From NCBI GenBank assembly GCA_965205015.1, contig OZ242029.1, positions 4,864,001-4,928,000 of the forward strand: DNA of 64,000 nt. Reading direction: 5' to 3'. A model generated the notes under the pieces. That model was not told the DNA's origin. It worked only from the letters and a program-made list of their open reading frames with translations, and ran no database searches. Both the position numbers and the translations under genes were made by a program. Shown in pieces: positions 1-64,000 of the stretch; within the stretch, counting starts at the first letter, position 1; each line of letters begins with the position of its first letter. Origin of the DNA: Candidatus Poribacteria bacterium (lineage in GTDB: Bacteria; Poribacteria; WGA-4E; WGA-3G).

Positions 1-2899
1 CTTTGAGCGTAACAGGAACGAAATGTTGGTAATCTTCACCGCGTGCGCCTTTAAGTTTTTCATGGACCAAAACACCGTTGAGCCACGCTTTACCGCCACC
101 ATCATTCCCAGCAAACAGCGTTACCTCTTGTTCTCGCGGTGAATACAGGACGACACATCCATAGATAACGCCGGGCACAAAAGGACCTGCTAACACCTCC
201 TCTGTTAACACCTCCGCAATATTATTCCGCCCCGTAGTCGGTATTTTGTCGGAATACCAGATGTTATCCCCAACAGGGTTACCTTCGATTGCGCCGTTGG
301 TTGAAACCTTTACTTCTGTCACCGCGCCACCACTCACCTCCGCAAGAAGATCCCTTGCGAGCTGATCATCTGTACCGCCTTTAACATCTGTCTCTGGCAC
401 CAGCACCCATAACCAGGGTCCCTCTATTTTAGGTCCACCTTGAGGGAAAGCGGGATTGGTGTGATTAATGATCGTTACATCCTCACTGAATCCCTCTAAA
501 GGCGAAAAGTCGGATATCATATTTCCACCAACGTGTAGCCATGTCAAGTTCTTTAACTTTGCCACGGGTGATACATCCACTATTTTGTTCTCTGAGAGTT
601 CTAACCATTTCAGATTCGTTAACTTTGCTAAGGGTGATATATCCGATACGGGGTTGCCTGCAACGCGTAAGCGTGTTAATCCCGTCAATTTCGCCACAGG
701 GGAGACATCCGACACCCCGCCTCCGAGAAGATAGAGTTCTTTCAAATTTTTCGCGCCCGCCAAGGTGGATACATCCGGCTCCCCCCCACAAATATCTATG
801 ACCTCAAGTTCTATGAGTGGCGATAGGTCGGACACGGGATTTCCCCAAGAATCAAACCTGTTCAGATTGGGCAATCCCGCCAGAGGTGAGAGATCCGATA
901 TGTTGTTATGACTTACCTTTACGTGTCTAAGATTTTTTAGTCCCGCCAGCGCGGATAAGTCACTTATCTCATTGCCACTGATATCCAAAAGATCCAGTTT
1001 CGGTAATCCCGCTATAGGGGATATGTCGGATATTTGGTTTCCCTGAATTTTTAACCATTCCAAATTTGTTGCAAACTCAAGCCCCGTCAAATCGCGGATG
1101 CCCATTTCTTCAGGAAAAATCCGATGTAACCTCGTCATATCTTCCACTGTAATTGGGGTGTTTGGTGTTTTTCCGAGTTTTTCTTCAATGAACGCACGTA
1201 AATTCGGGTCGGGGAGGTAGACAGATGCCCCAGGGATGCGTTCCGTCTGCGGGTCGACGGAAATCGCCACATCCGGGAAATCCAACGCAAACACGATTTC
1301 ACTAAACTTCGATGTCCATGTATCTCTTTTCATCGTACCATTTTCTAAGACTAACACCCCTAAGCTTTTCAAATTCGCGGAGGCACGAATCTTTTGGAGA
1401 AACGCCTCGGTCTCCAACCCAACGGCGGCAGCGGCATACGCCGCATCGACCGGTCTTTGAAACGCCTCGTGGAATCGATGAACGGGTTCAATCCCACCAA
1501 ACACATCGCCGGTCGCTTTAAGTGCTTGTTTATAGCGATCAGTATCCTCCGCCACGAGTCCCGCCATCGTGGCTTTGTCTGTATAGAGTTGCAACGCTCG
1601 GTCTTTGTTAAATGGGGGGTTTGGGTTCTTCTCAACAACAGTACGCACCTCATCTTCAAACAGCTTCATTCCTTCGGTATGGCAACCGATGCACGAGAGG
1701 CCATTGCGCACAGTCGGATCGCTCGCAGCAAGGTTGCGAACAATCTTTATGGGTGCCGCATCAAGTCGTCTACCACCGGCATCTGCAAGATAGTATGCCT
1801 GCAAACCATTGGGCAGGTTGAAGATAATCTCGCCACCATCATGGGCGAAAGAGAGTGGATGCGTAAAGATGTTCTGGGTGCCGACACTCCCCGCAAAGTC
1901 GTAACTCTTCCAATACGCACCATACCGAGAGATGTGGCGTTCCACAACGCGGTTGTGATTCGATACACCTGAATCGCTGAAACCCGCACGCCAGACGCGC
2001 TTTCCCGCTGCATTCCGAAGATTTTCAACAACATTTACCTCAAGTCGTTCCTCTAATTCTCGATCGGTTTCAGGGAGCCCCAAAATGTCGTGGTAGAGGG
2101 GCGGCAGTGAAGCATTGGCAAGAAACCAATCGGCATGGATGAACGGCACTTCACAATCCATCTCTTCGCGCAAACTCGTTAGTTTTTCATGTAGATTTGT
2201 CTGGGTCGGGGCATTGAACGCAATGCTATACGGATACACCTGTTCAATCTGTGTCCATCTATTGGTCCCGATCTCCCATTCGTAGTCTCGGAGGTCAATA
2301 TAGAAAATTGTTTCTTCCGGATCAATGGGTTGTGGTTTGATGACCTCGCGTCCCCAAGAGAGGCTATTCACGAGTTTCGAGAGGGCCCGTTGATAGGCGT
2401 GAAGTGCCTCCGCGCTCTCATCTGCATTATAGAGATGCGTCAGCGTGAAATAGCGTGCGAAGGTGCGATTAAACGGTGCCAGCGAGTTGATATGCTTCTC
2501 AATCGTCTCCAGCATTTCTTTGGGTGTAATAAAGTCAGTATCTCGTTCTGGTGTCTGCCAATCCGGTGCGCCTGCTTGAATCCAATTACCAATTGTCAGA
2601 ATCGCGACGGGAGGGAGTTGGGGTTGCCCCAACGGCATCCGTTTCGTTGGATCGTTTACAAGCAACCGCTTATAGAGTTCGGAGTCAATCGGTTTCCCCG
2701 GAACCACTGCGCCAGTTTCTATGAGTGCTGTGTACTCGATAATGATTTCCTCTGTAAATGCGCCGTGTTCCCCATGACAGTTGAGACAACTTTGCTCAAA
2801 AATCGCATACGCCTGCTGGGCGAGATTCTGCTGTGCATCCGCGGTTTGATATCCGAAGATAACCGTGAATATAAGACTAATTTTGATGAAATTCTTCAT
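1..2899 (-). CDS. Secreted di-heme cytochrome c-domain / LRR protein (partial, runs off window start); paralog of 6249..10469
   Basis: Absent from the ORF track because it has no stop in the window. Manual translation from ATG 2899 gives MKNFIKISLIFTVIFGYQTADAQQNLAQQAYAIFEQSCLNCHGEHG..., near-identical to the 1406-aa protein, with both CxxCH motifs, then LRRs and the GPKIEGPWLWVL module. Still in frame at base 2 (...DYQHFVPVTLK). Confidence 0.9.
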   Translation of the reverse strand, partial: MKNFIKISLIFTVIFGYQTADAQQNLAQQAYAIFEQSCLNCHGEHGAFTEEIIIEYTALIETGAVVPGKPIDSELYKRLLVNDPTKRMPLGQPQLPPVAILTIGNWIQAGAPDWQTPERDTDFITPKEMLETIEKHINSLAPFNRTFARYFTLTHLYNADESAEALHAYQRALSKLVNSLSWGREVIKPQPIDPEETIFYIDLRDYEWEIGTNRWTQIEQVYPYSIAFNAPTQTNLHEKLTSLREEMDCEVPFIHADWFLANASLPPLYHDILGLPETDRELEERLEVNVVENLRNAAGKRVWRAGFSDSGVSNHNRVVERHISRYGAYWKSYDFAGSVGTQNIFTHPLSFAHDGGEIIFNLPNGLQAYYLADAGGRRLDAAPIKIVRNLAASDPTVRNGLSCIGCHTEGMKLFEDEVRTVVEKNPNPPFNKDRALQLYTDKATMAGLVAEDTDRYKQALKATGDVFGGIEPVHRFHEAFQRPVDAAYAAAAVGLETEAFLQKIRASANLKSLGVLVLENGTMKRDTWTSKFSEIVFALDFPDVAISVDPQTERIPGASVYLPDPNLRAFIEEKLGKTPNTPITVEDMTRLHRIFPEEMGIRDLTGLEFATNLEWLKIQGNQISDISPIAGLPKLDLLDISGNEISDLSALAGLKNLRHVKVSHNNISDLSPLAGLPNLNRFDSWGNPVSDLSPLIELEVIDICGGEPDVSTLAGAKNLKELYLLGGGVSDVSPVAKLTGLTRLRVAGNPVSDISPLAKLTNLKWLELSENKIVDVSPVAKLKNLTWLHVGGNMISDFSPLEGFSEDVTIINHTNPAFPQGGPKIEGPWLWVLVPETDVKGGTDDQLARDLLAEVSGGAVTEVKVSTNGAIEGNPVGDNIWYSDKIPTTGRNNIAEVLTEEVLAGPFVPGVIYGCVVLYSPREQEVTLFAGNDGGGKAWLNGVLVHEKLKGARGEDYQHFVPVTLK

Positions 2900-3055
2900 G
2901 TATCTCTTTTTCCCTTCTTGAAAGAGTGAGCTGGACTCGCGATGCCTTTTGGCTGTCGTTGGACTGTCCAGTTTAAAATTCGGGTTGTTCGTAGTGGTGC
3001 AATTCACGCACCTGGGTGGAAGCGCTAAACCACTTACACGAACCCTACGGACGCC

Positions 3056-3457
3056 TTAATCCGTCAAGACCTTCCAAAGCCAGAGTGCTGCTCCGAGCGA
3101 TACGCCCCAGCCTATTGCTGACCTCTCTATCCGTTGGTTCTTGATGGAGCGTTTGTATTCATCAGTATAGGTGTGAACGTATGTAGCGGACTTGCCTAAC
3201 AGTTGATGACTTGGAACTGTCGGATTATTTACGCTTGCCTAGACGATAGCAAACATCCAGCACCCTGCACCATAAGCGAACCAACGCAAGCCTGCGTCGT
3301 GCCACGCATCGCGTCTGGCATCTTCTTGCGCGTGTTGGATGAGTTGGGCGATCGGATCGTGTGGCTCTGTCATCGCTTCTACTGGGGGTATGAGCATATG
3401 GACGCTGATCAGTATAAGGATTATCATTATTGTGATGCATTTGAAAATGAGGTTCAT
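3056..3457 (-). pseudogene. Small secreted/membrane protein interrupted by an in-frame TAG at 3239-3241
   Basis: AAGGAG RBS, then ATG 3457 (MNLIFKCITIMIILIL..., signal-like). The frame continues past the TAG as ASVNNPTVPSHQLLGKSATYVHTYTDEYKRSIKNQRIERSAIGWGVSLGAALWLWKVLTD to TAA 3056. Confidence 0.65.
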
Positions 3458-3712
3458 AGGTTCTCCTTCATACCGAAAAAAAATCGGGTATGTTCCGTTT
3501 ACGATTTCTCTATTTTCACCCAAGTTGCCAGTTGTAGCATAACCTGTTAGGGTGTGCATCTTAAGCACGCAGACTCACAGTCTACGCTACGAAATACCTC
3601 CGAATCATGAAACCATTTCAATGAAAACGGGGACTGTATCCCTAAAATCTTATGAGTAGCAACTTGGGTTATTTTCAACGAAGCCTGGTGCTTTAAGTCA
3701 AAGGAGTTGTGC

Positions 3713-5962
3713 TCAAAATGCATTTGCGACAACGACTAAGTCCAACACATTAACCGTCCCATCGCCGTTAACATCCGGAGCGTCTTTGCCGAAAGCGTTT
3801 GCGATAATGACTAAATCCAAGATATTGACGATACCATCCCTGTTGAGGTCAGCAACATTGCCAAGGCTTTTCAAGTATATCTCACCGTCTAAATCTGGGA
3901 TTGTGTGAGAATGCCCTTCGATCCCACTTGAAACGCCTATTGTGTTTTCTGATAATTGAATTTGTTGTGCTTTTCCGCTACGGTTATAGACCGCCCAGCC
4001 GTTGGTGAACTCACGAATAAATAAACCTTCTCGGTTGTCGTAAAGCTGCGCTTTTGCTTCCGTGCCGCCGACGGGACGACCAAGCGGGGCATCATAGAAA
4101 TCATACCAATAGTGTTCACTATGTGACCCGCCAAGATAGACCGCACCTGTATTGTAAAGCACATAACCGTCCGAATGCGTGAGCGTGAGTGTCGTAAATA
4201 CGCGCATCCATTTTTGATTCTTTGGGCTATTTGGATGCTCTGTTCCGAGTCCGAAGCCCTCCACACCATTGACATGCGGAGGTCGTAAGTTTGCTTCGTT
4301 CCATAACAGGGCATTTTCCAGCCTCAAAAGGTCCGCGTAATTATAGTATCTACCAGGCTCTCTGACAAACTCTATTTGAGACCCGTTTATAAGTTCCGAA
4401 AGGCTTTCCATTTTTGAAACACCCGCGTTGACGATAATTATGAAATCGTCCGGTGCTTGGGCACGGATTTCACTGAAAATGCGTATAATGGCTGCCTCAA
4501 TTTCTTCAGAAGACGCTTTGAGCCGCTCCTCACGATTATCTATTGAGACAACATGACCCGGACCGCCACCGAAGTTATCAATCATGATACCATCAAAAAG
4601 ACCACAGGATACTATAGCAAGCCCTTGTCTTATCAGAATTTCTTGAACTTCAAGATCCAGGAAGTTAATATAAAGATTGCTGCCGCTACCATATGGGATC
4701 CGATTCCCGTCACTGTCTGTCATCCAATACTTGGGTTCATCTGGAAAGAGATCGCTTGGCTTCGAGGCAAAGAAACCCCACCGATATAAAGACACAAAAT
4801 TGGAGTTACGCCCATGATAATACTTGTGACGCTCCTGCGGCACGCCTTCACCCAATATTATATATGCTCCGAGAGTACTCCGTTCAAAATGTAGTCTGCT
4901 CGTATTTCCGTACTGGATAGCTCCTCCAAGAAGGAGATCGTGGGACGGCACCAATTCGGGATCTGTATAACGGTCCCATAGTGGTATCCCTTCAATCCAG
5001 ATCGGATTTTGGTTTTGATAAACTGAAGGAAAAGATCGTGTTGATATTCGTTCCTCAACAGGGATTATAGAGAATTCAACAGACTCACACAAGGCATCGT
5101 ATCTGAATTCTATTAGATTCAAATTAAGGAATGGTGTAATATCTTCTACCAAAATGTTTTCGATATTGAGATACTTCAAGGCAGGTAAGCTCAGTAATGG
5201 ACTAAAGTCTCGAATAGGGTTGTCTTGAAGCCTGACTTCCACAAGATTCGACAGATTTTCTAAGGCGGATATATCTATGATCTTATTATCGTTAAGACTG
5301 AGCTCCACTAATTCAGTAAAATTTCCCAGTGGCGTTATATCACTAATGTGATTCCTACCTAAATGCAATACTTTTAAGTTGGTAAGTCTTTCAAGCGGTG
5401 ATATATCGGAGATACGATTTACACTCAAGGCGAGTTGCTCAAGTTCAACCAAATTTGCTAATGAAAGTAGATTACTGATCTGGTTTTCGCCAGATTGTAA
5501 ATGCAATACTTTTAAGTTGATAAGTCTTTCAAGGGGGGATATATCGGAAATACGATTCGCACTCAGGTAGAGATTTTCCAAGTTTGTCAGGTTCGCAAGT
5601 GGCGTTATATCTGAGATTCGATTGTTGTGGAGAGATAAACTCGTCAGATTTACCAAATTTGCTAAAGGCTGTAAGTCTTGGATTTGGTTGCGATCCGCAT
5701 TAAACTTTTCTAAAAAAACTGCGTGCTCTAATCCCGTTAGATTATTAACTTTGCTATCACCCGGGACGCTAAGACGTGTTAATAATCTCAAATGTTCTTT
5801 TTTCAGTGGTGTATTATCTGGTAAACCTATCTCTGATCGGAGTGTTTCCCTGATTGCCAGTCGTAAATTCGGATCGGGGAGCCAGTCTTCTGCCAAAAGA
5901 GGACGGGTTACAAGTGGAACACCGAGCAAAACAAAAGCTAAAAGATAGTTTTTTATTTTCAT
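3713..5962 (-). CDS. Secreted LRR protein with putative glycoside-hydrolase-like TIM-barrel domain and C-terminal dockerin-like domain
   Basis: Start moved to MKIKNYLLAFVLLG (signal peptide, GGAG RBS). Internalin-like LRRs (ISDISPLxxLxNL), a GLFDGIMID motif, an LFIREFTNGWAVYNRSG module, and ADLNRDGIVNILDLV / PDVNGDGTVNVLDLV dockerin repeats. Confidence 0.85.
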   Translation of the reverse strand: MKIKNYLLAFVLLGVPLVTRPLLAEDWLPDPNLRLAIRETLRSEIGLPDNTPLKKEHLRLLTRLSVPGDSKVNNLTGLEHAVFLEKFNADRNQIQDLQPLANLVNLTSLSLHNNRISDITPLANLTNLENLYLSANRISDISPLERLINLKVLHLQSGENQISNLLSLANLVELEQLALSVNRISDISPLERLTNLKVLHLGRNHISDITPLGNFTELVELSLNDNKIIDISALENLSNLVEVRLQDNPIRDFSPLLSLPALKYLNIENILVEDITPFLNLNLIEFRYDALCESVEFSIIPVEERISTRSFPSVYQNQNPIWIEGIPLWDRYTDPELVPSHDLLLGGAIQYGNTSRLHFERSTLGAYIILGEGVPQERHKYYHGRNSNFVSLYRWGFFASKPSDLFPDEPKYWMTDSDGNRIPYGSGSNLYINFLDLEVQEILIRQGLAIVSCGLFDGIMIDNFGGGPGHVVSIDNREERLKASSEEIEAAIIRIFSEIRAQAPDDFIIIVNAGVSKMESLSELINGSQIEFVREPGRYYNYADLLRLENALLWNEANLRPPHVNGVEGFGLGTEHPNSPKNQKWMRVFTTLTLTHSDGYVLYNTGAVYLGGSHSEHYWYDFYDAPLGRPVGGTEAKAQLYDNREGLFIREFTNGWAVYNRSGKAQQIQLSENTIGVSSGIEGHSHTIPDLDGEIYLKSLGNVADLNRDGIVNILDLVIIANAFGKDAPDVNGDGTVNVLDLVVVANAF

Positions 5963-6248
5963 ACGGATCTCTCCATTTTTGATTAACGGGTTTGCTACCA
6001 AACCATGACATCCATTGACGGTGTGCGTCCATGGGGGAATCGACTTGAAAACCTTGAGGTCTCCCGATGTGATCACGTCTGGGGCGGTGGGATGACCTAC
6101 GTCCGCCTCACAGGGCACTTCGTCTATGTTTTTCTGCTTATAGAAAACGGTAGATGTGATCCTCCGCAAGCCGAAGAAAGTGCTATGTCTAAGAGGGTCC
6201 ACATCAACCCTTTAGTTAGCTTATGGTCAAGCCTATGGTCATTTGATA

Positions 6249-9200
6249 CTATTTCAAAATCAGCATCTTCCGCGTGGCAGAGAAATCCCCAGCTGTGAGT
6301 GTATAGAAATAAACACCACTCGAAACTTTTTCACCGACAGCGTTACAACCGTCCCAATACGCCGCACGACCTCGCGTCTGATACATTCCGGCAGGTTGAT
6401 ACCCTAACGTTATGGTTCGCACGACTTCACCCGCCGCAGAATATATTGTCAGTGTCACCTCACTTGGGTTCGCCAAGTGATACGGTATCCACGTCTCCGG
6501 ATTGAATGGGTTGGGATAGTTCGCAAGCAGCATTGTCTCTTTTGGAATCAGTGATAGCAGCAGTTCTTGAAGTTTTGCGATCCCCTGTCGGAAGGCGATA
6601 GAGCCGTCATCTTCCATTTGTGCACGTTCTATCCATGTCCGTATTATCGCAGGATCCAATCCGTCTATGTCATCCACAGATAACATCGAAGGGGCGGCTA
6701 ACCCGTTTGATCCACCCATATTCTGAGAAACAAGAATGAGATCTAAGATATTCACAATTCCATCGCCATTCACGTCTACTTCAGCGTTCGCAGGTGCAGT
6801 TTCGCCCAAGTGTCGGGCAATAAGGATCATATCAAGAATGCTGACCTGACCATCGCGATTCACATCTCCAATAGTGAGTTGACCTTCTATCGTGATGACA
6901 ATCTCATAAGATTCTGCGGCGATGTGCTCACCTGTAATAGATCCCATTTGGAGGTTATGCAGTCTCAATTTAGCTTCCCCACTCGTTTTCGCTGAGAACG
7001 TCACCGACACGAGGGTCCCTGTTCCTGAGACACCCTTTCCACTAAGGTCCAATGCGTTAATACCTTTGATTTTGCCCGCGGCATTATCAATCGTCCCTTT
7101 CTGAAAGAGGGTGCTGTCGCCCGCCGACTTCAGGAAAGGACCTTCGTTGACTTCAACGGTCTCAAGCACTGCGGCATCAAACAAAATATCAAATTGCCAC
7201 CCTGCTAAATCACTTACATTCTCCGCGTTTAAGTTGACGGTGAAGGTATCACCGATATGAATTGGCGTATCGGGAAAACCATATCCAATACCGGAGTCCG
7301 ACACTATATATTCCGTACCGGTTTCAAATCCAAAAAAACCGTTAGCATGGGAATGGAAAGCGACCAACAAGACATTTTTCCCCGATTGAAGCGTGACTGG
7401 GTAAAAATCCGTGTAATCATTGCCTATCCTGTCGTAATGACCGTGCTGATGAATCAGGGTACCGTTGAACCAGACTTTTAGTTCCTGGCGACTGCCGACA
7501 CCCAGCATTGTTTGTTGTTCGCGTGGCGAATATAGAGACACAACACCATAGATGGTTCCATCTGGAGTGGAGCGTTTTAGCATATCTTCAATACGCCCCG
7601 TATTTGGGAGTTCGTGGGATGTCCAGACGCTACTGCCGATAGACTGTCCCGCTATTGCCCCACGGACGGCAATCTCTGCCTCTGTTACGCTTCCATCACT
7701 CGCCTCCGACAGTAAATCCGACCCACTCTCCAGATCAGCATCTGGCAATAGGACCCATAACCAGGGTCCTGCTATCTTCGGTCCGCCTTTCGGGAACCCT
7801 GGATTGTCGTGCCAAATGAGCGTTATGTTCTGGCGTATCCCATCCAAAGGCGAAAAGTCGGATATATTATTGTTGTTAAGCCTCAGGTAGTCCAAGTGTG
7901 TCAACCCGGCGAGTGGCGATATGTCGGATACATTGTTGCTTCTGAGATCAAGCGTATTTACGTTGGTTAGCTCAGCGAGTGGCGATATATCGGATATCCC
8001 GTTAGCAGCAAGGAGCAGATTCCTCAAATTTGTCAAACCCACCAAAGGCTTAAGATCGGATATAGTTCCACCACAAATGTCTAACTTCTCCAGTTTTGTT
8101 AATCCTGCCAAAGGGGACAAATCGGATATGGGGTTGCCCCAAAACCAAATCCGTCTCAGATTGGTTAATCCTGCCAGGGGTGAAAGGTCGGATATATTCC
8201 CATGCTTAGTGTCTATCACGATCCCGGTTTCCGTTTCGATTTTGCTGATTGCCTCAAATATACCGCCTTGGTTCGCAGCTACATCCTCCAGGCTGTTTAA
8301 TCCGCTGAGTGGCGACAGGTCGGAGACTTGTGTACGATGAAACCAGAACACCTTGAGATTTTTCAGTCCTTTCAAGGGCGATAAATCGGATATGAGAGGC
8401 GTAGAAGCCCCTAACTCGTTGAGATTGATTAATCCTGCAAGCGGTGATAGATTCGATACATGCGTGTTATCAATTACCAATAGCGTGAGATTTATTAGCT
8501 GCTTCAGGGGCGATAAATCAGATACAGGGTTGCCCGTGAGCCAGAGTGTGTGTAATCCGGTTAAACCCGCTATCGGTGAGAGGTCGGAGATCTGATTACC
8601 GTTGAGAGATAAGCGGCTCAGATTGATTGCTGACTGAAGTCCAGTCAAATCTTGGATGCCCTTGTCACGCGCCACAAGTCTGCCCAATCCTTCCATCTCC
8701 TCGATTGTAATTTGGGCGTTTGGTGCCTTTCCGAGTGCCTCCGCAATTGCCGTACGCAGATTCGGATCGGGCATATGAACAGATTCGCCCGGAATACGTT
8801 CCGTTTGCGGATCAACTGGTGTCACAGCACTTTTTGCTGGGAAATCCAGAGCGAAAACGACTTCACTAAACTGACTTGTCCATGTGTCCCGTTTCATCGT
8901 GTCGTTCTCTAACACCAATAAGCCTAAGTTCTGCAACCCCGCATTCTCACGTATCTTTTGGAGAAACACCTCGGTTTCCAAACCGACCGCTGCAGCAGCA
9001 TGCGCCGCATCAAGCGGTCTCTGAAATGCTTCGTGGAACCGTTGAACGGGTTCAATCCCACCAAATACACCGCCTGTCGCTTCAAGTGCCTGTCGATACC
9101 GAGCGGTATCTTCGCCCACCAAACGATCCATAGTGGCTTTATCAGTATAGAGCTGTAATGCTCTTTCCTTGTTAAAAGGCGGATTCGCGTTCCGTTGAAT

Positions 9201-10469
9201 AACAGCCCGAACTGTATCTTGAAAATCTTTCATCCCCTCGGTGTGGCATCCGATACAGGAGAGTCCGTTACGGACGGTTGGATCGCTCGCAGCCGGATTG
9301 GAAACGATGTCTATCGGTGCCTCATCAAGTCGCCTACCGCCGGCATCCACGAGGTAGTATGCCTGCAATCCATTCGGTAAATTGAAGATAATTTCACCCC
9401 CATCCTGCGTGAAGGAGAGCGGATGCGTAAAGATATTCTGTGTCCCGACACTCCCCGCAAAGTCGTAACTTTTCCAATACGCTCCGTATCGAGAGTCGTG
9501 CCGTTCAACAACACGGTTATGATTGGACACACCGGAATCATTGAAACCCGCACGCCAGACGCGCTTTCCTGGGGCATTCCGAATATTTTCAACGACATTT
9601 ACTTCTAATCGAGTTTCGAGTTCACGATCCGTCTCGGGGAGTCCCAGAATATCATGGTAGAGCGGGGGTAAAGAGGCTGTTGCGATGAACCAATCGACAT
9701 GAACGAACGGCACTTCGCACTCCATTGTTTCCCGCAGGTCTGTCAGTTTTTCGCGAAGTGCTGTCTGTGTTGGCGCGTTGAATTCGATCTCATAAGGATA
9801 CTCCGCCTCAATCAACGTCCATCGATTGGTTCCGATCTCCCATTCGTAGTCGCGCAGATCAATATAGAAGATCGTTTCTTCTGAATCAATGGGTTGTGGA
9901 ATTTTAATAGTACGCCCCCAAGAGAGACTGTTCACGAGTTTTGAGAGTGCGCGTTGATAGGCGTGGAGTGCTTCCGTCGTCTCACCACCGTTATAGAGAT
10001 GCGTCATCGTAAAATAACGTGCGAAGGCACGGTCAAAGGAGGACAGTGAGTTGACGTGCTTTTCAATCGTCTCAAGCATTTTTTTCGGTGTAATAAAGTC
10101 GGTGTCTCGTTCCGGTGTCTGCCAATCCGGTGCGCCTGCTTGAATCCAATTACCAATCGTCAGAATCGCAGCGGGAGGGAGTTGGGGTTGTCCCAGCGGC
10201 ATCCGTTTCGCCGGATCGTTTACAAGCAACCGCTTATAGAGTTCGGAGTCAATCGGTTTCCCCGGAACAACTGCGCCAGTCTCTATGAGTGCTGTGTGAT
10301 CAATGATGATTTCTTCAGTAAACGCGCCGTGTTCTCCATGGCAGTTGAGGCAACTTTGCTCAAAAATCGCATACGCCTGCTGGGCGAGGTTCTGTTGTGC
10401 ATTAGCACTTCCGAACCCTAACGCCATGAAAGTTAAAGTGATAAGTAAAAGATTTTTTGCTGTTTTCAT
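6249..10469 (-). CDS. Secreted multidomain protein: cytochrome c (2x CxxCH) + LRR + cohesin + dockerin + FlgD-Ig/T9SS-like C-terminal tail
   Basis: 1406 aa. Signal peptide; CLNCH (planctomycete cytochrome c-like) and CIGCH; ~12 LRRs; LAGWQFDI cohesin-like region; GDVNRDGQVSILD dockerin; ANYPNPFNPETWIPY...RKMLILK tail. Confidence 0.9.
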   Translation of the reverse strand: MKTAKNLLLITLTFMALGFGSANAQQNLAQQAYAIFEQSCLNCHGEHGAFTEEIIIDHTALIETGAVVPGKPIDSELYKRLLVNDPAKRMPLGQPQLPPAAILTIGNWIQAGAPDWQTPERDTDFITPKKMLETIEKHVNSLSSFDRAFARYFTMTHLYNGGETTEALHAYQRALSKLVNSLSWGRTIKIPQPIDSEETIFYIDLRDYEWEIGTNRWTLIEAEYPYEIEFNAPTQTALREKLTDLRETMECEVPFVHVDWFIATASLPPLYHDILGLPETDRELETRLEVNVVENIRNAPGKRVWRAGFNDSGVSNHNRVVERHDSRYGAYWKSYDFAGSVGTQNIFTHPLSFTQDGGEIIFNLPNGLQAYYLVDAGGRRLDEAPIDIVSNPAASDPTVRNGLSCIGCHTEGMKDFQDTVRAVIQRNANPPFNKERALQLYTDKATMDRLVGEDTARYRQALEATGGVFGGIEPVQRFHEAFQRPLDAAHAAAAVGLETEVFLQKIRENAGLQNLGLLVLENDTMKRDTWTSQFSEVVFALDFPAKSAVTPVDPQTERIPGESVHMPDPNLRTAIAEALGKAPNAQITIEEMEGLGRLVARDKGIQDLTGLQSAINLSRLSLNGNQISDLSPIAGLTGLHTLWLTGNPVSDLSPLKQLINLTLLVIDNTHVSNLSPLAGLINLNELGASTPLISDLSPLKGLKNLKVFWFHRTQVSDLSPLSGLNSLEDVAANQGGIFEAISKIETETGIVIDTKHGNISDLSPLAGLTNLRRIWFWGNPISDLSPLAGLTKLEKLDICGGTISDLKPLVGLTNLRNLLLAANGISDISPLAELTNVNTLDLRSNNVSDISPLAGLTHLDYLRLNNNNISDFSPLDGIRQNITLIWHDNPGFPKGGPKIAGPWLWVLLPDADLESGSDLLSEASDGSVTEAEIAVRGAIAGQSIGSSVWTSHELPNTGRIEDMLKRSTPDGTIYGVVSLYSPREQQTMLGVGSRQELKVWFNGTLIHQHGHYDRIGNDYTDFYPVTLQSGKNVLLVAFHSHANGFFGFETGTEYIVSDSGIGYGFPDTPIHIGDTFTVNLNAENVSDLAGWQFDILFDAAVLETVEVNEGPFLKSAGDSTLFQKGTIDNAAGKIKGINALDLSGKGVSGTGTLVSVTFSAKTSGEAKLRLHNLQMGSITGEHIAAESYEIVITIEGQLTIGDVNRDGQVSILDMILIARHLGETAPANAEVDVNGDGIVNILDLILVSQNMGGSNGLAAPSMLSVDDIDGLDPAIIRTWIERAQMEDDGSIAFRQGIAKLQELLLSLIPKETMLLANYPNPFNPETWIPYHLANPSEVTLTIYSAAGEVVRTITLGYQPAGMYQTRGRAAYWDGCNAVGEKVSSGVYFYTLTAGDFSATRKMLILK

Positions 10470-10541
10470 AGTGTATTCTCCGGCTTAAAAGTATTACGAA
10501 TTGATAACACTATCGCCGTTGAGATCGGCAGATGGGTCTAT

Positions 10542-13220
10542 CTATTTCAGGTAGATTTCACCGTCCAAATCAGCAAGGGTGTGCTGAATATTGGTGATGC
10601 CCCTCGCGACAGCGGATGCTTGCGCCGGTAAATAAATCTCTTGCGCTTTTCCGCTGCGATTGTAGACTGCCCAACCATTGGTGAACTCCCGGATAAACAA
10701 ACCCTCAACCCCATGTCCCTTACCATCACGATAAAGGCGCGCCTTCTCGCCTACAGGACGACCGAGGTCCGCATCCCAGAATGGATACCAATAGTGTTGG
10801 TGGTTGTGATTATGCCGCTCACCTACTATATGTTCTCTCTCATGTTCGGGCGAGAGCGCGTATTCATGCTGATGGATGATGCCGGTAACTCCCATGACAT
10901 AACAAACGTAACCATCAGAATGTGTGAGGCTCAACGTCGTAATAACACGCATCATTTGCTGGTTACGGGGAGAATCTGGACGCTCAAACGGAATTCCTTG
11001 ACCTTCAAGCGCATTTATTCGCGGTCCACGAAAGTTCTGCTCCGACCATAACAACGTGCTTTCAATCTCTCGGAGACGCTCATGCGTGTAAGCCGTATCA
11101 CCTTCGTCCAGAATCGTTTCTATGAACGCCCCATTAAGGTAGGGTGCAGACAGTCGAGCTTTATGCCGTCCCGTATTGACAATCATCAGAAAATTGTCAC
11201 CAACAGCCTCACGAATCCGACGCATCATAGATATTCTCGCCGACCACTCGGCTTCAACACCTCGATAGTAAACCCCGTTGTCGTCCTCAAGCGTAACCTC
11301 GCCTTCCTGCCACCGTCCCAAGAAGACCCCGTCATGGAGACTACATTTCGCGACGGCGAGAACTTTCTGAACGAGGATGTCCTGGACGACAGGGTGTGTG
11401 AAATCTATCAGGAAGGTGGAACCCCCAGCGTAAGCTTGAACTCGATCGCCGTTCGCATCTCTTATCCAATGGGGCCACTCTTCAGGGTAGTCGCTTGGAT
11501 CAGCATCAATGTAGTCGAGACTCACAAGTCTTAGAAAGTTAGGATTTTTTGAAAGCAGATACTCCCTTTTCCCGTGTGCATCGTCTATTCTACCAAAGAG
11601 CCGGAGTCCTTCAGGTGTAGGCTGCCATTGCAGATGAAACCCCGGTCCACCCCAAAATAGATCGTGATAGACGAGTTCCTCATCTGCAGATAAGTTTGGT
11701 ACGTTGAGCATATCGTAATACCACGCTGAAAAGACCGAAGGATACTCCCTATCTTTGATACGAGATGCTACCGCGACCCGCGATATATCATCACAGATCC
11801 GGAAATTGCCATGCGTGTGTAACTCCTCTAAGTGCGTCAGCCCATCGAGGGGTGAAAAATCCCGAATATCATTATTTTCTACTAATAACTTTTTGAGATT
11901 GACTAACCCTGCAAGGGGTGAAATATCTTCGATGTGGTTCTGCCAAACATGTAAAGTCTCTAAACGCGTGAGTGCTGTGAGCGGACGTAGGTCCGAAATC
12001 TGGTTCTCTCCCAAATCCAGAAAAGCAAGTCCCGTTAGACTTGACAAAGGAGATATATCGTGAATCTTGTTCCCTATCAGAACAAGTGCTTGCAAATCAG
12101 TCGCGTGCTCTAAACCTATAAGATCGACGATCCCTTTATATCGCACATCAAGGGTTGTTAGGTGTTGAAGATCCCCCGGTGCCAATAGGTGGTGTGCTGG
12201 AAGCTGAAGCGTTTCTCGGACAGCCTGTCGGAGCGCGGAGTCCGGCATCCACTGTCCCTCAGAAAGTTTGAGTGAATCTTTTGAGGCATTGGGTGTTAAA
12301 TGCCTCTCGGGATCGTGTAAGCCGGTACTATTGTTTTTACTGATGGTGGTCGTTTGTCCAATTTGATTTCGCACGGAGGGTTTTGCGTCAGTCTCAAGGA
12401 CAATAGGGGCATCCATAATTTCAACGGTCGGGGCGGATTCAGCCTCGAAGCTGTAAGGTTTCTGAAAATGTGCGAGGTATTGGTTGCTGACGCTGAGCAT
12501 CAACAGGGTTGCTAAAACCACAGCACTCCCAAAAGCCGCCCACGGCAAGAACGGTTCCATTTTCGGAGAAGGGGTCGGTTGCATGTTAGCAACCTCTCGC
12601 ATGATGTTCTGTTTTATACTCGCCGATATCTGCACACCCCCGAGCACTTCTTGGATCAACAGTTCTTCATCTTCTTGTAACCGTTTCCGGGCACGATGCA
12701 GCCGAGTCCTTATCGTCTCCACTGACACCCCCAAGAATTTGCCAATGTCCTTCGTCGTCATTTCACCGAGATAATAGAGCGTCATCGCTGTCCGTTCACT
12801 CTCCGGCAATTTCTCCAAAAGTTTTTTGACGATTTCAAAACGATGTTCGGTTGCCTCTGTCTCGCGCCGTTCTAAGATGTAACGCGCATAAGCGGATTTC
12901 ACCACTTCTTCCACAGGTGTGTCCTCCAAGGATTGCAAGTGTCTTTCAGGTTTCTGTTTGCGCAGCCAATTCAGACACAGCCGATTCGCAATGACATACA
13001 GCCACCCGAGAAACTGGCTCGGATTTCTCAGCGTTGAAAGGTTTTGATAGGCACGGAGGAAAGTATCTTGCGTAATTTCCTCTGCATAGTGGAAATCACC
13101 GATCTTCCGCCACACGAGGGCGTGAACACTTTTTTGGTATTTTTCTACTAAAATGTCAAATGCCGTGTCGTCGCCTGACAAAACGGCATGAATCAACTGA
13201 ACATCGTCTTTTCTCTCCAC
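10542..13220 (-). CDS. ECF sigma-70 factor fused via a TM helix to LRR and hydrolase-like extracytoplasmic domains
   Basis: 892 aa. Region 2 (AEEITQDTFLRAY...FLGWLYVIANRLCLNWLRK) and region 4 (LPESERTAMTLYYL...IGKFLGVSVETIRTRLHRARKRL), a hydrophobic helix (FLPWAAFGSAVVLATLLML), LRRs, and the same C-terminal module as 3713..5962. Confidence 0.9.
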   Translation of the reverse strand: MERKDDVQLIHAVLSGDDTAFDILVEKYQKSVHALVWRKIGDFHYAEEITQDTFLRAYQNLSTLRNPSQFLGWLYVIANRLCLNWLRKQKPERHLQSLEDTPVEEVVKSAYARYILERRETEATEHRFEIVKKLLEKLPESERTAMTLYYLGEMTTKDIGKFLGVSVETIRTRLHRARKRLQEDEELLIQEVLGGVQISASIKQNIMREVANMQPTPSPKMEPFLPWAAFGSAVVLATLLMLSVSNQYLAHFQKPYSFEAESAPTVEIMDAPIVLETDAKPSVRNQIGQTTTISKNNSTGLHDPERHLTPNASKDSLKLSEGQWMPDSALRQAVRETLQLPAHHLLAPGDLQHLTTLDVRYKGIVDLIGLEHATDLQALVLIGNKIHDISPLSSLTGLAFLDLGENQISDLRPLTALTRLETLHVWQNHIEDISPLAGLVNLKKLLVENNDIRDFSPLDGLTHLEELHTHGNFRICDDISRVAVASRIKDREYPSVFSAWYYDMLNVPNLSADEELVYHDLFWGGPGFHLQWQPTPEGLRLFGRIDDAHGKREYLLSKNPNFLRLVSLDYIDADPSDYPEEWPHWIRDANGDRVQAYAGGSTFLIDFTHPVVQDILVQKVLAVAKCSLHDGVFLGRWQEGEVTLEDDNGVYYRGVEAEWSARISMMRRIREAVGDNFLMIVNTGRHKARLSAPYLNGAFIETILDEGDTAYTHERLREIESTLLWSEQNFRGPRINALEGQGIPFERPDSPRNQQMMRVITTLSLTHSDGYVCYVMGVTGIIHQHEYALSPEHEREHIVGERHNHNHQHYWYPFWDADLGRPVGEKARLYRDGKGHGVEGLFIREFTNGWAVYNRSGKAQEIYLPAQASAVARGITNIQHTLADLDGEIYLK

Positions 13221-13344
13221 GGAGCTCCCTCCTCATAAACAGATTCAACCGTGTCGACTTCCACTGAAACATCCAATTCGGTACTAAGTCTCGGACTTTA
13301 TGCCATGCAACACAGTTTACACAATTATGTTATGACAATATTAA

Positions 13345-13372
13345 AGACACAATTTTTTCGTGAAACGTTACA
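13345..13372 (-). promoter_or_regulatory. Candidate ECF-type promoter upstream of the ECF sigma fusion
   Basis: Minus strand reads TGTAAC-N17-TGTCT, resembling ECF -35 (AAC) and -10 (GTC) elements, about 125 bp upstream of the start. Confidence 0.35.
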
Positions 13373-13479
13373 TCAGGTGGAAAAAAGAATTTATCAGAGG
13401 GCAATTTACGATTCTTTTTGTCAGGGTAGGGATTAGTGAAAAGGGAAGCAGTATTGTATTTTCCTGCTGTTTTGATAGG

Positions 13480-13641
13480 TTATGTTATCTTTTGTAACCA
13501 TGTATATGGATTCTCTACGCGGACGTGAAGGTGCGACTGATAGCGTTTGGCGAGTCTTAACATTCGGTCATCAGTTGTCAGAAGGATATCCGCATCACCC
13601 CTTTCGGCACACGCGATATGCAGAGCATCATAAGGCTTAAA
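13480..13641 (-). pseudogene. 3' half of a PIN-domain (VapC-like) toxin gene
   Basis: Translates as FKPYDALHIACAERGDADILLTTDDRMLRLAKRYQSHLHVRVENPYTWLQKIT*. DALHIA..A and LTTDD are C-terminal PIN motifs. No start codon or N-terminal half. Confidence 0.8.
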
Positions 13642-13978
13642 TCTCACGCAGGAACCGCATCTGTCCAGATGGACCCAGTTTTCCTGAAATTACGCTAAGT
13701 CCAAACCGATAAACCTCAATATCTGCCATTTCACTTATGTCTTTCGGAGATTTATTTTCGGGTCCCTCTTGTTTTTTTTCACGGAGATCTTGAATCCCTT
13801 GCATAATTGTCTCCATATCCAGACCGTCTAACCACTTGTGACGTTCAGCGGTATAATCGCCCGTGGGAGGCTCACACTGCCTAAGGAATCGAATTGTTCC
13901 AGCACGCCCCAATTTATCCAAAAGGATCTCAAGTCCCAACTCGTAAACTTCAGTGTCTGACATCTCTCGTATGTTCAT
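13637..13978 (-). CDS. Putative antitoxin with internally duplicated domain, probably 3'-truncated
   Basis: Two copies of a unit (IREMSDTEVYELGLEILLDKLGRAGTIRFLR / ISEMADIEVYRFGLSVISGKLGPSGQMRFLR). The GDYTAERHKWL motif is typical of PIN-associated antitoxins. Confidence 0.65.
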   Translation of the reverse strand: MNIREMSDTEVYELGLEILLDKLGRAGTIRFLRQCEPPTGDYTAERHKWLDGLDMETIMQGIQDLREKKQEGPENKSPKDISEMADIEVYRFGLSVISGKLGPSGQMRFLREI

Positions 13979-14045
13979 TGGTACTTATCTCCTGTAACCA
14001 TTATGTAGATTTCCAACGCGTACCCGAAATCGGATAATTAAGCAC

Positions 14046-14075
14046 TCCCTTTAAGAGAAGGCGAGGTCAGGAAAC
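14046..14075. repeat. REP-like palindrome / probable terminator for the 14634..15257 gene
   Basis: AAGGCGAGGT-CAGGAA-ACCTCGCCTT perfect 10-bp inverted repeat. Confidence 0.6.
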
Positions 14076-14187
14076 CTCGCCTTACGGGTAATCAGGGATA
14101 AAATTTACCACTCCCCCGCTAAAGTTTCCCCTACCTTTAGGTAGGGGATGTAAGCGGAAACCAAGGGTGTGAAAGTCTCAATTAAAC

Positions 14188-14216
14188 TTGAAATTATACA
14201 GAAAATGTGGTATGAT
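14188..14216 (+). promoter_or_regulatory. Sigma-70 promoter inside the IS-like element
   Basis: TTGAAA-N17-TATGAT with extended -10 TG. Confidence 0.7.
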
Positions 14217-14222
14217 TCTTAT

Positions 14223-14637
14223 ATCAACGGGATAGGATAACAATCACCCGAAACCTATCGGGTGTCCTATCCAACCCAATTGTTAGGGTAGCGTTGACGT
14301 TGATACTTTCAACAAATACCACTTTTCGATTTATGAGTTATTAGCAAGGTTATGACCCTTGCGATCGTTTGTGATGAGTTGCTTTGGTAGAGATTGTGAA
14401 ATCACCTTTAATTTCACAACCGCCACACTGTATAGCAACGTCTTATCAAAGTATCGGTCTATTCTATGGGGTAATCGGAATAGTCCGTAGTTGTGCATTG
14501 GCTGGCACCGCGATTGTTGTATCGTGTCACCAGTAGAAATACTGGGAACGGCATTTAGACCGTAAGAGTGTACCCAGCGACTGAAATAGGATCGCCAAGC
14601 AAAGAAACCCCATGCTTTAGCTTGCGGGAGCAGTCAT
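14223..14637 (+). ncRNA. Candidate ~410-nt structured ncRNA with omega/reRNA-like 3' end
   Basis: Nested helices: TCAACG/CGTTGA enclosing GGATAGGA/TCCTATCC and CACCCGA/TCGGGTG; GATACTTT/AAAGTATC enclosing GCAAGG/CCTTGC and TTGTGAAAT/ATTTCACAA; CTATTC/GAATAG; CCAGTA-GAAA-TACTGG tetraloop. No ORF. Confidence 0.55.
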
Positions 14638-15257
14638 TTGCGTTTAGAGGGTGCTTCCATCGCTGGATAGATTTCTATATCCGCTCGCGTGATGAGAACG
14701 CCGACGTAGAAGGTCAACCAGTCGCCGCAGAGCTCAATAGACATGTACTCGTCGTTATCACTGGCGTACTCGTGAAGTTCAACATCAAACTTATCTTCCC
14801 CTTCGGCATTGGCGAGGGTAAGGGTGGCAGGCACAACGTCTTGTCGGTTATATTCAACAGCGATGTCCTCACCCTGACTATCTGAGTTAGGAAAATAGAG
14901 GGTCATTGTGTCCGGCAACGGATCGCCGAGTTCACATTCGTCGTCAACAATCCATCGGGAAATCTCGTATTCGTCCTTCGTCCCAGCGACATGATCGACC
15001 CCGATAACGACCTCTTCCTCCGCGTCTTGGACGTGATACATATAGCGGCGGAGGCTGTTACCTTCATACTTCTTCCGTGTGACCAGTTTGAAGGCGTGCG
15101 AAGTATCTCCCGTCTCCTCATACGTAATGATATCGGAGAGTTCAATCATGCTATCAAGCGGAATGTCGACTAACTCATGTCGCTCCGGTTTCTTGGGTTC
15201 AGCGTCCTTTCGTCTACCAAACAGGGGTGTGCCATCTTTTCTACCAAACAGTGCCAT
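14634..15257 (-). CDS. Hypothetical acidic protein, DUF4178-like
   Basis: 207-aa acidic, beta-rich ORF ending in YMSIELCGDWLTFYVGVLITRADIEIYP, which resembles DUF4178 C-termini (by eye). Confidence 0.55.
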   Translation of the reverse strand: MALFGRKDGTPLFGRRKDAEPKKPERHELVDIPLDSMIELSDIITYEETGDTSHAFKLVTRKKYEGNSLRRYMYHVQDAEEEVVIGVDHVAGTKDEYEISRWIVDDECELGDPLPDTMTLYFPNSDSQGEDIAVEYNRQDVVPATLTLANAEGEDKFDVELHEYASDNDEYMSIELCGDWLTFYVGVLITRADIEIYPAMEAPSKRK

Positions 15258-15265
15258 GTTCCCCC

Positions 15266-16387
15266 CTAAAAATAACCCTTGTTATACATCACAACCACAA
15301 CCACGCCAACAACGAGGACGCTTCCGAAGATAAGCAGGAACCAAGTTGCCCCCGATGTCTCCTTCTCGATAACAACGGTTCGTGTAGCAGGCGGGGCGCG
15401 CGTTGCGGGGGTTGTTACCGTCGGTGTCGCCTCGGCAGCGGCAAGGAGTTCCGACTTCAATGCCTCTTCATCTGGCAGCTCATCAACTGTAACAGCCTCG
15501 GCACCCTCCCCATAAAACGCATCAGGGTTCTCCTCAACGTAACTCGCGACATAATCCTCATCTCGGTTTGTGCCGGGGTCTACGTAATTCGCGTTCGGTT
15601 CAACACCTTGGCTCTCGTAATAGTCTTTGTAGTACTCATACTCCGCCTGTTTTTCTGCACTCCAATGCGAGCGGTCATAATCGCGATGGTGATAGTGCCA
15701 CAGGTAACTATGGCGAATCGAATGGTTGTAATAATCATGGAAATAGATACCGAACATGAGGTTGTTAAACGCCATAGATGCCGCCAACGGGTACATTGAA
15801 TACCCCATCATTGGATAGTAACCCCCGAAGTTATTGACGTTAATCGTTTGGCGTGCGTCTCGGCGAGCGCGTGCCGTCTCGCGATTCGCTCTTCTGTTTT
15901 GGCGTTTTAGCGTCCGGTTTTCTGCCTTGAGTTGTCGAACCTGTTTCCGATTTTGCGCTTTCACCTGCCGTTGCTGACTGCGCGTTGCGCTCCGAGTCGC
16001 GGTCGTGCTTCGATTTGTTGCAGTCGTCGCTTTTGCACGGCTCGTTGCCGTCTGCCGCTGACGCGCTACGGTGCTGGCACGTGTACCGGTGCTTCTCGAC
16101 GCGCTACTTCTGCTATAACTGCTGCCTGTACTGCGGGTCGTTCGCGTCGAACTCCGTGGCGTGCTATAAGAACGACTCGTGCTACTCCGACTGCGCGTGC
16201 TACTATAGGAACGCCTGGGAGTGGTACTCCGTCGACTCGTGCTACGACTATAACTCCGGCTACGACTGAAACTCCGTCCTCCCCGAAAACCACCGCCGCG
16301 ACGGCTCTCTACAATATCGGGTGCAAAACTGAATAAAAAGACAACCAGAACCGCAAGGATTGAAAACTTCTGAAATTTACGTTTCAC
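15266..16387 (-). CDS. Exported Arg/Ser/Thr-rich low-complexity protein with C-terminal membrane anchor
   Basis: Likely GTG start (VKRKFQKFSILAVLVVFLFSF signal), RGGGFRGGRSFSRS low-complexity tract, C-terminal TM WFLLIFGSVLVVGVVVVVM. Confidence 0.75.
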   Translation of the reverse strand: MKRKFQKFSILAVLVVFLFSFAPDIVESRRGGGFRGGRSFSRSRSYSRSTSRRSTTPRRSYSSTRSRSSTSRSYSTPRSSTRTTRSTGSSYSRSSASRSTGTRASTVARQRQTATSRAKATTATNRSTTATRSATRSQQRQVKAQNRKQVRQLKAENRTLKRQNRRANRETARARRDARQTINVNNFGGYYPMMGYSMYPLAASMAFNNLMFGIYFHDYYNHSIRHSYLWHYHHRDYDRSHWSAEKQAEYEYYKDYYESQGVEPNANYVDPGTNRDEDYVASYVEENPDAFYGEGAEAVTVDELPDEEALKSELLAAAEATPTVTTPATRAPPATRTVVIEKETSGATWFLLIFGSVLVVGVVVVVMYNKGYF

Positions 16388-16425
16388 CCTGATCTTCCTC
16401 CTTAGATTTTTTTCGATGGAAAAAC

Positions 16426-16454
16426 TTGACAAAAGATGCCGAATTTGTTAAAAT
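16426..16454 (+). promoter_or_regulatory. Sigma-70 promoter for tRNA-Arg
   Basis: TTGACA-N17-TAAAAT with extended -10 TG. Confidence 0.75.
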
Positions 16455-16516
16455 TAAGAATACATGTAAATCAGGGGCGGTTTTATTCGTTAACCTCCCT
16501 GACTTTGAAGATTTAT

Positions 16517-16590
<74 letters not shown>

Positions 16591-16713
16591 TTCTTTTTTT
16601 TAATGGACGCGCACGTCACATTCTCACTGCGAGAAACCTTATTCCACCATTTTAAAGATTATGCTAACATTAATTCAGAGAATTGTCAAGGACTTTTGAA
16701 CGAAAGGAAAAAC

Positions 16714-17598
16714 ATGGCACTTGATGTCCGAGATGCACGATTAACGGATCTGATCGATCCGGAGGCAGCCGTTGAGCAAATAGCAACAGGCTGCCAATTC
16801 ACCGAGGGACCCCTCTGGCACGCCACAGAGCAGTTTCTGCTTTTTAGCGATATTCCGGCAAACAAGATGCGGAGATGGGATGCCGACTCTGGAATGACTG
16901 TTTTTCGTGAACCCTCCGGTAAGTCAAACGGCTTGACTTACGACAAAGGTGGACACCTCATCGCCTGTGAACACGCAAACCGACGGGTCTCAAGAACAAC
17001 AGCAGATGGGCACGTCATCACAATCGCATCACACTATCAAGGCAAACGTTTGAACAGTCCGAACGATGTCGTCGTGAAATCCGATGGAAGCATCTATTTC
17101 ACCGATCCACCCTACGGGCTCAGCGCAGCCTACGGCGTTGAATCGGAGAAAGAACTCGACTTCCAAGGTGTCTATCGTCTCTCTCCAAATGGTGAGACCT
17201 TGACCCTTCTCGTCGATGACTTTGACAGACCCAACGGTATCTGCTTTGCACCGGACGAGTCGATCCTCTACATTAACGACACCGAACGGATGCATGTGCG
17301 CGCTTTTGATGTGCACTCCGACGGCACCCTCACAAACGACCGCATCTTCGGTGAAGAGGAAGGGGATACTGGAAAACCGGACGGGATGAAAGCCGATATA
17401 CAGGGAAACGTTTATTTAACAGGTCCCGATGGTATTTGGGTCTTCGCACCGGACGGAACACATCTCGGAATTATTCTCGTGCCTGAGCGCGCCGCGAACT
17501 TAGCGTGGGGTGGAGATGACTGGAAAACCCTTTTCATCACGGCGAGTACCTCCGTTTATCGCATAGCATGCAAAGCAGTAGGGGTCGCAGTCCCATAG
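16714..17598 (+). CDS. SMP-30/gluconolactonase family protein
   Basis: FTEGPLW, SNGLT, LNSPNDVVV, PNGICF and PDGMKAD motifs; AAGGA RBS before ATG 16714. Confidence 0.93.
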   Translation: MALDVRDARLTDLIDPEAAVEQIATGCQFTEGPLWHATEQFLLFSDIPANKMRRWDADSGMTVFREPSGKSNGLTYDKGGHLIACEHANRRVSRTTADGHVITIASHYQGKRLNSPNDVVVKSDGSIYFTDPPYGLSAAYGVESEKELDFQGVYRLSPNGETLTLLVDDFDRPNGICFAPDESILYINDTERMHVRAFDVHSDGTLTNDRIFGEEEGDTGKPDGMKADIQGNVYLTGPDGIWVFAPDGTHLGIILVPERAANLAWGGDDWKTLFITASTSVYRIACKAVGVAVP

Positions 17599-17603
17599 TC
17601 CCC

Positions 17604-18035
17604 ATGAAAGTTAATATCAAACGCATCGACAAGACACTTCCGTTGCCGAAATATGAAACCCCGGGTTCCGTCGGTTTCGATCTAATTTGTCGAGAATCGG
17701 CAGAGATCGCCCCACACACCATCGTCCTGATCCCCGCGAACGTTATTGTCGAAACACCGCCGGGTTATATGCTGATGGTATGTTCGCGAAGTAGCACACC
17801 GCGCAAATTCGGCTTGATGGTGCCCCAAGGCGTAGGTATCGTCGATAACGACTATTGTGGTGAAGCGGATGAATTGCAAATTCAGGTTTATAATTTCACA
17901 GATAGCGTTGTTAAGGTTGAAAGAGGGAGTCGCATCGCACAAGCCATTTTCGTGCGTGTAGACACAGCAGCGTGGAATGAGGTCGAACAGATGTCTGCTG
18001 CCTCCAGAGGTGGATTCGGTAGCACAGATCGGTAG
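17604..18035 (+). CDS. dut: dUTP diphosphatase
   Basis: GSVGFDL, SRSS, GIVDNDYCG, RIAQAI and RGGFGST dUTPase motifs. Confidence 0.93.
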   Translation: MKVNIKRIDKTLPLPKYETPGSVGFDLICRESAEIAPHTIVLIPANVIVETPPGYMLMVCSRSSTPRKFGLMVPQGVGIVDNDYCGEADELQIQVYNFTDSVVKVERGSRIAQAIFVRVDTAAWNEVEQMSAASRGGFGSTDR

Positions 18036-18171
18036 GACCTACGCGACTCTCTGGTAGTACCTGTCACCGAACCAACAGAAACCTTGCCTCTATGTCCGTA
18101 TGCCCGACCGTACAGCACCCGGACAAAAACCTATATCTGCGGTAAGAAATAAAAAAACAAGGAGACTCTTT

Positions 18172-20679
18172 ATGAAATCGACATCTGTTTTCGTTGCTTT
18201 TTGGCTGGTGCTTATTTGTGCCCTAACAAGTTTCGCCCAAGATTACACCAAGTGGAATTTACCGGAGGGAGCGGTTGCCCGTCTCGGCAAAGGCAGTATA
18301 AATGAGATAGCGTATTCCCCGGATGGCGATCGGTTCGCGACAGCCGGTGGTGCTGGTATTTGGATATACGATGCGGATAGCGGTGAAGAATTAGCAATCC
18401 TCACAGGGGACTCGAAAGGGCTGGGCCTGAGCCTGAGCATTGCGTATAGTCCAGATGGGAAAACACTCGCAACGGGGAGTTCGGACGGCACCGTGCGTCT
18501 CTGGGACCCAAACACTGGCACTCTCAAAAACACACTCACTGAACGCATAGGCTATGTCTGGAGTGTCGCGTATAGTCCAGATGGGAAAACACTCGCAACG
18601 GGGAGTTCGGACAGCCCGGTGCGTCTCTGGGACCCAAACACTGGCACTCTCAAAAACACACTCACTGAACACACAAAAGGAGTCTCGAATGTAGCGTATA
18701 GTCCAGATGGGAAAACACTCGCAACGGGGAGTTCGGACGGCACCGTGCGTCTCTGGGACCCAAACACTGGCACTCTCAAAAACACACTCACTGAACACAA
18801 GTACTCTGCCCTGAGCGTAGCGTATAGTCCCGATGGCACTACCCTCGCAAGTGGGAGTACGGACAGCACCGTGCGTCTCTGGGATGCAAGGACAGGCACT
18901 CTCAAACATACACTCACTGGACGCACGGGCTGGATCTGGGTCCATAGTGTCGCGTATAGTCCAGATGGGAAAACACTCGCAACGGGGAGTTCGGACGGCA
19001 CCGTGCGTCTCTGGGACCCAAACACTGGCACTCTCAAAAACACACTCACTGGACGCATGGGCGCGTACTGTGATGACTTTAGTGTAGCGTATAGTCCCGA
19101 TGGCACCACCCTCGTAAGTGGGAGTACGGTCGACACTGTGCGTCTCTGGGACCCAAACACTGGCACTCTCAAAAACATACTCACCGGACATACGCCCTCT
19201 GTCCAGAGTGTCGCGTATAGTCCAGATGGGAAAACACTCGCAACGGGGAGTTCGGACAGCACCGTACGTCTCTGGAACACCACGACAGGCACCCTCCGAC
19301 AGACGCTCACTGGACACACTTGGGGGATCAAGAGCGTCGCGTATAGTCCAGATGGGAAAACACTCGCAACGGGGAGTTTGAACAGCACCGTGCTTCTATG
19401 GGATGCGACGACAGGCACCCTCAAAAACACACTCACTGGACACACGGACAGGGTCTTTAGTGTCGCGTATAGTCCAGATGGGAAAACACTCGCAACGGGG
19501 AGTTCGGACCACACTGTGCGTCTATGGGATGCGACGACAGGCACCCTCAAAAACACACTCACTGGACACACGGACGATGTCCGGAGTGTCGCGTATAGTC
19601 CAGATGGGAAAACACTCGCAACGGGGAGTTCGGACCACACTGTGCGTCTATGGGATGCGAGAACAGGTACGCTCAAACACGCACTCACTAGATACACGAC
19701 CGAAGTCTATAGCGTTGCGTATAGTCCGGATGGGAACGCACTCGTAACTGGGGGTTCGGACCGCACCGTGCGTCTATGGGATGTCACGACAGGAATCTCC
19801 AAATACGCCACTGGACACACGGACAATGTCCGGAGTGTAGCGTATAGTCCGGATGGGAACACACTCGCAACAGGGAGTTCGGACCATACCGTGCGTCTAT
19901 GGGATGTCACGACAGGTGCCCTCAAAAACACACTCACCGGACAGACGTACGTTTCAAGTGTAGCGTATAGTCCCGATGGAAACACCCTCGCAAGTGGGAG
20001 TTCGGACGGCACCGTGCTGCTGTGGCAACTCACACCCACTGAACCCACCGACGCACCCAAGCAACTTGCCGCCGACATCAACGCCGATGGACAGGTCAAT
20101 ATCCAAGACCTCGCGCTCGTCGCCACCGCATTCGGGCAGACGGGGGAAAATACGGCGGATGTCAACGCCGATGGGAAAGTTGATATCCAAGACCTCACGC
20201 TCGTCGCCGCCGCATTCGGAAACAGAAACGGTGCCCCCAAGGCATCGCACCCAGACTCCGCAAGCAGTGCCAATAGAGAACAGGTCCAGCACTGGCTCAC
20301 ACAGGCACGGCAATCTGCCCTCACCGATCCTGTTTCGCTCCGTGGCATTGCTGTGCTGGAGCAACTCCTCGCTGCCTTGACGCCTACAGAGACGGCACTC
20401 CTGCCGAACTATCCGAATCCGTTCAATCCGGAGACGTGGATCCCCTATCAACTCTCGAAACCTGCGGCGGTTACGGTGAGTATCTATACGGCGGATGGCA
20501 CGCGGGTCCGCGTTTTGGCGGTCGGGCATCAAGCGGCGGGGATGTATCAGCACCGCAGCCGGGCGGTGTATTGGGACGGCAGGAACACGCAAGGGGAGTC
20601 TGTGGCGAGTGGCGTCTATTTCTATACGTTGACCGCTGGCGATTTCACTGCGACTCGGAAGATGATCATACGAAAGTAG
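18172..20679 (+). CDS. Secreted WD40 protein (14 repeats) + dockerin + FlgD-Ig/T9SS-like tail
   Basis: Signal peptide MKSTSVFVAFWLVLICALTSFAQ; 14 AYSPDG..LW repeats; ADINADGQVNIQDL dockerin; NYPNPFNPETWIPY tail. Confidence 0.93.
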   Translation: MKSTSVFVAFWLVLICALTSFAQDYTKWNLPEGAVARLGKGSINEIAYSPDGDRFATAGGAGIWIYDADSGEELAILTGDSKGLGLSLSIAYSPDGKTLATGSSDGTVRLWDPNTGTLKNTLTERIGYVWSVAYSPDGKTLATGSSDSPVRLWDPNTGTLKNTLTEHTKGVSNVAYSPDGKTLATGSSDGTVRLWDPNTGTLKNTLTEHKYSALSVAYSPDGTTLASGSTDSTVRLWDARTGTLKHTLTGRTGWIWVHSVAYSPDGKTLATGSSDGTVRLWDPNTGTLKNTLTGRMGAYCDDFSVAYSPDGTTLVSGSTVDTVRLWDPNTGTLKNILTGHTPSVQSVAYSPDGKTLATGSSDSTVRLWNTTTGTLRQTLTGHTWGIKSVAYSPDGKTLATGSLNSTVLLWDATTGTLKNTLTGHTDRVFSVAYSPDGKTLATGSSDHTVRLWDATTGTLKNTLTGHTDDVRSVAYSPDGKTLATGSSDHTVRLWDARTGTLKHALTRYTTEVYSVAYSPDGNALVTGGSDRTVRLWDVTTGISKYATGHTDNVRSVAYSPDGNTLATGSSDHTVRLWDVTTGALKNTLTGQTYVSSVAYSPDGNTLASGSSDGTVLLWQLTPTEPTDAPKQLAADINADGQVNIQDLALVATAFGQTGENTADVNADGKVDIQDLTLVAAAFGNRNGAPKASHPDSASSANREQVQHWLTQARQSALTDPVSLRGIAVLEQLLAALTPTETALLPNYPNPFNPETWIPYQLSKPAAVTVSIYTADGTRVRVLAVGHQAAGMYQHRSRAVYWDGRNTQGESVASGVYFYTLTAGDFTATRKMIIRK

Positions 20680-20822
20680 CACTATTTCCAGAAGATTATA
20701 TCGCATTGGCGGACCGTCTCAAAGACTGCACAGGAGACCAACGGTCTCCTATGCTACAAAGCACTCGTTTGTGGAAGCATTTTCAATTGCGGTAAGAGAT
20801 AAAAAAACAAGGAGAATGTCTC

Positions 20823-23786
20823 ATGAAACCGACACCTGTTTTCGTTGCTTTTTGGCTGGTGCTTATCTGTGCCCTAACGAGTTTCGCCCAAGATTACACC
20901 ACGTCGAATTTACCGGAGGGAGCGATTGCCCGTCTCGGCAAAGGCGTTGTAAAGGAGATAGCGTATTCCCCGGATGGCGATCGGCTTGCGATAGTGAGTA
21001 GTGTAGGTATTTGGATATACGATGCGGGGAGCGGTGAAGAATTGGCACTCCTCACTGAACACAAGGAAGCGGTCAATAGTGTTGCGTATAGTCCCGATGG
21101 AAACACACTCGCAACGGGGGGTTCGGGCGATGTGCGTTTATGGGATGCGAAGACAGGCACGCTCCGACAGACGCTCACCGAACAAGGGGTCGAGGTCACA
21201 GATATTACGTATAGTCCCGATGGAAATACACTCGCAACGGGGGGTGTCTGGAACGAAGGGCATCTATGGGATGTGAAGACAGGCACACTCAAACATAAAC
21301 TCCCTGGAACCGTGGGCTGTATCGCCTCACATGTTGCGTATAGTCCCGATGGGAACACACTCGCAACGGGGCGTAGTGACGGCACCCTGCGTCTATGGGA
21401 TGCAGCGACAGGTACGCTCAAAAACACGCTCAAAAACACGCTCACTGAACACAAGGAGGCGGTCAATAGTGTTGCGTATAGTCCCGATGGGAATACACTC
21501 GCAACGGGGAATGAGGACGGCACCGTGCGTTTATGGGATGCAACCACAGGCACGCTTCGACAGACGCTCACTGGACGCATAGGCATAGTGAGTGGCTGGT
21601 ATCGTGGCATGGTCAATAGTGTTGCGTATAGTCCCGATGGGAACACACTCGCAACGGGGAGTGGGGACGGCACCGTGCGTTTATGGGATGCAACCACAGG
21701 CACGCTCAAAAACACGCTTACTGGACACACGGATTGGGTCAGTAGTGTTGCGTATAGTCTCGATGGAAACACACTCGCAACGGGGAGTACGAACGGCACC
21801 GTGCATTTATGGGATGCAACCACAGGCATACTCAAAAACACACTCACTGGACACACGAGTTATGTCTTTAGTGTTGCGTATAGTCTCGATGGAAACACAC
21901 TCGCAACGGGAGGTTCGCGCGATGTGCGTTTATGGGATGCAACCACAGGCACGCTCAAAAACACGCTCACTGGACACACGTATCAGGTCAGAAGTGTTGC
22001 GTATAGTCCCGATGGGAACACACTCGCAACGGGGAGTAGGGACGGCACCGTGCGTTTATGGGATGCAACCACAGGCACGCTCAAAAACACATTCACTGGA
22101 CACACGAGCGAGAGTGTTGCGTATAGTCCCGATGGGAACACACTCGCAACGGGGAGTGGGGACGGCACCGTGCTGCTGTGGGATGCAACCACAGGCACGC
22201 TCAAAAACACGCTCACTGGACACAAGGGGAATGCCCTTAGTGTTGCGTATAGTCCCGATGGGAATACACTCGTAAGTGGAGGTTTTGACAGCACTGTGCG
22301 TTTATGGGATGCAACCACAGGCATACTCAAAAACACACTTACTGGACACAAGGAGGGGGTCTATAGTGTTGCGTATAGTCCCGATGGGAACACACTCGCA
22401 ACGGGGAGTAGGGACGGCACCGTGCGTCTATGGGATGCAACCACAGGCACGCTCAAAAACACACTTACTGGAAACACGGATGGAGTCTTTAGTGTTGCGT
22501 ATAGTCCCGATGGGAACACACTCGCAAGTGGGGGGGACACCACCGTGCGTTTATGGAATGCAACCACAGGCACGCTCAAACACACGCTCACTGGAAACAC
22601 GAACGTAATCAAAAGTGTTGCGTATAGTCCCGATGGGAACACACTCGCAACGGCGGGTGCGAACGGCACCGTGCTGCTGTGGGATGTCACACCCTACAAC
22701 TCACAAACTTATTCGGTTGAAACAGATAGTCTCACAGAAGTACCTGAGGTGTCTGTCAACAGTGATGTTGCGCATGTGAGTCTCTCCGCTGCGTCGGTCT
22801 GGTCTGGCACTATAGGTGACCAACTGACGGTGAACGCTAACATCACAGAGGGTGTAGACGTGAGGGGGTATCAAATAGAACTCATTTTCGAGCGTGCAGC
22901 ACTGCGTTTTGTGTCAAGTGTGGATGGCGGGTATCTGCCGGCGGGTGCTTTCGTTGTGCCGCCCGTGGTGAATGGCAATCGGGTCACGTTTGGGGCGACA
23001 TCTCTACAAGCGAGTAGCGAAGGGGATGGGACGCTTGCGGCCTTCACGTTTGAAGCATTGACTGCCTCGCCTGCGCTGCCGACACTCTCCGATGTGAAAC
23101 TGGCCGACAGTGATGCCAACTTCTTAGCCGTGCGGATTGAGACCAAGACGGGAGAAGTCGGTCTTACCTCTCTTGCGGGAGACGTGAACGGTGATGGTGT
23201 GGTGAGTCTTGAGGATATGACTGTGGCTTCGGGGCGTCTGGGTCAGACAGGTGAGAACACAGCGGATATGAACAAGGATGGCGTAGTGGATGTGGCGGAT
23301 CTCCTGTTAGTTGCAGCAGCGATAGAAGCCGCGGCGGCTGCCCCGTCGCTGCATCCGGAGCGTATTGCTGAGATGTTCACTGCAACAGAGGTGCGTCAGT
23401 GGTTATCGCTTGCGCGGGCAGAAGGTCTCACAGGTGGGCGGTATCAGCGAGGGGTGCTGCTTCTGGAACACCTTCTTATGAGACTCACCCCGAAAGAGAC
23501 GTTGCTCTTAGCGAACTATCCGAATCCGTTCAATCCGGAGACGTGGATACCGTATCAGTTATCAGAGCCTGCGGATGTGTCTATTTTCATCTATGCTGCA
23601 GATGGACGTTTGGTTCGGATGCTGACGTTAGGGCATCAGTCTGCGGATATCTATGCGTCTCGGAGCCGTGCGGCGTATTGGGACGGCAGGAACACGCAAG
23701 GGGAGTCTGTGGCGAGTGGCGTCTATTTCTACACGTTGACTGCCGGCGATTTCACGGCAACCCGGAAGCTGTTGATACGAAAGTAA
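20823..23786 (+). CDS. Secreted WD40 protein (14 repeats) + cohesin + dockerin + FlgD-Ig/T9SS-like tail
   Basis: Tandem paralog of the preceding gene with near-identical leader and signal peptide; 14 WD40 repeats; VRGYQIELIF cohesin-like region; GDVNGDGVV dockerin; same tail. Confidence 0.93.
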   Translation: MKPTPVFVAFWLVLICALTSFAQDYTTSNLPEGAIARLGKGVVKEIAYSPDGDRLAIVSSVGIWIYDAGSGEELALLTEHKEAVNSVAYSPDGNTLATGGSGDVRLWDAKTGTLRQTLTEQGVEVTDITYSPDGNTLATGGVWNEGHLWDVKTGTLKHKLPGTVGCIASHVAYSPDGNTLATGRSDGTLRLWDAATGTLKNTLKNTLTEHKEAVNSVAYSPDGNTLATGNEDGTVRLWDATTGTLRQTLTGRIGIVSGWYRGMVNSVAYSPDGNTLATGSGDGTVRLWDATTGTLKNTLTGHTDWVSSVAYSLDGNTLATGSTNGTVHLWDATTGILKNTLTGHTSYVFSVAYSLDGNTLATGGSRDVRLWDATTGTLKNTLTGHTYQVRSVAYSPDGNTLATGSRDGTVRLWDATTGTLKNTFTGHTSESVAYSPDGNTLATGSGDGTVLLWDATTGTLKNTLTGHKGNALSVAYSPDGNTLVSGGFDSTVRLWDATTGILKNTLTGHKEGVYSVAYSPDGNTLATGSRDGTVRLWDATTGTLKNTLTGNTDGVFSVAYSPDGNTLASGGDTTVRLWNATTGTLKHTLTGNTNVIKSVAYSPDGNTLATAGANGTVLLWDVTPYNSQTYSVETDSLTEVPEVSVNSDVAHVSLSAASVWSGTIGDQLTVNANITEGVDVRGYQIELIFERAALRFVSSVDGGYLPAGAFVVPPVVNGNRVTFGATSLQASSEGDGTLAAFTFEALTASPALPTLSDVKLADSDANFLAVRIETKTGEVGLTSLAGDVNGDGVVSLEDMTVASGRLGQTGENTADMNKDGVVDVADLLLVAAAIEAAAAAPSLHPERIAEMFTATEVRQWLSLARAEGLTGGRYQRGVLLLEHLLMRLTPKETLLLANYPNPFNPETWIPYQLSEPADVSIFIYAADGRLVRMLTLGHQSADIYASRSRAAYWDGRNTQGESVASGVYFYTLTAGDFTATRKLLIRK

Positions 23787-23957
23787 AATCATTTTTTGAG
23801 GAAGGATGGAAGCACAGGAAGACGACAAGGGACACCGTATCCGCTATCTTCCAACCTTCCATACTTCCAACTTTCTAACGGATTTGCCGATCAAAACCTA
23901 AATTTAATATTCAAACGTGCTTAAGGAAGGACCAGTTATTTAGGACAGCACGCAGCC

Positions 23958-24755
23958 ATGGAACAATATATAGACGGACTTCGACACGTATTCGATACCG
24001 GCATTGACCGCGAGGGTAGAAACGGGGTAACCCGCGCACTCTTCGGCATGCAAATGCGCTACAACATGGAAGACGGGTTTCCTGCCGTAACCACTAAAAA
24101 ACTCGCGTTCCGGTCAGTAAAAGCAGAACTTCTCGGTTTCCTGCGCGGCTACGATCACGTTGATCAGTTTCAAAAACTTGGGACACAAATTTGGGATGCC
24201 AACGCTGAGGCATGGGGACGCGAGGGTTATCTCGGACGCATATACGGCGTCCAATGGCGGAGATGGAAAACAGAAAATGGGACGATTGATCAGTTAGCCA
24301 AAATCATCGAACAACTTCAGACCCACCCGCATAGCCGCAAACATATTGTCACGGCATGGAACCCTGCGGAGTTAGATGAAATGGCATTGACACCCTGCCA
24401 CATGTGTTTCCAATTCGTTGTCGCAAACGGCAAGTTGTCGCTGCAGATGTATCAACCCAGTTGTGATATGTTCTTAGGGGTCCCGTTCAATATCGCCTCG
24501 TATGCGCTTCTCCTACACATGGTGGCACAGGTAACAGGCTTTACGCCTTATGAATTCATCCATACCTTAGGCGACGCGCACATCTATCACGAACATCTTG
24601 AAGCCGTCCAAACCCAATTAAAACGGAAACCGTATCCACTCCCGAAACTCGAACTGAATCCGAAGATCAAGTCAATCGACGCTTTCAAGATGCAGCACAT
24701 TCAATTGGTAGACTACCAACACCACGAGACTATTTACGCACCTATGATTGTGTAG
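23958..24755 (+). CDS. thyA: Thymidylate synthase
   Basis: GFPAVTTKKL, GRIYGVQWR, AWNP..L..MAL.PCH, DMFLGVPFNIASY, GDAHIY motifs. Note QPS instead of the canonical QRS. Confidence 0.95.
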   Translation: MEQYIDGLRHVFDTGIDREGRNGVTRALFGMQMRYNMEDGFPAVTTKKLAFRSVKAELLGFLRGYDHVDQFQKLGTQIWDANAEAWGREGYLGRIYGVQWRRWKTENGTIDQLAKIIEQLQTHPHSRKHIVTAWNPAELDEMALTPCHMCFQFVVANGKLSLQMYQPSCDMFLGVPFNIASYALLLHMVAQVTGFTPYEFIHTLGDAHIYHEHLEAVQTQLKRKPYPLPKLELNPKIKSIDAFKMQHIQLVDYQHHETIYAPMIV

Positions 24756-24780
24756 AATTCTCACAGTATTTAGGGAGAGA

Positions 24781-25284
24781 ATGAAACAGAAAAAGCAAAA
24801 CCAAGGCAATTCCGATCCCTCTCAACAGAACGGTAATTCCGCAATCTCAGACGAACTGACGCTGGCAGAGGAAGCCGGGTTCCTCATTCAAATCGCTTTT
24901 GAGGAATTTGAAGAGATTATCATCAATTACCCGCATCACGCCGCCTACTGCTTCGCATCAATCACGCGTCTGGCGGATACAACCGAGAACCTCTCACACT
25001 TCACACGACGGTTGGGCATGTGGCTCTGGATAGAAGTGCTTGCCTTTCAAACCGAAGAACCCCTGGATCTCACAGAATTCGTCGAACAGTTTGACGTCGA
25101 TGTGGAGACCATTGAGACCGGGATTAACGAGCTTGTAACTGCCGAAGAATTTAAGATTGAATGGGAACAGGAAAAACAGATCAAACTCGTACCGCGTATG
25201 GCAAAAGAGACAGTCATCCATTTTGCCGAGCGCGTCTTGAGTGGGATACGGGCAGGACAACAGGAGGAAGGAGTCGAGCCTTAA
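24781..25284 (+). CDS. Hypothetical protein between thyA and folA
   Basis: GGGAG RBS, 167-aa ORF, tightly coupled to folA. No recognised family. Confidence 0.7.
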   Translation: MKQKKQNQGNSDPSQQNGNSAISDELTLAEEAGFLIQIAFEEFEEIIINYPHHAAYCFASITRLADTTENLSHFTRRLGMWLWIEVLAFQTEEPLDLTEFVEQFDVDVETIETGINELVTAEEFKIEWEQEKQIKLVPRMAKETVIHFAERVLSGIRAGQQEEGVEP

Positions 25285-25285
25285 A

Positions 25286-25774
25286 ATGGTAGTTTCAATG
25301 ATCGCCGCAATGGATAAAAATAGACTCATCGGGAACGGACCGGATATCCCGTGGCAGATGCCGGTCGATCGACGGCACTTCCGTGATATGACAATTGGCA
25401 AACCCGTCGTTATGGGACGCAAGACCTTTGAAACCCTGAAACGTCCCCTCGGCAAGCGGCGCAACATTATTCTCACACGAAACAGGACTTACGCGGCACC
25501 GAAAGGGTGTAGCGTCGCACATTCGGTAGAAGAGATCCTTAAGCTTTGTGCGGGGACAGAGGAACTCATGATATGCGGCGGTGCGCCTATCTACGAAGCC
25601 TTTCTACCCCACGCCGATCGACTCTACCTCACGCAGATCCACGCCACATTCAAAGGCGACGTCTATTTTCCAGCGTTCGATATCGAGGCATGGCAAGAAG
25701 TAAAACGCATTGATGGTGAACCTGATGAGAAAAACCCTTATCCTTATAGCTTTGTGTTTTTAGAAAGAAAATAG
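25286..25774 (+). CDS. folA: Dihydrofolate reductase
   Basis: IAAMDKNRLIG, IPW, VVMGRKTF, RPL..RRNIILTR, ICGGAPIY, GDVYFP motifs. Confidence 0.96.
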   Translation: MVVSMIAAMDKNRLIGNGPDIPWQMPVDRRHFRDMTIGKPVVMGRKTFETLKRPLGKRRNIILTRNRTYAAPKGCSVAHSVEEILKLCAGTEELMICGGAPIYEAFLPHADRLYLTQIHATFKGDVYFPAFDIEAWQEVKRIDGEPDEKNPYPYSFVFLERK

Positions 25775-25784
25775 GAGAAGACCC

Positions 25785-26417
25785 TTGCTTAATTTGTGTA
25801 TGCTTTCCGGTTCTTTTGAGTACGACTCCGAGGAATCTTTGACGACCTTCAAAACGTTCGTTGAAAAACACTATCCGATCCAAGCAAATTTACTTATCTA
25901 CAATTCAGAAGATCACGATCCATCTTTAGCGGCGTTAGCGGATGCAGATGCGCTGTTGGTCTTCACACGCCGTCTCAATACAGAGGGAGCATCACTCAGG
26001 CAATTTCAAGCCTACTGCGAACAAGGCAAACCCCTTGTTGGTGTTAGGACAGCCAGTCACGCTTATCAAAACTGGTTGGAATTTGATAAAACTGTGCTCG
26101 GCGGCGACTATCAAGGTCATTATGGCGACGGTCCCCGCACTCAGGTGGAATTGATTGCTACAGAACACCCTATTCTGAACGGCATTCCAGCGTTTGACTG
26201 TTATGGCAGCCTTTACAAAAACCCATCCCTTCGCGACGATACCTCTCTACTGCTAATGGGACATACGGATGAACATTCAGAACCTGTCGCATGGACGCGT
26301 TTGCATAACGGCGGACGTATCTGTTATACTTCATTAGGGCACCAGAAAGATTTTGAAGTCGAACCCTTTTTACGGCTCCTCGCGCAAAGCATCTTGTGGG
26401 TAGCGGAACAGATATAG
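25785..26417 (+). CDS. ThuA-like (class I glutamine amidotransferase-like) domain protein
   Basis: GKPLVGVRTASHA, LGGDYQGHY, EPVAWTR...GRICYTSLGH motifs. Confidence 0.85.
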   Translation: MLNLCMLSGSFEYDSEESLTTFKTFVEKHYPIQANLLIYNSEDHDPSLAALADADALLVFTRRLNTEGASLRQFQAYCEQGKPLVGVRTASHAYQNWLEFDKTVLGGDYQGHYGDGPRTQVELIATEHPILNGIPAFDCYGSLYKNPSLRDDTSLLLMGHTDEHSEPVAWTRLHNGGRICYTSLGHQKDFEVEPFLRLLAQSILWVAEQI

Positions 26418-26443
26418 GAAAAAATTCAAGGCATTTTGGAGAT

Positions 26444-27703
26444 ATGGAAACCCTTACAATTCTGAATGGCGACATCTACACCCCTATGCATCATGGACAG
26501 GGGAGCATCGTCATTCAAAACGACAAAATTTCAACGATAACGTCAGAGGCACTACACCCCTCAGGAAAGATCATTGATGCCTCTGGATGTCTCGTCATTC
26601 CTGGATTAATTGACGGACTGGTGCACGGTGGGGGCGGTTGTGATAGCATGACGGGTCACGTTGAAGACATTGAGACAATCGTGCGAGCACATGCGTGTAG
26701 CGGTGTCACTTCGGTGGTGTTAGGAATCTCCTCGGGGAGTATGCCACAAATCAACAACGCCTTAACCGCTATTGCGCACGTCGTTGACGCACCGATAGCA
26801 GACGGTTCCCGAATTTTAGGATCATACGTGGAAGGAAAATTCGGGAGTCTCGCCAAAAACGGGGCACAGAATGCGAAATACATTACACCGCCAAACTTTG
26901 AAGAATTCCATGCGATGTGGGCAGCTTCGGATGGAACTTTAAAGGTAATCTCTGTCGCGCCAGAAAATGATGAAAATCTGCAGTTTATCCAGCATCTCGC
27001 GACCTTTAAAACAGATGCGTATAATAACATCGTCATAGCGATGGGACACACAAACGCGACATACCAACAAGCAATGGAGGCAATTGACGCAGGCGTGACA
27101 CGCGCGACCCATACTTACAACGGTATGAGTGGGATGCACCACCGCACACTCGGCGCGATTGAAGCCGTCCTCTCCCATCCAGACATCCACGCAGAACTCA
27201 TCGTTGATGAACACCACGTCCACCCGTTTTGGGGAAATACCCTCATCCGACAAAAAGGGATTCACGCCGTTGGGTTAATTACGGACTGCACAGAACTCGC
27301 CGGTGTCCCTGAGGGAGACTGGCAAACCTCGGCAACATACATCCCCGAGCTGGATGCCTATCGCCTCAACGCAGATGCCATTCCCGAACACGACACGGCT
27401 TTTGAAATCAACAGTACCGAGAAATACGTCCGCAACGGAGCGATGTGGTTGGATGTAGGAAAGCCGACTGAACGCCTCGCGGGTGCGACAATTACACTTA
27501 TGGAGGGTGTCCGTAACGTTATCAACTGGGGGCATTCCTTGGAAGACACCCTAACGATGGCGACTTTAACGCCCGCACAAAATTTAGGCGTTGCAGATGC
27601 AGTGGGTTCAATTGCAACCGGGAAAACAGCAGATATCGTTATTGTTGACGAAAATTTGAGCGTTCAAACCGTTATTTTAGGCGGAAAAGTGGTAAAAAAG
27701 TAG
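26444..27703 (+). CDS. nagA: N-acetylglucosamine-6-phosphate deacetylase (divergent)
   Basis: PGLID..VHGGGG, VAPE, MGHTNA, THTYNGM, IVDEHHVHP, ITD, LAGA, GKTADIV amidohydrolase motifs. Confidence 0.85.
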   Translation: METLTILNGDIYTPMHHGQGSIVIQNDKISTITSEALHPSGKIIDASGCLVIPGLIDGLVHGGGGCDSMTGHVEDIETIVRAHACSGVTSVVLGISSGSMPQINNALTAIAHVVDAPIADGSRILGSYVEGKFGSLAKNGAQNAKYITPPNFEEFHAMWAASDGTLKVISVAPENDENLQFIQHLATFKTDAYNNIVIAMGHTNATYQQAMEAIDAGVTRATHTYNGMSGMHHRTLGAIEAVLSHPDIHAELIVDEHHVHPFWGNTLIRQKGIHAVGLITDCTELAGVPEGDWQTSATYIPELDAYRLNADAIPEHDTAFEINSTEKYVRNGAMWLDVGKPTERLAGATITLMEGVRNVINWGHSLEDTLTMATLTPAQNLGVADAVGSIATGKTADIVIVDENLSVQTVILGGKVVKK

Positions 27704-27750
27704 AAAATTCGTAGAATGTCAATCTTTTTTGCTTTTTTTTGAAAAAAAAT

Positions 27751-27779
27751 TTGACACCGCCTAAAAAATTGTGTATAAT
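27751..27779 (+). promoter_or_regulatory. Consensus sigma-70 promoter of the str operon
   Basis: TTGACA-N17-TATAAT, with an AT-rich UP-like tract upstream. Confidence 0.9.
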
Positions 27780-27820
27780 ATTAGTTTTGGGAACCCTAAT
27801 CAATCTTTTTTGGAAACGAG

Positions 27821-27905
27821 GGGGCAATTACGGAAACATTCTAACGTCGTATCTAAAATCCACGTTAATATGTTGAAGTTATAATGCCCCGCGCGGGGCT
27901 TTTTT
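27821..27905 (+). promoter_or_regulatory. rpsL leader with competing terminator/antiterminator (candidate attenuator)
   Basis: Terminator GCCCC-GCGC-GGGGC-T6 at 27886-27905. GGGGCAATTA (27821-27830) can instead pair with TAATGCCCC (27882-27890). Confidence 0.55.
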
Positions 27906-27968
27906 ATTTTCATGAGAACCCCCCCCAGCTGCGCTACGACGGAAGACGCATCATTACGGAGGTCCGAC

Positions 27969-28340
27969 ATGCCAACCATTAATCAATTAATCAAAAAACC
28001 GCGCAAAAAGTCCCGGAAAAAAACGAAATCTCCGGTACTGGAGCAGTGTCCCCAGCGGCGCGGTATCTGTTTACAGGTAAAAACAGTAACACCGAACAAA
28101 CCGAATTCGGCACTGCGTAAAGTCGCCCGGGTGCGGTTCACCAGTGGCTACGAAGCGACGTGTTACATTCCGGGGATCGATCATAATCTTCAAGAACACT
28201 CAGTCGTTTTAGTCCGGGGCGGGAGAGTGAAAGACCTTTCTAATGTACGCTACCACATCGTCCGCGGCAAATTGGATACAGCAGGTGTCGATAACCGTCG
28301 CCAAGGTCGTTCAAAGTACGGCGCACGGAAACCGGCTTAA
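27969..28340 (+). CDS. rpsL: 30S ribosomal protein S12
   Basis: MPTINQL...[11 protein letters not shown]...[17 protein letters not shown]...RSKYG. Confidence 0.98.
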
Positions 28341-28358
28341 ACAGCGGAGGAAGCGTAA

Positions 28359-28829
28359 ATGCCGAGGCGTGGAAACATCAGCAAACGGGATGTCAGTCCT
28401 GACGCGAAATTTAACAGCAAGTTGGTATCAAAATTCATCAATAGCCTCATGTTGGATGGCAAGAAAAGCACGGCGCAATCAATCCTATATGAGAGTTTTG
28501 AGATTATTGAATCCCGGTCAAACGAAGACGGCTTTGCCGTGTTCCGTCAAGCCATCAACAATGTCAAACCGGTATTAGAAATTAGGCCCCGGCGTGTCGG
28601 CAGCCAGACGTATCAAGTGCCTGTTGATGTAAAAGCGGAACGGAAACAGCGGTTGGCTTTTAGTTGGATTATTCAATCCGCTCGCGCCCGTGGCGAAAGA
28701 CGGATGTCAGAACGCCTTGCCGGCGAAATACTTGAAGCGTCGCAGAACGAGGGTGGTGCCATTCGTCGGAAAATGGATCAGCACCGAATGGCAGAAGCGA
28801 ACCGAGCTTTTGCACATTATCGATGGTAA
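28359..28829 (+). CDS. rpsG: 30S ribosomal protein S7
   Basis: MPRR...DGKKS...RRVG..TYQVP...HRMAEANRAFAHYRW. Confidence 0.98.
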   Translation: MPRRGNISKRDVSPDAKFNSKLVSKFINSLMLDGKKSTAQSILYESFEIIESRSNEDGFAVFRQAINNVKPVLEIRPRRVGSQTYQVPVDVKAERKQRLAFSWIIQSARARGERRMSERLAGEILEASQNEGGAIRRKMDQHRMAEANRAFAHYRW

Positions 28830-28883
28830 AAAATGCGTCCTGGCTTACGCCGAGTCGTTAACACACAAAAGGAGTCTCCAACC

Positions 28884-31001
28884 GTGGCGGAGAAAAAAAA
28901 TAGCAACCCCCAACGCTTAGAACTGCCCCATATGCGAAATATCGGCATTATGGCACACATTGATGCCGGAAAGACGACTGTCACTGAACGCATCCTCTAT
29001 TATACCGGTAAAGTCTATCGGATCGGGGATGTCGACGATGGCACCACTGCCATGGATTGGATGGTGCAAGAACAGGAACGCGGCATTACGATTACTGCCG
29101 CTGCGACAACCTGTCAGTGGAAGAAACACCAAATCAATATCATCGATACACCGGGGCATATTGACTTTACCGTTGAAGTCGAACGCTCTCTTCGTGTCCT
29201 CGACGGCGCAGTCGCAGTTTTTTGCGCAGTTGGCGGCGTTGAACCCCAATCTGAAACTGTTTGGAGACAAGCAGATAAATACAACACACCCCGCATCGCA
29301 TTTGTCAATAAAATGGATCGAACCGGTGCCGATTTCTTCCGCACCGTTGAAATGATGGAAGAACGCCTCGGTGCTACAGCGATACCCCTGCAACTTCCAA
29401 TCGGTTCGGCAGAACAATTCACAGGGATCGTAGACCTCATTTCCATGAAGGGGCAGATCTGGAACGTAGGCACAGACGCAGGCAGCGATGGCACCGTCAT
29501 CCAAGAGACAGACATCCCCAGGGAAATGGAGGAAATGGCAGCCGAATACCGCGAACGGATGTTAGAGGCTATCGCCGATCACAACGAAGAACTTATGCTT
29601 AAATACTTGGATGGTGTTGAAGTTTCACCTGAAGAGATTAAAGTAGGAATGCGAAACGCTGTCCTTACCGGGAATGTCGTCCCTGTTCTTTGCGGAACGG
29701 CGCTAAAAAATAAAGGTGTACAACCCCTCTTAGATGCGATTGTCTCCTATCTACCAGCCCCGACCGACGTACCGCCTGTGGTAGGGTTTAATCCGAAAAC
29801 TGAAGAAGCGGAAACACGTCCGCCACATGACAATGAACCCTTCTGTGCATTGGCGTTCAAAATCATGACGGATCCGCACGTTGGCAAACTCACCTACTTA
29901 CGTGTGTATTCCGGTATCCTCAAGAAAGGCGATACCGTCTATAACAGTAAAACTGGAAAACACGAGCGGATTGGGCGGTTAATGCAGATGCACGCCAACA
30001 AACGGGAAGAACACCAAGCCGTTCACTCAGGCGACATCGCCGCCGTCATTGGGTTAAAAGACCTCTCAACGGGTGATACCCTCTGCGACCCGAAGGCACA
30101 TATCACATTAGAAACGATGGTGTTCCCGCTGCCGGTGATGTCTATCGCCATTGAGCCTCGAACGCAATCTGATATTGATAAACTGAATCTCGCTCTCTTG
30201 AAACTTGCTGAAGAAGATCCGACCTTTAAAGTGCATCAAGACAGCGAAACAGGACAAACCTTATTGTCCGGTATGGGTGAACTTCATCTTGAAATCATCG
30301 TTGATAGACTCGTCCGCGAGTTTAACGTCTCAGCGAATGTTGGCAACCCACAAGTCGCCTATCGGGAAACGATCCTTAAAGCCGTTAAATCTGTCGGGCG
30401 TTTCGTACGTCAATCTGGTGGTAGAGGCCAATTTGGACACGTTGTGCTTGAGGTCGAACCCCTTGAGAAAGGGACCGGTTTTGAATTCATTGACGAAACC
30501 AAAGGTGGCGTTATTCCGCAAGAATATATCCCCGCAGTGCGGAAAGGCGTTGAGAACGCAATGAATACGGGGATCTTAGCCGGCTATCCAGTTGTTGATG
30601 TGTTAGTAAGACTCGTAGACGGTTCACACCACGCCGTGGATTCATCAGAAATGGCGTTCTCTATAGCAGGTTCGATGGCGTTTAAAGACGCAATGAAGCG
30701 TGGTACGCCGACGCTTCTCGAACCGATTATGGACGTTGAAGTTATTGTCCCTGACGAATACCTCGGCAAAGTCATAGGCGATCTGAATTCGCGGCGTTCA
30801 CAGATACGTGAAACTGAAACGCAAGCGAAATCTCGTATTCAAGTTATTCGTGTTGATGTCCCGCTTTCAGAAATGTTTGGGTACGTCAAAACCCTTAGGT
30901 CACTCACACAGGGTAGAGCCAACTACTCTATGGAGTTTGCACATTATAACGAAGTCCCAACAAGCGTGATGGAAGATTTAATTTCATCAGCGAATCGTTA
31001 A
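28884..31001 (+). CDS. fusA: Elongation factor G
   Basis: [33 protein letters not shown] motifs; likely GTG start after AAGGAG. Confidence 0.98.
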
Positions 31002-31068
31002 GTAGTTTTTAAGGTGTCCGAACTGTTGGAATGTTCACATTTCCCACAAGCGGACACAGGATTTTAAT

Positions 31069-31130
31069 AGTTATCAGGGCAGGTTGCTACGTAAACCTTT
31101 CAGTTGACTGAAAACCGATCACTGAAAACT
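31069..31130. repeat. Heptamer-armed palindromic intergenic element (TCAGTT.../...AACTGA family)
   Basis: AGTTATCAG...TCAGTTGACTGAAAACCGATCACTGAAAACT, the same family as the copies at 33728, 34826, 38203, 42591, 46306 and 47896. Confidence 0.55.
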
Positions 31131-31191
31131 TGCGCAGCAGTCGAATTGATAACCCATATAACAATAAACTTTTAGTGGAGCTCGGACAAAA

Positions 31192-32391
31192 ATGGCTAAA
31201 GAAACGTTTGAAAGGACTAAACCACACGTCAATGTTGGAACAATTGGCCACGTTGACCACGGTAAGACAACGTTAACAGCAGCAATTACGATGGTGCTTT
31301 CGAAACTCGCTGACGCAGACTACGTCATGGAGTACGACGAAATTGATAAGGCACCTGAAGAAAAAGAGCGTGGTATTACTATTAATACAGCACACGTTGA
31401 GTATGAAACCGAAAACCGGCATTACGCACACGTAGATTGTCCCGGACACGCCGACTATATCAAGAATATGATTACCGGTGCGGCACAAATGGACGGTGCA
31501 ATCCTCGTCGTATCCGCCGCTGACGGTCCTATGCCTCAGACACGTGAGCACGTGCTACTGGCGCGACAGGTGAACGTCCCCTCTCTCGTCGTCTTCCTGA
31601 ATAAAGCAGACATGGTTGATGACGAAGAGCTGCTTGAACTTGTCGAATTGGAAGTTCGCGAATTACTCAGCGATTATGACTTCCCTGGCGACGATATTCC
31701 TATCATCGCGGGTTCTGCTCTTGAAGCCATGGAATCTGGGGGTGATCCCGAGCATGAAGCATGCCAACCCATTCTTGAACTCATGGCAGAGGTGGATGCC
31801 TATATCCCAGAACCGGTGCGCGATACAGATAGACCCTTCTTGATGCCGATTGAAGATATCTTCACCATCAGTGGACGTGGCACCGTTGTTACCGGTAGGG
31901 TTGAACGTGGCACCGTTGAAATCGGGAACACCGTTGAAATCGTCGGATTACGTGAAACACAAGACACTGTTGTTACAGGTGTTGAGATGTTTAACAAGAG
32001 CCTCAATGAAGGTCAAGCTGGCGACAACCTCGGTGCGCTCTTACGGGGTGTTGAACGCGATGAAGTCGAACGCGGACAAGTTTTGGCGGTCCCTGGGACA
32101 GTTACCCCACATACCGAATTTGAAGCTGAAGCCTACATCCTCACAAAAGATGAAGGCGGACGCTGGAATCCATTCTTTAGTGGATACAGACCGCAGTTCT
32201 ATTTCCGTACAACCGACGTAACCGGAGAGATGAATCTCCCAGAAGGCATCGAAATGATTATGCCTGGCGACAACGCACAGATCACCGTAAAACTTTCTAA
32301 ACCGATCGCAATGGAAGAACAACTTCGATTCGCAATCCGTGAAGGTGGACAGACAGTCGGTGCCGGTGTTGTTTCCAAAATTCTTGAATAA
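31192..32391 (+). CDS. tuf: Elongation factor Tu
   Basis: [36 protein letters not shown] motifs. Confidence 0.99.
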
Positions 32392-32508
32392 AACGATTGG
32401 GCGGTGCTGATGCACCGCCCTTTTTAAGTAATCAACACAGAGGATTCTTTACAGCAGCAAGATGTAATCTAATACGGTCGCTCTGGTTGATGAAGGCGAT
32501 ACCAAAAG

Positions 32509-32820
32509 ATGGATAATCAAAAAATTCGCATCCGGCTCAAGGCATTTGACTATCGGTTGTTAGACTTGTCGTCAAAGCAGATAGCAGACACTGCGAAACG
32601 TACAGGGGCAGCTGTTTCCGGTCCAATTCCATTGCCGACGAAAAAGCATATCTATACCGTTCAACGTTCTACGTTTAAAGATAAGAAGTCGCGTGAACAA
32701 TTTGAGATGCGGATTCATAAACGTCTGCTGGATATCTTAGAGACGACACCTAAAACTGTTGATGCCTTGATGCGCTTGGACCTGCCTGCAGGTGTCGATG
32801 TCAAAATTACGCTTCTATAG
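32509..32820 (+). CDS. rpsJ: 30S ribosomal protein S10
   Basis: [29 protein letters not shown]. Confidence 0.98.
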
Positions 32821-32840
32821 AAGCGGTCAGCAATCAGCCT

Positions 32841-33027
32841 GTAGGGGCAGGTCTTGTACCTGCCCAAAGGGGCAACCACCACAAGGGACGGGCAACCACA
32901 AGAGACGGGCAACCACAAGGATTGCCCCTACGCGACGGGCAACCACAAGGGACGGGCAACCACAAGGGACGGGCAACCACAAGGGATTGCCCCCACACGA
33001 CGGGCAACCACAAGGGATTGCCCCTAC
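32841..33027. repeat. REP/BIME-like array (GTAG-type) nested in a heptamer element
   Basis: GTAGGGGCAGGTCTTGTACCTGCCC followed by 7 copies of GGGCAACCAC(AAGGGAC), ending GCCCCTAC. No unique spacers. Confidence 0.85.
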
Positions 33028-33094
33028 TGGCTGTAAGGGTTTTCGTAGAAAACCTGCCCTGACGGCTGATGGGTATTAAAAAAGGCGAAAGAAA

Positions 33095-33730
33095 ATGGTT
33101 AATGGAATTATCGGTCGCAAAGTCGGCATGACACAAGTCTTTGAGGACTCAGGTAAAGCGGTGCCTGTTACCGTCATCCAAGCAGGTCCCTGCCCCATTG
33201 TCCAACTCAAAACACAAGAAAAAGATGGATATCAGGCAGTTCAATTGGGTTTCGGAGAGCAGAAAGAGAGTCGCATAAATAGTCCTAAACGCGGGCACTT
33301 TGCCAAAGCAGGCGTTGACCCGGCATTTGTGCTTCGGGAATTTCGAGTCCAGAGCCTTGAGGACGTGTCTGTAGGAAGTATCGTCGATGCAAGCGTCTTT
33401 TCAGCGGGTGAACGCGTTGACGTGACAGGTACCTCAAAGGGACGTGGTTTCTCCGGTGTCGTGAGACGTTGGAACTTCGCTGGTGGTAAGAAAACCCACG
33501 GCGGCGAGCAAGATTTGCGTCGTCCGGGTTCCATTGGCGCAAGCGCGACGCCTTCCCGAGTCTTTAAAGGAAAACGGATGGCGGGACGCCACGGTGCTAA
33601 ACGGCATACCGTCCAGAACTTACCCGTGATTCAAGCCGATCCTGAGCGCAATTTGTTGGTGGTCAAAGGAGCCGTTCCCGGACCCCCCAACGGGTTGTTG
33701 CTGATAAGAAAAGCATCTAAAGCTGAGTAG
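33095..33730 (+). CDS. rplC: 50S ribosomal protein L3
   Basis: [38 protein letters not shown]. Confidence 0.98.
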
Positions 33731-33828
33731 TTGTCGGTTGTCGGTTCGGTTTTTTCTAACGAAAAAACCTTTCAGTTGTCAGTAAGAAAAGAGGTTTCCT
33801 GTAACGCTGGCGTCTTAACTGAAAACTA
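33728..33828. repeat. Heptamer-armed intergenic element
   Basis: AGTTGTCGGTTGTCGGTT...TCAGTTGTCAGT...TAACTGAAAACT. Confidence 0.65.
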
Positions 33829-33843
33829 TTAAAAGAGGAAAAT

Positions 33844-34482
33844 ATGTCAACTTTAGACGTACACAACATATCCGGGGCAGTTCTCCGAGAAAAGGAATTA
33901 GCCGATACATTCATAGAGGCTGAAGTGAATGGTCATGTCATTCACCAATGCGTTGTTGCCTACCTCGCGAATCAGAGGCAAGGCACTGCCTCAACGAAAA
34001 CCCGGAGTGAAGTGAAAGGTAGCGGGAGAAAACTCTACCGCCAAAAAGGAACAGGTAGAGCGCGCGTCGGACACGCCAAGGCGCCAAATCGAGTACACGG
34101 CGGTGTAGCGTTCGGGCCGAAACCGCGGAGTTACCGGCAGGCTACCCCGAAACGGGTTCGCCACCTTGGACTTCACAGTGCACTCGCAGACAGGTTTCAG
34201 AACCAACAGTGCATTCTCGTTGAAGATTTCACACTTGAAAGACCCCGTACCAAAGACATAGTTAACATGCTAAAGGCGGTAAAGGTGGAAGGGAAAGTGC
34301 TGCTTGTTCTCGATGAACACAGCCCGAATATCAACCTCTCTGTCCGGAATATTCCACAAGTTAACAGCTGCACATGGAATCACCTCAACATCTATCAGGT
34401 GATGTGGCATGATACGCTGATAATTACCGAGAACGCCGCCGAGAAGTTAGAATCCAAATTCAGTTCAGATGCTGAAGGATAA
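33844..34482 (+). CDS. rplD: 50S ribosomal protein L4
   Basis: [32 protein letters not shown]. Confidence 0.97.
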
Positions 34483-34487
34483 AACTG

Positions 34488-34787
34488 ATGAAAGATGTAT
34501 ATCAGGTCATATTACAACCGCTGATAACGGAGAAGAGCACGATACTCCGTGAATCTAATAAGTACGCATTCGTTGTCGATCGTAACGCAACGAAACCCCA
34601 GATTCGTCGAGCCGCGGAAGAATTATTTGACATTGAAGGGGATATCCTTAAAGTTCGCACAATGCGCGTTCGTGGTAAGCCCAAAGGTAAAATGTTGCGG
34701 TATCAACGGGGCAGAAAACCACACTGGAAGAAAGCGATTATTACCCTGAGAGAAGGTGCGACGATCCAAGCGTTTGAAACCATATAG
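34488..34787 (+). CDS. rplW: 50S ribosomal protein L23
   Basis: PLITEKS, ATKPQI, WKKAIITL; position in the S10 operon. Confidence 0.97.
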   Translation: MKDVYQVILQPLITEKSTILRESNKYAFVVDRNATKPQIRRAAEELFDIEGDILKVRTMRVRGKPKGKMLRYQRGRKPHWKKAIITLREGATIQAFETI

Positions 34788-34825
34788 GAATCGCATTGTC
34801 CCGCAAGCCCACACGCGGCTTGCGT

Positions 34826-34917
34826 CGCAATCAGCTATCAGCAAGAAGGTTTCCCGTATACCGCTGAACTTCTTGTAACTGAAGGTAGAAACCCCGTCCT
34901 GACGGCTGATAGTCACT
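34826..34917. repeat. Heptamer-armed intergenic element
   Basis: CAATCAGCTATCAGC...CTGACGGCTGATAG inverted arms. Confidence 0.6.
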
Positions 34918-34934
34918 AAAAAGAGGAAATCAGA

Positions 34935-35750
34935 GTGCCTAAAACTTACTCACCCATAACTCCAAGTCGCCGGTTCATGACTGGGTATACCTTTGAAGAG
35001 ATTACGCGGAGTAAACCAGAAAAATCTCTTGTCAAAGGCGCGAAACAGAAAGCCGGTCGAAACGCCCATGGTCGTTTAACCGTGAGACGCCGCGGTGGGG
35101 GACATAAGCGCAGATACCGGGTCATCGACTTCAAACGCGACAAGTTTGGCATTCCTGCCAAAGTTGCCGCAATTGAATATGATCCGAACCGGTCGGCGCA
35201 TATCGCCTTATTACACTACGTTGACGGCGAAAAACGTTACATTCTCGCCCCCGTCGGTGTTCAGGTTGGTGATATGCTACAGTCAGGCGAAGGTGCAGAA
35301 ATCCGTGCTGGCAACGCCTTACCTCTTGAGAAAATTCCCCTCGGCTCGTCAATCCATAATATAGAGATGCGTCCTGGGAAAGGTGGCCAACTCGTGCGGA
35401 GTGCTGGCGGTGCGGCACAGTTGGTCGACAGAGAAGGAAAGTACGCGCGTATTCGACTCCCCTCAGGTGAGATTCGTCTCGTCCCTGTGCAAGCCATGGC
35501 AACGCTCGGACAGATCGGGAACGTCAGCCAGATTGTTATCGGTAAAGCCGGACGCTCGAGATGGCTCGGAAAACGCCCGAAAGTTAGAGGCGTCGCTATG
35601 AATCCGATCGATCATCCGCATGGCGGTGGTGAAGGTAAAAGTTCCGGGGGTCGGCACCCCGTTACACCTTGGGGGGTCCCAACCAAAGGGTATAAGACCC
35701 GAAACCCGAAGAAGAAATCAAATCGGTACATCGTTGGGAAACGGAAATAG
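34935..35750 (+). CDS. rplB: 50S ribosomal protein L2
   Basis: [36 protein letters not shown]. Confidence 0.99.
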
Positions 35751-35781
35751 TCTTTTTAATTATACCTTAAGGAGCAACACA

Positions 35782-36054
35782 ATGGCGCGTTCTCTCAAAA
35801 AGGGACCTTACATAGACCCGAAACTTGCTAAGAAGATAGCCGCTATGGAACGTTCTGGCAGTAAACGGGTGGTGCGGACCTGGTCCCGCCGTTCAATGAT
35901 TACCCCTGAGTTGGTCGGGCACACTTTGGCAATATACAACGGGAAAAAATTTTTCCCCGTGTATATAACCGAGAATATGGTAGGACACAAACTCGGAGAA
36001 TTTTCGCCGACTCGTACCTTCCGTGCACACTCAGGTGGTGGCGGTAGAAGATAA
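35782..36054 (+). CDS. rpsS: 30S ribosomal protein S19
   Basis: [30 protein letters not shown]; AAGGAG RBS. Confidence 0.98.
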
Positions 36055-36180
36055 CTTTGTGATAGCTTTCATCGTCCACCGAGGCTCTCCGCAACTTCAT
36101 CTTTTTATCAGATGATGCGCTTGGATGCTTGGTCGTGAATCACAATGAAACCCGAAAATTGCTTTTATTAGGAGACACTG

Positions 36181-36534
36181 ATGGAAGCCAGATCTAAGAT
36201 TAGGAACGCGTCGGTTGCGCCGCGGAAAGCACGTTTAGTAGCCGATCTCGTCCGTAATCAGTACGTTGAGGATGCGTTAAGTCAGCTGCGCTTTACGCAT
36301 AAAGCCGCGTCCCCTATAATTTACAAACTCATTCAGTCAGCAACTGCGAACGCGCAATATCAAGACCCGAACATCGATGTCACAAACTTATATGTTAAAG
36401 AGATTCGGGTTGATGAAGGGATTACGCGGAAATGGATACGTCCCCGGGCACGAGGTATGGCGAACAGAATCCTAAAACGGAGCAGCCATATCACTGTCGT
36501 CGTTGATGAGGAGAGTGGTGAGAATGGTGAGTAA
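36181..36534 (+). CDS. rplV: 50S ribosomal protein L22
   Basis: APRKARLVADLVR, RPRARG, KRSSHITVV. Confidence 0.97.
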   Translation: MEARSKIRNASVAPRKARLVADLVRNQYVEDALSQLRFTHKAASPIIYKLIQSATANAQYQDPNIDVTNLYVKEIRVDEGITRKWIRPRARGMANRILKRSSHITVVVDEESGENGE

Positions 36535-36613
36535 CGCTGCGCACTTACAAAACACCAACAGCACTGCTTGCACGCTACGTCGCGAACGGGGAAGAGCGCG
36601 ATAGGAGGTTTGC

Positions 36614-37429
36614 GTGGGACAAAAAACTCACCCGCGTGGGTTACGCTTAGGAATCATTGAGACGTGGGATTCAAAGTGGTACAGCGAGCGGAATTATGCC
36701 AAATGGCTCCATGAAGATTTTAAAATTCAGAAGTTCGTCAAAGAGGAACTTGCGCGTGCCGGTATTTCGCGTGTTGAAGTGGAACGCGTAGCAGATCGTT
36801 GCAGCATTAACATCCATACAGCACGCCCAGGTATTGTGATCGGGCGTCGCGGGGCAGAAGCTGAAAAGCTACAAGCGAAGCTCGAAAAAGAGGTCGGCTG
36901 TCCTGTACGGATTAATGTTTCAGAGATTAGAGAACCAGAACTCGATGCCCAACTCGTATCAGAAGACGTCGCGACACAAATAGAGCGTCGCGCCGGTTTT
37001 AAACAAGCGATGCGCCGGAAAATCTCTGGTTCGATACAAGCTGGGGCACTGGGGGTCAAGATCATGGTGAGTGGTAGACTGGACGGCAAGGAAATCGCCC
37101 GCGCTGAATCCAGTATTGAGGGACGAGTCCCTCTTCACACCCTCAGAGCAAACGTTGACTACGGTTTTACGGAAGCAAATACAACTTATGGTAAAATCGG
37201 GGTCAAGACATGGATCTTCAAAGGCGAAATTATCGGGGTCCCTGATAATTTGAAGGGAGCCCCCTCCGTCCGCCGTCAATCCGGACGCCGTGAGGATACA
37301 GGTTCCCAACGTCCTGAACGCCGCCGCGGCGATAGACGTTCTGGCTCCCGGCAATCCGGGGAACAGGGCAGAGGAAGAGGTCGGCGCCGACAGCGGCGAA
37401 GCGACGGCGGTTCCAGAAGGGATTCATAA
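36614..37429 (+). CDS. rpsC: 30S ribosomal protein S3 with long Arg/Gly-rich tail
   Basis: MGQKTHP.GLRLG, RPGIVIG, GRVPLHTLRA, YGKIGVKTWIF. Confidence 0.98.
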   Translation: MGQKTHPRGLRLGIIETWDSKWYSERNYAKWLHEDFKIQKFVKEELARAGISRVEVERVADRCSINIHTARPGIVIGRRGAEAEKLQAKLEKEVGCPVRINVSEIREPELDAQLVSEDVATQIERRAGFKQAMRRKISGSIQAGALGVKIMVSGRLDGKEIARAESSIEGRVPLHTLRANVDYGFTEANTTYGKIGVKTWIFKGEIIGVPDNLKGAPSVRRQSGRREDTGSQRPERRRGDRRSGSRQSGEQGRGRGRRRQRRSDGGSRRDS

Positions 37430-37468
37430 CCACAGGACAGAGGTCAGATTTTTAAGGAGGCATTTAAG

Positions 37469-37882
37469 ATGTTAATGCCCAAACGTGTGATGCGCCGCTA
37501 CGTGCATCGCGGAAAACGCCGGGGAAAGCCGCTTCGAGGTTCACAGATTAACTTCGGTGAATACGGCTTGCAGGCAATGGAAGCTGGTTGGATTACCAGC
37601 AATCAGATTGAATCGGCACGTATCGCTATCACGCGATATGTACGCCGTGGTGGAAAACTGTGGATTAAAATCTTTCCACATAAACCGCTCAGTAAACAAC
37701 CTGCTGAAACGCGCATGGGTAAGGGTAAGAAGGGACCCCCTGAACACTGGGTCGCCGTTGTTAAACCCGGCAGAATTCTCTATGAACTCAGCGGCGTTTC
37801 ACTTGAAGATGCAAAAGGGGCGATGGAACGAGCCGCCCACAAATTGCCAATCAAAACTAAGTTCGTTGCACGGAATGCGTAA
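37469..37882 (+). CDS. rplP: 50S ribosomal protein L16
   Basis: [31 protein letters not shown]. Confidence 0.98.
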
Positions 37883-38007
37883 TTTTGTCTGCTTCTACAG
37901 ACATTGCACCTCGCTGGGGTGCTTAAAAGGAATTCCTTTGAAACTCTCCAGCGGAGCGTCCTGTCTATAGTATCCGGTTTTGACAACGCACATGGAGGTT
38001 CGGAAAA

Positions 38008-38196
38008 ATGAAAGCGGATGAACTACGAGGAAAAACGACCGAAGAATTGGAAGGTGAACTGGAAACTCTGAAAGAGAATCTGTTTAACCAGAAATTCCGC
38101 AGTATTTTAGGGCAACAAGAGGACACGACGACTATCGGTAAGATTCGGAAGGACATCGCCCGCGTGAAAACCGTCCTACGACTTCGTTCAGAATAG
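38008..38196 (+). CDS. rpmC: 50S ribosomal protein L29
   Basis: MKADELR...IRKDIARVKT; synteny. Confidence 0.96.
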   Translation: MKADELRGKTTEELEGELETLKENLFNQKFRSILGQQEDTTTIGKIRKDIARVKTVLRLRSE

Positions 38197-38202
38197 TCAT
38201 CA

Positions 38203-38290
38203 CCCCTCAGCTGTCAGCAATCAGTAAAGAGGAAACCTTTGTGAAACGATCCGCTCTTAACTGACTGCTGAAAACCGACTGCTGATTGCT
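38203..38290. repeat. Heptamer-armed intergenic element
   Basis: TCAGCTGTCAGCAATCAGT-AAAGAG...CTCTT-AACTGACTGCTGAAAACCGACTGCTGATTGCT. Confidence 0.7.
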
Positions 38291-38326
38291 ATTCATCATA
38301 AGTTTTGACTGGTTTGGAGGATAAAG

Positions 38327-38602
38327 TTGAGCGAGGAAAGACGAAGACATCGCAAATTTCGGACAGGACTTGTTACCAGTAACAGTATGGATAAAACTGT
38401 CACAGTGTCGCTTGTACGGCGCTTTCAACATCCGCTTTACAAAAAGGTAGTCCGGAAAACGAAAAAGATTCTGGCTCACGATGAACAGAACAATTGTAAC
38501 GTCGGTGACGTGGTGCAGGTTGTCGAAACCCGACCGCTGAGTCGTCATAAACGGTGGCAGGTCCAAGCGATCGTAAGCACAAGGCAGGTCACCAACGATT
38601 AA
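38327..38602 (+). CDS. rpsQ: 30S ribosomal protein S17
   Basis: MDKTVTV, HPLYKK, AHDE, ETRPLS..KRW. Confidence 0.97.
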
Positions 38603-38760
38603 GAAGTGCCACCGACAGTGCGAGTGGTTTGTACTGCCCGATTTATAGGGCGCGAGACAGCGCACTATGGTTCGCAGGGCACTTGAGAAGAAAGGGTTTC
38701 ATCTTCACTCTGACGTTTCCAAAACACGCCGTTTTGAAGACGGTAGAGGAGAATACAAAA

Positions 38761-39129
38761 ATGGTTCAATCATATACTCGATTAACCTGTGCTGATAATA
38801 CCGGCGCAAGGAAGTTAATGTGCATTAGTGTGCTTGGCGGCACCCGTCGACGTTACGCGCGCGTAGGCGACGTAATTGTAGCAAGCATCAAGGAAGCTGT
38901 ACCCAATACGCAGGTAAAAGCCGGTGAAGTCGTTCGGGCAGTCGTCGTCCGCACGACGAAAGAATATCGACGCGCAGACGGTTCTTATATTAAGTTCGAT
39001 CAGAACGCTGCAGTTCTCATTGATCCGCAGAACCAACCGCGTGGCACTCGAATCTTTGGTCCCGTTGCACGTGAACTTAGAGAAAAGGCGTTCACCCGAA
39101 TTGTCTCGCTCGCACCCGAGGTTATTTAG
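38761..39129 (+). CDS. rplN: 50S ribosomal protein L14
   Basis: [25 protein letters not shown]; GGAG RBS before ATG 38761. Confidence 0.98.
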
Positions 39130-39139
39130 GAGGACAATT

Positions 39140-39373
39140 GTGGCACAGCAAAAACTACATATCAAAAAGAACGACACCGTCGTCGTCCTGAGTGGGCAAG
39201 ATCGCGGTAAAGAAGGCGTCGTTTTAGAGGTGTTCCCAAAGAAACAGCGAGCAATCGTTGAAGGTATTCATATCGTTGTCCGTCATCTCCGCCCCAACCA
39301 AGCCGGACAAGGCGGTGTCGTTGAACGCGAGGGCACCATTCACATTTCTAACCTTAAAAAGATTGATGGCTAA
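39140..39373 (+). CDS. rplX: 50S ribosomal protein L24 (short, 77 aa)
   Basis: GTG after AGGAGG; IKKNDTVVVLSGQDRGKEG KOW motif; IHISNL. Confidence 0.93.
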   Translation: MAQQKLHIKKNDTVVVLSGQDRGKEGVVLEVFPKKQRAIVEGIHIVVRHLRPNQAGQGGVVEREGTIHISNLKKIDG

Positions 39374-39430
39374 GCGTCAATAGCCACAGCCATTCTACGG
39401 AATATGCAATCTCTATAGGATACAAGGCTT

Positions 39431-40003
39431 ATGAGTCCATTTAAAGAATTTTACCAAACGGAAGTGATGCCCGCACTGCAACAACATTTTAATTATCAAA
39501 ATGTGATGCAGATTCCAAAAGTGGACAAAATTACACTGAACATCGGTGTGGGTATAGCAGTTGAGAATCCAAGTGCATTGGAAGATGCCGTGGAAGAACT
39601 GACCCTTATTGCGGGGCAACGTGCGGTGATTACCCGTGCAAAAAAATCTATCTCTGCGTTCAAAATCAGGGGTCCATCAAAGTATGGCGTTTCAGGGCGC
39701 AGTCTCGGCATGGCGATCGGATGTAAGGTTACATTGCGGCAGGAAAGAATGTATGAATTTCTCAATCGCTTAATCAACATCGTGCTCCCGCAAATTCGGG
39801 ACTTCCGCGGTATATCCCCCGACGCTTTTGACGGTCGCGGCAACTATTCCCTGGGTCTCACGGAACAGTTAATTTTCCCCGAGATTGATTACGACAAGGT
39901 TAACGATATTCGCGGACTGAATGTATCCATTGTTACGACCGCCCCAACTGACGAAGAGGGCCGCGAGTTGCTCAGACTTTTAGGTATGCCCTTCCAAAAA
40001 TAG
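39431..40003 (+). CDS. rplE: 50S ribosomal protein L5
   Basis: [37 protein letters not shown]. Confidence 0.98.
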
Positions 40004-40127
40004 GTGAGGTCTTGCGCGAAACTTGCGGAAACAGATCTCAGCGGCACCCTTTACCAGCAACTCATCTTTAACATCCGTAGGCAACACCCGTAGGTATCAC
40101 GGGTCAGCAAGAAAAGGAGTATCCAAG

Positions 40128-40313
40128 TTGGCAAGTAAATCATGGATTGCCAAACAGAAAAGAACCGCGCGGTTCCGAACCCGAGAATACAGTCGTTGTA
40201 AAAGTTGCGGGAGGTCGCGTGGGTATCTTCGCAAGTTTGAGTTGTGTCGTATCTGTTTCCGACTCTATGCGCGCGCCGGTAAAATACCGGGTGTCCGAAA
40301 GGCGAGTTGGTAA
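40128..40313 (+). CDS. rpsN: 30S ribosomal protein S14 (type Z, Zn-binding)
   Basis: TTG after AAGGAG; RCKSCGR...LCRICFR...IPGVRKASW, 61 aa. Confidence 0.96.
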
Positions 40314-40399
40314 AGGACTCGAGGCGTTGTCAGACGCTATAGAAACAGGGTAGATACAACGGCTATTCAAAATCGAGAACAAAATAAGGAGAATCTTTC

Positions 40400-40801
40400 A
40401 TGTCGATGACCGATCCGATTGCTGATATGCTAACACGTATCCGCAATGCCAATATGGCAGGACATGAACGCGTCGAAATCCCCTCTTCAAAAGTTAAATC
40501 TGAGATCGCACGCATCCTGGTAGAAGAAGGTTTCGTCAGAAATTATCGTCTAATCGAAGATGGAAAACAAGGGATTTTAAGAATTTACTTGAAATACGGA
40601 AACACGAAAAAAGAGAAGGTCATCACAAACCTAAGACGTATCAGCAAACCCGGCAGGCGGGTTTACGCCAAAGCCGATAGTTTGCCACAGGTTTACGGAG
40701 GACTTGGCGTCGCTATTTTGTCAACATCCAATGGACTTAAAACGACGCCAGAATGCCGCCAGGAGAAAATCGGTGGCGAAGTTCTTTGTTACGTCTGGTA
40801 A
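40400..40801 (+). CDS. rpsH: 30S ribosomal protein S8
   Basis: [30 protein letters not shown]. Confidence 0.98.
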
Positions 40802-40883
40802 CACCTTGTTGATGACCCTCAACGCAGGAAGAAAAGATGAAATGTTTACATTTTCATTTTTGTCTCCTGACGGGAGAAACAGA

Positions 40884-41453
40884 ATGTCACGTATTGGACT
40901 AAAACCGATTCCAGTGCCCGACAAGGTGCAAATCGCTTTAAACAACAGTGACGTGCAGGTAGACGGACCGAAAGGAAGTCTCAATTGGAAACTTCCAGAA
41001 GGCATCAATGTAACGCTTGAGGCAAACGTCCTAACCGTCAAAAGAAAGAGTGAACTCAAACATTACAAAGCGCTGCACGGCTTGGCGCGTAGCCTTATCG
41101 CTAATATGGTTACCGGTGTTTCAGAGGGCTTTGAGAAAAAACTACGCGTCGTCGGTACGGGTTATCGTGCTGAGGTCAATCGTGAGAACAATTTGGTTCT
41201 TGATGTTGGCTATTCGCATTCCGTTACCTACGCCCCACCTGACGGAATAACACTGAGCGTTGAAGCGCCTGAAACAATAGACGGACAGGCACATACACCT
41301 GTTATTGTCAGTGGCATTGACAAACAACTGGTCGGACAAGTGGCCGCTTCTATTCGTCAAATTAAGAAACCGGAGATTTATAAGCCTTGTAAAGGTATCC
41401 GGTATGAGGGCGAGCGGGTCCGAGATAAAGAAGGAAAAGCGGCTGTTGGCTAA
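40884..41453 (+). CDS. rplF: 50S ribosomal protein L6
   Basis: MSRIG..PI, GPKG, NMVTGVSEGF, GIDKQLVGQ, KGIRY. Confidence 0.97.
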   Translation: MSRIGLKPIPVPDKVQIALNNSDVQVDGPKGSLNWKLPEGINVTLEANVLTVKRKSELKHYKALHGLARSLIANMVTGVSEGFEKKLRVVGTGYRAEVNRENNLVLDVGYSHSVTYAPPDGITLSVEAPETIDGQAHTPVIVSGIDKQLVGQVAASIRQIKKPEIYKPCKGIRYEGERVRDKEGKAAVG

Positions 41454-41513
41454 CGTCGTTAGATTTTGCGCGTTGGCAGATAGCAAGCGTGCTTATAGTG
41501 ATAAGGAGACCCC

Positions 41514-41882
41514 TTGGTACTTACAAAAAAGAAACGGATGATCCATTTACGGCGCCGCAAGCGAGTCCGCCAAAAAATTAGCGGCACCGAGGCTAGACCG
41601 AGACTCTCCGTTTTTCGAAGTTCAAAACATATCTATGCGCAGCTCATTAATGATGAACTTGGCGTGACGGTTGCTGAAGCCTCTACTTTATCTCCCGAAC
41701 TGAGAGAAAGTCTCTCAAATAGTGGAAACGTTAAGGCAGCGGAGAGCGTTGGCGCGCTTATCGCGCAAAAAGCCAAGCAGCAGGAGATTGAGGCAGTTGT
41801 CTTTGACCGGGGCGGGCATCTCTACCATGGGCGTATAAAAGCCCTTGCCGAAGCTGCGAAAGCGGAAGGATTAAAGTTCTAA
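41514..41882 (+). CDS. rplR: 50S ribosomal protein L18
   Basis: [32 protein letters not shown]. Confidence 0.97.
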
Positions 41883-41910
41883 TCTTTTTAACGATTAAGT
41901 TTCTGCTCAG

Positions 41911-41977
41911 GGAAACACCCAAGCAATACGCAGAAACGCCCAAGCAAAAACACCCCTCCATTACATTTCGGGTAGGT
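41911..41977. repeat. REP-like element (CCCCTCCATTACATT family)
   Basis: GAAACGCCCAAGCAAAAACACCCCTCCATTACATTTCGGG matches GAAACACCCATGCAAAAACCCCTCCATTACATTACGGGCTAC at ~62064-62105. Confidence 0.65.
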
Positions 41978-42074
41978 TTTCAGGGCTTCCTGCATTTCTT
42001 TTTAGAAATGAACAGGAATTTCACCAGAAATCCTCACGAAGCGGAGGGAGGCCCAGGAGGCCACACCTCAAAAT

Positions 42075-42587
42075 ATGCTGAAAGATAAAATCAACCCTGA
42101 TGAACATGAATTTGAGGAACGCATGATTACCATTAACCGTGTGATGCGAGTTGGTAAGGGACGACGCACGCCCAGTTTTAACTCACTCACCGTTGTTGGA
42201 AATCGTGATGGTATTGTTGGTATCGGATTTGGTAGCGCGAGCGAAGTTGCTGGCGCGCTGCGAAAAAGCTTCGCAGATGCTCGAAAAAATCTGATTCGGG
42301 TTCCAATCACCAACGGTACGCTTCCACATGAGATCATCAGCGAATTTAAATCTGCCAAAGTCTTGCTAAAACCAGCAAGCCCCGGGACAGGTATTATCGC
42401 AGGACACGCAACGCGCGCCATCCTTGAATTCGCCGGCGTTCGAGACGCCCTCACAAAATGCCTTTCCTCTCGGAATGTGAAAAATATCGCTGAAGCTACC
42501 ATGCTTGGATTAAAGAACCTCAAAGACGTTAATGAAGTCGCTCGGTTACGAGATCTACCTGTCGAAAAACTGCTCAAGGAACGCTAA
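42075..42587 (+). CDS. rpsE: 30S ribosomal protein S5
   Basis: INRV...KGRR, VVGN.DG.VG.G.G, LKPASPGTGIIAG. Confidence 0.97.
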   Translation: MLKDKINPDEHEFEERMITINRVMRVGKGRRTPSFNSLTVVGNRDGIVGIGFGSASEVAGALRKSFADARKNLIRVPITNGTLPHEIISEFKSAKVLLKPASPGTGIIAGHATRAILEFAGVRDALTKCLSSRNVKNIAEATMLGLKNLKDVNEVARLRDLPVEKLLKER

Positions 42588-42590
42588 ATT

Positions 42591-42672
42591 GGTTGTCAGT
42601 TATCAGTTAAGAGGGACGTTGGTTAAATTAGCACCCTCTTTAATGCATAACCGATAACTGAAAGCTGAAAAC
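42591..42672. repeat. Heptamer-armed intergenic element occupying the usual rpmD position
   Basis: GGTTGTCAGTTATCAGTTAAGAGGG...CCCTCTT...AACCGATAACTGAAAGCTGAAAAC. Confidence 0.7.
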
Positions 42673-42700
42673 GATTCCATAAAAAATGGAGTAAATCCTG

Positions 42701-43177
42701 ATGAAATTGAACGAACTTAAACCGGCACCGGGCGCGAACCGCTCAAGAAAACGGGTAGGCAGAGGCAACGCTTCCGGCTGGGGCGGCACTTGTGGACGTG
42801 GACACAAAGGTCAAAAATCCCGATCTGGTGCTTCAATCCCCGCATGGTTTGAAGGTGGACAGATGCCACTCGTTCGACGGCTCCCCAAGCGAGGACCGCG
42901 GCGCACCGGACACAAACGATTGGAATACAACGTCATCAACGTCGAAACCCTCAACGCTTTTGAAGATGCCGCAGTTGTCAATCCTGAAGTCCTTCGCGAA
43001 GCAGGCATCATCAAACGGAAAAACGCTCTGATAAAGATACTCGGCGACGGTGAACTCGAAAAACAGTTGAAAGTCCAAGCACATCGCTTCTCAAAATCTG
43101 CGATCCAGAAGATTGAATCCAAAGGCGGCACAACCGAGGTCCTCGGGATGCATGCGAACACAAACGATCCTGCTTAA
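42701..43177 (+). CDS. rplO: 50S ribosomal protein L15
   Basis: RVGRG..SG.G.T.GRGHKGQKSR, FEGGQMPL.RRLPKRG, KILGDG. Confidence 0.98.
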   Translation: MKLNELKPAPGANRSRKRVGRGNASGWGGTCGRGHKGQKSRSGASIPAWFEGGQMPLVRRLPKRGPRRTGHKRLEYNVINVETLNAFEDAAVVNPEVLREAGIIKRKNALIKILGDGELEKQLKVQAHRFSKSAIQKIESKGGTTEVLGMHANTNDPA

Positions 43178-43226
43178 GCATCGTAGGGGCTGGGGTACCC
43201 AGCCCGTACAGGAGGAAAAAAAATAA

Positions 43227-44558
43227 GTGATTAAGGCAGTTCAAAACGCTTTTAAAATACCCGAATTGCGGAAGCGCATCATTTTTACAGCGTTGCTCTT
43301 GATTGTTTACCGCCTTGGCGCGCACATCACACTTCCGGGTATTGACGACCAAGCACTCGAAGCTTTTTTCCAGCAACTCATGGAGCGTGGTGGGAATGTC
43401 ATTGGATTCATTGACCTGTTCTCCGGTGGCGCGTTTAGTCAGATGACTATTTTCGCGCTCGGCATACAACCGTATATTAGTGCCTCAATCATTATGCAGC
43501 TCCTCGCCGTCATTGTGCCTTCATTGGAGAAACTCTCCAAAGAACCTGACGGGCGGAAGAAAATTACACAGTATACCCGATACGGAACGGTTGTCCTGAG
43601 TATCATTCAGGGGATAACAATTAGCATCGTCCTGCGGAACCCAGAAAACATAACCGGACAAGCAGGCGAAATCGTGAGAAACCCGAACCTCTGGTGGCAT
43701 TTCCTTGTCGTTATCACACTCACCGCCGGTACCTCTTTTGTGATGTGGTTGGGTGAACAAATCACGGAGCGCGGTATTGGACAAGGTATCTCATTAATTA
43801 TTACAGTCGGTATCATTGCGGGATTGCCCGGTGGTGTCACAACCGTTTTCAACAACCTTGTGACGAGACCAGAATTCGGAATTTTGCAACTTGCGCTTTT
43901 AGTCGCTCTTGTGGTTGTAGCGGTTATGGGGACTGTGTTTATCACGCTTTCTGTTCGGAAGATCCCGGTGCAATACGGTAGGCAGATTCGCGGACGAAGA
44001 GTCATTGGTGGGCAATCCACACATCTGCCGCTCCGTGTTAATGCCGCTGGCATGATTCCGATCATCTTCGCCGTGACGCTGATCCAGTTCCCACCGACTG
44101 TGCTCGGCTTTCTCCCACGCGACTGGGGATGGGTAATGGGTGTAGAAACACTGATCGCTCCGGGAACACCGTTGTATCTCACCGTTTACGGCTTATTAAT
44201 TATTGGTTTCACCTATTTCTACACAGCTGTGCAAATCAATCCAATCCAGATGGCAGAGGACTTACAGAAATATGGCGGTTTTATTCCGGGTATACGCGCA
44301 GGTAAACAGACCGCAGATTATATCAACACTACGCTTACACGCATCACACTGCCAGGGGCAGTATTCCTCGCTGCTATTGCTGTGATTCCGATTATTATTA
44401 CAAGCCAACTTCAGGTTGGAAACATGGTCGAAGGTGCTTCTATCTTGATCGTTGTTGGTGTCGTATTAGACACAATGTCACAAATCGAATCCTATTTAAC
44501 GGTCCGCCATTACGAAGGATTCTTGAAAGATCGAAAACTCAAAGGCAGACGGCGTTAA
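43227..44558 (+). CDS. secY: Preprotein translocase subunit SecY
   Basis: [43 protein letters not shown]. Confidence 0.98.
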
Positions 44559-44583
44559 GCACTTTTACCTGAAAGAGGACATT

Positions 44584-44700
44584 ATGAAAGTCAGACCTTC
44601 TGTTAAAAAGATGTGTAACCAGTGTAAAATTATTAAACGAAAAGGGATAATCCGCGTCATTTGTCCTTCAAACCCGAAGCACAAACAACGCCAAGGCTAA
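44584..44700 (+). CDS. rpmJ: 50S ribosomal protein L36
   Basis: Below the ORF-track cutoff. Manual translation: [38 protein letters not shown]. Confidence 0.97.
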
Positions 44701-44715
44701 AAGAGGAGAAAACCC

Positions 44716-45108
44716 ATGGCAAGGATCGCAGGGGTTGACTTACCCCGGAACAAACGGGTGGATATTGCCTTAACGGCAATCTATGGCATCGGTCGTTACA
44801 CCGCAGTGCAAATTGTCACCGATCTGGATATTGATCCCGGAACAAAAGTTGACAACCTCGCCGAAAATGAGGTCGGTCAACTCCGAGACAAGGTTCAAGA
44901 ATATAAAATTGAAGGGGATTTGCGCCGTGAAGTCGATCAGAATATTAAACGGCTGATGGACATTAACAGTTATCGTGGTCTGCGACACCGTCGGCAGTTG
45001 CCTGTCCGTGGTCAGCGCACGAATACGAACGCGCGCACCCGTAAAGGCAAGGCACGCACCATCTCCGTCGGTAGAAAAGCCAAAGAGGCAGCACGTAAGG
45101 GCGGTTAG
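44716..45108 (+). CDS. rpsM: 30S ribosomal protein S13
   Basis: [32 protein letters not shown]. Confidence 0.98.
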
Positions 45109-45140
45109 GGTTAAGAGCCAATAAAGAAAGGAGAACCATT

Positions 45141-45512
45141 TTGCGTGGAAGAAGACGAGAACGCAAGAACGTTCCTGAAGGTATCGCACATATACAAGCG
45201 ACCTTCAACAACACAATCATTACGATCACAGACTTAAACGGAAACACTGTTGCGTGGGCGAACGCTGGAATGACCTTCACAGGTTCCCGGAAGTCAACCC
45301 CTTTTGCTGCACAACAAACAGCGGAAGCCTGCGCCCGCAGAGCAATGGATCACGGCATGAAACGCGTGGAGGTGAGAGTCAAGGGACCTGGATCCGGAAG
45401 AGAGTCTTCTATACGAGCACTCGCTGCAGCCGGACTCGAAATTACCTTAATGAAGGATGTGACGCCTATCCCCCACAATGGATGTCGTCCGCCGAAGAGG
45501 CGACGGGTTTAA
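45141..45512 (+). CDS. rpsK: 30S ribosomal protein S11
   Basis: [33 protein letters not shown]. Confidence 0.98.
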
Positions 45513-45588
45513 GTTGACCCGCCACTCGACTCCGATACAAGCCTTAAAAGCGCGAGTTGAGGACCCAATTCACACACAAGGAGAGGGA

Positions 45589-46224
45589 ATGAGTAGATAC
45601 TTAGATTCAGTCTGTAAATTATGCCGACGGGAAGGTGAAAAACTCTTTCTGAAAGGGCGTCGATGCAACGGACCGAAATGTTCTTTTGAGCGCCGCAGTT
45701 ACCCACCTGGCGAACACGGTCAGACCCCGCCACGCAGAAGTCGCGCGGACAATTTCCGACGACAGTTGCGCGCAAAACAGAAAGTCAAACGCACGTACGG
45801 TGTTTTTGAGAAACAATTCCGGAACTATTACTTCAAAGCAGCGCGTCAAACAGGGATCGCTGGTGAGAATCTAATTAGTTTCCTTGAACGCAGGTTAGAC
45901 AATGTCGTTTATCGACTCGGGTTCGCAACTTCCCGAAATCAGGCGCGTCAACTCGTGAAGCACAACCACTTCACAGTCAATGGCAAACGGGTTAATATCC
46001 CCTCATATATCGTGAAAGTTGGCGATGTCATCACGCCTCGCGAGCGGAGCCGGAACCTTGCGACCATCCAAGAGGCATTAGAGTACTCACAGCATCGCGG
46101 CGCACCTGAATGGCTGGAAATTGATACGGACAGAGTAGAAGGGCGTGTTCAAGGAGCTCCTATAGTAGAGCAAATCGCCATCGATCTTGAAACACAACTC
46201 ATCATTGAACTTTACTCCCGATAG
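45589..46224 (+). CDS. rpsD: 30S ribosomal protein S4
   Basis: CKLCRREG.KLFLKG, PPGEHG, LERRLDNVVYRLG, IIELYSR. Confidence 0.98.
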   Translation: MSRYLDSVCKLCRREGEKLFLKGRRCNGPKCSFERRSYPPGEHGQTPPRRSRADNFRRQLRAKQKVKRTYGVFEKQFRNYYFKAARQTGIAGENLISFLERRLDNVVYRLGFATSRNQARQLVKHNHFTVNGKRVNIPSYIVKVGDVITPRERSRNLATIQEALEYSQHRGAPEWLEIDTDRVEGRVQGAPIVEQIAIDLETQLIIELYSR

Positions 46225-46305
46225 ACACATCCATATACCTGTGGGGTATCGCATACCGAGTGTCTTATTAACATACACACGATGCTATAGCAGACCTACA
46301 TAATA

Positions 46306-46418
46306 ACTATCGGCTATCGGTCTTCGACTTTCGGCTGTTAGTCAAGCATTGTGGCGGTGGAAACGATTTAAGCACTCCACACCCTACTAATGACTGATCG
46401 CTGACGGCTGACCGCTAT
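46306..46418. repeat. Heptamer-armed intergenic element
   Basis: CTATCGGCTATCGG...GACTGATCGCTGACGGCTGACCGCT. Confidence 0.6.
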
Positions 46419-46436
46419 CCCAATAGGAGGAAATCG

Positions 46437-47456
46437 ATGATAAGGTCCGAGCTGGAAAGACCTGATCGGTTGAAAACTGACACAGCCACCTTACGGCCCA
46501 ATTACGCAAAGTATACCGCTGAACCCCTTGAGCCCGGATTCGGAACAACCCTCGGCATTTCGCTCCGCCGAGTCCTCCTTTCCTCAATTAAAGGTGCGGC
46601 GATTACAGCCGTTCAAATTGAGCAAGTAAAGCATGAATACGCTACGATTCCGGGAGTCGTGGAAGATGTCGTACAGATTATTCTCAACCTCAAAGAGATC
46701 CGGCTAAATATCGCAACCGACAAAGAGATCCGACTCACATTGAAAGCGGAAGGATCCGGCGAAGTTACAGCCGCCGACATTCGTTCCAACTCGCTCGTTG
46801 AGATTATAAACCCTGACCGGCATATCGCGACGCTTTATGAATGCGAAGGATTAGACATAGAAATTCGTGCACAAACAGGCAGAGGCTATTCCCTCGCCGA
46901 AGACCACAGAGAGGTAGGACACGACATCGGATTGATTCCAGTTGACGCGAAATTCTCACCCGTTGAGAAAGTGAACTTCTGGATAGAAGAAACACGCGTC
47001 GAGGATATGACTAATTTTGATAAACTTAACCTCGAAGTCTGGACGGATGCGACCATCACGGCAAAGGAAGCTGTCACACGCGCTGCCAACATTCTGCTGG
47101 AACAGCTTGAAATCTTCACAGAATTCGATGAAACTTACGTTGAACCGGAACCTGAGATTGATGAGGCAAAACTCCGGCGTAAGCGATACCTCGCCAAGCC
47201 TGTCTCTGAACTTGAGCTCTCGGTCCGAGCCAGTAACTGTCTCGAAACGGCAAACATCAAAACCATACGAGAACTCGTCACAAAAGAGGAAAAGGACATG
47301 TTGGAATATAAGAACTTTGGGCGGACATCGCTCAATGAAATTAAGGAGCAACTCGCCAACATGGGACTTTCTCTGGGAATGAAATTGGACGATTTAGACG
47401 ACGCGGATATCAGCGAAGAAGATATGGCGCAAGTACCTTTGCAACCCCCTGTGTAA
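46437..47456 (+). CDS. rpoA: RNA polymerase subunit alpha
   Basis: EPLE.GFG.TLG..LRRVLLSS, GVVEDV..IILNLK, ELSVRASNCL, KNFG..S. Confidence 0.98.
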   Translation: MIRSELERPDRLKTDTATLRPNYAKYTAEPLEPGFGTTLGISLRRVLLSSIKGAAITAVQIEQVKHEYATIPGVVEDVVQIILNLKEIRLNIATDKEIRLTLKAEGSGEVTAADIRSNSLVEIINPDRHIATLYECEGLDIEIRAQTGRGYSLAEDHREVGHDIGLIPVDAKFSPVEKVNFWIEETRVEDMTNFDKLNLEVWTDATITAKEAVTRAANILLEQLEIFTEFDETYVEPEPEIDEAKLRRKRYLAKPVSELELSVRASNCLETANIKTIRELVTKEEKDMLEYKNFGRTSLNEIKEQLANMGLSLGMKLDDLDDADISEEDMAQVPLQPPV

Positions 47457-47489
47457 TTCTTCACGACAACGCGTAAATGGAGGAAGACG

Positions 47490-47894
47490 ATGCGTCACAG
47501 AAAACGCGGACGGAAATTGGGACGAACGACAAGCCATCGAAAAGCCCTTTTCCGCAACCAAGCCACGGCGCTATTTGAACACGAACAAATTCGGACGACA
47601 CTCCCAAAGTGTAAAGAACTTCGGCGTGTCGCTGAAAAGTTGATTACGCTCGCCAAACGCGGCGGCTTACCCGCACGCCGACAAGCCGCAAAAATGCTCT
47701 ATGGGACGAATCTGCATTACACACCCAGAAGAGGAGAAGAGATGGGAGACCTCGACAAACACGCTATTCTACGCAAACTGTTCGATGACATCGGACCCCG
47801 GTATCAAGATCGAAGCGGTGGATATACACGCGTCATACGAGGTGAACGCCGAAAAGGTGACGGCGCACAGATGGGGTACATTCAACTGGTTTAA
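47490..47894 (+). CDS. rplQ: 50S ribosomal protein L17
   Basis: MRHRK..RKLGR, EKLITLAK, GGYTR, R.GDGA. Confidence 0.98.
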   Translation: MRHRKRGRKLGRTTSHRKALFRNQATALFEHEQIRTTLPKCKELRRVAEKLITLAKRGGLPARRQAAKMLYGTNLHYTPRRGEEMGDLDKHAILRKLFDDIGPRYQDRSGGYTRVIRGERRKGDGAQMGYIQLV

Positions 47895-47895
47895 T

Positions 47896-48035
47896 GGTTG
47901 TCAGTTGTCAGTTGTCAGTTGTCAGTTAAGACCTTGTGGTTATTATAGTTCGCTTTGCTGCTACAAGCAACCGCTTTAACCGAAAACTGAAAGGATTTTG
48001 GACGAAGTCCAAAATCCGACTGATCGCTGACAACT
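47896..48035. repeat. Heptamer-armed palindromic element between convergent genes
   Basis: (GTTGTCA)x4 arm ... AACCGAAAACTGAAA, inner hairpin GGATTTTGGAC-GAA-GTCCAAAATCC, ...GCTGACAAC. Confidence 0.8.
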
Positions 48036-48036
48036 C

Positions 48037-49317
48037 TTAGAACCGATATGCAGCTGATACAAACACTCGATGTGTATGCCTCTCTGTGGTCAATTCATTC
48101 CTGCTCCGCTGCCACGTTCCCAACATATATCCCACATCAAATTTCAGCGAATCTCCAAAGATTTTCCCTATACCGCCCGTTAAGAAATCGCGTGCGTTGT
48201 TAACCTCAGCATCGGTGAACGGAATTGTATCCCGAAAATAACCGAAACGGACATAGGTATCGATAGTGGATAGCCTATATTCCAGACCAAGCCGTGCCTG
48301 AAGCGTTATGGCGTAGAACTCCTCAAAATTATCCTGTGAAATGTCCTCCGCTGGCGCCGGATCATAGCGAGTTTGCCTCCAATCCGTGAGTTGGACATCA
48401 CCTGCCAAGACCAAATCATCGTTAAATAATTTGACAGCAATTCCCGTTCCAATTTCAAAGGGTCTGTCAATATCAAACGCTTGCATCCCGCTTTCAGAAT
48501 CCGACAGTTCTTCTCCGTCATCATAAACCGCCTGAGTCGATTGATACCAGCGTTCATCAACCCCCAATTCAACGGGTGTGACCAGGGTTAATCCGACGCT
48601 GACAGCATCCGTCAGATGCGCCAGAAGCCCTATCCGAGCACCCAAACCTGAGTACTCCCTGTCAATTTCGTCATCGTATCTGAAGCGCGACAACTCACTA
48701 TCCACCTTCAACAGATCTGTCGCTGTGGTATCCAACTCATTGAGACTGTTCCCTTGCCAGAAGTCCAACGCCCCCCCAAGAAGCACGCGTTTTGAAATGT
48801 ACACGCTCGTACCGAAACTCCAAATTCCAATGCCACCACTGTTGACATCCGTCTCATCAACAGCCAATCCACTGAATTCAGTGCCTGAACTCGGATCAAC
48901 CCCCTGAATCGCAGTCTGATAGTCGAAATTCTGTGGACGGTTGTAGCCGAAAGCGATTGCCCAACCGCCTCGCCGCGCATGGAATGGATAAACAAACCCG
49001 AGCGAATTCGGACGCATCTGTGAGCGGGTCGTCCCCGTAATCTCATCACCGGAGAAATACGCCTCCGTACTCGCCGTGTTATGGGAAAAACTACTAAACA
49101 GTTCAAACTTTTGGATCTGCGCCATTCCTGCCGGATTCCAATAGAGCGCGGTGAAATCATCCGCAAGTGCAAGCGAGGCACCGCCCATTCCCATCGTCCG
49201 AGCCCCAATACCGAACGTATTTCCGATCGCCATCTCTTCTACTTGCGCTGTGCTGACAGTCGCAAAAACAGTCATACTCAATAAACCGATAAATGTTATA
49301 TACATTGCTGGTTTCAT
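48037..49317 (-). CDS. FadL/OmpP1-family outer-membrane beta-barrel protein
   Basis: Signal peptide; GARTMGMGGA..A.ADD.TALYWNPAG motif; C-terminal aromatic end (AYRF). Confidence 0.85.
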   Translation of the reverse strand: MKPAMYITFIGLLSMTVFATVSTAQVEEMAIGNTFGIGARTMGMGGASLALADDFTALYWNPAGMAQIQKFELFSSFSHNTASTEAYFSGDEITGTTRSQMRPNSLGFVYPFHARRGGWAIAFGYNRPQNFDYQTAIQGVDPSSGTEFSGLAVDETDVNSGGIGIWSFGTSVYISKRVLLGGALDFWQGNSLNELDTTATDLLKVDSELSRFRYDDEIDREYSGLGARIGLLAHLTDAVSVGLTLVTPVELGVDERWYQSTQAVYDDGEELSDSESGMQAFDIDRPFEIGTGIAVKLFNDDLVLAGDVQLTDWRQTRYDPAPAEDISQDNFEEFYAITLQARLGLEYRLSTIDTYVRFGYFRDTIPFTDAEVNNARDFLTGGIGKIFGDSLKFDVGYMLGTWQRSRNELTTERHTHRVFVSAAYRF

Positions 49318-49412
49318 CGTTCCATTTCCTCCGTTCTATTTGTAGGAAGGGTTGTAACCCCGGCTTTACCGTTCTTATGGGAAGGGGTTTCTAACCCCGA
49401 CTGACCCCATTT

Positions 49413-50039
49413 CTAATTCTCATTTCTGTTCCTTATGCGTCGCTGCGGTCGTTCCGATCTCGACTTTGGCGATGTCACACTGCGTGAACTCCGAGAACGC
49501 CGATTTTCAAGCCGCAAATCCCTTTTATTGTACGCCCGCCGTGAAAGTGGCACATACCGGCTCCGACCATAATACCGCCGATAGACATTCGTATATGGAT
49601 AGTATCCCCTATAGTAGCGAGAGTAGGGAGAGTAGCCATAAGAATACCCATACCCGTAAAACCAAGGATGTGAATAATACGGAAACCTAACGGGCAAGTA
49701 AAAGCGATATGGATACGGTGCGTAAGGTCCCCAATAGGTATTATAGGACCTGTGTGGATAAACGTACGTTTCACGACGGGTATACTTCCGTCGTCCGTAA
49801 TAGCCTTCCGACTCTTCAGTATCGGTATGCTCTGACGCCAACTCTTCAGCATCGGTATGTTCTGGTTCCAATGCTTCTGATTCTGTTTCAGCGTGCTCTC
49901 CCGGTTCCTCTTTTTCCAAACCCCTATGGTGTTTCCGATCAAAATCCGAAGACGCATAATAACCGAGTTGCGTATAACACCCGGCAAATGCCACCAGTGC
50001 CAAAAGCAACGACAATAAGAAAGTTACCTGCAACTTCAT
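49413..50039 (-). CDS. Tyr/Arg-rich lipoprotein
   Basis: AAGGAG RBS; MKLQVTFLLSLLLALVAFAGC lipobox, CYTQL; Y/P/G-rich then R/S-rich tail. Confidence 0.8.
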   Translation of the reverse strand: MKLQVTFLLSLLLALVAFAGCYTQLGYYASSDFDRKHHRGLEKEEPGEHAETESEALEPEHTDAEELASEHTDTEESEGYYGRRKYTRRETYVYPHRSYNTYWGPYAPYPYRFYLPVRFPYYSHPWFYGYGYSYGYSPYSRYYRGYYPYTNVYRRYYGRSRYVPLSRRAYNKRDLRLENRRSRSSRSVTSPKSRSERPQRRIRNRNEN

Positions 50040-50220
50040 GTCTCTTTCTCCTTTAGATTTATGCCCAAATTTCGACTTCTGTCGTGTATTAACGAGGAAT
50101 CCTGATGGAAAGTTTACATCTACTGTCGCCGCATGAAACGCCACTCACAGATTTTAAGAAAGTGCTGAATGTGAGGCTTTCCGTAATTGTCTTGAAACCA
50201 CTAAACACCCTCCTGCTTCA

Positions 50221-50249
50221 ATTATACTTCTATCCATAGCGTATGTCAA
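50221..50249 (-). promoter_or_regulatory. Consensus sigma-70 promoter for the lipoprotein-OMP operon
   Basis: Minus strand TTGACA-N17-TATAAT. Confidence 0.8.
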
Positions 50250-50344
50250 ACCCGGGTTATCTAATTATCTAATTTTTAGAAACGTCTCTTACATACCAGC
50301 GATTTTTCCTTGCCTCCGTTCGTCCCTCATGCTAAACTAACACT

Positions 50345-51250
50345 ATGAGGGTTTTCATTCAAATCGGACACGGCATCGTCGGTGCTGCTGTTATTTCAGG
50401 TTTATGTATCTGGCAAGCAGGCAGTTTCGGTGAAGCGAGACACACCATCAGCATCATCGGTGCGATCGCCATCGTGATTGCCAGTCTCTACCTCCTGCGA
50501 AGTCGCTGGATTCGATGGGGCAGCCGACAAACGTGGCTCAAATACCATCAACGGCTCGCCGCCTTAGGTTTGTCCCTGGTTCTGCTGCATTCTGCGTTCC
50601 AACCGCTCGTATGGCACTCATGGCTGACGTTCCTACTGGCGTTGTCGAACTTAGGCACGGGTATCGCTGTGAGTCTGACATCTCGCGGGGCGCGCCGAAT
50701 TTTGCTCCGATGCCATCTCATCCTTGCACCCATCCTACTCGTCAGTATCGTGTTCCACGGGCAAAAGAAACTGGAGCACGACGAATTCTTCCCACTTACG
50801 GATGTCCATGATGTGCCTTGCGCAAGATGCCATACTCCCGAACGGCTTTTGTTCCATGTCAGTACAACTTTTCCCCAAGATTTGGACACGTCGGAGACTG
50901 TTCCTGAAGACTTGCACTTTTGGTTCCTACAAAATGACCGCAGGGTCCCCGAAACCTCTCCTGTTGCTATCAAAGAAACAGGAAACGCATGGACAATCAC
51001 AGATAGTAAAAACAATCGTACCTATTACGCGTTGAAGGCAGCAGATCAGATCGCCATTTATGCCGATACCGATTACGGGAGTTACACCTGTCTCAAATGC
51101 CACGTGCATAACACAGAAGAAATTCAGTTAGTGCATGAGCTGCACGGCGTTACCGAAGCCCATAGGTGTCTCGTCTGCCACCAGACTGAAATTGACGGCA
51201 CGCGTTATGGACGACAACGCTTCGATTGGGAATACGCGCCGCACCGGTAA
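50345..51250 (+). CDS. Membrane-anchored multiheme c-type cytochrome
   Basis: About 5 N-terminal TM helices with His (WLKYH...LLH); CARCH, CLKCH, CLVCH. Confidence 0.8.
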   Translation: MRVFIQIGHGIVGAAVISGLCIWQAGSFGEARHTISIIGAIAIVIASLYLLRSRWIRWGSRQTWLKYHQRLAALGLSLVLLHSAFQPLVWHSWLTFLLALSNLGTGIAVSLTSRGARRILLRCHLILAPILLVSIVFHGQKKLEHDEFFPLTDVHDVPCARCHTPERLLFHVSTTFPQDLDTSETVPEDLHFWFLQNDRRVPETSPVAIKETGNAWTITDSKNNRTYYALKAADQIAIYADTDYGSYTCLKCHVHNTEEIQLVHELHGVTEAHRCLVCHQTEIDGTRYGRQRFDWEYAPHR

Positions 51251-51278
51251 ATCCACGCAAAAAAACGGCTATCTCTCG

Positions 51279-51307
51279 TTGACATTTTCCCAACTTCCCT
51301 ATATAAT
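51279..51307 (+). promoter_or_regulatory. Consensus sigma-70 promoter
   Basis: TTGACA-N17-TATAAT, 20 bp upstream of ATG 51328. Confidence 0.8.
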
Positions 51308-51327
51308 GGCAACCGGGAAGTAAAAAT

Positions 51328-53250
51328 ATGCCAAACAGAAACGTCAGTTTTCGAGCTGTCCTACTCGCACTCCTCATCACTATCCCGAACTCCTACTGGC
51401 TCATGATAAACTGGGGTCCCAGCGGTTATGGCACAGGTCAGAGTTTCCCCACCGTCTCCACCGTTTACTTCAACGTCATTTTTGTTGTGCTCATCTTGAT
51501 GGCGGTAAACCCTTTGCTCCGAGCCATCGGGAAAAATGCAAGCCTCACCGATGCCGAGCTGATGGTGGTCTATCTCCTCGTATCCATCGCCTCCTCCATC
51601 GCAGGACACGATACACTCCAGATATTGTGGCCCCTGCTCACCTATCCGATCTGGTTCGCCAGTCCTGAGAATGAATGGGGTGAACTGTTCCATCGGCACA
51701 TGCCCGATTGGCTGACCATCAAAGAACGGAATGTGCTGGCAACCTTCTATCAAGGGGACGACTCACTCCACACCGTCCAACACTTAGAACTCTGGATGCC
51801 CCTCGTGCTCTGGTGGTCTGCCCTTATCATTGTGCTGACGTGTATGATGCTCTGCATCACAATCCTCGTCCGACACCAATGGGTGAATCACGAAAAACTC
51901 AGCTATCCCGTCATTCAGATACCGCTTCACCTGACAGAAAACGGGGGACGTGTTCTCCTGAGCAATCGGCTATTTCTGTTAGGGGCTGTCCTCGCTGGTG
52001 GGATAAACCTCCTTAACGGTCTCCACTTTCTATTCCCCGTCGTGCCGGGATTAGGAGGCAGTCTCTACAATTTAGGACAGTATTTCCAGACGAAACCCCT
52101 GAACGCCATCGGTAGACTGCCGATTGCCGTCTATCCATTCGCTATCGGGATGAGCTTCTTCATTCCGTTGGAGCTCTCGTTCTCTATCTGGTTTTTCTAT
52201 CTGTTCCACAAAATGACGCGTGTCTGGGGTACAATGGCAGGTATCGGACATCTACCGGGATTCCCATTTCTCGATGCACAATCGTTTGGGGCATGGTTCT
52301 GCTTAGGAATCTCCGCGATATGGCTCACCCGAAAGTTTATCGTGCGACAGGTGACAAACGCCTTCCGAGTCGGTAATGGAGAACCAGACACAATGGATAC
52401 ACCTTCAGCACACATCCGATACGCAATCATTGGGTTGATACTCGGCGGTATCTTTATCCTTGTGTTCTTCAAAAGTACAGGTACACCGATTTTCAGCATT
52501 CTCGGCTACTTTACACTCTTCTTCGCGTTAGCCATTGCCATTACCCGTATTCGTGCTGAAGTGGGTCCCCCCGCACACGATGTGCCGTGGAGACCGGATA
52601 AAGTTCTCGTCTCCTTTCTCGGGACGCGTCGGATTGGGGCAGAGGGATTAACCACGTTTAGTATGTTTCACGGCTTTAACCGATCCTATCGCTCCCATCC
52701 GATGCCGATTATGTTGGAAGGATTCAAAGTCGCACAGGTCCGTGGATTGTCGCACAATCGCTTTATTATCGCCATCATCTTGGTAACTATCGTCGGAACG
52801 ATTTCATCGGCGTGGGCATACTATGCACAAGGGTATCACTACGGGGCAGCAGTCTATGGTGAGCAGGCACAATGTCGCTGGACCTATGAGCAGTTGAAGC
52901 AGTGGCTCATCAACCCACAATCCATAGATGTCGGTGCGGTTTCCGCTTCCGGCGGCGCGATTACCTTGACAACGCTCTTAATGATACTACGCCGCCGTTT
53001 TATCTGGTGGCCCTTCCATCCTGCGGGATATGCCTTGTCACTCAGCTTTTGGAATACAAGTTGGTATTGGTTCTCGATCTTTCTGTCGTGGGGGATAAAA
53101 GCGATTCTCTTTCAAACGGGAGGACTCCGCACCTATCGTCGTGCAATGCCGTTTTTTATAGGTTTAGTCATTGGCGAGTTTCTCCTCGGAGCCATCTGGA
53201 CCTTAATCGGTATCGCCTTAGAACGCCCCATGTACCGGTTCATGTTCTGA
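51328..53250 (+). CDS. Polytopic membrane protein, DUF6785/DUF6784-like (OPT-like putative transporter)
   Basis: 640 aa, many TM helices; QW.NHEKLSYP, RIRAEVG, WWPFHPAGY, PFFIGLVIGE motifs. Confidence 0.75.
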   Translation: MPNRNVSFRAVLLALLITIPNSYWLMINWGPSGYGTGQSFPTVSTVYFNVIFVVLILMAVNPLLRAIGKNASLTDAELMVVYLLVSIASSIAGHDTLQILWPLLTYPIWFASPENEWGELFHRHMPDWLTIKERNVLATFYQGDDSLHTVQHLELWMPLVLWWSALIIVLTCMMLCITILVRHQWVNHEKLSYPVIQIPLHLTENGGRVLLSNRLFLLGAVLAGGINLLNGLHFLFPVVPGLGGSLYNLGQYFQTKPLNAIGRLPIAVYPFAIGMSFFIPLELSFSIWFFYLFHKMTRVWGTMAGIGHLPGFPFLDAQSFGAWFCLGISAIWLTRKFIVRQVTNAFRVGNGEPDTMDTPSAHIRYAIIGLILGGIFILVFFKSTGTPIFSILGYFTLFFALAIAITRIRAEVGPPAHDVPWRPDKVLVSFLGTRRIGAEGLTTFSMFHGFNRSYRSHPMPIMLEGFKVAQVRGLSHNRFIIAIILVTIVGTISSAWAYYAQGYHYGAAVYGEQAQCRWTYEQLKQWLINPQSIDVGAVSASGGAITLTTLLMILRRRFIWWPFHPAGYALSLSFWNTSWYWFSIFLSWGIKAILFQTGGLRTYRRAMPFFIGLVIGEFLLGAIWTLIGIALERPMYRFMF

Positions 53251-53365
53251 ATAGCAGTCAGCAGTCGGAAACCGTCGGCAGGAAGAATGGTAGGATGGAA
53301 AAGGCTGGAATAGACCGATGTTTTCTGTGATTTCCAATAAGCCGATCACTATTAGAGGATACACA

Positions 53366-54196
53366 ATGAAACTTAGTTGCCTTCCCGTCTCTCTTTACGA
53401 TAACATCTTCACAGAAAAAAGCACCGTCACTGATTGGATTCAGCTCGGTGCAGAATTAGGGCTGGACGCAGTCGATTTCAGTATCAAATTTTTCCCAAAG
53501 CGCGACGCGGAAACGATAAACAACACACGTACCGCCCTCGAAAGGTTCCATATAGAGCCGTGTATGCTCGCCTGTTACTGCGACTTCACACATCCCGATG
53601 CAGCACAACGCTCCCAAGAATTAACCGACCTGAAGGCAGATATCGGACTGGCAAAAGCGTTGGGGGCAAAGTTCATTCGGGTAACAGCCGGACAAAACCA
53701 CCCCGGCACTGAACGCGAAGCAGGCGTACGTTGGGTAACAGACGGATTCCGACGCGCCCTTGACGAAGCGGAAAAGCACGGTATCACGCTCGCTTATGAG
53801 AATCACACCAAAGGCGCGCCTTGGGATTACTGGGACTTCTCACAACCCACAGAGATTTTCTTGGAAATTTTAGACGCGCTTTCGGATACGCCCCTCGGTG
53901 TCTGCTTCGACACCGCAAACCCGCTCGTACTCGGCGAAGATGTCCTCGCACTTCTGGAGAAAGTTATGCAACGGATCGTCGTGCTGCATATCTTCGACCT
54001 GCGGGCAGTTCGGGTGTTTGAACCTGTCCGTGTCGGTACTGGTGCCTCACCAATCCCGCAAATTTTTTCGCGTCTCAGGCAAACAGATTATGACGGTTGG
54101 TTTAGCATCGAGGAAGCCAGTCGTTCAGGGCATGAAGGCTTCACGCGCTCCATCGCGTATGTTCGAGAAACGTGGGAACACGCATTATCCGCGTGA
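53366..54196 (+). CDS. Sugar phosphate isomerase/epimerase (xylose-isomerase-like TIM barrel)
   Basis: AELGLDAVD, LAYENH, CFDTAN, LH.FD, YDGWFSIEE. Confidence 0.88.
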   Translation: MKLSCLPVSLYDNIFTEKSTVTDWIQLGAELGLDAVDFSIKFFPKRDAETINNTRTALERFHIEPCMLACYCDFTHPDAAQRSQELTDLKADIGLAKALGAKFIRVTAGQNHPGTEREAGVRWVTDGFRRALDEAEKHGITLAYENHTKGAPWDYWDFSQPTEIFLEILDALSDTPLGVCFDTANPLVLGEDVLALLEKVMQRIVVLHIFDLRAVRVFEPVRVGTGASPIPQIFSRLRQTDYDGWFSIEEASRSGHEGFTRSIAYVRETWEHALSA

Positions 54197-55036
54197 AGGC
54201 TCACTCATCCGCTCTTGCGCTTGACGCGAGAGTTCAGCGAGATGCCCATCGTTTGCTCGCACCTGTTCGAGATGTACCCACCGTTTAGGTGTCGCTGTCC
54301 GCATCATCTTCTCGCCATACTTCCGATCGATCCAGAAGCGCGAAGATCCAGCGATATAGGCTTGTAGCGCATCCAACTTCTCATCAGGATAGCGTTGACA
54401 GAGGTTCATCGTAAACATACGGCGCCGCGTGCCACCGCCGAATGCTGCGTGCTTGGTATTATGGTTAAACAGTACCAGATCGCCGGGGGTCGTCTCAAAG
54501 ACCGTTGCCGGGACATCCTTACCGTGTATTTCCCAGAAGTCCTGGCTCTTTCCAGCCTGTTTAGAAAGTGTATCTGCATACTTATCACCGAAGAGATGAC
54601 TTCCCGGAATAACGCGAAGTGCGCCGGTATCGCGAGTCAGCGGATCAAGATAGAACGCGATCTTGATGTGCATCGGATCTTCCAGCTTATGCCCCCCATC
54701 TGAGTGCCATCCTGTATCGCCGACGTAGAAATTCCCGTCGCTGCCCATGTAGTTGAAATCATCACCGAGCAACGCGTTCGCGATCCCTAAAATCCGGGGG
54801 TCATCCAACAGTGATGACAACTCCTCACTCTGGTCGATGAACGGCACAATACAGGAACGTGCAGTGCCTTCATGCGGTCTGCCGTTATGTCCACCGCCTC
54901 TCTCTTCCCAGACCGCTTCAAAAGCGTCCTGAATTGCGGTAATCCGATCCGCCATCAATTGTGGGAAACTGAGATAACCGAACGTCTTAAAAAAATTAAT
55001 CTCCGTCTCGGTGATGTTGAAATCGTGCTGATTCAT
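54185..55036 (-). CDS. Phytanoyl-CoA dioxygenase (PhyH) family protein
   Basis: FFKTFGYL, WHSD facial triad, GALRVIPGSH, PGDLVLF...H. Confidence 0.92.
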   Translation of the reverse strand: MNQHDFNITETEINFFKTFGYLSFPQLMADRITAIQDAFEAVWEERGGGHNGRPHEGTARSCIVPFIDQSEELSSLLDDPRILGIANALLGDDFNYMGSDGNFYVGDTGWHSDGGHKLEDPMHIKIAFYLDPLTRDTGALRVIPGSHLFGDKYADTLSKQAGKSQDFWEIHGKDVPATVFETTPGDLVLFNHNTKHAAFGGGTRRRMFTMNLCQRYPDEKLDALQAYIAGSSRFWIDRKYGEKMMRTATPKRWVHLEQVRANDGHLAELSRQAQERMSEPSRG

Positions 55037-55263
55037 TTTTTTAATTTTCCTTGCGGTTCGTTAAAGTGGGTGTGGAATTGACGTACCTCTCCGTAGAAAC
55101 GCCTTTCATTTCATTACAGGCTTGCGATCTTAGACTCAGAAGAGGATAGGAAACCTCGGAAACGTATATTGGATTCCCTTAACGCCAGAAAACTTGGCGC
55201 AAGCCTCTATAGGAGACCTGCGGGACAATATTACTACGTTATGATAGCATGTTTTTCCATAAT

Positions 55264-55282
55264 TTTGCAATCCGATTGCAAA
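55264..55282. promoter_or_regulatory. Perfect palindrome, candidate operator overlapping a minus-strand -35
   Basis: TTTGCAATC-C-GATTGCAAA; overlaps TTGCAA-N18-TATCAT on the minus strand upstream of PhyH. Confidence 0.4.
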
Positions 55283-55310
55283 CAACACAGGCACATTTCT
55301 GGTAGATTTT

Positions 55311-55424
55311 AGGGGGCAGACACAAGACTACAAGGGGACAGGCACACGCTACAAGTGGGCAGGCACACGCTACAAGGGGACAGGCACACGCTACAAGTGG
55401 GCAGGCACAAGACCTGCCCCTACA
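55311..55424. repeat. REP-derived 21-bp tandem array
   Basis: Alternating CTACAAGGGGACAGGCACACG / CTACAAGTGGGCAGGCACACG units ending in GGGCAGGCACAAGACCTGCCCCTACA, the reverse complement of the REP at 32840 with 1 mismatch. Confidence 0.85.
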
Positions 55425-55546
55425 AGATGTCCATGTATTTTGATAATTCACCATAAATAGCCCTGCTATACCTCCAAAGAAAACTTGCGAAACCTATGAA
55501 TTAATGTTAATATTATTTAAGATTCTTATCCACTGAAAGGTTCTAA

Positions 55547-56341
55547 ATGGCTCTTAACACAAAATCGTTCCCTGCCTATTTCTCACTCTTTAAAGTGACA
55601 CTCCGTCAAATGTTTTGGAGTAAACGAACCGTCCTCATTCTGCTCGGATGTCTGCTATCCCTTGTCATAGCACTCGGATTTCGGTTCATGGCACGAGGAA
55701 GTGGAAGCATCAACCGGTTCATCCCACAGATCACGTTGGCACTTTATGGACTCTTGGTGAACCTATCTGCAATTTTCTACGGCACCGCGATCATCTCCGA
55801 TGAAATCGACGGAAAAGGTTTGACGTATCTTCAGATGCGCCCGCTCCACAAATCGACGATTCTCCTTAGCAAATTCGCTGCATACCTCGTCGGGACGGTT
55901 ACGCTTATCGCAACATCGCATCTGATTCTGACCGGGATTATGCTAACACACCCAAAACTACAGAACGGTGTGTTTTTCCAGTTGGGTATGAGCCTACGCT
56001 ACACCGCCTCAATGGCATTAGCACTGTTAGTTTACGGGGCACTCGCTGCGACGCTGGCAGTCAAATTCAAAAATCCAGTCCTGTGGGGGCTGCTCTATTT
56101 GATGGGGTGGGAAAGTATCACCACAGCTCCAATTATGGCAACGGGAATCAAGCGGCTCTCTATATCACACTATCTTTTCACACTATTTCCGCGTTATAAA
56201 CTGCCTCGAAGCGATTTTAATGCGGTGTTAGGGACATCACCACCACCAGCGTGGGTAGCCCTTCTGATAATCTTCATATTGACAGCCGTGCTGCTATGGC
56301 TCGCCATCCGAATTTTCCGGGAACGAGAATACTTGATTTAG
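55547..56341 (+). CDS. ABC-2 type transporter permease
   Basis: About 6 TM helices; ISDEIDGKGLTYL..RP...ILLSKF; FREREY end. Confidence 0.85.
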   Translation: MALNTKSFPAYFSLFKVTLRQMFWSKRTVLILLGCLLSLVIALGFRFMARGSGSINRFIPQITLALYGLLVNLSAIFYGTAIISDEIDGKGLTYLQMRPLHKSTILLSKFAAYLVGTVTLIATSHLILTGIMLTHPKLQNGVFFQLGMSLRYTASMALALLVYGALAATLAVKFKNPVLWGLLYLMGWESITTAPIMATGIKRLSISHYLFTLFPRYKLPRSDFNAVLGTSPPPAWVALLIIFILTAVLLWLAIRIFREREYLI

Positions 56342-56348
56342 GCACGCT

Positions 56349-57551
56349 TCAATCGCATTCCTTGAGAACCCGCGCCGTTTCACGTGAGACGATCAACTCC
56401 TCATTCGTCGCAACAACCAGAATTTTGGCACGGCTGTTAGCCGCCGAGAGGTCTACTTCGCCCGTCAGTTGCTCATTCTTCACGGCATCTAAGTGAATAC
56501 CGCACCATTCAAGCCCCTCACAGATCTTCGCTCGCGTGATGGGACTTTTCTCGCCGATCCCCCCCGCAAAAGCGATCACATCCACCCCGCCAAGCGCGGC
56601 GATATACGCACCAATATATTTTTTCACACCGTAAACGTAAGTCTCCAGAGCCAATCGGGCATCATCATCGCCTGCATCGATCGCCGCCTCTATATCACGC
56701 ATATCACCGCTCGTGCCCGAGATCCCTTTCAAGCCGGAATCCTCAACCAACTGACGACGAATCTCATCTGTAGAGAATCCCTCTTTGTCGATCATATACA
56801 GCACCGCAAACGCGTCCAACTCACCGCAACGGGTAGACTGAATCATCCCGTATTGCGTAGATGTGCCCATGGACGTATCCATAGATTCGCCGTCTTTGAT
56901 GGCGCAGAGAGAGGAACTGCCCCCGAGATGGCAAGAGATAATGCGCAATCCGTCCCCTGTTTCCCGTTCGAGGAGCTGCGGCACGCGTTCAGAAATGTAC
57001 CGGTGCGAAGCCCCGTGGTAGCCGTAACGACGGATATCGTGTTGTTCCACCCAAAAGCGAGGCACCCCGAATTCGGCGGCGTAATCCGGAATCGTCTGAT
57101 GGAACCACGTTTCAAAGACTGCAACGAGTGGTGTCGTAGGGAGCAACTCCTGAAAGGCACGGATAGAAGCGATATAGGCGGGGTTATGCATCGGTGCGAG
57201 CGGTGTCGAGGTCTCCAACGCCGTTATCACATCTTCGGTAATCCGGGCGGAACGCCAGTACCCTCGGGCAAGAATCGTTTTGAACCCGACACCGTCCAAT
57301 TGCCCCAAGTCCTCCAAGCATCCAACTTCGGCATCGGTGATTAGATCCATGGCGTGCGCAATCGCTGCAGTATGTGTGGGTGCATCAATTTCGCCTTCAT
57401 GGGACGGCTTCCCCGGCACCGCATGTGTGAAAGCAGATGGTGAATTGCCGATACGCTCCACCCCTCCCTTGACGAGAGAGGTCGTGGTTTCCATATCAAT
57501 GATTTGGTATTTGAACGAGGTACTCCCTACGTTCGCACAAAGTATACGCAT
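56349..57551 (-). CDS. ackA: Acetate kinase
   Basis: NVGSTSFKY, LAPMHNP, RRYGYHGASH, CHLGGSSS, FAGGIGE, TNEEL. Confidence 0.93.
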   Translation of the reverse strand: MRILCANVGSTSFKYQIIDMETTTSLVKGGVERIGNSPSAFTHAVPGKPSHEGEIDAPTHTAAIAHAMDLITDAEVGCLEDLGQLDGVGFKTILARGYWRSARITEDVITALETSTPLAPMHNPAYIASIRAFQELLPTTPLVAVFETWFHQTIPDYAAEFGVPRFWVEQHDIRRYGYHGASHRYISERVPQLLERETGDGLRIISCHLGGSSSLCAIKDGESMDTSMGTSTQYGMIQSTRCGELDAFAVLYMIDKEGFSTDEIRRQLVEDSGLKGISGTSGDMRDIEAAIDAGDDDARLALETYVYGVKKYIGAYIAALGGVDVIAFAGGIGEKSPITRAKICEGLEWCGIHLDAVKNEQLTGEVDLSAANSRAKILVVATNEELIVSRETARVLKECD

Positions 57552-57579
57552 AGTGGCTTTTGATCTCTTTATTATTTAT

Positions 57580-57876
57580 TCAGTTGGTGTCCTTGCCATT
57601 CAAAACCTTCAGGGCAGTTTCTACTTCAGCATCAAGATCTTCAGCACTGAGTTCAGCAAAGGGGGAAATTCCAGCCGCAGACATCAAGTCTGACAGATCC
57701 CACCGGGAAATGTTAAGGAGTTTCGCAGCTCTACCGGCACTAATATCCCCGTGCCGAAGAAGTTCAAGTACAAAAGCCTCTTTCGCCTTACGTTCCGCAT
57801 CGGTTTTGTGTTGTAAAAAACTCTCGTCAATAGGAAGTGTAAACGTGAATTGGACTTCAACTTCCGCTTTTGCCAT
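57580..57876 (-). CDS. UPF0175-family antitoxin-like protein (orphan)
   Basis: LELLRHGDISAGRAAKLL.ISRW HTH signature. Confidence 0.8.
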   Translation of the reverse strand: MAKAEVEVQFTFTLPIDESFLQHKTDAERKAKEAFVLELLRHGDISAGRAAKLLNISRWDLSDLMSAAGISPFAELSAEDLDAEVETALKVLNGKDTN

Positions 57877-57962
57877 AAGATTACCTCACTTACCTGTTTG
57901 CTTTTACAAACAACTGCATTCGCATCTAAGAAGGAAGAATTTATCTGAACTATCGGCTTATA

Positions 57963-58370
57963 TCAAGATAGGTGCGGTTCAACGACTTGTTCTACACCTT
58001 TCTCCACGGTCGTGTTTACGTTTGTTCCTTCTTCGCGATCGGGTTTAAAACCGTGATCTGTGTCTGCTATTGGTTCAATCAAGAGTCGACATCCCAGCGC
58101 GTTGAGGATGGCACTGAACGTATCAATCCGCAGTGCTTCGTCGCTGGACAGAATATCGGAGAGGGATTCTGGAGCGATTCCAGTTTTCTTGGCGAGTACG
58201 GAAATCCCCCCCTGCGATTCTACGACGGTCCGCAATGCCAACAGCAGTAAAGGTGTATCACCGTCAACTTGGTATTCTTCAAGCGAGAATTTGAGATACC
58301 GAATTGCCTCTTCTGGATTAGCAGTAAACCGTTCAGTTAGATATGCACGCCATGTTCTCAATTTTCTCAT
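57963..58370 (-). CDS. Addiction module antidote (HigA/HI1420-like HTH)
   Basis: AIRYL..., LLLALRTVVESQGG...LAKKTG; 4-bp ATGA overlap with the upstream toxin. Confidence 0.85.
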   Translation of the reverse strand: MRKLRTWRAYLTERFTANPEEAIRYLKFSLEEYQVDGDTPLLLLALRTVVESQGGISVLAKKTGIAPESLSDILSSDEALRIDTFSAILNALGCRLLIEPIADTDHGFKPDREEGTNVNTTVEKGVEQVVEPHLS

Positions 58371-58705
58371 TGTTGTGTCTCCCTGTATTCTCGCCAATAG
58401 TTTTTTGCGCGTTCAATATCCCGTGTCTGCGATGATTTATCACCGCCACAAAGCAAAAGTACAATTGTGTTATCCACTTCTCCAAAATAAACACGGTAAC
58501 CTGCTCCAAAATGAATACGGAGTTCAAAAACTCCACCACCAACAGTTCTACAATCGCCAAAATTGCCAAGGGACAGTCGGTCAAGCCGCTTTTGAATTCT
58601 GTCGTGCGTCTCCTGATTCTGAATTGATTCAAACCATTCGGTAAAAGGTTCCCGCCCGTTTGGTGTTTGGTAGAATTGTAGTTCTCTTGGATGTATCTGT
58701 CGCAT
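58367..58705 (-). CDS. RelE/HigB-type addiction module toxin (HI1419-like)
   Basis: GNFGD...VGGGVFELRIHFGAGYRVY...LLLCGGDKSSQ.RDI. Confidence 0.92.
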   Translation of the reverse strand: MRQIHPRELQFYQTPNGREPFTEWFESIQNQETHDRIQKRLDRLSLGNFGDCRTVGGGVFELRIHFGAGYRVYFGEVDNTIVLLLCGGDKSSQTRDIERAKNYWREYRETQQ

Positions 58706-58732
58706 TGTTGATTATCGTTTACACATATCATA

Positions 58733-61700
58733 TCACGCTTTCGGTAGTGTAGGCAATGTCAAACGCGGACGCTCACCGAAATCGGGGACTTCGGGGGGAT
58801 TCTCCTCCATCTGTCGGAGGAGTTCTTCTATTGCGCGATCCAGCTGCGGGTCGCCGTCTGTGGCATAATCCTGTGGACGATAATCCACTTCTATATCCGG
58901 ATCGGTGCCGTAGTTCTCAACACGCCAGCCAACATCAACGAACCAGAACGAATACTCCGGCTGCGTCGTGCCGCCTCTATCCACAAACGCCTGATGCGGT
59001 GAGATACCGATAACGCCGCCCCACGTCCGCTTGCCGATGAGCAACCCCAGCTCCATCAACTTGAAACAGTGCGAGAAAATATCGCCATCGGAACCCGCAT
59101 TCTCGTTCGTGACAGCCACCATGGGTCCCAAAACGGAAGCATCTGGATACGGATGCGGTGTCCCCCACCGTGGAACGTCATACCCAATGCGCCGACGGGA
59201 TAACTTCTCTAAGAGCAGTTGCGAGACGTGTCCACCTCCGTTGTAGCGCACATCGACCAACAACCCCGGATAACTCACCTCAGCGAGGAAACCGCGGTGA
59301 AACTCTGCGTATCCGCGCCGCCCCATGTCAGGAATATGCACATACCCGACCTTACCATCGGTTTTTTCATGGACATACCGCCGATTTTTGGAGACCCATT
59401 CTCGATATCGAAGTTCTCTTTCGCTCTCCAGCACCTTGAGCGTGACGACGCGTTCCTTATTATCATCCGCGCCTCGGAATGTCGCTTGAACCTCTTGATT
59501 TGCGAGACTCACAAGAAGTTCACCCGGTGAAACAGTTTCGCTGACCTGCTGTCCAGCGATCGCAAGTAAAATATCGCCTTCACGGATATTAATTCCAGGG
59601 GCATTGAGCGGTGAATCTTTTGTCGCCTCCCACCCATCGCCGTGTGGGACGTGTGTGAGACGATACCCATTATTCTCCGCATCGTAAGCAAAATCCGCCC
59701 CGAGAAACCCTTGTGCGTAATTCGGTGAACTCCGATAATCTCCACCCATTTCATACGCATGTGAGGTACCGAGTTCTCCCTGCATCTCCCACATCAAGTC
59801 CGAAAACTCACCGCGCGTCGCGATCCGTTCAAGGAGTGGCAGATACCGTTGATAGACATGCTCCCAATCCACACCAGACATATCCGCCGTCCAGAAGTAA
59901 TCCCGTTGCAGCCGCCACGCCTCCCGATACATCTGATGCCACTCAGCCGTAGGAACGACAGAGGCTTTGACACGCCCCAGGTCAATCCAACCGGTCTGTC
60001 GGCTCGGTCCCCCTCTGCTCCCGGATTTGGAATCGCTTTCAACCTTTTTACCCGCCTTGATAACGCGCAACCGATTTCCAGTAGAATATACAAGCGTTTT
60101 CGCATCACGCGAAAGCTGAAAATCACTAATACCGGAAACAAGCGTCTCCTTCTTCTGATCCTTGAAATCGTAGGCATGGAGTACACCCCTCGGTCTGCTA
60201 TCCTCATCGTCTGAGGGTGTATCCTGTACCGGAAACGCCGTAAACATCGCTTTGCCTTCAATACCGGCGATCTGCCCGTAATGTCCGTGCGGATACGGGA
60301 ATGCGACGACACGCTGTGTAATACCTTCCAGATCTATCGTGATCGGTTTCTCCGTCTTCTGCTCAGATTTTTCATCAAATGCCTTATCCTCGCCATTCTG
60401 TTCCTTCTCTCCTTCATCCTTATCTTCCTTCTCCTCCTCAAGCGGACGGGGTTCAGGAATGAACGGATTGCCCAAGGTCTTTTGCAAGGTCACCAACAAC
60501 GGACGCATCGCCGTAGGAAACCCAAGATCAAAGTGGAGTGCATCGTAGACGGGATTGAACTCGCGGTAAGAGAGAAAATAGAGATACTTCCCCTCCGGAT
60601 CCCACGCCGGACCGAAATCGTTGAATTCTGGATCTGTGACGAACCACGTCTTACCCGTCTCAATCTCACAGAGTTTTATGGAGCGGGTGGTTTCCGTAGA
60701 CGCAAAACTATAGGCACACCATTTACCATCAGGCGACCAGGCGACATCTCGGATATTCTGATAATGCCCTTTGTCAAGGACCCGCGTCTCTTGTGTCTCT
60801 AAATCGACGTGCAAAAGTTCAAGACGATTATTGATAAGAAGTAACCGATCTTTCTCGTCGCCTTCGGTTTGTGGAGCAACCGCAAGTTGCCGAACATGTC
60901 CAATGTCAAGCGTGTCAAGTCGAACAACCTCAGCATTACCATCACGTGTATGGATTTCCAGTGCCTCTTCACCCTCAGCATCGGAGAGCGTGACGAGTCG
61001 CTTACCATCGTTGAGCCACTCTGTAAAGCGATAGCGTGTTCCGTTGCGCGCACCGTGCTGGAGAACTGCGCCTTCCCAATTCGCCATTGTAAAAGGTTTC
61101 CCACGGACCGTCACTGCCAATGCGTGACCGTCTGGCGTCGGGGCATACTCCTGTAGATAGCGCGATGGACTGACGAACTTTCGCTGTCGCTGGGTACATG
61201 GGCTGCGGAATTCGACATCAACACGGGTTTCAGTACCGTTCTCGATTTCATAAACAAATAGGTCAGCACCGGCGTGGTAGACAATATGCGTGCCATCTGT
61301 CTGAGCGGAACGGCAGTAGTAGGTTTCCTGATGGGTGTGGCGTTGAATGTCTTCACCCGTAGGAAGGCAGGAATAGATATTGCCAACACCTTCATGGTCA
61401 GAGATAAAATAGATACGTTCACCGATCCACATGGGTGTCGTGAAGTTACTATCTACCGGTGCCAGCGGTTGAAATTGCCCATTTCCTTCCGGGTCCACCC
61501 AGATTTGTCCTGCAGTGCCGCCGCGGTAGCGTTTCCAGCGTGCGGGTTCACGGGTCAATCTACCGAGAACAACACCGCCATCACGGCTGAAATCAATATG
61601 GTTCGCAGGCCCGTAAGATAGACGTTGCGGTTCGCCTCCCTCCGCACAGATCTTCCATATCCATGGATCGAATGCCAACCCCGCATTACTGGAATAGAGG

Positions 61701-61996
61701 ATCGTCTTGCTATCGGCATCCCAATCGACAATCGTCGCGTTGCTCCCTTGATAGGTGAGCCGCTTCGCTTCGCCGCCGAGCGCAGGCATCACATAAACCT
61801 CTGACGGTCCCTCTTCACGTCCGGCGAATGCAAGCAGTTCACCATCCGGCGACAAACGTGGCGCACTCGCTGCGCCGAGATTCGACGTAAGCCGTCTCGC
61901 AAACCCGCCTCCGATCGGAACTGTCCATAAATCATCTTCACATACAAAAACAATGGTATCCTGACAAATTGTTGGAAATCTATAATATCCTGACAT
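58733..61996 (-). CDS. Tricorn protease (peptidase S41 with beta-propellers and PDZ)
   Basis: WKRYRGG, GELGTSH, GYVHIPDM, DVRYNGGG, AGSDGDIF, GKRTWGG, VENYGTDPDIEV. Confidence 0.96.
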   Translation of the reverse strand: MSGYYRFPTICQDTIVFVCEDDLWTVPIGGGFARRLTSNLGAASAPRLSPDGELLAFAGREEGPSEVYVMPALGGEAKRLTYQGSNATIVDWDADSKTILYSSNAGLAFDPWIWKICAEGGEPQRLSYGPANHIDFSRDGGVVLGRLTREPARWKRYRGGTAGQIWVDPEGNGQFQPLAPVDSNFTTPMWIGERIYFISDHEGVGNIYSCLPTGEDIQRHTHQETYYCRSAQTDGTHIVYHAGADLFVYEIENGTETRVDVEFRSPCTQRQRKFVSPSRYLQEYAPTPDGHALAVTVRGKPFTMANWEGAVLQHGARNGTRYRFTEWLNDGKRLVTLSDAEGEEALEIHTRDGNAEVVRLDTLDIGHVRQLAVAPQTEGDEKDRLLLINNRLELLHVDLETQETRVLDKGHYQNIRDVAWSPDGKWCAYSFASTETTRSIKLCEIETGKTWFVTDPEFNDFGPAWDPEGKYLYFLSYREFNPVYDALHFDLGFPTAMRPLLVTLQKTLGNPFIPEPRPLEEEKEDKDEGEKEQNGEDKAFDEKSEQKTEKPITIDLEGITQRVVAFPYPHGHYGQIAGIEGKAMFTAFPVQDTPSDDEDSRPRGVLHAYDFKDQKKETLVSGISDFQLSRDAKTLVYSTGNRLRVIKAGKKVESDSKSGSRGGPSRQTGWIDLGRVKASVVPTAEWHQMYREAWRLQRDYFWTADMSGVDWEHVYQRYLPLLERIATRGEFSDLMWEMQGELGTSHAYEMGGDYRSSPNYAQGFLGADFAYDAENNGYRLTHVPHGDGWEATKDSPLNAPGINIREGDILLAIAGQQVSETVSPGELLVSLANQEVQATFRGADDNKERVVTLKVLESERELRYREWVSKNRRYVHEKTDGKVGYVHIPDMGRRGYAEFHRGFLAEVSYPGLLVDVRYNGGGHVSQLLLEKLSRRRIGYDVPRWGTPHPYPDASVLGPMVAVTNENAGSDGDIFSHCFKLMELGLLIGKRTWGGVIGISPHQAFVDRGGTTQPEYSFWFVDVGWRVENYGTDPDIEVDYRPQDYATDGDPQLDRAIEELLRQMEENPPEVPDFGERPRLTLPTLPKA

Positions 61997-62063
61997 TTTT
62001 TAATTATTCCTTGCGGTGAAACGGCGTGCGTCCCACCTATCTCGTGTGTTCCTTAAACCTGAA

Positions 62064-62105
62064 GAAACACCCATGCAAAAACCCCTCCATTACATTACGG
62101 GCTAC
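62064..62105. repeat. REP-like element (GTAGCCCGTAATGTAATGGAGGGG on the minus strand)
   Basis: Matches the copy at ~41930-41975 and, more weakly, ~55095-55125. Confidence 0.65.
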
Positions 62106-62144
62106 CGGATTTGATACTATGAAGTGAATGAACTCGACTCAGCA

Positions 62145-62951
62145 CTAACCACTTCTTTTAAGTCTACCGACGCGTTTGGCGTATTTTTCACCCAAATGGA
62201 AAACCCAAAATCCAAGCGGAATGAGGAGAACACCAATAATGAGCAGCAAAAACAGATTGCCCAGTTGACTCTCAACGGATGCGTTCTCCAGCATCGCCGC
62301 ACGAATCGATTTGAGTGTATACGTCGCAGGCGAAATTTTAGAAATCGGTTGAAGCCACGTCGGTAACACCTCAATTTCATAGTAGATACCGGAGACTAAA
62401 AGCAGCATCGACTGAATAATACCCGTTGCGGCTTGTCCCTTCTCCGGTGAGAGCAACGGAAAGATCGCCGCCATCAGACCGATCCCGATGAAAGAAAGAC
62501 TGGAGATAAGAACAGTGACCACTAACGTTAACCAATTCGCATTGCCTAAGTCGATGTGTTCCCCAAAAAAGAACGGTATTATCGCCAAAACCAAAGCCGT
62601 CCGCAGCAACCCGTACAGAACCGCAAACAGACACGAACCGACAAGGTGTGTGATGCGATAAATCGGTGCCATAAAGGTATATTCAATCGTCCCTTCCCAT
62701 CGCTCCCATGTAATTGCATCGCTCACCTCGCGCATCATAACCGAAAGAAACCCCCAGATGAGGGCACCAATGACCAGATAAAGCACATCTTCACTACTGC
62801 CACGCCCGACCATAATCAAGCCGATTGTTAGCGCATTGACGATGGAATAACTGAAAAAGAGGATTTCCCAGCTCAGATACCGCTTCAGCAGATTGAAGTT
62901 CCGTTCAATGAACGCATAAGAGACAATCGTTTCCCGGACAAGATTCAGCAT
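62145..62951 (-). CDS. ABC-2 type transporter permease
   Basis: WERWEGTIEYTFMAP, SGIYY....LP.WLQ, TM helices. Confidence 0.9.
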   Translation of the reverse strand: MLNLVRETIVSYAFIERNFNLLKRYLSWEILFFSYSIVNALTIGLIMVGRGSSEDVLYLVIGALIWGFLSVMMREVSDAITWERWEGTIEYTFMAPIYRITHLVGSCLFAVLYGLLRTALVLAIIPFFFGEHIDLGNANWLTLVVTVLISSLSFIGIGLMAAIFPLLSPEKGQAATGIIQSMLLLVSGIYYEIEVLPTWLQPISKISPATYTLKSIRAAMLENASVESQLGNLFLLLIIGVLLIPLGFWVFHLGEKYAKRVGRLKRSG

Positions 62952-62955
62952 GATG

Positions 62956-63816
62956 CTACTCTTCCTCCTCAATCCCTTTACCCGTTAGCGCGATAAACGC
63001 GTCCTCCAATGTCGCTGGCACCCCGTTCTGCGATGGCGCATTCGCGATGAGTTCTTCTACCGTTCCTTCTGCGATAAACCGTCCTTTATCAATAATGGCG
63101 ATCTTGTCGCATAACCGCTCTGCCTCCGCCATATCGTGCGTCGTTAGCACAATAACAGCATTCCGTTCTTGACGGATCTCCTCAATAAAGGCTTGCACAT
63201 CACGCTTAGATTTCGGATCGAGGCCTGTCGTGGGTTCATCGAGCAGGAGTAGCATAGGAGTGGTGAGTAAGGCACGCGCGATAGCGACTTTCTGTTGCAT
63301 TCCGCGCGAGAGATGCTCCATCTCCTCGTTCATCCGATCTGCATCAAAACCGAGTCTTTCCAAAATCTGCTTCGATTTTCGCTCGGCTTCGGGAGCCGGG
63401 ATCCCGTAGAGACGGGCGGCATAAATCAGGTTCTCTTGTGAAGAGAGACGTTTAAAGAAGGAGGCTTCAACAGAAACACGGTTCATCACCCGTCTCACCT
63501 TCAGGCTATTTGTCACGACATCGTCCCCGAAGACATGAATACTCCCAGCATCGGGCAGGAGTAGCGTCGAAATGAGACGAATCAGCGTCGATTTTCCCGA
63601 ACCATTCGCGCCGAGAATACCGTAGATTTCCCCGATGTTCACCTCTAAGGAGATGTCATCAACGGCGCGGATGACTTCTTTCTCTCGTCTGAATATATGC
63701 TGGAACTTCTGATGAAAACGCAGCTTACCGTTCGTTCGCTTGGGCCAATGAAAATGTTTCGTTACCCCGCGAACCGTTAATCCATAGATAGGTTGTTCCA
63801 CTCTTTTTCCTTCCAC
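62956..63816 (-). CDS. ABC transporter ATP-binding protein
   Basis: GANGSGKST Walker A, LSRGMQQK signature, LLLDEPT Walker B, TTH. Confidence 0.95.
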   Translation of the reverse strand: MEGKRVEQPIYGLTVRGVTKHFHWPKRTNGKLRFHQKFQHIFRREKEVIRAVDDISLEVNIGEIYGILGANGSGKSTLIRLISTLLLPDAGSIHVFGDDVVTNSLKVRRVMNRVSVEASFFKRLSSQENLIYAARLYGIPAPEAERKSKQILERLGFDADRMNEEMEHLSRGMQQKVAIARALLTTPMLLLLDEPTTGLDPKSKRDVQAFIEEIRQERNAVIVLTTHDMAEAERLCDKIAIIDKGRFIAEGTVEELIANAPSQNGVPATLEDAFIALTGKGIEEEE

Positions 63817-63960
63817 AAAACTGAATGTCGTCTAAAACTATTGACATCCTGTGCACTCTTTTATATATTTATAACCCAAGTTGTCACTAACAAATCCTAG
63901 ATGAAAAATATAAGCCTTGTTTGATAGAGAGTAGAAAAACAAATATAATGGGAGCACACA

Positions 63961-64000
63961 ATGAATTCAGAAACCAAAATTTCGTTAATCCAAAGGGCAG
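63961..64000 (+). CDS. Start of a gene running off the window (MNSETKISLIQRA...)
   Basis: GGGAG RBS; upstream TTGACA-N17-TATATT at 63841-63869. Confidence 0.45.
   Translation, partial: MNSETKISLIQRA

Follow-up and report, generated by a model that had tools for sequence, protein, structure and literature searches.

The window considered here is a 64-kb stretch of the chromosome of a Poribacteria sponge symbiont, and it holds a single copy of a short mobile element that has come to rest at the 3' end of a host gene. The parts of the locus are the following (positions are those of the window).

14060..14081, minus strand: terminator-like hairpin (GGCGAGGT…ACCTCGCC) that belongs to the host gene and is kept beside the gene end in relatives
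14105..14108, plus strand: TTAC, the target or transposon-adjacent motif (TAM), directly 5' of the left end of the element
14109..14637, plus strand: ORF-less IS200/IS605-family element, 'type A', matched end to end by a profile built from its copies and absent from this site in relatives
14130..14149, plus strand: left-end subterminal hairpin, CCCCTACC-TTTA-GGTAGGGG, with CTAAAG just before it, conserved in copies
14188..14216, plus strand: promoter, -35 TTGAAA, 17-nt spacer, extended -10 TGgTATGAT
14608..14628, plus strand: right-end subterminal hairpin, CCCCAUGC-UUUA-GCUUGCGGG
14634..15257, minus strand: host gene of 207 aa without a Pfam family, whose final codon and stop overlap the right end of the element

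Related Poribacteria reveal the insertion directly, as the same site is empty in 11 of the 14 related loci compared (…TTAC|TTGCG…). In these relatives the left flank …GGGATAAAAyTTAC runs straight into TTGCGTTTAGAGGG…, which is the sequence 3' of 14637, so the 529-bp element entered after TTAC without any target duplication. Contigs of co-occurring relatives, taken from assembled contigs (run X2), also cross the unoccupied site. An earlier note on this DNA had drawn the same boundaries and the same insertion 3' of TTAC without duplication, and had suggested looking for an empty-site allele; its boundaries prove exact, and the empty alleles are those just described. As the sites are exactly empty in these 11 relatives, the insertion appears to be recent. 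It has also altered the host gene, whose final codon and stop (…AAA TGA) now come from the right end of the element, where the empty-site genes of relatives end …AAG TAA. The insert now stands between this stop codon and the hairpin at 14060-14081, which probably acts as the terminator of the host gene.

The IS605-type group to which the element belongs is abundant in Poribacteria. Some part of the element is matched in 75 of 175 genomes of the phylum, and 31 unique, full ORF-less copies of about 520-660 bp could be collected, each with a different, unrelated flank, as the earlier note had anticipated for a mobile element. The motif 5' of these copies is TTAC in 19 cases, TTAT in 7 and TTTT in 1, with 4 unparsed. 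Among 30 loci retrieved, 29 are full ORF-less elements and none carries tnpB. The copies have diverged to 66-77% identity, and every one retains the subterminal hairpins, the promoter and an RNA of 420-540 nt; the lineage comprises several subfamilies, each with its own right-end tail. Searching for the right-end motif gave 9, 8, 13, 14 and 3 matches in five genomes and none for the reversed control. Across the phylum this motif matches 45 of 175 genomes, and since its matches in G049-G062 come from a third tnpB clade, it was left out of the co-occurrence counts given below.

Coding capacity is minimal. ORFs within the element reach at most 55 aa, and no ORF is conserved among the 31 copies: the longest vary in strand and position, and the plus-strand frames that recur translate to unrelated peptides. 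Neither tnpA nor tnpB was found among the 40 ORFs scanned in the window. Searching with five clade-1 and four clade-2 TnpB proteins (tblastn) gave nothing significant (best E 0.16 and 0.059); a few marginal collinear matches cover the last ~40 TnpB residues, consistent with an overlap between omega-RNA and ORF. The absence of a RuvC or zinc-finger remnant, as seen by the earlier note, holds at the level of these protein searches, even though the omega-RNA part of the element goes back to a tnpB gene, of which it represents the final ~30-40 codons and the 3' tail.

Known RNA families do not describe the element either. Rfam at its gathering threshold returned only a tRNA from the whole window; relaxing the cutoff to E<=10 for 13900-14800 and to E<=1 for 12 related loci, with 7 other copies among them and both strands covered, gave only chance-level snoRNA, miRNA and sRNA rows, none of them inside an element. 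These searches, which the earlier note had proposed, rule out HEARO, the IS605-orfB motifs, group I and II introns and known ribozymes, with no match to RF00028 or any other intron at E<=10. HEARO, the omega-RNA of IscB, is a large, structured RNA found together with IS200/IS605 ends, of which ORF-less copies are known and whose guide lies at the 5' end, outside the left end of the element. The present element differs from it in lacking an Rfam match, in having its promoter inside the left end and in a TnpB-like geometry, with the predicted guide 3' of the right end.

Both ends are subterminal imperfect hairpins rather than terminal inverted repeats, and are conserved and covarying among copies, the right one being 98% paired in the copy alignment. 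IS608 of Helicobacter pylori, which encodes tnpA and tnpB, inserts 3' of TTAC without duplication, has subterminal hairpins of the CCCC…TTTA…GGGG type and has a right end that finishes with TCA plus one base. The present element is alike in target, hairpin type and right-end TCA plus one base but is without tnpA and tnpB. Sources of both proteins with matching ends were sought, as the earlier note advised, and were found. The left-hairpin type also stands upstream of tnpA and of tnpB in relatives; left end and promoter together are borne by 9 of 12 retrieved tnpA loci, and two tnpA-tnpB elements (L127 and L133) have the same left end. Y1 tnpA (PF01797) is present in 154 of 175 genomes of the phylum. 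Shared ends and the absence of a transposase gene support the view that the element must be mobilised in trans.

The promoter matches consensus at 10 of 12 positions. Scanning the window for promoters yields 3 sites against 3.1 expected, which is not above chance, so the call rests on conservation: the promoter is kept in all aligned copies as TTGACA-17-TGnTATAAT. A common form, TTGACA…TGTGGTATAAT, is found in type A, type B, tnpB-only and tnpA-tnpB elements. The end hairpins and the promoter with its upstream TG were thus correctly recognised in the earlier note, and transcription is predicted to start near 14223. The RNA that would follow, together with the flank into which it would run, can be divided as listed here.

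14224..14297, plus strand: domain 1, the leader module, with P1-P4 and a kissing pseudoknot
14224-14229 with 14292-14297, plus strand: domain 1, P1
14230-14237 with 14265-14272, plus strand: domain 1, P2
14245-14251 with 14258-14264, plus strand: domain 1, P3
14275-14277 with 14286-14288, plus strand: domain 1, P4
14238-14244 (UAACAAU) with 14279-14285 (AUUGUUA), plus strand: domain 1, kissing pseudoknot, 7 bp
14299..14313, plus strand: hairpin P5, GUUGA-UACUU-UCAAC
14316..14322, plus strand: ATACCAC, candidate remnant of the first codons of clade-2 tnpB (ATG TAT ACC ACG)
14323..14447, plus strand: domain 2, with a hairpin at 14344-14362 (loop UUAUGAY), then nested TTGCT/AGCAA and TTGTGAAAT/ATTTCACAA
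14448..14637, plus strand: omega-RNA-homologous domain of ~190 nt, collinear with the 3' end of clade-2 tnpB elements; in order, AAAGUAUC, Ha 14455-14487, Hb 14493-14508, Hc 14509-14526, GAAA hairpin 14530-14545, Hf 14548-14563, Hg 14577-14595, the right-end hairpin and the 3' tail
14499..14504, plus strand: pseudoknot 2, 5' strand UGGCUG, in the loop of Hb, pairing with 14631-14636
14631..14636, plus strand: pseudoknot 2, 3' strand CAGUCA, at -7 to -2 before the predicted guide
14638..14653, plus strand: predicted guide of ~16 nt, taken from the right flank (TTGCGTTTAGAGGGTG) and running antisense to the host gene at its 3' end

Comparison of the copies gives strong support to this structure. 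Over the 59 modelled pairs, 95.0% of alignment cells are paired; shuffled alignments give 81.2%, and sliding the partners gives 35-43%. Compensatory change is seen in 36 of the 59 pairs, and none of 500 shuffles reaches this level; this is the covariation test that the earlier note had called for. The plus strand is favoured as the RNA, with 41 G-U against 12 A-C cells of 896. Six of the ten pairings read from the single sequence in that note are upheld by comparison (TCAACG/CGTTGA, GCAAGG/CCTTGC, TTGCT/AGCAA, TTGTGAAAT/ATTTCACAA, CTATTC/GAATAG and the GAAA hairpin). The other four are present in the window and not in the remaining copies: GATACTTT/AAAGTATC is not kept (by eye) and clashes with the covarying hairpin at 14299-14313, GATGAG/CTTATC and CTGGG/CCCAG are not retained elsewhere (alignments, by eye), and the pseudoknot CGGTCTA/TAGACCG is lost in other copies (by eye), two other pseudoknots being supported instead. 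RNAalifold offered a pairing of UGAU in the domain 2 loop with the terminal GUCA, which was set aside except as a possible alternative pairing, as its columns are invariant and its 3' letters are those that take part in the covarying pseudoknot 2. The RNA is a composite of a leader (domain 1), a middle domain (domain 2) and an omega-RNA scaffold of ~190 nt, not one giant scaffold. It is indeed large, as the earlier note said, but its size relative to a typical omega-RNA is explained by this composite build.

The 3' domain, 14448-14637, is homologous, judging by profile matches and shared architecture, to the omega-RNA of a clade-2 TnpB found in the same genomes. Support for the domain comes from a joint alignment (A4) and from single-sequence folds of 18 copies. 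Profile (nhmmer) matches are collinear with clade-2 tnpB 3' ends, at E 9e-4 for the window and 1.7e-5 for the best copy, and searching in the reverse direction gives E 0.016-0.04; values of 1.7e-5 to 0.04 in small databases amount to moderate statistical support. The order of modules and linkers is identical to that of tnpB 3' ends within the same genomes. Clade 1 (type B and tnpB-only elements) was also considered as the source, and was rejected as its profile matched type A at the right-end hairpin only. Of the roles suggested in the earlier note, that of a guide scaffold is therefore favoured by this homology, and a ribozyme-like RNA or a new class of RNA cargo is unsupported, there being no Rfam match.

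Pseudoknot 2 is paired in all 18 type A sequences, one position being GC in 10 and UA in 8, and in all 16 sequences of A4, which include 8 tnpB-linked RNAs with A-U; the states seen are A-U, U-A and G-C. In the omega-RNA of ISDra2, the nucleotides at -5 to -3 form pairs with those at -103 to -105 (PMC10097598), and a pseudoknot adjacent to the guide is the hallmark of TnpB/Cas12 guide RNAs (PMC10097598; Zedaveinyte et al. 2023). In TnpB biology, the scaffold spans the right end and the flank gives a guide of ~16 nt, from which the guide at 14638-14653 is predicted. A transcript from the conserved top-strand promoter would cross the right end and enter the flank, which fits this geometry; both of its ends are predicted. 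Type A nevertheless differs from the tnpB-linked form in the letters of its right-end tail and pseudoknot (C(A/C)GUCA vs AUGUCA) and in ~45-60 additional nt that stand ahead of its right end. Owing to this divergence, loading of type A RNA onto TnpB across elements is not assured.

The candidate partner, a clade-2 TnpB of ~386 aa from its ATG, is encoded elsewhere in genomes with type A copies. Its elements also sit after TTTAC and have the target, promoter and domain-1 leader in common with type A, and TTAC as the 5' motif of both fits the rule that the TAM is the target motif. A close clade-2 TnpB (E<=1e-140) occurs in 9 of 16 genomes with type A interiors, the best match being truncated in 3 of these 9. 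At E<=1e-60 it occurs in 12 of the 16 type A genomes and in 80 of 159 others (Fisher p 0.07; the genomes are related and the counts not independent). TnpB relatives are plentiful in general, with 46 domain matches in one genome (G005) and 36 in another (G156).

Several known systems invite comparison. In the cited part of a preprint by Meers et al. (2023; PMC10055086), PATEs are said often to encode omega-RNAs that need the TnpB of other elements in trans. PATEs of Geobacillus stearothermophilus, as described there, resemble the present element in having no protein gene, ends like those of a co-resident IS605 element, a TnpA acting in trans and a guide-RNA scaffold for the TnpB of another element. 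The present family differs from them in its Poribacteria hosts and in forming a lineage of its own with a distinct right-end tail. In its RNA of 420-540 nt, the omega part is preceded by a leader with a pseudoknot and by a middle domain; the comparison with these PATEs covers architecture. Much is also common to the ISDra2 omega-RNA, or reRNA (Nakagawa et al. 2023, PMC10097598): the scaffold ends at the right end, the flank is the (here predicted) guide, a guide-adjacent pseudoknot pairs with an upstream segment, and the TAM is the target motif. In tnpB elements, the scaffold shares sequence with the 3' end of the ORF and is released from the mRNA by cleavage, whereas the present element has no ORF and, unlike ISDra2 with its mRNA-derived scaffold, has a promoter ~415 nt upstream of the right end. 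ISDra2 has no sequence similarity to this RNA in Rfam terms (no match).

Taken with the empty sites, the many flanks, the shared left ends and the covariation, the central claim of the earlier note, a mobile IS200/IS605-type element that has no ORF, brings a promoter and a structured RNA of its own and is moved in trans, stands. We consider it rather probable that 14109-14637 is an omega-RNA-only, PATE-like non-autonomous IS605 derivative using both TnpA and TnpB in trans. An element of this kind is already known, and only the front folded module of the RNA is unexplained. The parts kept in cis would be two hairpin ends for a Y1 TnpA, a strong outward promoter and an RNA running through the right end into the flank. 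A TnpA supplied in trans would excise the element and then re-insert it, and a TnpB supplied in trans would load the RNA of the element, with the 16-20 nt after 14637 as guide. The emptied site, TTAC plus that flank, would then be cut by TnpB, and the element would be restored through recombination with a sister copy.

A simpler history would make the element an inert deletion remnant, that is, a tnpB element minus its ORF that is still moved by TnpA and whose RNA has no role, its structure being inherited and not selected. The clade-2-like left end, promoter, leader, ATACCAC start remnant and omega-RNA tail would all be expected of such a remnant, and 10 of the 16 genomes that contain type A interiors either lack a close cognate TnpB or have it in truncated form. 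However, among copies at 66-77% identity pairing is preserved in 95% of cells, and both partners have changed in 36 of the 59 pairs; both pseudoknots covary; the promoter is retained in all aligned copies; and the lineage has several subfamilies and up to 14 right-end motif matches per genome. Since an unselected RNA should not maintain compensatory pairs, we regard this history as unlikely. A similarly small chance is given to another partner or purpose for the RNA, be it a nuclease-dead TnpB-like repressor, a TnpB of a different clade or an antisense or regulatory action on the gene that is read into (here the 3' end of the 207-aa gene). The promoter does face outward into host DNA, antisense to the host gene in the window, domains 1 and 2 are conserved yet unexplained, and these genomes contain a very large and varied set of TnpB relatives. 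But every copy has different flanks and neighbour genes, and the closest relatives lack the insertion at this site, which argues against a fixed host target, and the closest relative of the scaffold is the omega-RNA of a nuclease-type clade-2 tnpB.

Far less probable is a self-splicing or self-cleaving RNA, such as an IStron-like group I intron or other ribozyme between IS605 ends. The element RNA is large, with GAAA-type loops, and contains a GUGAUGAG stretch that we take to resemble a hammerhead core. PATEs with IStron ends exist according to the cited text of the preprint by Zedaveinyte et al. (2023), and the IStron-derived PATE of Clostridioides difficile described there is likewise ORF-less, with IS605-type ends and a large structured RNA. 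The IStron RNA of that text is a group I intron that shares the transcript of its host gene and has its splice sites at the two ends of the element, whereas the present element has an internal promoter and no group I signature and is antisense to its host gene. No Rfam family matched the window region (E<=10) or 7 other copies (E<=1) on either strand. Moreover, the RNA of the element would start from an internal promoter past the left end, so it cannot hold a 5' splice site at the element boundary, and in the window it is antisense to the interrupted gene.

The PATE-like reading leaves domains 1 and 2, about 225 nt, conserved yet unaccounted for. In domain 1, the 31 pairs are paired in 98.4% of cells against 84.3% in shuffles, 21 of them are compensatory, and none of 500 shuffles scores as high. 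Single-sequence folds, which were used to compare leaders across element types, give the same fold in tnpB leaders; six sequences, each a tnpB leader or of type B, have kissing 7-mers that are wholly different yet complementary. The module precedes tnpB in tnpB-only elements of two TnpB clades and is absent from tnpA-tnpB elements. The P5 hairpin that follows has compensatory forms GUUGG/CCAAC and AACGG/CCGUU, read by eye and uncounted. Clade-2 elements show ACGATGTATACCACG after domain 1, where type A keeps ATACCAC in its consensus, and the latter is likely, from this correspondence, to be a remnant of the clade-2 tnpB ORF start. In domain 2, helices 5-7 are 85-92% paired, with compensatory change in 11 of 16 pairs, and tblastn found no significant similarity between this domain and TnpB proteins.

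Tentatively, the ORF-less lineage could be a self-standing 'guide-RNA parasite' on the TnpA and TnpB of others that has retained or acquired two additional RNA modules, with domain 1, a three-helix fold whose 7-bp kissing pseudoknot is rewritten from sub-family to sub-family yet stays complementary, as an undescribed functional RNA of IS605 transposons; we find this possible but doubtful. Domain 1 might serve as a nuclease-resistant 5' cap, a sensor or a docking site that sets the amount of omega-RNA or TnpB. No description of a structured 5' leader of tnpB elements was found among the titles and abstracts searched, and the literature search found no pairing of Poribacteria with TnpB. The pseudoknotted leader that type A shares with tnpB-only elements is a well-supported RNA fold without an explanation so far.

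On the preferred reading, that of an omega-RNA-only element dependent on TnpA and TnpB in trans, the locus would be a clean natural example of the smallest unit able to benefit from RNA-guided homing, one that consists of two ends, a promoter and a guide RNA. Its movement is evident from the empty site in close relatives, and dozens of diverged copies are available for comparison. The idea that guide RNAs alone can parasitise TnpB, previously stated only in passing, becomes testable. Covariation also maps the omega-RNA scaffold and pseudoknot of an uncharacterised TnpB clade from sponge symbionts, which could help its use as an editing tool. RNA runs were consulted as assembled contigs, and only one of them contained a small share of the element's words. 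One contig from an RNA library, in which carry-over of DNA is possible, joins the last 145 nt of a related copy to 123 nt of another flank.

The 529 bp at window positions 14109-14637 are an insertion 3' of TTAC, because the junctions in 11 of the 14 printed loci from relatives, …GGGATAAAAyTTAC|TTGCGTTTAGAGGG…, equal the window flanks without them. These junctions supply the empty site and bear out the earlier note's proposal of insertion 3' of TTAC without target duplication. The exceptions, L012, L009 and L010, differ in their left-side sequence. When the gap was compared by BLAST with 60 loci, window 13983-14108 adjoined the end of a 207-aa gene in relatives, while 14109-14633 had no match near that gene end. 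Relatives of the 207-aa protein (57 full-length loci at 66-92% identity and 3 partial ones) all come from Poribacteria MAGs. The element lies within the 655 bp that separate two genes of the minus strand, with its insertion point between the last codon of the host gene and the stop, so that …A TGA is now provided by the element's right end. There is only one copy of the segment in the window, and the window copy is a lineage-specific gain, since G001-G004, the four closest window relatives searched, lack the right end of this element. Directly after the 207-aa gene, L012 carries a different, oppositely oriented element of ~1.47 kb (about 6621-8207), which follows TTTAT and whose left end is related, and L009 carries an insert of ~280 bp (about 6621-7027) at the same spot; this spot looks like a repeated target.

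The element belongs to an ORF-less family, here called type A; some part of the element was matched in 75 of 175 Poribacteria genomes, including three full copies at 77% identity in G156 and about nine diverged copies in G005. The anticipated copies with differing flanks were found: in a 12-copy alignment the flanks are unrelated, and similarity begins directly after (T/A)TTAC and ends at …GGGAGC(A/C)GTCAN. The 31 unique copies collected measure about 518-657 bp; the letters immediately to their left are TTAC in 19 cases, TTAT in 7 and TTTT in 1, with 4 not parsed. Counts of the right-end motif in five genomes are 9, 8, 13, 14 and 3 (reversed control, 0), and 30 fetched places comprised 29 complete ORF-less elements, one lone right end and none with tnpB. 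No ORF is conserved among the copies; the longest frames vary in strand and place, and a recurrent plus-strand frame encodes unrelated peptides. One G005 copy (L069, C1 about 749658-750364) is located inside a tnpB gene, where the match to the TnpB zinc-ribbon domain ends at 749804, a few bases from the element's right end at 749797. Another (L072) has an extra ~80-bp insert between left hairpin and promoter, with inverted repeats GGGAAAATCGGG…CCCGATTTTCCC, which may be a tiny nested element.

All sequence features listed in the earlier note were present on direct inspection of the window. The promoter, TTGAAA-17-TATGAT, is conserved and scores 10 of 12 matches with TG upstream, in a scan that by itself performs at chance level in this region (3 sites observed, 3.1 expected). 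Comparison of the copies indicates that the element RNA is a real structured RNA. RNAalifold, applied to alignment A1 (14 sequences, -10 box through right end), returned 62 pairs, 38 with compensatory change. A curated set of 59 pairs shows pairing in 95.0% of cells, against 81.2% in shuffles and 35-43% with slid partners, and 36 pairs are altered on both sides, a number reached by 0 of 500 shuffles. The excess of G-U over A-C cells (41 versus 12 of 896) favours the plus strand; minimum-energy z-scores (plus, -3.6; minus, -5.4) do not distinguish the strands. No Rfam family matches the RNA. The pseudoknot CGGTCTA/TAGACCG suggested earlier is present in the window sequence but not retained in the G156 copies.

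Three other kinds of element are headed by the same left hairpin and promoter, TTGACA-17-TGTGGTATAAT. The first is tnpA-tnpB elements such as L127 and L133; this left end was seen in 9 of 12 fetched tnpA loci, and PF01797 was found in 154 of the 175 genomes. Elements with tnpB only fall into two TnpB clades. Those of clade 1 have open frames of 370-382 codons, stop to stop (PF07282 and PF01385 in five of six tested), and the right end …GGGTGCTATCAC; those of clade 2 encode a protein of 386 aa counted from ATG, end in …GGAG(G/T)ATGTCA(A/T) and are likewise placed after TTTAC. TnpB is highly abundant: its domain matches number 46 in G005 and 36 in G156. Type A is not the only ORF-less kind: type B elements, about 460-490 bp long, share the right end of clade 1, and their RNA shows plain homology to the clade-1 tnpB 3' end.

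L102, L104, L107, L111 and L114, about 1500-1990 in each locus: type B; left end, promoter and leader fold as in type A

In a third tnpB clade (L196-L200, G049-G062 group) the right ends read …GGGAGCAGTCAA, and the 3' RNA, …GGAGATTCTGTAAG…AGTCTATCATAAGAATCCC…, is different; L196 and L199 are apparently truncated and lack a complete tnpB frame upstream.

The first domain of the type A RNA is a pseudoknotted leader.

14224-14297, plus strand: domain 1; P1 encloses two hairpins, the long P2+P3, interrupted by an internal loop of 7 nt, and the short P4

In the window, the internal loop UAACAAU pairs with the P4 loop AUUGUUA as a kissing pseudoknot. Including it, domain 1 comprises 31 pairs, of which 21 covary, with pairing in 98.4% of cells. 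Type B and the tnpB-only elements of clades 1 and 2 have this fold as well, 3' of the promoter. In six of these sequences the 7-mers are fully changed yet complementary (e.g., UACGAAG/CUUCGUA, GAAACAG/CUGUUUC and UUUUCAC/GUGAAAA), and three more are similar as judged by eye. Domain 1 is missing from the short leaders of tnpA-tnpB elements and is therefore dispensable for TnpA; since ORF-less elements retain it, its function is not limited to controlling tnpB translation. No description of the leader was found in the titles and text passages searched. A P1-like strand is repeated right after P1, as CCUGAUACCUGAU in the tnpB leaders of L119, L121, L122 and L123 and as GUUGAC GUUGAU…UCAAC in the region of window 14299-14313. 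The P1 5' strand thus has two possible partners, an arrangement that might act as a switch. In sequencing run X2, summed contig depth, a poor measure, was 1749 over window 14220-14283 against 171 locally (~tenfold), consistent with numerous copies of related leaders in the sample.

The 3' domain is homologous to the omega-RNA of clade-2 tnpB. Starting at AAAGUAUC (14448), the type A sequence up to its right end runs collinearly with clade-2 tnpB, over that gene's final ~30 codons and 3' tail. Searched with a clade-2 profile, the window gives E 9e-4 and the best-scoring copy 1.7e-5; in the reverse direction, a type A profile against clade-2 loci gives E 0.016-0.04. In clade-2 elements the P1 3' strand continues into the tnpB start, ACGATGTATACCACG, and type A retains ATACCAC at that position. 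Within the same genomes, the two 3' ends have an identical module order.

Module 1: AAAGUAUC
Module 2: hairpin
Module 3: GU(U)AGUCG
Module 4: 4-bp hairpin with UGGC loop
Module 5: two or three hairpins, with loops of CUUAAAC type and CUAUAAGC type
Module 6: AAAG-A-A
Module 7: right-end hairpin
Module 8: tail

Type A differs in its longer first hairpin and in 45-60 extra nt before the right end. A pseudoknot pairs the loop UGGC(N)G with the six letters preceding the element's last base; the pairing holds in 18 of 18 sequences of type A (variable position G-C in 10, U-A in 8) and in all 16 of a joint alignment, where the eight tnpB-linked RNAs have A-U. According to the literature, including PMC10097598, guide RNAs of TnpB and Cas12 are characterised by a conserved pseudoknot that joins an upstream segment with positions just 5' of the guide.

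Elements of this general kind, IS200/IS605 derivatives that encode no protein but carry an omega-RNA, are already known. What is new is the type A family itself and Poribacteria as host phylum (a literature search found no paper linking Poribacteria with TnpB), the composite RNA of 420-540 nt, the lineage-specific right end with its co-varying pseudoknot and, within the text consulted, the pseudoknotted leader common to type A and tnpB-only elements. In the mechanism proposed here as the most likely, the element would be transcribed into an RNA whose ends we infer and moved by TnpA supplied in trans. Unable to make TnpB, it would carry in cis what homing requires there, a guide RNA that takes its guide from the element's right flank. 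Excision would leave TTAC plus flank at the donor site, both TAM and target for TnpB loaded with the element RNA, and repair of the resulting cut from a sister copy would bring the element back. Such a mechanism has been shown for tnpB elements and was proposed for PATEs by Meers et al. (PMC10055086). Several observations count against TnpB homing. Of the 16 genomes that contain type A interiors, only 9 yielded a close clade-2 TnpB (E <= 1e-140), and in three of the nine it is truncated; at a looser cut-off (E <= 1e-60) the figures are 12 of 16 versus 80 of 159 other genomes, the genomes being related and some fragmented. The type A tail and pseudoknot letters are its own, and domains 1 and 2 fall outside the homing account.

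No tnpA or tnpB was found among 40 ORFs scanned in the 64-kb window, which is chromosomal DNA of a Candidatus Poribacteria genome. The element's neighbours include LRR, dockerin/cohesin and WD40 proteins and ribosomal-protein operons. Two large-protein regions (window 2-13220, minus strand, and 18100-23786, plus strand) include four large proteins in a row, whose domains are leucine-rich repeats, dockerin/cohesin and planctomycete cytochrome c, one of the four being fused with an ECF sigma factor, and two proteins with WD40 repeats, 859 and 987 aa long. A tRNA is encoded at window 16517-16590.
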